Of a DNA stretch of 32,000 bases, positions 1 to 32,000 are shown one piece after another. The position numbers and the translations under genes were made by a program. Below the pieces are notes generated by a model that was given only the letters and a program-made list of their open reading frames with translations, was not told where the DNA came from and did no database searches. Location of the stretch: assembly GCF_000015585.1 (NCBI RefSeq), contig NC_008789.1, positions 2,370,001 through 2,402,000 on the forward strand, in the 5' to 3' direction. The number at the start of each line of letters is the position of its first letter. Position 1 is the stretch's first letter. Source of the stretch: Halorhodospira halophila SL1. GTDB taxonomy: Bacteria; Pseudomonadota; Gammaproteobacteria; Nitrococcales; Halorhodospiraceae.

Positions 1-806
1 ACCCCCAGGCGATGCCCGTGGAAATCCACCTCCAGGAGGGCCCCGGTCAGGAACATGTCCGCCGGCAGGCTCCGGAAGAGCTTCTCGTTGACGTCGTCGA
101 GCAATTCGGCGGGATGGGCGCCGCGCCCCACCCGATCGTAGAAAACCGCCGCCAGACCGGGCACACCGACCGCTGCCCCGATCCCGTGCCCGGTGAAGTC
201 TCCGATGAGGATCAACAGGTTGCCGTTGGGCCGGCGGGCAGCGAGGAGGATATCGCCGCTGAGAATGGCCGCAGGTTGATAATGGAAGCGTACTCCGGGG
301 GCGCGCAGGTCGCTGGACTCCGTGGCCCGGGCCACGATGCGCTCGGCGGTCTCCTGCTCCCGCTCGAGCCGCTCCTGGTGGCTACGCAGGACGTCACGCT
401 GGGCCACCACGGTGTGGTAGAGACCGCGGGTGCGCAGCCAGGAGTCGATCTTGGCGTTGAGCTGGACCCGGCTGATGGGCTTGGTGACGAAGTCGTCGCC
501 GCCGGCCTCGACGCACTGTGCCAGCCGCTGCTCGTCGGTGAGCGCGGTGACGAAGAGCACCGGGATGAACCCCTCGGTGTCCATGGCCTTGATCTGCCGG
601 GTGGCCTGATAGCCGTCCATCCGCGGCATCATGATGTCCATGAGGATCATGTCCACCGGCTGCTCGCGGAACCGGGCCACCGCCTCCTCGCCATTGGTCG
701 CCGTGATCACGTGAAAGCCCCGCGCCCCGAGGATCGCCTCGAGGAGCATGGTGTTCACCGGCTCATCATCGACGACCAGGAAGGTAGGCAGTGATTGGTC
801 GGCCAC
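1..806 (-). CDS. Response-regulator receiver fused to a PP2C/SpoIIE-type serine phosphatase (RsbU/HsbR/CrsR-like); the 3' end lies beyond the left window edge
   Basis: Absent from the ORF track because there is no stop in the window. My minus-strand translation from GTG 804-806 gives VADQSLPTFLVVDDEPVNTMLLEAILGARGFHVITATNGEEAVARFREQPVDMILMDIMMPRMDGYQATRQIK...LFVTALTDEQ...DDFVTKP (a receiver pattern). It continues ...ILSGDILLAARRPNGNLLILIGDFTGHGIGAAVG (the PP2C/SpoIIE GHG motif). The track ORF 12..794 (+) is its antisense shadow. An alternative in-frame GTG lies at 813-815, and the SD is weak for both. Confidence 0.85.
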   Translation of the reverse strand, partial: MADQSLPTFLVVDDEPVNTMLLEAILGARGFHVITATNGEEAVARFREQPVDMILMDIMMPRMDGYQATRQIKAMDTEGFIPVLFVTALTDEQRLAQCVEAGGDDFVTKPISRVQLNAKIDSWLRTRGLYHTVVAQRDVLRSHQERLEREQETAERIVARATESSDLRAPGVRFHYQPAAILSGDILLAARRPNGNLLILIGDFTGHGIGAAVGVPGLAAVFYDRVGRGAHPAELLDDVNEKLFRSLPADMFLTGALLEVDFHGHRLG

Positions 807-857
807 TCTATCCACGACGTGTGCTCTGCTCCGAAACGCCCGCGCGGCCCATGGGGG

Positions 858-1163
858 TCACTCCTCGATGGTAAACAGGCGCTGGAAGTTGGCGATCTCG
901 AGGATCTTACGCACCTCCCGGGAGCAGTTACGCAGGGCAACCTCGGCGCCCTGATCGCTGGCCGACTCCCTTAGCAGCAACAGCATACCGAGGGCGGAGC
1001 TGTCCATGTACTCGGTCTGGGACAGGTCGATGACGTAGCGACGGACACCCTCCACCCCCTTGTACGCCTGCCGGAAATCCTTATGCAGACTGAAGTCGAA
1101 AAAACCCTGGATTGACATCACCAGGGTCTGGCCGTCGTTCTCGCGTTGGGTTTCGATGCCCAT
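858..1163 (-). CDS. STAS-domain anti-sigma-factor antagonist (SpoIIAA/RsbV/HsbA-like) with a conserved phospho-serine motif
   Basis: 101 aa from ATG 1161-1163, preceded by CAGGAGCGAGGAACG (SD). The track ORF 858..1253 is 5'-extended. The sequence is MGIETQRENDGQTLVMSIQGFFDFSLHKDFRQAY...RYVIDLSQTEYMDSSALGMLLLLRE...VRKILEIANFQRLF. The YMDSSALG stretch matches the DSSG phospho-site region of SpoIIAA-type STAS proteins. Confidence 0.85.
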   Translation of the reverse strand: MGIETQRENDGQTLVMSIQGFFDFSLHKDFRQAYKGVEGVRRYVIDLSQTEYMDSSALGMLLLLRESASDQGAEVALRNCSREVRKILEIANFQRLFTIEE

Positions 1164-1215
1164 CGTTCCTCGCTCCTGTATGACTGACTGTTGAGCGATG
1201 ATTACGCTCGAATAC

Positions 1216-1237
1216 CGGCGGCAGGCCACTGCCGCCG
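1216..1237 (-). other. Intergenic stem-loop between the last MCP gene and the STAS gene (possible intra-operon terminator/attenuator)
   Basis: CGGCGGCAG (1216-1224) and CTGCCGCCG (1229-1237) form a perfect 9-bp GC-rich stem with a 4-nt loop. It sits inside the 117-nt gap 1164..1280. On the minus strand it is followed by GTATTCGAG, so there is no clear U-tract. Confidence 0.4.
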
Positions 1238-1280
1238 ACGCGCCCCGCCCCAAGGCCCGCGTGCGCCACGACGACGGCGA

Positions 1281-2525
1281 TCAGAATAGCTCCACGTCGC
1301 CGTGATCCATGGAGTGTTGCTCCACCTTGCGCTGGCTGGCCCGCGCCGTCTCGCGCTCCTGACGCTGCTGCGCCAGCCGCTCGCGGGCCTCGCGTAGACG
1401 CGCCGCGTACTGGCTGCCGTGGACGTCCTCCTCGGCGATGGCCTGCAGGACATTGCGCACGCCATCGAGGTAGTCATCCAAACCCTCGACCCCGGCGCGC
1501 GAGCCATCCACCAACTGCGTCACAATGTCCTCGAACTGCAGGGCACGAACGGCGTCGGCCACGTGGTGATCGATCTGTCCACTGACCTCAGAGATGCGCT
1601 TGACCTGCTGCTCCACCTGCTGATCCACGTCCTGGAGACTCTTCATCATCCCCGAGATCTGCTCCTTGGTGGTGAGGGTCACGTTCATGTCGTTGGAGGC
1701 CATCTCGCCGACCTCGGTGCGCGCCTCGTCCACCAGGTTACTGATGGTCTTGACCTCCTGAGCGATCTGCTCGTTGAACTGGTTGGCCTTCTCGGAGAGC
1801 TTGCGGACCTCCTCGGCCACCACCGCGAAACCGCGGCCGGACTCACCGGCGCGGGCCGCCTCGATGCTGGCATTGAGAGCGAGCAGGTCAGTCTGGCTGG
1901 CGATCCCTTTGAGGTCGGCGAGCAGCTTGTGGATCCGGTCCATCTGGTGGACCATATCGTCGATGCGCTCGACGGTCTTCACGCTGCGCCGACTCATGTC
2001 GACGACCATCTCGACGTAGTTGTTCAGGAAGGATTCGGTCTCGTGGACGAACTCGGCGATGCCGAACTGTTCCACGGCCGAATCCCCGCCGGTCTGCTCG
2101 ATCACCGCCCGAGCCAGGCGTTCCTGTTCATCCGTGGCCTGATCCATGCCGTTGAAGCTCTGATTGAGCGACTGCACGGCGTCGCCGACGAGCCCGCGGA
2201 TCTGCTCCAGGTCACTGTTCACCGTACGGAACTCGGCGTTGAGACTATCGTCGATGTCGTGGAGCAGATCGCGCAGGGCGTCTTCCAGATCCTCCACGGT
2301 ATCCGTCGCCTCGTTCCACCCCGTCTCGCGTCGGCGCAGATAGCCGACCGCGGCCCAACCGCTGGCGCCGAGCACCACCGCCAGCGGTCCTGTCGCCGGC
2401 CAGGCGTAGGCGATCGCCATCGCCACCGCGGTCAACACCGACGGGGCACCATAGTGGCGCAGCCACGCCGTCTTCGGGTGGTAGACGATGGACTCGCCGT
2501 CGCGATCCTCGGCAACCTCGACCAT
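1281..2525 (-). CDS. Methyl-accepting chemotaxis protein with a membrane hairpin and no periplasmic domain
   Basis: 414 aa. I moved the start to ATG 2523-2525 (AGGAGAGG SD, 2 nt after the cheB stop); the track ORF is 456 aa. Two adjacent hydrophobic segments ([35 protein letters not shown]) leave no room for a periplasmic domain. The signalling tip reads [34 protein letters not shown], followed by [10 protein letters not shown]. The protein ends HGDVELF. Confidence 0.9.
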
Positions 2526-2527
2526 AT

Positions 2528-3577
2528 TCACCTCTCCTGGGTGGGTTGGGAGGGCGGCGCCACCGCCGCCTGGATCGCCTCGGCGATCCGCTCCAGCGGC
2601 AGGACCTGGTCCGCGTGGCCGGCCTTGACGGCAGCGCCCGGCATCCCCCATACGACACTGCTCGCCTCATCCTGGGCGATGGTAACCGCTCCCGCTGCCT
2701 GCATGCGCCCCAAGCCAACGGCTCCGTCGCTGCCCATGCCGGTGAGCAGCACGCCCACGGCGTTAGCACGGGCCGAGGTGGCCACCGAGTTGAACAGCAC
2801 ATCTACGGAAGGCCGGTGGCGGTTGACCAGTTCCCCCTCCGTGACCCGGCAAATGTACTTGCTACCGTCCCGGTGCAACTCCAGGTGGTACCCGCCGGGC
2901 GCGATGTAGACGTGCCCGGGCAACACCCGCTGTCCGTCCTGCGCCTCGTGTACCGAGACCGCGCAGAGGTGATCGAGCCGCTGGGCGAAGGCCGCCGAGA
3001 ACCCCGGCGGCATGTGCTGGGTGATCACCGTGGCCGGCGCGTTGGGCGGCATCACTTCGAGCAGCCGCTGCACCGCCACGGTGCCACCGGTGGAGGCGCC
3101 GATGGCCACGACCTTATCTGTGGTGCGCTGGTGGGGGCGAGGCGGGGCTGCGGCCGCGCTTCGTGCGGGGCCGGGCCGGACCCGCGCCTGCGCCGCGGCG
3201 CGCACCTTGGCCACGATCTCGTCCCGATACCCCTCCAGCGCATAGCTGACATCGGCTTTCGGCTTGGTGACGAAGTCCACGGCGCCCAGCGCGAGCGCCT
3301 CCAGGGTCTCCTCGGCGCCGACCTCGGTCAGCGAAGAGACCATGACCACCGGCATGGGGCGCAGCCGCATCAGATTGCGCAGGAAGGTGATGCCGTCCAT
3401 GCGCGGCATCTCGACGTCGAGGGTCAGGACATCGGGATTGAGCTGCTTGATCTTCTCACGGGCGTCGTAGGGGTCCCGGGCCGTCCCCACAACCTCGATG
3501 CCCTCTTCCGCTGCGAACAGCTCGGCCAGCAGCCGCCGGATCAGCGCGGAGTCGTCGACAATCAGGACCCGGATCAT
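2528..3577 (-). CDS. cheB: Chemotaxis response regulator protein-glutamate methylesterase CheB
   Basis: [17 protein letters not shown]...[14 protein letters not shown]...VTKP is the receiver. AIGASTGG...HMPPGF...GMGSDG are the methylesterase motifs. I use ATG 3575-3577 because the track start at 3595 is a TTG. Confidence 0.95.
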
Positions 3578-3591
3578 ACCGCGCTGCGTCC

Positions 3592-4251
3592 TCAAAACAG
3601 GTCGACGTCGCCGGAGACCGGCTGCTCGTCGATCTCGTGGAGGTAGTGCTCCTCGCGGCGCACGACGGTGTCGTTGCGCGTGCGCAGGAGCTTCTTCGAC
3701 CGCGCCCGTCCGCTCTCGGGGAAGTACTGCACCTTCCGGGGATACTGGCCACCCAGATCTCGACCGATCAGCCGCAGACCCTCCGTCCGCACATAGCTTT
3801 CGGCAAACTCGATGTTCCGTTTCCCCACATCGGTGACCCCGGCCAGCACCCGCCCACCGCCGAAGAGCTTGACCTCCAGCTCCTGGCGCTGACCGCCCAG
3901 GGCGAGGACGCGGTTGATCAGCTGCTCCATGGCGTGATTGCCGTACCGGGTCGCGGTACTCAGTGGATCGCCCTCCCAGTGGTTCGGATCGCCTCCGCGG
4001 ACAGGCAGCATGAAGTGGTTCATGCCCCCGACCCCCAGGCGCCGATCCCGAACGCAGGCCGAGACACAGGAGCCGAGCGTGGTGACGATCATCTCATTGC
4101 CGCGGGTGACATAGAACTCTCCGGGCAGGATCTTGGCCGCGAAGACCTGATGCTCCGGATCCCAGTAGCGGTTGATGTGCCCGAACCCCGGCAGACAGTC
4201 GGGCACGGTAACGCCGCGGTTGCGAAACGCCCCCAGCTGCATGGTACTCAT
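3592..4251 (-). CDS. cheD: Chemoreceptor glutamine deamidase CheD, with a C-terminal extension
   Basis: 219 aa. The CheD core is ...[29 protein letters not shown]...GGMNHFMLP.... The start ATG 4249-4251 overlaps the cheR stop (ATGA). The tail after ...KVQYFPESG ends SGDVDLF. Confidence 0.9.
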
Positions 4252-5066
4252 CCGACCTTGCGGTAGATGGTGCGGCCGTGGGATTCAAACCGCTCACTGA
4301 CCCGCCAGAGGGTCTCCGAGTGGCCGATGTAGAGCCACGCCTGCGGGGTCATGACACCGACCATGCGCTCGAAGAGCCGACGCTGGATGTCCTTGTTGAA
4401 GTAGATGATCACGTTGCGGCAAAAAACGATATCGAACGGTTCGCGAAACGGCCAGTCGTGCAGGAGATTGAGCTGATGGAACGACACCAGACGCTGCAAC
4501 TCAGGGCGTACCCGAACCATACCCTCCTTGCTGCCCTTGCCGCGCAGGAAGTGAGCACGCAGCCGTTCTCGGCTCAGGCCGGCCACCCGCTTGTGGTCGT
4601 AGACCCCGCGGGCACACTGCTCCAGCACGTTGCTGTCTAGGTCGGTACCGAGGATGTGCACCCGATCCGCTGCGCGCTCGCCGAAGACCTCTCGGGCGAC
4701 GATGGCCGCCGAGTAGACCTCCTCGCCGGTGGAGCAGCCGGCCGACCAGATGCGCACTCGGCCCGAGGACGCGGCAAGCACCTCGGCCAGATGCTCGAAG
4801 TGGTGCGCCTCGCGGAAGAACGCGGTCAGGTTGGTGGTCAGCGCATTGACGAAGTGCGCCATCTCCCGGCGCTGGGGATCCCCCAGGAGGTGCTCCCGGT
4901 AGGCCGCGAAATCGCGCAGGCCGAGGGCGCGCAGCCGGCGCGCGAGGCGCGAGTAGACCATGTCGCTCTTCGCCTCGCTGAGCTGGATACCCGTCTCCCG
5001 GCCCACCGTCTCGCGAATCCATTCGAAGTCCTCGCGGGTAAAGCGAAACTCACGCTCACCGCCCAC
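4248..5066 (-). CDS. cheR: Chemotaxis protein methyltransferase CheR
   Basis: 272 aa. GTG start at 5064-5066 with the SD AGGAGGGCCACC. FRFTREDFEWIRE...FFRE..HFE...RIWSAGCSTGEEVYS is the CheR N-terminal plus SAM-binding signature. Confidence 0.93.
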   Translation of the reverse strand: MGGEREFRFTREDFEWIRETVGRETGIQLSEAKSDMVYSRLARRLRALGLRDFAAYREHLLGDPQRREMAHFVNALTTNLTAFFREAHHFEHLAEVLAASSGRVRIWSAGCSTGEEVYSAAIVAREVFGERAADRVHILGTDLDSNVLEQCARGVYDHKRVAGLSRERLRAHFLRGKGSKEGMVRVRPELQRLVSFHQLNLLHDWPFREPFDIVFCRNVIIYFNKDIQRRLFERMVGVMTPQAWLYIGHSETLWRVSERFESHGRTIYRKVG

Positions 5067-5119
5067 GGTGGCCCTCCTGGCCGATTGCTGCGCTGCGCAT
5101 CAAAACCGCACTCTCCGCC

Positions 5120-7015
5120 TCAGAACTCTTCCCACTCGCTGTCCTCCACGTCCGCCGTCTGGCGCTTCTGCGCACCGGCAGAAGGGCGAGGGGTGGACGA
5201 AGCGGAAGCGCCGGAGCCGCCGCGGTGACCCCCGCTGCTGCCACCCTGGCTCGACCGTTGGCCACTGCCCCCGGCCGGCCGCGCCGCCTGGCCCGACTGC
5301 CCGCCGCTGCTCCGCGTCGGCCGGCTGGCCGAGCTCTTGGCCTTGGCCACCGCCTGATCGGCACCGCCGAAGAAGGCCATCAGCTGGACCAGGTTGGTGG
5401 ACTGCTCGTCCAGGGACTCGGCGGCCGACGCGGCCTCCTCGACCAGCGCGGCGTTCTGTTGGGTGACCTCGTCGAGCTGGCTGACCGCTTTGTTGATCTC
5501 GTCGATCCCCGAAGACTGCTCCTCGCTGGCCGCGGAGATCTCCGCCACCTTGTCGGTGACCGTCTGAACCGCCTCGAGGATCTCCTTGAGGGTCTCATTG
5601 GACTCGTTGACCAGGCGGGTACCGTCCTCGACCTTCTCGCCGCTATCGTTGATCAGACGCTTGATGTCCTTGGCCGCGGTGGCACTGCGCTGGGCGAGGT
5701 TACGGACTTCTGCGGCGACCACGCCGAACCCGCGGCCGTGCTCACCGGCCCGGGCGGCCTCGACGGCTGCGTTGAGCGCCAGCAGATTGGTCTGGAAGGC
5801 GATCTCGTCGATCACCGTGATGATGTCCGAGATCTCGCGGCTCGACTGCTTGATCGCGCCCATCGCCTCGACCACCTGACCGGAGATCTGCTGGCCGCGC
5901 TCGGCCCGCTCGCGGGCCGCCGTGGCGAGCTGATTCGACTCGCGGGCGTTGTCCGCGGTCTGCTTCACCGTCGAGGTGAGCTCCTCGATGCTCGAGGCGG
6001 TCTCCTCCAGGGAGCTGGCCTGCTCCTCGGTACGCTGGGAGAGATCCTGGTTGCCCTGGGCGATCTCCGAGGACGCCGAGTCGATGCTCTCCGCCGTCTC
6101 GCGGACCTCGTCCACCGTCCGCCGCAGCACGTCGACGGTCGAGTTGACCCAGGCCTGCAGCTGGCCGAAGTCGCCCTTGAAATCGCCGTCCATGTGCTGA
6201 GCCAGATCGCCGTTGGCGACCTTCTCCATCACCCGGATCACCTCGCGCACCGGGGCCTGAGTGACGTCGAGGACCATGTTGATGTCCTCGCTCAGGGTGC
6301 GGATGAACCCCTCGGACATGCTCGAGGTCTCCACCCGGTGACTGAGCTCGCCGTTCTGGATACGCTCGATCAGCGCCTCGACATCGTGCTGCGCCTTCTT
6401 CTCGTTGGCGCGCCGGTGCCAGTCCTCGGTGATGTCGAACCACTCGAGGGTGTTGCCGAGGAAGTTGCCCTCCTCGTCGTCCTCGCCGGTGATATAGACG
6501 TTGAAACGCAGCTCGCCGATGTGCAGCTCCTGTTGCAGGGCGTCCTCGCGGACACGCTTCATCTGGCTCGCCAGCGACTGCAGCTGCGGGATCACGTCGA
6601 ACAGCGAGCGCTGGTCCTCCAGGTTCTTGGTCGTGAACCCGGGATTGACCGCGGCGATCTGATCCGCGTAGTGCTCCAGCATCTTCTGCATGGGCTCATT
6701 GACGTAGTGGATCGTGCCGTCCGAATTGGTCATCAGGAAGGCCGTGGTCGCCGTATGCATGGCCAGCTTGGCACGGTAATACTCGATGTACTCCGCCCGG
6801 TCGACGGTGATCGTTCGCTTTTGGTCGCTGCCCGCCATGGTGGTGCCCCCACTATCCGACTCCGTGTGCGCTGCCTGGTGGTCCGGTGCCCCAGCCGTCT
6901 CTTCGTCCGTCTGCGCCGCCGAGGCCGGCGGCTGTTCCGTGTCGTCCTTCATCCAGGCCAACGGGTCGCGGCCCAGCTTCTTGTTGTCGCCGTTGGATCC
7001 ACCGCTTTTCGCCAC
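5120..7015 (-). CDS. Soluble PAS-HAMP methyl-accepting chemotaxis protein with a C-terminal EWEEF pentapeptide (Aer2/McpB-like by position and tail)
   Basis: 631 aa from GTG 7013-7015. This GTG sits 13 nt after the ParA-like stop and is preceded by GAGGAGGAGCAGCC. The track start at 7057 would overlap the upstream gene by 29 nt. There are no hydrophobic TM segments. The PAS-like region is [23 protein letters not shown]...FDIT. The HAMP-like region is ...[26 protein letters not shown].... The tip is [40 protein letters not shown]. An approximately 80-aa G/S/R-rich tail follows, then DSEWEEF. Confidence 0.9.
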
Positions 7016-7028
7016 GGCTGCTCCTCCT

Positions 7029-7811
7029 CTACTCGGCCGCCGCCGGCTCGAGGACACGATACGCCTCGATGTCCCCGGCGACGGCGATGTAATCCTGCGC
7101 CCCGTTGCTCTCGGGGCGGTACTCGAAGATGGTCTGGCCGAACCCCGGCGCCTCGGCCAGCGCCACGTTGTCCCGGATCGGGGTCTGCAGAACCTGACCG
7201 GGGAAGTACTCCCGGAGCTTGCCCAGCACCTCCCGCGGCAGCCGGCGCTGCCCGTTGTAACGGGTCACCAGCACGTACTTGTGGGTGAAGATGTTCAGGC
7301 CCCGCTCGACCCGCATCAGGGTGCGCATCAGCCCGGCGAGCCCCTCCAGGGCCAGGTAGTCGCAGGAGACCGGCATGATGATCTCGTCGGTAGCCAGCAA
7401 CGCATTCATGGCCAACAGGCCGGACGACGGGGGGCAATCGACGACGACAAAGTCCGGGAACGGCTCCAGGCCCCCGATCGCCTGTTGCAGCCGCCAGCCC
7501 CGCTCACGCCCGCCGCTCATCTGTTCGACCTCGGGCAACCGCGGCCCCGGCGGGACCAGGCGGAGGTTCTCCCGCCCCGACTGCAGTCGTTCAGCCAGCG
7601 GCACACCATCGAACAGGACGTCGTCCAGCCCGGGGTCGAGCCCTTCCAGGCCAAGACTGGCGGCGAAGTGCCCCTGGGGGTCGAGGTCGATCCCTACCAC
7701 CTGGCGGCCGGAGCGCGCCCAGGCGTGGGCGACACTCACCGCCGAAGTGGTCTTGCCCACCCCGCCTTTCTGGTTCAGGAAGGAGACGACGCGGGGGCCT
7801 GCTGCGCTCAT
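7029..7811 (-). CDS. ParA/MinD-family (deviant Walker A) ATPase embedded in the che cluster (PpfA/ParC-like)
   Basis: 260 aa. [21 protein letters not shown] is a KGGxxGKT deviant Walker A, followed by VVVDCPPS. The start ATG 7809-7811 overlaps the upstream MCP stop (ATGA). Confidence 0.88.
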
Positions 7812-9220
7812 GCCCCGCTCGCCCCGTTCTTGTTGCCCTCATCCATCTCGCGGGCCAGGCGGCTCAGCAGCTCGACCACCTGCTCGGAGTTGTCCCCGAG
7901 CTGCTCCAGCTCGCCGGCAGCGGCGTCGACCTCGCCCTGGTTGTAGAGCTCGGCGGCGCGCTTGCCGTGGGCGTGGACCGCCCGGTGCGGCTCCTCCAGC
8001 TCGATGAAGGCCGGCAGCTGACGGATCCAGGCCTCCTCGACCGCGTCGTACCACTTGCCGAGACGACAGGCGTGGTGGTCGGTCAGCTCGCGGCTGTCGA
8101 CATCCTCGCGACCGGCCAGCATGGCGGCGATGCGCCGCTTCCACATCACGTGGTCGAACTTGCTGCGCTCAATGAAGAGCTTGGGCAGATTGTGCTCGCC
8201 CAGCCGCTCGATCTGATCGGTGAGGATCGCCGTGGAGCGGCCCAGGGCGTCGAGGGTGCCCTCCACGTCGTTGACGTTGCGCTCGGTGCGGTCGGTCACG
8301 GCGCTGATGGACTCGGCCACCTGGGTCACCGCGCCCTTCTGCTCATTGATCACCGAGGAGACGTTCTGGATGTGCTCGGTCACCCCGCGCATGCGCTCGG
8401 CCACCTGCTGCATGGTCTGCGTGGTCTCGGCGGTGGCCTCGCGTCCCCGGTCGACGGCGCTGCCCATCTCTTCAACCGAGGCGGAGATGGCCTCGGTCTC
8501 GTCGCGCAGGGTCCGGATCCGTTGGGCGATATCTACGGTGGCGCTCTTCGTCTGATCGGCCAGGCGGCGCACCTCCTGGGCAACTACCGAGAAACCGGCG
8601 CCGGCCTGCCCGGCCCGGGCCGCCTCCACCGAGGCGTTGAGGGCCAGCATATTGGTCTGGAAGGCAATCTCTTCGATGAGCTCGATAATCGAGCCGATCT
8701 CGTTGGAAGCCTGGTTGAGCTGTTTGACGCGCGTGGCCGCCGTCTCGGCCAGTCCGGCGATCTCCCGGACCGTTTCGTCGGTGGTCCGCGAGGCCTTGTC
8801 ACCGGCATCCACCAACTCCTGCACGCGCTCGGTCTCGGTGGCCACCGCAGCGCTGTTGTCGGCCACGGTGTCGACACTGGCGGCCAGTTCCTCGGAGGTG
8901 GAAGCGATGGTCTGACTGCGCTCGCTGGTCTCGCGAATGGTCATGCGCATCCCCGAGGTCGCCACCAGGCTGTCGGCGGTGTGCGCGGCCAGCTCGACGA
9001 TGTCGTGCAGCGCGCGCGAGTCTTTCCGTCCGACCTGGCCGGCCAGCCGCCGCAGGGCCCTGGAGAGTTCGCAATCGCCGCGCGGCACGCCGAGGTAATC
9101 GCCGCGGCCGATCTGATCGATGGTGCCGAGCAGTTCTCGTACACGCTCCGGCGGCACCCAGCCCTCCTCGATCAGGGCGGTGCGCTCTTCGGCGGAAAGC
9201 GCGGTATTGGTGTCATTCAT
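7808..9220 (-). CDS. Soluble methyl-accepting chemotaxis protein with a C-terminal CZB (chemoreceptor zinc-binding) domain (TlpD-like architecture)
   Basis: 470 aa from ATG 9218-9220. The SD AGGAGGG is upstream and the start overlaps the cheW end by 8 nt (ATGAATGA). The track ORF is 5'-extended to 9313. No TM segments are present. The tip is [40 protein letters not shown]. The C-terminus is FDHVMWKRR...[12 protein letters not shown]...[11 protein letters not shown], which is the H-x3-W ... C-x-L-G-x-W ... H-x3-H pattern. Confidence 0.88.
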
Positions 9221-9830
9221 CGGGGGTACCCTCCTGCCCGGCCGAGCGGACCACCTCGGCGATGCGGCTCTGATCATCGGCGATGGCGAGATCCTCGTCG
9301 CTGAGCAGCTCATCGACGTCGAGGACGATCACCATCTTGTTCTCGTCCACCGTGGCCAGGCCACGGATGAAGTTGGTGCGTAGCGCGGCACCGAACTCCG
9401 GTGCCGGGCGGATCTGCTCGGACTGGAAGGTGTAAACCTCCGACAGCGCGTCCACCACCAGGCCCATGATCCGCTCCCGGCCGCCGCGGGCGACCACCCG
9501 GACCATGACCACCACGGTGAACTTGCTGTATTCCTGCGCCTGCATCCCGAAACGTTCCCGCAGATCGATGACCGGGACGATGGTGCCGCGCAGGTTGATG
9601 ACACCCTTGACGTAGTGGGGCGTGTTGGGAATGGGCGTAACCCGCTGCCAACCCTTGATCTCCTGCACACGCAGGATATCGACCCCGTACTCCTCCTCGC
9701 CGAGAGTAAAGGTCAGGTACTGATCGCCATCGGCTGCAGCCTGCATGGCGTCAACAGTGTCTGCACCACTGCCCAGTGCGGCTGCCTTGCGGTCGTCTCC
9801 GAGGGTGCCGTGCTCGCTGTCCTGGGTCAT
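9213..9830 (-). CDS. cheW: Chemotaxis coupling protein CheW
   Basis: 205 aa. [59 protein letters not shown] is the canonical CheW core. Confidence 0.93.
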
Positions 9831-9875
9831 GACTGCTCTCCGCTTCGCAACTGGGGGATCCCGGGGATGGATGCT

Positions 9876-11987
9876 TCAGGCGGCCTCATCGCTGTCCTCC
9901 GGGGTGGGGATGTAGGGCTGACGACGGCCACCGCGGCTCATCTCGATGAGCCCGGCGATATCGAGGATCAGGGCCACGGTGCCGTCGCCGAGGATGGTGG
10001 CGCCAGCGATGCCGGGCACCTGCAGGTAGTTGGCCTCCAGGCTCTTGATGACCACCTGCTGCTGATCAAGGAGGTCGTCGACAAAGACTCCCAGGTAGGT
10101 GTCTTCGTCCTCGACGATCACCATCAGCCCACCGGCGAGCTCGCGGCGAACCGGTTCGGTGTCGAAGAGCTCGTGGAGGCGCACGATGGGGACGTACCCC
10201 TCGCGCCAGTGGTAGACCTCGCCCCGGCCGGTAACCCGGCTGAGCTTGCTGCCGTCGACTTGGAGCGACTCGATGACCGAAACCAGCGGCACGATGTAGG
10301 TCTGGTCGCCTACCCGGAACAGCTGGCCGTCCAGGATCGAGAGGGTCAGCGGCAGCGAGATGGTGATGGTCGTGCCCTGCCCTTGAGCTGAGCGCACATG
10401 GATATTGCCGGACAGGGAGCGGACGTTGCGCTTGACCACATCCATCCCCACACCCCGGCCGGAGTATTCGGTGGCCTGCTCATGAGTGGAGAGCCCGGGA
10501 TGGAAGATCAGGTCGAAGACCTGGTCATCGGGCAGTTCGGTGCCGTCCTCGAGCAGCCCGGAGCTGCGCGCCTTGGCCAGCAGCTTGTCGCGATTGATGC
10601 CGCGACCATCATCGGCGATCTCGATGATGATATTGCCGCCCTTGTGGTAGGCCTCGATGGTGATGGTGCCGGTCTCGGGCTTGCCGGCAGCGGCCCGCTC
10701 CTCCGGCGGCTCGATGCCGTGGTCGACGCTGTTGCGGACCAGATGGACCAGCGGATCGATGATCTTCTCCATCACCGTCTTGTCCAGCTCGGTCTGCTCG
10801 CCCTCCATCTGGAAGTCGACGGCCTTGCCCAGGGCGCGGCTGGTGTCGTGGACGATGCGCGGCAGCCGCGAGTAGGCGAAGCTGATTGGCACCATGCGGA
10901 TGCGCATGACGTTCTCTTGCAGTTCGCGCGTGTTGCGCTCGAGCTGCGCCAGGCCGTCCTGGAGTTCTTCCAGGCGCTCGGCGGTGAACTCCTTGCCGAC
11001 CTGGCTGAGCATCGACTGGGTGATCACCAGCTCACCGACCATATCGATGAGGGCGTCGATCTTCTCGGTATCCACCCGGATGGAGCTATTCCCTCCCCCA
11101 CGGCGTGCGGCCGGCTTGCGCGCTTCGCCACCGCCGGCTGCGGGCGCCGCAGGGCCACTCTCCTCAGAGGTCGGCATCGGGGGCTGCCCGGGTGCTACCG
11201 GAGCTACCTCCTCGGTACCTGCGGCCTCCAGGGGCTGGATCTCGAGCCGGGCATCGTCCTCGACCCACTCGAAGACCTCGCGCACCGCCGCCTCGGGCAC
11301 GTCGGCGTAGAGGCGCAGGGTCCAAGCCAGCTGACAGGTTTCCGGATCGAGCTGCTCGAAGGGCGGCAAACCCGAGGTGTCGCATTCGACCTCAAGCTCG
11401 CCGAGATCCTGGAGGGCCAAGAAGAGCCGACGCGGGTCGTTGCCCGTGGCGAACAGGTGGGGCTGCGGCTCGAAGCGAATCAACCAGCCGCCGCCGCCGC
11501 CTCCCCCGCGGGGCGGCGGCGCATCGTCACCGCCGGCATCACCGCCGCCGGCTGTCGGTCCGGCCGCGGCGCCGGTCGCCCCCCCACCGCCCACGGGTGC
11601 CTGCCCGAGCTGCTCGTCGAGCCGCTGCTGGGCAGTGCTGATCGCGTCGGCGTCCAGGGTTTGGTCACTCTGGATCGCCACCAGCATGCCTCGCAGGCAA
11701 TCGACGGCATTCAGCAACACATTGACGCAGTCGGGCGTAACCGCCTGTTTGCCGTCACGCAGTCGATCGAGCAGGGTCTCCATGCGGTGGGTGAAGTCCG
11801 AGACCGCGCTGAGACCGAAGGTTCCGGCGCCCCCCTTGATGGAGTGGGCCGCGCGGAAGACGTTGTTGAGGGCCTCGGGATCCGGGCTCTCTGGATCGAG
11901 TTCCAGCAGGCCCGACTCCATGGTATCCAGCCCCTCGAAGCTCTCCTCGAAGAAGGTCTGCAGGAACTGGCTCAGGTCTACGCTCAT
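9876..11987 (-). CDS. cheA: Chemotaxis histidine kinase CheA (P1-P5, no fused receiver)
   Basis: 703 aa. P1 is FRAAHSIKGGAGTFG. A Gly-rich linker leads to a P2-like segment (WLIRFEPQ...DVPEAAVREVFEWVEDDARLEI). P3 is IRVDTEKIDALIDMVGELV. The kinase carries N/G boxes (HLVRNSVDHGIE...DDGRGI...GRGVGMDVV). P5 is the CheW-like domain. Confidence 0.95.
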   Translation of the reverse strand: MSVDLSQFLQTFFEESFEGLDTMESGLLELDPESPDPEALNNVFRAAHSIKGGAGTFGLSAVSDFTHRMETLLDRLRDGKQAVTPDCVNVLLNAVDCLRGMLVAIQSDQTLDADAISTAQQRLDEQLGQAPVGGGGATGAAAGPTAGGGDAGGDDAPPPRGGGGGGGWLIRFEPQPHLFATGNDPRRLFLALQDLGELEVECDTSGLPPFEQLDPETCQLAWTLRLYADVPEAAVREVFEWVEDDARLEIQPLEAAGTEEVAPVAPGQPPMPTSEESGPAAPAAGGGEARKPAARRGGGNSSIRVDTEKIDALIDMVGELVITQSMLSQVGKEFTAERLEELQDGLAQLERNTRELQENVMRIRMVPISFAYSRLPRIVHDTSRALGKAVDFQMEGEQTELDKTVMEKIIDPLVHLVRNSVDHGIEPPEERAAAGKPETGTITIEAYHKGGNIIIEIADDGRGINRDKLLAKARSSGLLEDGTELPDDQVFDLIFHPGLSTHEQATEYSGRGVGMDVVKRNVRSLSGNIHVRSAQGQGTTITISLPLTLSILDGQLFRVGDQTYIVPLVSVIESLQVDGSKLSRVTGRGEVYHWREGYVPIVRLHELFDTEPVRRELAGGLMVIVEDEDTYLGVFVDDLLDQQQVVIKSLEANYLQVPGIAGATILGDGTVALILDIAGLIEMSRGGRRQPYIPTPEDSDEAA

Positions 11988-12024
11988 CGCTCGCCCCCCC
12001 GTTGGGCGCTCAGGGCCCGGGCCG

Positions 12025-12387
12025 TCAGCGCACCACCTTCTTGATGGTGTTGACCAGCTGATCCGGGTCGAAGGGCTTGACCAACCACCCGGTCGCCCCG
12101 GCCGCCTTGCCCTCCTGCTTCTTCTCCGGCGCCGACTCGGTGGTCAGCAGCAGGATCGGCGTGAACTTGAAAGCGGGCAGTCCACGTAGCTCACGGACCA
12201 GGGTGATACCGTCCATCTTCGGCATGTTGACGTCCGTGATGACCAGGTCGAAGCCACCCGCCTTGGCCTTGGTCAATGCGTCCGTGCCATCCACCGCCTC
12301 GGTGACCTCGTAGCCCTGCTGCTTGAGGGTGTAGGTCACCATCTGCCGCATGGAGGCGGAATCATCGACCGCCAGGATCTTCGCCAT
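12025..12387 (-). CDS. cheY: Single-domain response regulator CheY
   Basis: 120 aa. MAKILAVDDSASMRQ...DLVITDVNMPKMDG...LLLTTES...WLVKPF shows the full D-D-D-T-K receiver pattern. Confidence 0.95.
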   Translation of the reverse strand: MAKILAVDDSASMRQMVTYTLKQQGYEVTEAVDGTDALTKAKAGGFDLVITDVNMPKMDGITLVRELRGLPAFKFTPILLLTTESAPEKKQEGKAAGATGWLVKPFDPDQLVNTIKKVVR

Positions 12388-12413
12388 CGTCTCGTTCCCT
12401 TCGTCTGTCTGGG

Positions 12414-12707
12414 TTAGCGGGCTGCGCCGCCGGACCCGAGTTCATCAGCCAGGCCAAGATCAGCGGCAGCCTCGGCGACCGGGGCCGGCGCCCCCCCGCC
12501 TTGCCACGACCAGCCGGAACGGCTCGTCGCCGCCCGCGCGAAGGCGGCCAGCAGCTGCACGCCGGCGGCGTCGACCCGTTGCAGCCGCGCACCGTCCAGC
12601 GTGACCGGCTGCCCGGAGGCCAGCGCGTCGCTAAGCGTCTCTTTGAGGGTTGTCGCTACGGTGATGTCGAGTTGCTCGCCCAACTCGATCGGCTGATCGG
12701 CCGCCAT
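12414..12707 (-). CDS. Small STAS-like protein heading the cheY-cheA operon; the phospho-serine position is Ala
   Basis: 97 aa from ATG 12705-12707. ...ELGEQLDITVATTLKETLSDALASGQPVTLDGARLQRVDAAGVQLLAAF... has STAS-like topology. VDAAGV sits where SpoIIAA-type proteins have DSSG. The stop is 26 nt before the cheY start. Confidence 0.7.
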   Translation of the reverse strand: MAADQPIELGEQLDITVATTLKETLSDALASGQPVTLDGARLQRVDAAGVQLLAAFARAATSRSGWSWQGGGAPAPVAEAAADLGLADELGSGGAAR

Positions 12708-12758
12708 GATTTCCCTACGCGCTTGCCGGTTGTCCTTGCAGATTGCCCGTCATTGTCG

Positions 12759-12786
12759 TTAACGGCAAGAGCCGGCATTCACTTGA
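12759..12786 (-). promoter_or_regulatory. Candidate sigma28 (FliA)-like promoter upstream of STAS-cheY-cheA
   Basis: The minus strand reads TCAA-N16-GCCGTTAA, against the consensus TAAA-N15-GCCGATAA. It lies about 50 nt upstream of ATG 12707. The spacer is one nt long, with one mismatch in each element. The -10 overlaps the near-palindrome TTGCCGTTAACGACAA. Confidence 0.25.
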
Positions 12787-12824
12787 ATGGCATGCCTCCC
12801 CGTTGTAGGGCCACGCGCGGGACA

Positions 12825-13178
12825 TCAGGACGTGCGCGCGCGCCGCGCCTTGATGGCAGCCTCGAGCCGCTCGGCGGCCTGTTCGAGGCCGGGCAGACAC
12901 GCCCGGGCCGTGGCCAGATCGCCGGTGCGCGCCGCATCGTCCAGGTTGCGCGCGCACTCGCGCGCCTCCACGGCCCGAACGCTGGCCAAGGCCCCCTTGA
13001 TCGGGTGAGAGACCTGGTGAGCGGCTTCGGGATCTCCACGGTCGAGGGCGTCACGCAGGGTGGCCAGGCGCACCGGGAGGTCTTGCTGGATTCGCTCCAG
13101 CAGCATGTCCGCCAGCTGCTCGTCGCGGCCGATGTTGTCGAGCAGCTCTTCCAGGTCGATCACGGGGCGATCGGACAT
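12825..13178 (-). CDS. Stand-alone histidine phosphotransfer (Hpt) protein
   Basis: 117 aa from ATG 13176-13178 with the SD GAAGGAGCC. The track ORF is 5'-extended to 13310. ...DPEAAHQVSHPIKGALASVRA... carries the HxxKG Hpt motif within a predicted helical bundle. Confidence 0.85.
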   Translation of the reverse strand: MSDRPVIDLEELLDNIGRDEQLADMLLERIQQDLPVRLATLRDALDRGDPEAAHQVSHPIKGALASVRAVEARECARNLDDAARTGDLATARACLPGLEQAAERLEAAIKARRARTS

Positions 13179-13209
13179 CGCGCCGGCTCCTTCGCTAACG
13201 GGGTGGGGG

Positions 13210-13773
13210 TCACGCAGTGGGTTGCCAACCTTCGCGCAGGCACGGCAACAAGCGCCGGAACGTTTCGGTCCCGGCGCGCTGGAGCCACTCGAAGGCGACC
13301 ATCTCGGCACCCACGATCACCACGCCGGCCTGGCGCATGCGGGCCAGGGCCAAGTCGCGATCAGCGGCACGCCGCGAACCCACCGCCTCGGCCACAGCAA
13401 ACACCTGATGGCCCAACTGCTGCAGACCCAGAGCCGTCTGCAGGACACAGACGTGGGCCTCCGTGCCGGCGATGATCACCTGCTCGGGGAGGCGGACACC
13501 CGCACGGCTGGGGTCCTGGGCCCAGGAGAAGTGCATCTTGGTATGGCATTGCGATGCCGGCACCCAGCGGGCCACCGGGCCCGCGGTGGCCCCCAGTCGC
13601 TCCGGATACTGCTCCGTGGCGTGGATCGGCAGCTCGAGCTCATGCGCAACCCCCGCCAACCAGTCCGCCGCGGCGACCACCTGCTCGCCGCCGTCTATCG
13701 CCGGCAGCAACCGCTCCTGCAGGTCCACCAGTAGCAGGGCGCTGCGCGCCGGGTCGATCAGGGTGTCCGTCAT
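13210..13773 (-). CDS. Isochorismatase-family cysteine hydrolase
   Basis: 187 aa from ATG 13771-13773, which forms an ATGA overlap with the upstream Slp stop. ALLLVDLQERL ... CHTKMHFS ... IIAGTEAHVCVLQTAL is the D/K/C triad pattern of the family. The track ORF 13210..14112 is 5'-extended. Confidence 0.85.
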   Translation of the reverse strand: MTDTLIDPARSALLLVDLQERLLPAIDGGEQVVAAADWLAGVAHELELPIHATEQYPERLGATAGPVARWVPASQCHTKMHFSWAQDPSRAGVRLPEQVIIAGTEAHVCVLQTALGLQQLGHQVFAVAEAVGSRRAADRDLALARMRQAGVVIVGAEMVAFEWLQRAGTETFRRLLPCLREGWQPTA

Positions 13774-14303
13774 CGCGAGAACATCACTCCAACGCCGAAA
13801 CGCACCTGCGGCTGGCTCCTCGCCGCAGCCGCCTGCGGCCAGAGGTGGACGGCATCCGTGGCCACCACCGGGTAGGTCAGCTCCTGCTCGCCCACGCGCC
13901 CGGTGCGCAGAGCCTCCACCGGCCCGCGGACTGTGACCAGCCGGCCGGGCCGATGGTCGGCGCTCTCCAGAAACCCCGGGTAGTCGACCAAGAACCGCCC
14001 CTGCGGCGAAGCCCCGGTGCGGGGGCGCTGGCTGCGCTCCAGCGGATAGCTCACCACCTCCAGCCGCGTCGTATCTTCCAGATGCTCGACACCCACGATA
14101 CGCCCTGCCCACAGGACCTCGCTACCAACGGCGTCGTCGCCGGCGGCAGCGGCATCGCGGGCGGTCAGCTCGGTGGACAGGTCGTCATTCCGCTCGAAGG
14201 GCGCGCCGGCGGCACAGCCCAGCAGGACCACCGCAGCAGCCGGCAGCAACCAGCGGACCACGCGGGCCGAGCGCCCGCGGCGAGCGACTGCGGAGCGCCC
14301 CAT
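13770..14303 (-). CDS. Slp-family outer-membrane lipoprotein (paralog B)
   Basis: 177 aa from ATG 14301-14303, a TGATG overlap with the paralog A stop. It has a signal peptide plus the lipobox VVLLGCAAG. The Slp core is ...VLWAGRIVGVEHLEDTTRLEVVSYPLE...GRFLV...TYPVV...HLWP. Confidence 0.8.
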   Translation of the reverse strand: MGRSAVARRGRSARVVRWLLPAAAVVLLGCAAGAPFERNDDLSTELTARDAAAAGDDAVGSEVLWAGRIVGVEHLEDTTRLEVVSYPLERSQRPRTGASPQGRFLVDYPGFLESADHRPGRLVTVRGPVEALRTGRVGEQELTYPVVATDAVHLWPQAAAARSQPQVRFGVGVMFSR

Positions 14304-14872
14304 CACCAGTACGGCCGCCGGTAGGGCCCGTAGTAATAAGGGGACCCCGGATGCCGGTACCAGCGATGGTCGCACCAGGGGTCATACCACGGATCGTAGT
14401 AGGGACGCGGGGCCACCTGCCTGGGCTCGGCCCGCTCCTGCCAGAGATGGTGGGCTGCGACTTCGACCACCGGATAGGTGTAGCCGTACTCGCCGATCGC
14501 CCCTTTCACGGTGCCGTCCAGGGTCCCGGCCACGGTGAACTCCCGCCCCGGGGCGTAGAGCGTGGGCTCCAGGAACCCTTCGACCCGCGCCAGGAAGCGG
14601 CCCTCCGAACGGTCCGCATCACGGGGCTGGCCACCGCTGCGCAGCGGCCGCTCGACGATCTCCAGCCAGGTGGCGTCGGCCTCGTTGCGCACCTCGACGA
14701 TCTCCCCGCCCCAGCGCACCGATTCGCCGTCGTGGCCCCCGGGGTCGTCGCGCACCTGCGCCAGGGATGGGGTCTCGTCCGGGGGACTGCGTACCGGATC
14801 CGGCACCGTACTGGCGCACCCCGCCAGCAGCCACGCCATCACCACCAGGAACAGGACTCGGATGGACACCAC
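14303..14872 (-). CDS. Slp-family outer-membrane lipoprotein (paralog A) with an aromatic/Pro-rich C-terminal tail
   Basis: 189 aa. GTG start at 14870-14872 with the SD ACGGAGG. The lipobox is WLLAGCAS. The core is VRWGGEIVEVRNEADATWLEIVERPL...GRFLARVEGFLEP...YTYPVVEVAAHHLW. The tail is PRPYYDPWYDPWCDHRWYRHPGSPYYYGPYRRPYW. Confidence 0.8.
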   Translation of the reverse strand: MVSIRVLFLVVMAWLLAGCASTVPDPVRSPPDETPSLAQVRDDPGGHDGESVRWGGEIVEVRNEADATWLEIVERPLRSGGQPRDADRSEGRFLARVEGFLEPTLYAPGREFTVAGTLDGTVKGAIGEYGYTYPVVEVAAHHLWQERAEPRQVAPRPYYDPWYDPWCDHRWYRHPGSPYYYGPYRRPYW

Positions 14873-14920
14873 AGCGGCCTCCGTCGGCTCGGGCTCTCCC
14901 CCCCTCAGTATACAAAGCCG

Positions 14921-15841
14921 CTAGCCGGCGGCCACCGCCCGCCAGCGACGCACCCACCGCGGCAAGAGACCGTGACGGGGCGCCAGCAGCAGCGCCAGCA
15001 GAAACAGCGACGCGGACACCAGCACCATCGCCCCGCCCGAGGCGACATCGAAGTAGTAGGCCAGGTAGAGCCCCACTACCGCCGCCGTGACACCGCACAG
15101 CCCGGCCAGCGGGATCATCCGCGTCAGCCGGTCGGTGAGCAGGTAGGCGGTCGCTCCCGGCGTGATCAGCATAGCCACCACGAGGATGATGCCGACAGTC
15201 TCCAGGCTGGCGACAATGGTCAGCGTCAGGAGCAGGATCAGGCCGTAGTGGATCACCGCCGTGTTCATGCCCAGGGCCCGGGCGTGGATCTCGTCGAAGG
15301 TGTAGGCAAACAACGCCTTGAAGCCCAGCCCCACGGCAAGGAGCGCCACCACACCAGCGCCCAGGGTGAGCAGCAACGCTGAGCGGTCCACCCCCAGCAC
15401 ATTGCCGAAGAGGACGTGCATCAGGTGGGTGGAGGTGGCGACCTGGCTGATGATCACCACGCCCAGGGCGAACGCCGCCGTGAACATGATGCCGATGGCG
15501 GTATCCGACTTGAGCCGGGTGGTCCGCTCAATGAAGCCGATCCCCAGCGAGGTCAGTGCACCGGCCAGGAAGGCGCCGATGAAGAACGGCCACCCGATCA
15601 GGTAGGCGATGGCCACCCCGGGCAGGACCGCGTGCGAGATGGCATCGCCGAGCAGCGCCCAGCGCTTGAGGACGACGAAGCAGGAGAGCACCCCGCACAC
15701 CAGCCCCACAGCGATGGCGGTGAGCAGGGCTCGCTGCATGAACTGGTAGCTGAACGGCTCGGCCAACGGCTCCGGCAGCAGACCCACGAGGGCCATCAAC
15801 CCGGCCAGCAGGACGTCGATGACGGCGTCGGCCCAGCCCAT
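14921..15841 (-). CDS. Metal (Mn/Zn/Fe) ABC transporter permease, ABC-3 family (ZnuB/MntB/TroC-like)
   Basis: 306 aa, polytopic. ...FMQRALLTAIAVGLVCGVLSCFVVLKRWALLGDAISHAVLPGVAIAYL... is typical of ABC-3 permeases. The start overlaps the ATPase stop (TGATG). Confidence 0.9.
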   Translation of the reverse strand: MGWADAVIDVLLAGLMALVGLLPEPLAEPFSYQFMQRALLTAIAVGLVCGVLSCFVVLKRWALLGDAISHAVLPGVAIAYLIGWPFFIGAFLAGALTSLGIGFIERTTRLKSDTAIGIMFTAAFALGVVIISQVATSTHLMHVLFGNVLGVDRSALLLTLGAGVVALLAVGLGFKALFAYTFDEIHARALGMNTAVIHYGLILLLTLTIVASLETVGIILVVAMLITPGATAYLLTDRLTRMIPLAGLCGVTAAVVGLYLAYYFDVASGGAMVLVSASLFLLALLLAPRHGLLPRWVRRWRAVAAG

Positions 15842-16635
15842 CAGGACTCCTCCTGCAGACCGCGGGCGAAGGTGGGATCGGCGGCGCGCAGAAGCGAGCG
15901 CTCGTCGGCCATGACCTCCTCAGGCGGGCCCGAGGCGATCACCGAGCGGTTGAACAGGACCAGCCGGTCGGCGTGACGCCGAGCCCCGGCGATGTCGTGG
16001 GTCACCAGGACCACCGTCCGCCCGGCGGCGCGCAGGTCCCGCAGCACGCCAAAGATCAGCGCCTCGCTGGAGCGATCAACGCCCACCAGGGGCTCGTCGA
16101 GGAGGAGCAACTGCGCCTTTTGCGCCAGGGCGCGAGCGAGCAACACGCGCTTCTTCTGCCCTCCGGAGAGCTCGCTGATGTGGCGATCGGCCAGCTCCGC
16201 CATGTCGGTGGCCGACAGCGCCTCGGCCACCGCCTGATGATGCTCCGCTCCAAGCCACCGGCGCGGCAGCCAGCGCTGCACCCCGTTCCGGCGCAGGCTC
16301 GGGTAACGCGCGGAGAACACCACATCCCGGACCGAGGCGGGGAAGTCCCAGTCCAGGGTCTCGTGCTGCGGCATGTAGGCCACGTCACCGGCGCCACGCG
16401 CCTGCCCGGGCGAGCGCCCCCCGATGCGGATCTGACCGCGTCGCGGCCGGATCAGCCCCATGATCAGCTTGAGGAGGGTGGACTTGCCGGCGCCGTTGGG
16501 GCCCACCAAGGCCACCAATTCACCGGCGGGGATCCGCAGACGGGCATCGGCCACCGCATCCACACCGTGGTAGCCGGCGCACAGCCCCTCCGCTTCGATG
16601 GCCACCAAGCCGTCCCCCCTGCCCGCTGCCCCCAT
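15841..16635 (-). CDS. Metal ABC transporter ATP-binding protein (ZnuC/MntA-like)
   Basis: Walker A is GPNGAGKST, the signature is LSGGQKKR and Walker B is LLLLDEP. I use ATG 16633-16635; the track start at 16659 is a TTG. The start is uncertain. Confidence 0.88.
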   Translation of the reverse strand: MGAAGRGDGLVAIEAEGLCAGYHGVDAVADARLRIPAGELVALVGPNGAGKSTLLKLIMGLIRPRRGQIRIGGRSPGQARGAGDVAYMPQHETLDWDFPASVRDVVFSARYPSLRRNGVQRWLPRRWLGAEHHQAVAEALSATDMAELADRHISELSGGQKKRVLLARALAQKAQLLLLDEPLVGVDRSSEALIFGVLRDLRAAGRTVVLVTHDIAGARRHADRLVLFNRSVIASGPPEEVMADERSLLRAADPTFARGLQEES

Positions 16636-16671
16636 TGCACTGCCTGCGTGGTACGCCAATGCTGCCCCGCT

Positions 16672-17634
16672 TTACTCGGCCAGCGCGCCCACGATGGTCT
16701 CGGCGTTGTGGCGCATCATCTGCAGGTAATCAGCCGCCGGGCCGTCCGCCCCGCTGAGCGAATCGACGTAGAGGGGGCCGGCGATCTCGACACCGGTCTC
16801 ATCGGCCACCGAACGCACATGGCGATCCGAGATGGTGCTCTCCCAGAACACCGCCCCGGGCTGCCACTCCCGGACCCGGTCGATGACCCGCATGATCTGT
16901 CGGGGCGAACCCTCCTGCTCGGCGTTGGTGCCCCAGATCCCGTCGTGCTCGAAGCCGAAGGCCTCTGCAAAGTAAGGGAAGGCCGCCTCGCTGGTGACCA
17001 GGAAGCGCTGCGCCTCGGGGACTGCCTCGAGTTTTTCGCCGATCTGCGTAAAGAGGGTCTCCAGCTCTTCCTGATAGGCCGCAGCATTGTCGCGGTAGAC
17101 GCCCTCCCCCTTGGGGTCGAGCTCGATCAGGGCGTCACGGATGGCGCTGACGTAGCCCTGGACCGCCCGCGGATCCATCCACAGGTGCGGATCCGGGTCG
17201 CCCTCGAAATCGCCGATACGGATCGGCAGGGTGTCGTGCCCCGAGCGCTCGGCCACGGCAACCACCGGCACCTGATCGCCCGCGGTGGCGCGCACCTGGC
17301 GCATCCACTGCTCCAGATCGTAGCCGTTATAGAAGACCCCATCGGCGCGCTCAAGATCCCGGAAGTTGCGCGGCTGCAACTCCCACTCGTGGACCTCGGC
17401 GTCCACCGGGGTCAGGCTGCTGACGGCCACCCGGTCCCCGCCGACCTGTTCAACCAGATCGGCCAGGATGGTGAACGTGGCGGCAATGCGGAGCGGCCCC
17501 TCCGCCGCAGCGGCCGACGGCGTCAACGCCACCGCCACAGCCAGCGCCAGGACCCAGCGCCTAGAGCGGCCCGCCTGCCAGCCACGCCTGCCCCCAGGCG
17601 TACCCGGCTCCCTCAGTCTGTTTGTGTCGTTCAT
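16672..17634 (-). CDS. Metal ABC transporter substrate-binding protein (TroA/ZnuA/MntC cluster-9 family)
   Basis: 320 aa from ATG 17632-17634 with the SD GAGGAA. The signal-like N-terminus is ...GRSRRWVLALAVAVALTPSAAAAEG. Metal-site motifs are AEVHEWEL and DPHLWMDP. I see no His-rich ZnuA loop, so metal specificity remains open. Confidence 0.85.
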   Translation of the reverse strand: MNDTNRLREPGTPGGRRGWQAGRSRRWVLALAVAVALTPSAAAAEGPLRIAATFTILADLVEQVGGDRVAVSSLTPVDAEVHEWELQPRNFRDLERADGVFYNGYDLEQWMRQVRATAGDQVPVVAVAERSGHDTLPIRIGDFEGDPDPHLWMDPRAVQGYVSAIRDALIELDPKGEGVYRDNAAAYQEELETLFTQIGEKLEAVPEAQRFLVTSEAAFPYFAEAFGFEHDGIWGTNAEQEGSPRQIMRVIDRVREWQPGAVFWESTISDRHVRSVADETGVEIAGPLYVDSLSGADGPAADYLQMMRHNAETIVGALAE

Positions 17635-17788
17635 CTTGACCAGTTTCCTCGCTACGACCGCCTGCGTCCAGCCACCCGCGCCGGCGGGCCGGGCGGCCAC
17701 AGCACGGCTGATTGGCCGCCGGGCGGCGAACACTGCGGTCGATCCGGTTGCGGAGGGCAGCGGCGGGTTTCATGCTTACACCTTTGAA

Positions 17789-17821
17789 CGCTTCTAATCT
17801 TTAGGCTCTAATTTAGAAGCG
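17789..17821 (-). promoter_or_regulatory. Inverted repeat overlapping the candidate -10 (operator candidate, or pgi terminator hairpin)
   Basis: CGCTTCTAA (17789-17797) and TTAGAAGCG (17813-17821) are perfect 9-bp arms with a 15-nt spacer. The spacer contains the nested small palindromes CTAAATTAG and CTAAAGATTAG on the minus strand. Confidence 0.4.
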
Positions 17822-17834
17822 CTCAAAAGAGATG

Positions 17835-17838
<4 letters not shown>
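17810..17838 (-). promoter_or_regulatory. Candidate sigma70 promoter for the metal ABC importer
   Basis: The minus strand reads TTGACA (17838-17833) - 17 nt - TAAATT (17815-17810). The -35 hexamer overlaps the pgi stop codon (TGA, 17835-17837). It lies in the only AT-rich patch of this region. Confidence 0.45.
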
Positions 17839-19451
<1,613 letters not shown>

Positions 19452-19534
19452 CTACAGTCCATCCTCTGTCGCCCAACACACCCTCGGTCATCGAGGCAGC
19501 CCCCGCCGGTTTCAAGCCTCGGGACGACCGGCGC

Positions 19535-20878
19535 TCAGAGGGGGCGACGAATACTCTCGCCCCGGCCCATACCGTAGTAGGTAAAACCGAGCGCCTCCAT
19601 CATCGAAGGCGGGTAGACATTGCGCCCATCGAAGACCACCGGCTGGCGCAGCGCGTCCCGGATGCGCTCGAAGTCGGGGCTGCGGAAGACCTGCCACTCG
19701 GTACAGACGATCAGCGCGTCGGCGTCCTCCACGGCGTCGTAGAGGTTGTCGCAGAGTTCCAGATCCTGCCGGTTGCCGTAGATCCGTTCGGCCTCGTCCA
19801 TCGCCTCGGGGTCGTAGGCCTGGACCCGCGCCCCGGCTTCCCAGAGCGCCTCCATGACGACACGACTGGGGGCTTCACGCATGTCGTCGGTGTTCGGCTT
19901 GAAGGCCAACCCCCAGAGCCCGAAGGTCCGCCCGCCCAGGTCCTCGCCAAAGTGTGCGTGCAGACGATGAACCAGCACCTGCTTCTGCCGGGCGTTGACG
20001 CTCTCCACCGCCTCGAGCAACTCGGGCTGATACCCGTACTCGTGCGCCGTGTGGGTCAGCGCCTTGACATCCTTGGGGAAGCAGGAGCCGCCGTAGCCAC
20101 ACCCCGGATAAATGAAGTGGTAGCCGATGCGCGGATCCGACCCCATCCCCACCCGTACCTGCTCGATATCGGCACCCAGGCGCTCGGCCAGGTTGGAGAG
20201 CTCGTTCATGAAGCTGATCTTGGTCGCCAACATGGCATTGGAGGCGTACTTGGTCAGCTCCGCAGAGCGCACATCCATGGCGATCAGCCGGTCGTGGCTA
20301 CGATTGAACGGCGCGTAGAGCGCCTTCATGAGCTCGCCGGTGCGCGGGTTGTCGCTGCCGATGATGATGCGGTCGGGCTTGACGAAGTCGTCGATGGCCG
20401 CCCCTTCCTTGAGGAACTCAGGGTTGGAGACGACGTCGTACTCCAGCTGCTCGCCGCGGGCGGCCAGCTCCTCGCCCACCGCGGCGCGCACCCGGTCCGC
20501 GGTGCCCACGGGCACGGTGGACTTATCGACGACCACCCGGTAGTCATCCATGTGCTGGCCGATGGTCCGGGCCACAGCGAGTACATGCTGCAGGTCCGCC
20601 GAGCCATCCTCGTCCGAAGGCGTGCCCACGGCGATGAACTGGAACAGGCCGTGGTGCACCCCCTCGGCGGCATTGGTGGTAAAGCGCAGCCGCCCCTCCT
20701 CCTGGTTGAAGGAGAGCATCTCGTCGAGCCCCGGCTCGTAGATGGGGACCTCACCGCGCTGCAACTGCGCGACGCGCTCCGCGTCGATATCGACACAGAC
20801 AACGTCGTTGCCGGCATCGGCGAAGCAGGTCCCGGTAACCAGACCCACGTAGCCGCTGCCGAAGATCGTGACCTTCAT
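19535..20878 (-). CDS. ugd: UDP-glucose 6-dehydrogenase
   Basis: 447 aa. [16 protein letters not shown] is the Rossmann fold and [10 protein letters not shown] carries the catalytic Cys. The SD is AAGGAGTGGAG. Confidence 0.95.
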
Positions 20879-20908
20879 GATTCACTCCACTCCTTGAGGG
20901 GCCGCCTC

Positions 20909-21919
20909 TCAGACCCCGTAAAACGCTCGATACCAAGCCACGAACTGCGGTAAACCCTGCTCGATGGCCGTCTGCGGGTGCCACCCCGTCGCGGCGGTCA
21001 GATCGTCGATGTCGGCGTAGGTCTCGGCGACGTCTCCTGGCTGCATGGGCAGCTCGTGCCGCTGCGCCTTCCGCCCGCAGGCGTCCTCCAGGGCGGCGAT
21101 GAAGTCCTCGAGCGCCACAGGCCGATGGTTGCCGATATTGTAGACGCGGTAGGGCGCGTTGCTGCGCGCCGGATCCGGGGCATCGGTGGAGAACTCCGGA
21201 TCCGGCTCCGGCAGGGTGTCCATCACGCGCAGCACCCCGTCGACGATATCGTCGATGTAGGTGAAGTCGCGGCGCATGCGGCCGTAGTTGTAGACCTCGA
21301 TAGGCTCTCCGGCGAGGATCGACCGCGTAAACTTGAACGGCGCCATGTCCGGACGCCCCCAGGGGCCGTAGACGGTGAAGAAGCGCAGACCGGTGACGGG
21401 CAGACCGTAGAGGTGGGCGTAGGTGTGCGCCATCAGCTCGTTGGACTTCTTGGTGGCCGCGTAGAGCGACACCGGGTGATCGACGTTGTCGTGGACCGAG
21501 AACGGCATACGCGTGTTGGCGCCGTAGACTGAACTCGAAGAGGCGTAGACCAGGTGCCCGGTGTCGTGGTGACGGCACCCCTCCAGGATGTTGCCGAAGC
21601 CCACCAGATTGCTGTCGATGTACGCCCGCGGATTCTCCAGGGAATAGCGCACGCCGGCCTGGGCGGCCAGATGGATGACGCGGTCGAAGCGCCCCTCGCG
21701 GAAGAGGGCGTCGACGCCGGCGGAATCGGCGAGGTCTACGCGGGCGAAGTAGAAATCCCCCTCGCAGCGGCGCAGCTCGTCCAGGCGCGCCTCCTTGAGG
21801 GTTACGTCGTAGTAGTCGTTGAGATTATCGATTCCGACGACTTGATGGCCCGCCTCGATCAGCTGCCGGGCGCAGTGCATGCCGATGAAACCGGCCACGC
21901 CGGTGACGAGGATTCGCAC
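20909..21919 (-). CDS. NAD-dependent epimerase/dehydratase, UDP-glucuronate 4-epimerase-like
   Basis: 336 aa. GTG start at 21917-21919 with the SD AGGAAGGA. It has TGVAGFIG and the SDR motif YAATKKSNE (YxxxK). It is adjacent to ugd. Confidence 0.85.
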   Translation of the reverse strand: MRILVTGVAGFIGMHCARQLIEAGHQVVGIDNLNDYYDVTLKEARLDELRRCEGDFYFARVDLADSAGVDALFREGRFDRVIHLAAQAGVRYSLENPRAYIDSNLVGFGNILEGCRHHDTGHLVYASSSSVYGANTRMPFSVHDNVDHPVSLYAATKKSNELMAHTYAHLYGLPVTGLRFFTVYGPWGRPDMAPFKFTRSILAGEPIEVYNYGRMRRDFTYIDDIVDGVLRVMDTLPEPDPEFSTDAPDPARSNAPYRVYNIGNHRPVALEDFIAALEDACGRKAQRHELPMQPGDVAETYADIDDLTAATGWHPQTAIEQGLPQFVAWYRAFYGV

Positions 21920-22006
21920 GGGTTTCCTTCCTCTCGCGCAGTTACACCGGGGAAAAACGGCCTTTAGGGTACCCGAGGCCCGATTCGCCGTACAGGGCGG
22001 ACCCGC

Positions 22007-22624
22007 CTAGCCGCCAGCCGGGCGGGCCACCACCAGACAGGAGGCCCGCCCGGCGTGCTCGGCGAGGGTCTCCCAGGCCTCCAGCTCCAGACCGCCGGCG
22101 CGGATCTGCGCCCGGAACGTCTCCTCATAAGTGACCCGCCCGAAGTCGATGCTGGTCATCCGCCTGAGCATCGGCTTGAGGCGCTCCAGCCACGGCGCCC
22201 GCCGCCGCTGGATGGTCTGGGTAAAGAGCAGGCACCCTCCCGGGCGCAGGAGCCTGGCGCAGTGGCGCAGGGCCCGCTCCGGTTCGGGCAAGAGCATGAA
22301 GCTGGCCGAGAAGTAGACGGCATCGTACGGCCCACCGTCGTGGTCGTAGACCGATTCGTGGTGCAGGGCGACCCGCTCGGCCAGGACCGAGGCCGCAACC
22401 CGCTGGCGGGCCCGCTCGATATAGTCCCCATCGATGTCGATGCCGGTTACCCGCTGATCCCGCTCCCGGACCCGCTCAGCGTTGGCCAGCAGGGCCCCCG
22501 CCGTCCCCACACCCACATCCAGCACATGCGCCCCCTCGGGCAGCCGCTCGAGCACCTCGGCGTACCAGCGGGCGGTGAGGCGAAGGATCAGGGCGTCGTA
22601 AACAGCGCTGCGGATGCCGGGCAT
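22007..22624 (-). CDS. Class I SAM-dependent methyltransferase
   Basis: 205 aa from ATG 22622-22624; the track ORF is 5'-extended to 22894. Motif I is HVLDVGVGTAG, with ...LLRPGGCLLF downstream. Confidence 0.75.
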   Translation of the reverse strand: MPGIRSAVYDALILRLTARWYAEVLERLPEGAHVLDVGVGTAGALLANAERVRERDQRVTGIDIDGDYIERARQRVAASVLAERVALHHESVYDHDGGPYDAVYFSASFMLLPEPERALRHCARLLRPGGCLLFTQTIQRRRAPWLERLKPMLRRMTSIDFGRVTYEETFRAQIRAGGLELEAWETLAEHAGRASCLVVARPAGG

Positions 22625-22706
22625 GCGGACCTCACGGGTCAGGGGCTGGCTTCCATCGGCGGGCGGCCCGCCGGTTGCCGGGCCACCGCTCGCATCGCGC
22701 GGGATC

Positions 22707-23168
22707 CTACCAGATCCGCCACTCGCCCTGATCGGTGCGCACCAGCTCCAGCTCATCCTTGTGCTCCATGGTGCTGCCGGGCTCCACCTGCCCCGCCTGG
22801 CGCAGGGCAAACCCCCACAGCGTGAACACCATCTCCAGGCTGTCCAGCGGGGTATCGCTGCTGAAGGCGCGCTCGCCGAAGGCGCCCGGGTCACGCAGGA
22901 GTTCCACCCCCTCCTCGGTGATCGCCACTTCCTTGCGCACGCGGATCAGATAGGAGCCATCATCGCGCTCGTGGGTAGAAACGAGCTCGAAGTCCACTAA
23001 CTCAAAAACCTTGACGTCCCCGAGGTAGAACTCGGTCTCGTCCTCGAACAGCAGGTCACGGACCTCCGACTCCGTGGGACTGGGCCCGCTGCGCTCGCAG
23101 CCAGCGGCCACCAACGCCAGGGCCAGCACCAGGATCAGGGCCGGAGCGGAACGGCGAATGCGCAGCAT
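22707..23168 (-). CDS. Hypothetical lipoprotein
   Basis: 153 aa from ATG 23166-23168 with the SD TGGAGGGAG. The signal peptide plus lipobox is LALALVAAGCERS. The rest of track ORF 22707..23717 is a spurious extension that overlaps the plus-strand gene. Confidence 0.7.
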   Translation of the reverse strand: MLRIRRSAPALILVLALALVAAGCERSGPSPTESEVRDLLFEDETEFYLGDVKVFELVDFELVSTHERDDGSYLIRVRKEVAITEEGVELLRDPGAFGERAFSSDTPLDSLEMVFTLWGFALRQAGQVEPGSTMEHKDELELVRTDQGEWRIW

Positions 23169-23352
23169 CAAGCTTCTCCCTCCAGGCTGACGGATACCGC
23201 TCTTCGGTACAGTATCGCTCAGGATGGCACCTGCGAGGGGCTGCGCGCACCCGGCGCGACCGGTTCCGCCCCCGGCACGCCCCGGTGGCATACTGATCGG
23301 GCCCCGCAGGATCGAGCCCGCCTGCGGCCCGCCTGAGCCACGAGGAGCAAGG

Positions 23353-23871
23353 ATGGAACGCCTGTTACCCGAGGAGCTGATCCGGACCGGTTCACGCATC
23401 GCCGAGCGCCTGCGCCAGCGCAGCGTCTGCGTGCCCATTCCGGAACGGGCCATGGCACGAACGGTGACCGGGGCCAACGACCCCAGCCTGCGCCACCTGA
23501 CGCTGCGCATCAGCGAAGGCGGGCGCATCGTGGTCAGCGGCGAGAAGAAGAAAGGGGTGTGGATCCCCTTCTCGGTGACCTTCATCGCGGTGGCACCGCC
23601 GCCCGGTACCGCCGGCCCCTCCGTGGAGCTGCACCTGGAGCGCACCTCCCCCTTCTTCGCCGCCCCCTTCGTCCTGCGGGCGCTGGGACGCATGCCCGAG
23701 ATGGAGATCATCGGCAACCGGGCCCGGGTGCGCGTCGATCATTGGATCGATCAGCAGGGCTGGGCGGAATCCCTGCCCACCGGGATGTTCAAGCGGGTCC
23801 GCGTCACCGAGGTGGACACGGACCCCGGCAATCGGCAGCTGCTGGTGACGCTGGGGCTCGCGGGCGGGTAA
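23353..23871 (+). CDS. Hypothetical protein (no family recognised)
   Basis: 172 aa from ATG 23353 with the SD GAGGAGCAAGG. GC3-rich codon usage continues throughout. I recognise no motif. Confidence 0.6.
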   Translation: MERLLPEELIRTGSRIAERLRQRSVCVPIPERAMARTVTGANDPSLRHLTLRISEGGRIVVSGEKKKGVWIPFSVTFIAVAPPPGTAGPSVELHLERTSPFFAAPFVLRALGRMPEMEIIGNRARVRVDHWIDQQGWAESLPTGMFKRVRVTEVDTDPGNRQLLVTLGLAGG

Positions 23872-23900
23872 CACCCGGGGCCGCCGGGGTACGCACTGGC

Positions 23901-26738
23901 CTATCCGGCGACCGGCCCCGTGCCGAGGGCCTGGCTTAGATACGCGGCGGTGTAAGAGGCCGCACTCTCGGCCACGTGCTCCGGCGGGCCAGCGGCGAGG
24001 ATCTGCCCGCCGCCGTCGCCGCCCTCCGGCCCCAGATCGATGATCCAGTCCGCGCAGCGCATGATGTCCAGGTCGTGTTCCACCACCACCACGGTGTTGC
24101 CGTGGTCGCACAGGCGCTGCAGCACCGCGAGCAGCTGCTCCACGTCGGCAAAGTGCAGCCCGGTGGTGGGCTCATCCAGGATATAGAGGTTGCGCCCGTG
24201 CTCGCGCCGCGAGAGCTCCCGGGCCAGCTTGACGCGCTGCGCCTCACCACCGGAGAGGGTCGTCGCACTCTGCCCCAGGCGCAGATAGCCCAGGCCGACC
24301 TCGCGCAGGGTCTCGAGCTTGCGGCGGATGGCGGGGACCGCTTCGAAGAATTCGTAGGCCTGGTCCACGGTCATCTCCAGGACCTCGTGGATGGTGTAGC
24401 CGCGGTAGCGGATCTCCAGGGTCTCGCGGTTGAAGCGAGTGCCGTGGCAGCTGTCGCAGGCGACGTAGAGATCCGGCAGCAGGTGCATCTCCACGCGGAC
24501 CACGCCCTCGCCCTGGCACGCCTCGCAGCGCCCACCCTGCACGTTGAAGGAGAAACGCCCCGGCTTGTAGCCCCGGGCGCGCGCCTCGGGCGTGGCGGCG
24601 AAGAGTTCGCGCACCGGGCCGAACACCCCGGTGTAGGTCGCCGGATTGGAGCGCGGCGTGCGGCCGATGGGGCTCTGATCGATGTCCACCACCTTCTCGA
24701 AGTGCTCGAGACCGTGGACGCGATCGTGCTCCGCGGGGCTGGTCTGGGCGCCATTGAGGTCGCGGGCGGCGCTGCGGTAGAGGGTGTCGTTGATCAGCGT
24801 GGACTTACCGGAGCCAGAGACCCCGGTGACACAGGTCATTAAGCCCACGGGGATCTCGGCGGTCACGTCCTGCAGGTTGTGGCCGCGGGCGCCGGTCATC
24901 CGCACCCAGCGCTCGTCCTCCGGAGGACGCCGGCGCTGCGGCAGCGCAATGGTGCGCCGGCCGCTGAGGAACGCCCCGGTGACCGAATCCGGGTGCTCGG
25001 CCACCGCCTGCGGGGTACCGGCGGCCACCACCGTGCCACCGTGGATCCCGGCGCCCGGCCCCATGTCGATGATGTGGTCGGCGGCGCGCATGGCGTCCGG
25101 CTCGTGCTCGACGACGATGACGCTGTTGCCCAGATCCCGCAGCCGACGCAGGGTGTCGAGCAACCGATCGTGGTCCCGGGGGTGCAGCCCGATGGAGGGT
25201 TCGTCGAGGACGTAGAGCACCCCCACCAAGCCAGCGCCGATCTGACTGGCCAGGCGGATGCGTTGCGCCTCGCCGCCTGAGAGGGTCTCCGCCGCCCGGT
25301 CCAGGGTCAGGTAACCCAGCCCCACATCCTCCAGGAAGCCCAGGCGCTGCCGGATCTCCTCGAGGATCGGCCGGGCGATCTCCCCGCGGGCCCCATCCGG
25401 CTCCAGGGCCCGCACCCGCTCCCGGGCGACGTAGATGGGTAGCGCGGCGATATCCGGCAGGGCGACGCCCTCCACCCGCACGTTGCGGGCGCGCTGATTC
25501 AGTCGACCGCCCTGGCACTCCGGGCAGGTGCGCTGGGCCATGAAGCGACCCAGCTCGTCGCGGACGGTGGCGGACTCGGCCTCCCGGAAACGCCGCTCCA
25601 GGTTGGGGATCACGCCCTCGAAGGGATGAACGCGCTCCGTGTGGCCATTGCGGCCGGGGTAGTGGAAGACGATCTCCTCATCGCCGGAGCCGTAGAGGAT
25701 GCAGTGTCGCGTGGACTCCGGCAGATCGGCCCACGGGGTCTCCAGACTGAACCCGTAGTGCGCCGCCAGCCCCTGCAGAATGGCGAAGTAGTAGAGGTTG
25801 CGCCGGTCCCAGCCACGAATCGCCCCCTCGGCCGGCGTCAGCTGCGGCCGGCTGACTACGCGCTCGGGGTCGAAGAAGTGCTGGGTCCCCAGCCCGTCGC
25901 AGGTCGGGCAGGCGCCCTGAGGGTTGTTGAACGAGAACATCCGCGGCTCCAGGGGCTCCACCGCGTGGCCGCACTCCGGGCAGGCGTGCTGCGCGGAGAA
26001 GACCAGCGCCTCGCGTTCCGGCTCGTCCATCCAGGCGACCCGCACCACCCCCTCGCCGATGCGCAGGGCGGTCTCGATGGAGTCGGCCAGCCGCCCGGCG
26101 AGATCGTCGCGGACCCGAAAGCGGTCGATGACCGCCTCGATATCGTGGGCGCTGTCGCCGTCGAGCTGGGGCAGCGGATCGAGTTCCACCACCTGGCCGT
26201 CGATCCGCACCCGGAGATACCCCTGGCTCCGCAGCTGCTCCAGGGTGCGCCGGTGCTCGCCGGGGCTCCCGTCGACCAGCGGGGCGAGCAGCATCATCTT
26301 GCTCCCCTCCGGCTCCGCCAGGATGCGATCGACCATCTCCGAGACCGTGCTCGCCTCCAGGGCGACCTGGTGCTCGGGGCAGTACGGGATGCCGGCCCGG
26401 GCGAAGAGCAGGCGCAGGTAGTCGTGGATCTCGGTCACGGTGCCCACCGTGGAGCGCGGATTGTGGGACGCCGATTTCTGCTCGACCGAGATCGCCGGCG
26501 ACAGCCCCTCGATGTGATCCACGTCGGGCTTGTCCATCATCGACAGGAACTGCCGCGCGTAGGCGGACAACGACTCTACGTAGCGCCGCTGCCCCTCCGC
26601 ATAGAGGGTGTCGAAGGCCAGCGACGACTTCCCCGACCCCGACGGCCCGGTGATCACCACCAGGCAGTTGCGCGGGATGTCGATATCCAGGTTGTCGAGG
26701 TTGTGGGTGCGGGCGCCGCGGATGCGGATATGGTCCAT
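23901..26738 (-). CDS. uvrA: Excinuclease ABC subunit A
   Basis: 945 aa. [53 protein letters not shown]... opens the protein. It has two ABC modules and Cys-rich zinc modules. Confidence 0.97.
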
Positions 26739-26961
26739 GCTGCTCTCGACGCGATGTGGCCGGCGAACCGTTTAAGGTACCGCGCCAGGGACGACATGTC
26801 AGGCCGCCGGCGCTGCTGCGGCCGGTTTCGCCGGACCGGCAAAACCTTTACATTGAGGCCAGCTGTGGGGCGGCAGACACGGAGCGTGGCCGCCCCGCTT
26901 CGCCGGCCGCGACGCGGCCCCATCCCACTGTTCACTAAAGACTTTTCGGAGGAGCACGGCC

Positions 26962-27444
26962 ATGGCCAGCAGAGGCGTCAACAAGGTCATCCTGATCGGC
27001 AACCTGGGGAGGGACCCCGAGGTCCGTTACACCGCGTCGGGCAGCGCGGTGGCCAACGTCGCCCTGGCGACCTCGGACACCTGGCGCGACCGTCAGACCG
27101 GTGAACAGCAGGAGCGCACCGAGTGGCATCGCGTGGTCATGTTCAACCGCCTCGGCGAGATCGCCGGCGAGTACCTGCGCAAGGGCAGCAAGGTCTACAT
27201 TGAAGGCCGCCTGCAGACGCGCAAATGGCAGGACCAGAACGGCCAGGACCGGTACACCACGGAGATCGTCGCCAACGAGATGCAGATGCTCGACAGCCGC
27301 GGCGGTGGGGGCGGTGCCGCGCCCATGGGCGGCGGCGGCGACCAGCGCCCGGCTCAGGCCCCGGCCGGCGACGCCGGTGGTGGCAGTGGCGGCGGCGGCA
27401 TGCAGGAAGCCCCGGCGGATTTCGACGACGATATCCCATTCTGA
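26962..27444 (+). CDS. ssb: Single-stranded DNA-binding protein
   Basis: 160 aa. The OB fold is [24 protein letters not shown]...TEWHRVV. A Gly-rich linker leads to the acidic tip DFDDDIPF. The SD is GGAGGAG. Confidence 0.97.
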
Positions 27445-27478
27445 TCGGGACTTTTCAGCGACAGCCGATCGACCCACC

Positions 27479-27505
27479 CCGAGGCCCGCCCAGTGCGGGC
27501 CTCGG
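27479..27505. terminator. Stem-loop between convergent ssb and copA (candidate bidirectional terminator)
   Basis: CCGAGGCCCGC (27479-27489) and GCGGGCCTCGG (27495-27505) form a perfect 11-bp stem with a 5-nt loop. It is followed by AGTTTCGGG, which is only a weak T-tract. Confidence 0.6.
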
Positions 27506-27543
27506 AGTTTCGGGTGCTCCCAACCCAGCCCCGCCTCTACAAA

Positions 27544-29808
27544 TCAGGCCGGACTCGGCAGCGCCTCCTGCGCCGGCAAGGCCGTGTGCCGCAGGCGCAG
27601 GCTGTTGGTGACCACCAGCAGGCTGGAGAGGCTCATCGCCCCGGCGGCCATCATCGGTGAGAGCAGCACCCCGAAGAAGGGGTACAGGGCACCCGCAGCC
27701 ACCGGCATCAGGGTCACGTTGTAGACGAAGGCCCAGAACAGGTTTTGCCGGATGGTGCGGAAGGTCTGCCGGGCCAGTCCCAGGCCCCGCGCCACGCTGC
27801 GCGGGTCGCCGGCCATGATCACCACGTCGCCGGCCTCGATGGCCACGTCCGTCCCGGTGCCCACGGCCACCCCGACATCGGCCCGGGCCAGCGCCGGGGC
27901 GTCGTTGATGCCGTCACCGACGAAGGCCACGTGCCGCCCCTCGGCCTGCAGGTCGCTGATGGCCGTCTCCTTGTCGGCAGGCAGCACCTCGGCGCGGACC
28001 TCGCGGATGGCCAACTCGGCGGCGACCGCCTCGGCGGTCGCCCGGTCGTCGCCGGTGAGCATCACCGTCCGCAGACCCATCCCCTGCAGGGCCACCACCG
28101 CGTCCTTGGCCCCCTCCTTGATCGGGTCCGCCACGGCCATCAGCCCGGCGATGCGCCCGTCGATGGCCACGTACATCGGCGTCCGGCCGCGCCGGGCCAG
28201 GGCATCGGCCTGCTCGGCCTGATCCGGCTCGATGGCTGCCCCCAGGGTCTCCATATAGCGCCGGGCGCCGATGGCCACGTCGGCCCCCGCCACCCGGCCG
28301 CGGATGCCGAAGCCGGCAACGGCCTCGACCCCTTCGGCCGCGGGCACCGCCAGCCCGCGCTCCCGCGCGGCCGCCACGACGGCCTCGCCCAGCGGGTGCT
28401 CGCTGTGCGCCTCCACCGCCGCGGCTCGAGCCAGGACCTCGTCGTACTGCCAGCCGCCCCGGGGCACTAGCTCCGTCAGCGCCGGGCGCCCCTCGGTCAG
28501 GGTGCCGGTCTTGTCCAGCACCACGGTGTCGATGCCGGCCGAGGCCTGGAAGGCCGCCCCGCGACGGAAGAGGATGCCCTGCTCGGCGCCACGCCCGGTG
28601 CCCACCATGATGGCCATGGGCGTAGCCAGGCCCATGGCGCAGGGGCACGCGATCAGCAGCACCGCCGCGGCCACGACCAGGGCGTGGTCGATGCCGAACC
28701 CGAGCGCGGTCCACAGCACCACCGCGCTGAGGGCCAGGAAGATGGCCCCCCAGACGACGACGCCGGCCACCCGGTCCACCAGGGACTGGATGGGGGGCTT
28801 GGAGGCCTGGGCCCCCTCGACCATGCGCACGATCTGGCCAAGGACCGTGTCGCCCCCGACCCGGGTGGCGCGGAAGCTAAAGGCGCCGCTGCCGTTGATG
28901 GTGCCGCCGATGACCTCGTCCCCGGCACCCCGGCCCACCGGCACCGGCTCTCCGGTGACCATGGACTCGTCGATGTAGCTCGAGCCCTCGACCACCTCGC
29001 CGTCCACCGGCACCCGCTCGCCCGGGCGCACCAGCACCCGCTCCCCGGGCCGGACCTCCTCGACCGCGACCTCGCTGACCACACCGTCGCGCTCGACGCG
29101 CGCGGTCGGGACCTGCAGGGCCATCAACCGCTGGATGGCCTGCGAGGCCCGGCCACGGCTCTTGAGCTCGAGATAGCGCCCCACCAGGACCAGGGTGATG
29201 ATCACGCCGATGGCCTCGAAGTAGACACCGCGGGCCCCTTCGGGGAACAGCCCGGGGGCGATCAGCACGGTGGTGGAGTAGCACCACGCCGCCGAGGTGC
29301 CGAGCATGACCAGGGTGTTCATCTCGGGGGCCAGGCGGCGCAGCGCCGGGAGTCCGTGGATGAAGAACCGCCGCCCCGCCCAGCCCAGGACCGGCGTGGC
29401 CAGTGCCCACTCCACCCAGAGCCAGGCGCGCTCCGGCGCCAGGGCGGCCATGGCGTCCGCCAGGGCCGGCCAGAGCATCGGGCCCATGGCCACCAGGACC
29501 AGCGGGATCGTCAGCGTGGCGGCGATGACCAGATCACGCCAGAGATCGCTCAGCTCGCGGTCGCGACCCGCCGCGGCCTCTTCATCACTCTTGCGCGGCG
29601 AGGCCCGGAACCCGCCCCGGGTCAGGGCCTCGGCGATGGCGGCGGGGCTGACCTGGGCCGGATCGTAGGCGATGGTGGCCCGCTCGGTGGCCAGGCTGAC
29701 CGAGGCCTCGGTGACCCCGGGCAGGCGCCCGGCGATGCGTTCCACCCGCGCCACACAAGAGGCGCAGGACATCCCCTCGACGCTGAGCTCGATGCGCGCC
29801 TCGGCCAT
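27544..29808 (-). CDS. copA: Copper-translocating P1B-type ATPase
   Basis: 754 aa from ATG 29806-29808 with the SD GAGGAGG; the track ORF is 5'-extended. It has an N-terminal HMA domain (GMSCASC), the CPC motif (IACPCAMGLATP), DKTGTLT and GDGINDAPAL. Confidence 0.93.
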   Translation of the reverse strand: MAEARIELSVEGMSCASCVARVERIAGRLPGVTEASVSLATERATIAYDPAQVSPAAIAEALTRGGFRASPRKSDEEAAAGRDRELSDLWRDLVIAATLTIPLVLVAMGPMLWPALADAMAALAPERAWLWVEWALATPVLGWAGRRFFIHGLPALRRLAPEMNTLVMLGTSAAWCYSTTVLIAPGLFPEGARGVYFEAIGVIITLVLVGRYLELKSRGRASQAIQRLMALQVPTARVERDGVVSEVAVEEVRPGERVLVRPGERVPVDGEVVEGSSYIDESMVTGEPVPVGRGAGDEVIGGTINGSGAFSFRATRVGGDTVLGQIVRMVEGAQASKPPIQSLVDRVAGVVVWGAIFLALSAVVLWTALGFGIDHALVVAAAVLLIACPCAMGLATPMAIMVGTGRGAEQGILFRRGAAFQASAGIDTVVLDKTGTLTEGRPALTELVPRGGWQYDEVLARAAAVEAHSEHPLGEAVVAAARERGLAVPAAEGVEAVAGFGIRGRVAGADVAIGARRYMETLGAAIEPDQAEQADALARRGRTPMYVAIDGRIAGLMAVADPIKEGAKDAVVALQGMGLRTVMLTGDDRATAEAVAAELAIREVRAEVLPADKETAISDLQAEGRHVAFVGDGINDAPALARADVGVAVGTGTDVAIEAGDVVIMAGDPRSVARGLGLARQTFRTIRQNLFWAFVYNVTLMPVAAGALYPFFGVLLSPMMAAGAMSLSSLLVVTNSLRLRHTALPAQEALPSPA

Positions 29809-29839
29809 TCGGCCTCCTCGCGCCCGGATGTTGGGGCGC

Positions 29840-30052
29840 TTAGTCGTCGGTAACCATACCGGTGAAGCCCAGCTCTTCCAGGCGCTGAGCGACCATGGCC
29901 GGATCGGGGCGTCCCTCCACGGCGGCCTCGTCGTCCTCGGCGCTGACGCTGACCACCCGCTCCACCCCGGGCAGGCTCTCCAGGGCCTCACGTACCGAGG
30001 CCTCGCAATGGGCGCAGCTCATGCCCTCAATCCGGATTCTGACCGTTTCCAT
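29840..30052 (-). CDS. copZ: Heavy-metal-associated copper chaperone
   Basis: 70 aa. METVRIRIEGMSCAHCEASV carries the MxCxxC motif. The SD GACGGAG lies 6 nt upstream, inside the 3' end of the channel gene. Confidence 0.88.
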   Translation of the reverse strand: METVRIRIEGMSCAHCEASVREALESLPGVERVVSVSAEDDEAAVEGRPDPAMVAQRLEELGFTGMVTDD

Positions 30053-30929
30053 GACTTGCTCCGTCTGCTTGGATCCGTTGCTCCAGCTTATCGACCTTGG
30101 CGTGCAGTTCGCGCAGGTGGTGAAGCATCTCTTCGCGCTCGTTGTGGGCCTTCTCCTCGGAGGCGACCCGCTTCTCTTCCTCTTCTTCCCAGTGCAGGGA
30201 CTGCATGCTATTGACGATGATACCGATGAAAAGGTTCAGAACGGTAAACGCCGACACCAGGATAAAGGCTACGAAGTAGAACCACGCCCCGGTGTACTCC
30301 TCCATCACCGGGCGGGCGATGGCCTCTGACCAGCTCTCCAGCGTCATCACCTGGAACAGGGTGTACATGCTCGCACCGATGCTGCCAAACCAGTCGGGGA
30401 AGGTGTTGCCGTAGAGCTCGGTGCCCATCACGGCAAAGACGTAGTAGACCAGCCCGAGCAGCACCCCGATCCAGCCGATGCCCGGCAGGGCGCGCAGCAG
30501 CGACTCGACAATGATGCGCAGCCGGGAGACCTGGGAGAGCAGCCGCAGCAGGCGCAGGATGCGCAGCGCGCGGAGCACCGAGTAAGCGCCGGCGTCGGGG
30601 ACCAGGGAGATCGCCACGATGCCGAAGTCGAAGAGGTTCCAGGGCCCTCGGAAGAAACGTGGCCCCCAGGCCACGACCCGCAGCGCGATCTCGACGACGA
30701 AGAAGGCGAGGATGAGTTCGTTGATCAGCGGGATGGCCCCACGACTCCACGCCACCAGATCGTCCGAGGTCTCCAGCCCCAGGGTGACGCCGTTGATGCA
30801 AATCACGGCAATGACCGTGTTCTGGAACAGCCGCGCCTCAACCAGCCCCTGCAGACGCGCGTGCCATTCCCTGATCGGGGAGCGCGCCCCCGAGCCCCGG
30901 TCACTTGAAAAAGCCAAACCCGCCTCCAT
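30027..30929 (-). CDS. Bacterial voltage-gated sodium channel (NaChBac/BacNav family)
   Basis: About 300 aa. S4 is SVLRALRILRLLRLLSQVSRLR, with Arg at every third position. The pore/filter is LFQVMTLESWSEAIARPVM. The C-terminal coiled coil is EEMLHHLRELHAKVDKLEQRI. The start is ambiguous: ATG 30927-30929 has no SD, while the in-frame TTG at 30915-30917 is preceded by GGAGG. The track start GTG at 31019 would run into the hsp20 gene. Confidence 0.85.
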   Translation of the reverse strand: MEAGLAFSSDRGSGARSPIREWHARLQGLVEARLFQNTVIAVICINGVTLGLETSDDLVAWSRGAIPLINELILAFFVVEIALRVVAWGPRFFRGPWNLFDFGIVAISLVPDAGAYSVLRALRILRLLRLLSQVSRLRIIVESLLRALPGIGWIGVLLGLVYYVFAVMGTELYGNTFPDWFGSIGASMYTLFQVMTLESWSEAIARPVMEEYTGAWFYFVAFILVSAFTVLNLFIGIIVNSMQSLHWEEEEEKRVASEEKAHNEREEMLHHLRELHAKVDKLEQRIQADGASHGNGQNPD

Positions 30930-30931
30930 CT
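30904..30931 (+). promoter_or_regulatory. Sigma32 (RpoH)-type heat-shock promoter for the Hsp20 gene
   Basis: CTTGAAA (30904-30910) - 13 nt - CTCCATCT (30924-30931), against the consensus CTTGAAA-N13/14-CCCCATnT. It lies about 80 nt upstream of the Hsp20 start. Confidence 0.65.
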
Positions 30932-31012
30932 TTAGAGTTACGGACGGGGGCACCAGCCACTGGGCCCCACTCCGAAGAACCCCCCAGTATAACGAGACAG
31001 GAGGTGATGCGT

Positions 31013-31483
31013 ATGACACTCATGCGTTACGACCCCTGGAGCACACTGCGCGACCTGCAGAGCGACCTGGACCGGATCTTCGCCCCGGGCTCGGCTCGCC
31101 CTGGCGCGCTGGCGCGGGCCGGCGAGGACAACGGCGAGACCGCCAGCAATTGGCTGCCGGCCGTGGACATCCGCGAGGATGAGCAGAACTACGTGGTCCA
31201 CGTCGACCTGCCCGGCGTCTCCCCCGAGGAGATCGATGTGGCCATGGACAACGGCATGCTGACCATCAAGGGTCAGCGCGAGTCGGAGGAGACCGAGAGC
31301 GGCGCCAACTGGAAGCGCCTGGAACGGGTCCGTGGCACCTTCTTCCGCCGCTTCACGCTGCCGGACAACGTGGACTCGGAGGGGATCCAGGCCCGCGCCC
31401 GCAATGGCGTCCTGGAGGTCACGGTACCCAAGCGCCAGGAAGAACCGGCCAAGCGCATCCAGGTGCAGGCGGCCGACGAGTAA
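31013..31483 (+). CDS. Hsp20/alpha-crystallin family small heat-shock protein (IbpA-like)
   Basis: The alpha-crystallin domain is WLPAVDIREDEQNYVVHVDLPGVSPEEIDVAMDNGMLTIKGQRE...FFRRFTLPDNVD...ARARNGVLEVTVPK. In-frame ATGs occur at 31007, 31013 and 31022. I chose 31013 because of its spacing to the SD AGGAGGTG. The track ORF start at 30905 is an extension. Confidence 0.9.
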   Translation: MTLMRYDPWSTLRDLQSDLDRIFAPGSARPGALARAGEDNGETASNWLPAVDIREDEQNYVVHVDLPGVSPEEIDVAMDNGMLTIKGQRESEETESGANWKRLERVRGTFFRRFTLPDNVDSEGIQARARNGVLEVTVPKRQEEPAKRIQVQAADE

Positions 31484-31506
31484 CCCTTCGCATCAACGAC
31501 CCACCC

Positions 31507-31531
31507 GCCGCGGCCTCGCCGCGGCTTTTTT
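31507..31531 (+). terminator. Rho-independent terminator of the Hsp20 gene
   Basis: GCCGCGG (31507-31513) and CCGCGGC (31519-31525) form a 7-bp GC stem with a 5-nt loop. TTTTTT (31526-31531) follows immediately. Confidence 0.85.
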
Positions 31532-31602
31532 GTGGCTACAGGCGCCATCCGCCGGACGCGCGGGGTTGGGGTTCCCCCGCCGGCTGGCGCATACTGCCGG
31601 TT

Positions 31603-31977
31603 ATGGAGCTTCGAAGCCGGACAAGAGCGGGACGGGTGGGCCTCGGGCTGGTACTCGCCGCCGTGACGCTGGGGGCGTGCACCGGCTATGGCCACCAGCA
31701 GCGACCGGCCCCCGAACCGACCGACACCCAGCCCGACTACTCGGACCCGCGCCAGTGGCCGGGTAGCCACCAGCTCGACCCGGATGCCGGCGATCGCAGC
31801 ACCCGGGACGAAATGCGCGCGGCCGGCACCGAGATGTACAACCTGGGTCGCGATGCCGAACTCGAGGCGGGGGTCCGCGAACTCCAGCAAGGCATCCGCC
31901 AGGAACAGTCCGAGGTCCTCGGCACCTTCCCGGAGATCTACGGTCGCGGCGCCTGGCGGCGCTTCCCGACGCGCTAG
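31603..31977 (+). CDS. Hypothetical lipoprotein
   Basis: 124 aa. The signal peptide plus lipobox is LVLAAVTLGACTG. No family recognised; the SD is weak. Confidence 0.6.
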   Translation: MELRSRTRAGRVGLGLVLAAVTLGACTGYGHQQRPAPEPTDTQPDYSDPRQWPGSHQLDPDAGDRSTRDEMRAAGTEMYNLGRDAELEAGVRELQQGIRQEQSEVLGTFPEIYGRGAWRRFPTR

Positions 31978-32000
31978 GGTGACGGCCTGGCTAGCCCTCG

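Follow-up and report, generated by a model that had tools for sequence, protein, structure and literature searches.

The stage-1 F7 chemosensory clusters defined by Ortega et al. (2020, PMC7184735) have the gene order anti-sigma antagonist, cheY, cheA, cheW, aer2-like, cheR, cheD, cheB, mcpA-like, second antagonist and serine phosphatase. Halorhodospira halophila SL1 is included in that data set: its CheA is labelled F7 in the trees, and the supplement has Hhal_2159, Hhal_2163, Hhal_2167 and Hhal_2168 of the cluster analysed here. The Shewanella che1 locus includes CrsR and CrsA, with che1, crsA and crsR in one transcription unit, and a link between the F7 system and RpoS has already been proposed for this genus (PMC9855816). 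In Pseudomonas aeruginosa, HsbR, a REC-PP2C-kinase/anti-sigma protein, is the target of HptB, HsbA is phosphorylated at Ser56, and HptB is fed by the hybrid kinases PA1611, SagS and ErcS', which are unrelated to Che2 (PMC6482189). A further STAS protein, CheS, binds CheA (PMC12654446).

We analysed a window of 32,000 nt from H. halophila SL1, together with 58 related loci. At the left end of the window, 14 of 14 genes are co-directional on the minus strand (the strand of all features described below), and Pfam supports for every one of them the domains assigned in an earlier note, as well as the F7/Che2 assignment of the che genes. Gene content, order and domain integrity are established, the whole string is conserved throughout the Halorhodospira lineage (the same order, including the Hpt, CZB receptor and ParA genes, occurs in H. 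halochloris and in L089-L091), and each module recurs among other gammaproteobacteria. We consider it probable that the locus is a stage-1 (ancestral, non-motor) F7 cluster whose 3' end carries an HsbA/HsbR-type partner switch, with an HptB-like gene just upstream, and that it falls into one class with V. cholerae cluster III, P. aeruginosa Che2 and S. oneidensis Che1. The combination had been thought undescribed, but two STAS proteins and a serine phosphatase around che genes are the published definition of stage-1 F7 (PMC7184735). Independent gene calls on the identical contig reproduce the overlaps at 7808-7811 and 9213-9220; the one at 4248-4251 exists only with one start choice, as the called CheD starts at 4242 and leaves a 5-nt gap. 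The remaining intergenic gaps are 2-53 nt, apart from two long ones of 117 nt each.

The chemosensory core comprises CheY (Hhal_2168, 12025..12387; PF00072, 3e-29), CheA (Hhal_2167, 9876..11987), with Hpt (P1), H-kinase_dim, HATPase_c and CheW domains joined by long Gly/Ala/Pro-rich linkers, and CheW (9213..9830; PF01584, 7e-41, residues 37-179), which is extended by about 36 aa at its N-terminus. CheW is encoded once, whereas the stage-1 definition has two cheW genes. Also present are CheR (4248..5066; CheR_N and CheR, 8e-56), CheD (3592..4242; C-terminal GDVDLF, 100% identical to the NCBI H. halophila CheD) and CheB (2528..3577; REC and CheB_methylest, 4e-67). The Aer2-like MCP (Hhal_2163, 5120..7015; NCBIfam Aer2 5e-155) has HAMP_2, MCPsignal and a single weak PAS domain and ends in SEWEEF, and the McpA-like MCP (Hhal_2159, 1281..2525; MCPsignal 2e-27) has an N-terminal hydrophobic TM hairpin and the C-terminus GDVELF. 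The EWEEF tether and DVELF appear in Supplementary Tables 11 and 12, respectively, of PMC7184735. The cluster shares with the stage-1 systems of V. cholerae (cluster III) and M. alcaliphilum the gene order, the xWxxF tail of the aer2-like product and the DVELF tail of the mcpA-like product; a re-annotated Vibrio aquimaris locus has the same string with a REC-PP2C-kinase gene. It differs from them in the one PAS domain of its Aer2-like receptor, in the HptB-like gene adjoining its 5' end, and in a CZB receptor gene and a ParA-like gene inserted between cheW and aer2.

The inserted receptor (7808..9220; MCPsignal 3e-39, CZB 1e-15) resembles TlpD-type proteins, as it is a soluble MCP whose C-terminal, zinc-binding CZB domain keeps the His/Cys motif, but unlike them it is encoded within an F7 operon. 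It is rare (5 of the 58 surveyed loci) and conserved in the Halorhodospira lineage, and in other F7 loci CZB is instead fused to PAS-containing Aer2-like receptors. The neighbouring ParA/MinD-type ATPase (7029..7811; KGGVGKT; AAA_31 3e-34, CbiA) recalls PpfA of R. sphaeroides and ParC of Vibrio and H. neapolitanus, which are likewise ParA/MinD ATPases with a deviant Walker A encoded within a che cluster, their genes adjoining cheW and a cytoplasmic receptor gene. In contrast to these, the H. halophila protein is, judged by sequence identity, a member of a separate, F7-specific subfamily: it is 41-74% identical to ParA-like genes in other F7 clusters and about 27% identical to the ParC-like ones that adjacent F6-type clusters encode. 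Its role is probably to position the array; no ParP-like gene was seen. The ATPase had been listed among the unusual parts of the locus, but its presence in 24 of the 58 loci makes it a common F7 accessory.

At the 3' end, the 117-nt gap at 1164..1280 contains the stem-loop reported earlier (1216-1237, 9 bp, GC-rich). There is neither a T-run at the hairpin nor a terminator call in this gap, which as a whole is no more stably folded than shuffled sequence (z -0.47), and the hairpin is not terminator-like. Beyond it lie genes for a 3' STAS protein of the HsbA/CrsA anti-sigma antagonist type (858..1163; PF01740 8e-15, TIGR00377), with Ser55 in a DSS motif and the Ser invariant across 32 homologues, and for a REC+SpoIIE/PP2C protein, the first 271 codons of which are in the window (1..815). 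The remainder lies to the left and was taken from L001, a locus that shows 0 mismatches to the window along 11,163 nt. The full-length protein (L001:10349-12082, 577 aa) has the REC-SpoIIE-HATPase_c_2 architecture of HsbR/CrsR, with REC, PP2C and kinase catalytic motifs readable in its translation, and the two proteins form an HsbA/HsbR (CrsA/CrsR)-type pair as proposed. Of the two features considered in the earlier note for the sequence beyond the window, the anti-sigma-type kinase domain is indeed the missing C-terminus, but a sigma or anti-sigma gene is absent downstream, where a DedA/VTT gene, sodB and a divergent metH are found.

Like H. halophila, S. oneidensis Che1 (stage 2; PMC9855816, PMC6482189) combines F7 che genes, a STAS antagonist and a REC-PP2C-kinase/anti-sigma protein in one locus. 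In Shewanella, however, mcpA-crsA-crsR is at the front, the 5' STAS is absent, and ParA, the CZB receptor and Hpt have not been reported. The Pseudomonas HptB-HsbR-HsbA system (PA3345-PA3347) shares a single-domain Hpt, a REC-PP2C-kinase and a STAS protein with a phosphorylatable Ser, as well as the order of STAS before REC-PP2C-kinase. There all three genes lie side by side, within or close to the flagellar cluster and separate from Che2, whereas the H. halophila hpt is 11.7 kb from the switch, across the che genes. The binding partners in the Pseudomonas system are FlgM, RpoS and HsbD.

The single-domain Hpt (12825..13178; 117 aa, PF01627, 5e-11) has His58 in an HxxKG motif. Its best PDB match is P. 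aeruginosa 7c1i (E 1.2e-6, residues 19-111), identified as HptB (PMC7467158), which bears out the proposed resemblance to HptB. It had been placed at the head of the che operon, but in 5 of 5 Halorhodospira-lineage loci it abuts or overlaps an upstream isochorismatase-family hydrolase gene and lies 81-250 nt from the che genes. In H. halophila this gene (13210..13755; PF00857, 1e-20) is 31 nt upstream, and in L085, L089, L090 and L091 the pair is separated by 9-18 nt or overlaps by 11 nt. The hydrolase gene is probably transcribed together with Hpt, which seems to be part of the transcription unit upstream. Alignment of the five gaps ahead of the che genes (12708..12824 in H. halophila, 117 nt) revealed a conserved TTGCC-N16-GGCAA motif. 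The gap may hold a promoter or operator; no match to the sigma-70 consensus was found within it.

Across the survey, Hpt genes keep company with the REC-PP2C-kinase gene, as had been anticipated: they occur in 9 of 10 loci with this gene, against 0 of the 48 that lack it (Fisher p about 1e-9; the loci are phylogenetically non-independent, and the nine with Hpt stand for about five lineages). The sole exception, L046, has a PP2C-kinase that lacks the REC domain. Oceanospirillales loci have the arrangement hsbA-hsbR-hptB(-fliKLM), and the L057 string, cheB-STAS-REC.PP2C.K-Hpt-fliK-fliL-fliM, parallels the P. putida hsbAR-hptB-fliKLM... operon (bioRxiv 10.1101/2021.08.29.457346). The H. halophila 3' STAS, REC-PP2C-kinase and Hpt are 50%, 35% (end to end) and 29% identical, respectively, to their L057 counterparts.

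Read from synteny, CheA-P may reach the REC-PP2C protein, as has been suggested for Shewanella (PMC9855816). It is possible, though unlikely, that this is neighbourhood without wiring. The switch would then be an HptB-type phosphorelay in its own right, with hybrid sensor kinases encoded elsewhere as its only input; the F7 array would signal through CheY to another target, and adjacency would reflect stationary-phase or stress co-regulation. The Pseudomonas donors of HptB are consistent with such independence, as are the P. putida hsbAR-hptB genes, which are in a flagellar operon away from Che2. Hybrid kinases adjoin the Hpt gene in L006, L008 and L051, which in L006 and L008 suggests a relay with its own sensors, L007 has a kinase-Hpt fusion, and many F7 clusters have no adjacent PP2C-kinase (nine of the 58 loci keep the 3' STAS but not this neighbour). 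Against this, the 3' STAS and PP2C-kinase remain linked to F7 che genes in stages 1 and 2 and in lineages as distant as Vibrio, Shewanella, Halorhodospira, Oceanospirillales and Thiotrichales-like MAGs, the Shewanella genes are co-transcribed with che1, and the F7 CheY has no other known output.

In a further reading, a four-step relay would run from CheA (His) through the F7 CheY (Asp) and the HptB-like Hpt (His) and end at the REC domain (Asp) of the PP2C-kinase, and the orphan CheY would be the missing link between array and switch. In Halorhodospira, L018 and four Oceanospirillales loci, the surroundings of the Hpt and REC-PP2C-kinase genes contain no histidine kinase other than CheA, and the L007 fusion lacks a receiver of its own and therefore needs a separate receiver protein. 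In S. meliloti, CheY~P is known to transfer back to an Hpt-fold domain, the P1 domain of CheA (summarised in PMC12654446). We nevertheless regard this relay as improbable: no Hpt was found near the canonical Vibrio stage-1 cluster, though its REC-PP2C-kinase is present, the gene to which Hpt is coupled in Halorhodospira is an unrelated one upstream, and the HptB donors known so far are hybrid kinases.

The 5' STAS_2 protein (12414..12707; PF13466, 1e-12), counted earlier as the third part of the switch, looks CheS-like instead; it accompanies cheY-cheA with or without the switch, and its Ala is species-specific. Like CheS of S. meliloti and A. fabrum, it is a small STAS-only protein (97 aa) encoded directly upstream of cheY-cheA, although the H. 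halophila cluster lacks a second CheY and CheT, and the similarity is not separable from general STAS similarity, its family scoring equally in hhalign to an alpha-proteobacterial CheS-position STAS and to the 3' STAS. The phosphosite position is Ala47 (in VDAAG) in H. halophila and Thr in H. halochloris and most relatives. That the protein is a true third switch member, a non-phosphorylatable antagonist or decoy on the kinase/anti-sigma domain of the REC-PP2C-kinase, would fit its STAS fold, its place in the same gene string, the hhalign match of its family to the 3' STAS (probability 83%) and its designation as an anti-sigma factor antagonist by Ortega et al. (PMC7184735), but is doubtful given that it heads cheY-cheA in 20 of the 58 loci, eight of which (L005, L009, L016, L042, L043, L044, L056 and L086) show neither the 3' STAS nor PP2C-kinase, that the phosphosite varies within the family (Thr, Gly, Ala, Ser or Leu), that stage 2 lost the 5' STAS yet retained the switch (PMC7184735), and that it occupies the position of the CheA-binding CheS (PMC12654446).

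In the preferred reading, a stage-1 F7 array with an HsbA/HsbR-type output, the Aer2-like haem-PAS receptor, the soluble CZB receptor (zinc/oxidant-type) and the McpA-like receptor would control CheA, with adaptation by CheR, CheD and CheB, placement of the largely cytoplasmic array by its dedicated ParA-like ATPase, and the 5' STAS acting at the CheA-CheY step as CheS does in alpha-proteobacteria. On the output side, the receiver of the REC-PP2C-kinase would be phosphorylated, most probably by the HptB-like protein, turning the enzyme from a kinase to a phosphatase on Ser55 of the 3' STAS, and dephosphorylation would redistribute anti-sigma activity toward RpoS and/or FlgM-FliA, as for HsbR/HsbA and CrsR/CrsA. 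Because the stage-1 definition of Ortega et al. gives the same order, the H. halophila layout is not a new system but one already catalogued, a published hallmark of the ancestral F7 class.

The chemosensory genes of Halorhodospira halophila SL1 lie in a string that runs entirely on the minus strand, from position 13755 to position 1 of the window. It opens with a gene of the isochorismatase family (13210-13755) directly upstream of hpt (12825-13178), followed by a STAS_2 gene, here called the 5' STAS (12414-12707), that ends 26 nt before cheY (12025-12387, Hhal_2168), and by cheA (9876-11987, Hhal_2167) and cheW (9213-9830). These are followed by genes for a soluble receptor (MCP) with a C-terminal CZB domain (7808-9220), a ParA/MinD-type ATPase (7029-7811; AAA_31 and CbiA matches) and an Aer2-like MCP (5120-7015; NCBIfam Aer2, 5e-155), then by cheR (4248-5066), cheD (3592-4242), cheB (2528-3577) and an McpA-like MCP with an N-terminal hydrophobic hairpin (1281-2525). 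Closing the string are a second STAS gene (the 3' STAS, 858-1163) and a REC-PP2C (REC-SpoIIE) gene that is cut by the window edge (1-815). Every domain call made earlier from the sequence is backed by Pfam. The overlaps between neighboring genes at 7808-7811 and 9213-9220 are upheld by independent gene calls on an identical contig, whereas the one at 4248-4251 hinges on the start chosen for CheD. The CheD protein shows 100% identity to the CheD of H. halophila. Within CheA (10400-11600), two long Gly/Ala/Pro-rich low-complexity linkers, at about residues 125-175 and 262-300, flank a stretch of ~85 aa that has no Pfam match and sits where the P2 domain is expected.

This system is already catalogued, and the earlier observation was correct and careful; our additions are few and modest. 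The gene order that Ortega et al. (PMC7184735) give for stage-1 F7 clusters is the order in the window. H. halophila SL1 is among the F7-positive genomes in their supplement, with Hhal_2163 as Aer2-like (EWEEF; Supplementary Table 11), Hhal_2159 as McpA-like (DVELF; Supplementary Table 12), and Hhal_2168 as CheY and Hhal_2167 as CheA, labelled F7 in the published tree files; this numbering agrees with the gene order in the window. Shared with the stage-1 type are a STAS directly before cheY-cheA, an Aer2-like receptor with an xWxxF pentapeptide (here EWEEF) followed by cheR-cheD-cheB, and an mcpA-like receptor with a conserved C-terminus (DVELF) followed by a second STAS and a REC-SpoIIE serine phosphatase. 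The stage-1 definition, however, has two cheW-like genes after cheA, and the window has one CheW-domain gene, with the CZB receptor and the ParA-like gene after it. On a Vibrio aquimaris replicon the stage-1 string is found in its textbook form, with cheW present twice and a REC-PP2C-kinase. In view of Ortega et al. and Fortier et al., both the bracketing of the che genes by two STAS genes and a phosphatase and the idea that the array acts on a sigma-factor partner switch are already published.

The sequence to the left of position 1 could be read on a public contig (L001) that matches 11,163 nt of the window without a mismatch. The truncated gene encodes a protein of 577 aa with the domains REC-SpoIIE-HATPase_c_2, so that the kinase domain about which the earlier note had asked is present, and the architecture is the three-domain one of HsbR and CrsR (PMC6482189). 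Its motifs are readable throughout (DD/D/T/K in the receiver, GHG and DDTT in the PP2C domain, the N-box and G-box in the kinase). A DedA/VTT gene, sodB and then a divergent metH follow on L001; a sigma or anti-sigma gene, the other neighbor that had been considered, is absent from the window and from the adjoining 8 kb. The 3' STAS gene is separated by 42 nt from the REC-PP2C-kinase gene downstream, and its Ser55 (in YMDSSALG, at the SpoIIAA-Ser58 position) is Ser in 32/32 homologues. A STAS antagonist with a phosphorylatable Ser, adjoining a three-domain REC-PP2C-kinase/anti-sigma protein, is also the arrangement of HptB-HsbR-HsbA and CrsR-CrsA. Likewise, the single-domain Hpt, with His58 in HPIKG, is HptB-related, its best PDB match being P. 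aeruginosa HptB (7C1I, E 1.2e-6); in H. halophila, however, hpt is not contiguous with the other two genes. Identities to an Oceanospirillales locus with an hsbA-hsbR-hptB-fliK string (L057) are 50% for the STAS, 35% end to end for the REC-PP2C-kinase and 29% for Hpt. Because of these identities, and because HptB is the best solved relative of Hpt, we read Hpt, the 3' STAS and the REC-PP2C-kinase as a putative HptB/HsbA/HsbR-type set, in agreement with the partner-switch composition first proposed.

To survey conservation, a CheD profile was run against a single genome of each species and the loci were annotated with profiles derived from the window; counts were taken over the 58 loci with a CheR-CheD-CheB core. 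A 5' STAS heads cheY-cheA in 20/58 loci; the 3' STAS occurs in 19, a PP2C-kinase after it in 10, and a ParA-like gene within the cluster in 24 (about 40%). Loci that lack the REC-PP2C-kinase showed no other type of phosphatase after the 3' STAS, the next genes encoding ManC, YchF, an AI-2E transporter or a TPR protein. The whole string, from the isochorismatase and Hpt through the REC-PP2C-kinase, VTT and SodB, recurs in H. halochloris with every gene in its place, and the 5' half is also found on three more Halorhodospira-lineage contigs.

Hpt genes go with REC-bearing PP2C-kinases in this survey. They are present in 9/10 loci with a PP2C-kinase vs 0/48 without one (Fisher p about 1e-9, a value that overstates independence, since the nine Hpt-positive loci represent about five lineages). 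In the sole Hpt-less PP2C-kinase locus of the 58 (L046), the PP2C-kinase that follows the 3' STAS (L046:13437-14699) has no receiver domain. A REC-PP2C-kinase with no Hpt nearby was seen in a Vibrio locus and in two incompletely covered loci (L073 and L084). The Hpts counted come from a local profile search of the loci; a sequence search with the window Hpt, limited by its word index, returned only 7 proteins, all of the Halorhodospira lineage. Four Oceanospirillales genomes (L057, L066, L070 and L072; about 11800-17400) carry the order cheB-STAS-REC.PP2C.K-Hpt-fliK-fliL-fliM in an F7 cluster without mcpA, in effect the P. putida hsbAR-hptB-fliKLM... operon joined to F7 che genes. This order links the "second antagonist plus serine phosphatase" of stage 1 to the HsbA/HsbR system of Pseudomonas. 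The kinases that adjoin such Hpts are PAS hybrid kinases in L006 and L008, and an HK-REC-Hpt hybrid lies upstream in L051. In L007 (14874-16763), a PAS-HisKA-HATPase_c-Hpt fusion with no intervening receiver directly follows the REC-PP2C-kinase gene; for its His-to-His step, a receiver on another protein would be required. Hybrid and fused kinases beside Hpt are consistent with what is known for HptB.

The earlier reading had placed hpt at the start of the che string, and the spacing of the genes does not support it as the start of an operon. In all five Halorhodospira-lineage loci hpt abuts or overlaps the upstream isochorismatase gene (31, 18 or 9 nt apart, or an 11-nt overlap) and lies 81-250 nt from the che genes. 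Judged by this spacing, hpt is probably co-transcribed with the isochorismatase-family gene instead of leading a che operon. Scans of both 117-nt gaps with promoter and terminator consensus sequences found no site, and region-wide counts were at shuffle level. The Hpt-STAS gap contains CTTGCCG-N14-GGGCAATCT (12735-12765, minus strand), an inverted TTGCC/GGCAA pair that 4/5 Halorhodospira-lineage loci keep ~40 nt ahead of the start of the 5' STAS. The pair, a possible operator or promoter element, has no sigma-70 consensus match. The stem-loop noted in the other gap (1164-1280) is real, at 1216-1237, but it has no T-run, and it was dropped as a regulatory element since the gap folds no better than shuffled sequences (z -0.47).

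The 5' STAS is more likely CheS-like than a third component of the switch. In S. meliloti, CheA is bound by CheS, which consists of a STAS domain only (PMC12654446). The 5' STAS matches CheS in size, in this single-domain make-up and in lying immediately 5' of cheY-cheA, a position also taken by a STAS in a Phaeobacter plasmid locus (L088). The link to CheS rests on position and co-occurrence only, because the searches gave no specific sequence link: a profile search of a large protein collection with the 5' STAS returned 168 gammaproteobacterial STAS proteins, none of them named CheS, tblastn against plasmids found no match, and hhalign gave 82% probability to the alpha-proteobacterial (Phaeobacter) STAS in the CheS position vs 83% to the 3' STAS. 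BLASTP detected no similarity between the two STAS proteins of the window. The less likely reading, a third switch component, has against it that the 5' STAS heads cheY-cheA in 8 loci showing neither 3' STAS nor PP2C-kinase, that it is lost in stage 2 with the switch retained, and that its phosphosite varies, the position equivalent to SpoIIAA-Ser58 being mostly Thr in the family and also Gly, Ala, Ser or Leu. A designed non-phosphorylatable component is rejected, since the Ala of H. halophila is Thr in H. halochloris and is thus not kept even within the genus. A 5'-type STAS_2 gene directly before cheR, not cheY, was seen 17 times (for example W-ParA-STAS-cheR-cheD-cheB; loci L007, L017, L020, L022, L030, L035, L050, L055, L059, L061 and L081); the family is therefore mobile within the cluster in other F7 variants.

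The ParA-like gene is a common F7 accessory of which we found no mention in the literature cited here. It resembles ParC and PpfA in encoding a ParA/MinD ATPase with a deviant Walker A motif (QKGGVGKT) inside a che cluster. The F7-cluster proteins are 41-74% identical to the window protein vs about 27% for the ParC-like proteins of adjacent F6-type clusters, and by this comparison they form their own group, a dedicated subfamily. Their position between receptor genes is conserved, and they always adjoin both cheW and the gene for the Aer2-like receptor. Judged from PpfA and ParC (PMC10241942), the most likely role of the protein is to position or partition the array. At their N-termini, CheW carries an extension of ~36 aa (9723-9830) and the Aer2-like receptor a low-complexity region of ~70 aa ahead of its PAS domain (6850-7015). 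Peptide engagement has been proposed for CheW/ParC in H. neapolitanus (PMC10241942), and by that analogy either region could be a peptide that engages the ATPase.

CheD (..SGDVDLF, 3592-3612) and the McpA-like receptor (..HGDVELF, 1281-1301) share a C-terminal tail, G[DE][VI][DE]LF. Across loci L005-L086 this tail ends 51 of the 82 CheD and 15 of the 19 McpA-like proteins; no CheB, CheR, CheW, ParA-like or Aer2-like protein ends in it. The conserved McpA tail is described as unexplained by Ortega et al. (PMC7184735), and we have not seen the match to CheD mentioned. A common docking partner for the two proteins is possible.

The soluble MCP-CZB is the rarest element of the string (5/58 loci); other F7 clusters carry CZB as a fusion to Aer2-like receptors that contain PAS. 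Near this che cluster, which encodes a zinc-binding CZB receptor, is a zinc-uptake ABC system: upstream of hpt on the same strand are znuB, znuC and znuA (14921-17733) and two Slp lipoprotein genes (13770-14872), ahead of the isochorismatase-family gene. The same znu/Slp/isochorismatase order is found in two other Halorhodospira-lineage loci (L089 and L090), and a third (L091) has a different metal-uptake set. Just past the downstream end of the cluster, H. halophila and H. halochloris both have an Fe-SOD gene. This arrangement may be a coincidence or may reflect a metal/oxidant theme.

Ancestral F7 systems (stages 1 and 2), among them V. cholerae cluster III and P. aeruginosa Che2, are still described as having an unclear cellular output, and the locus survey makes small, checkable additions to what is known. 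In H. halophila and its relatives, all candidate components (receptors, CheA/Y/W, adaptation enzymes, a ParA-like ATPase, a CheS-like STAS, an HsbA/HsbR pair and an HptB-like protein) are within one string of ~15 kb, which therefore makes H. halophila convenient for phosphotransfer profiling. By analogy with HsbR/HsbA and CrsR/CrsA, phosphorylated Hpt would phosphorylate the receiver of the REC-PP2C-kinase, which would toggle the protein between phosphorylation and dephosphorylation of Ser55 of the 3' STAS and so release or hold a sigma factor (RpoS and/or FliA via FlgM). A His-Asp-His-Asp relay from CheA through the orphan F7 CheY and the HptB-like Hpt to the receiver of the PP2C-kinase seems to us rather unlikely. 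If it were to exist, a methylation-adapting chemoreceptor array would govern a general-stress or flagellar sigma factor by setting the phosphorylation state of an anti-sigma antagonist, with the CheS-like 5' STAS tuning the CheA-CheY step.
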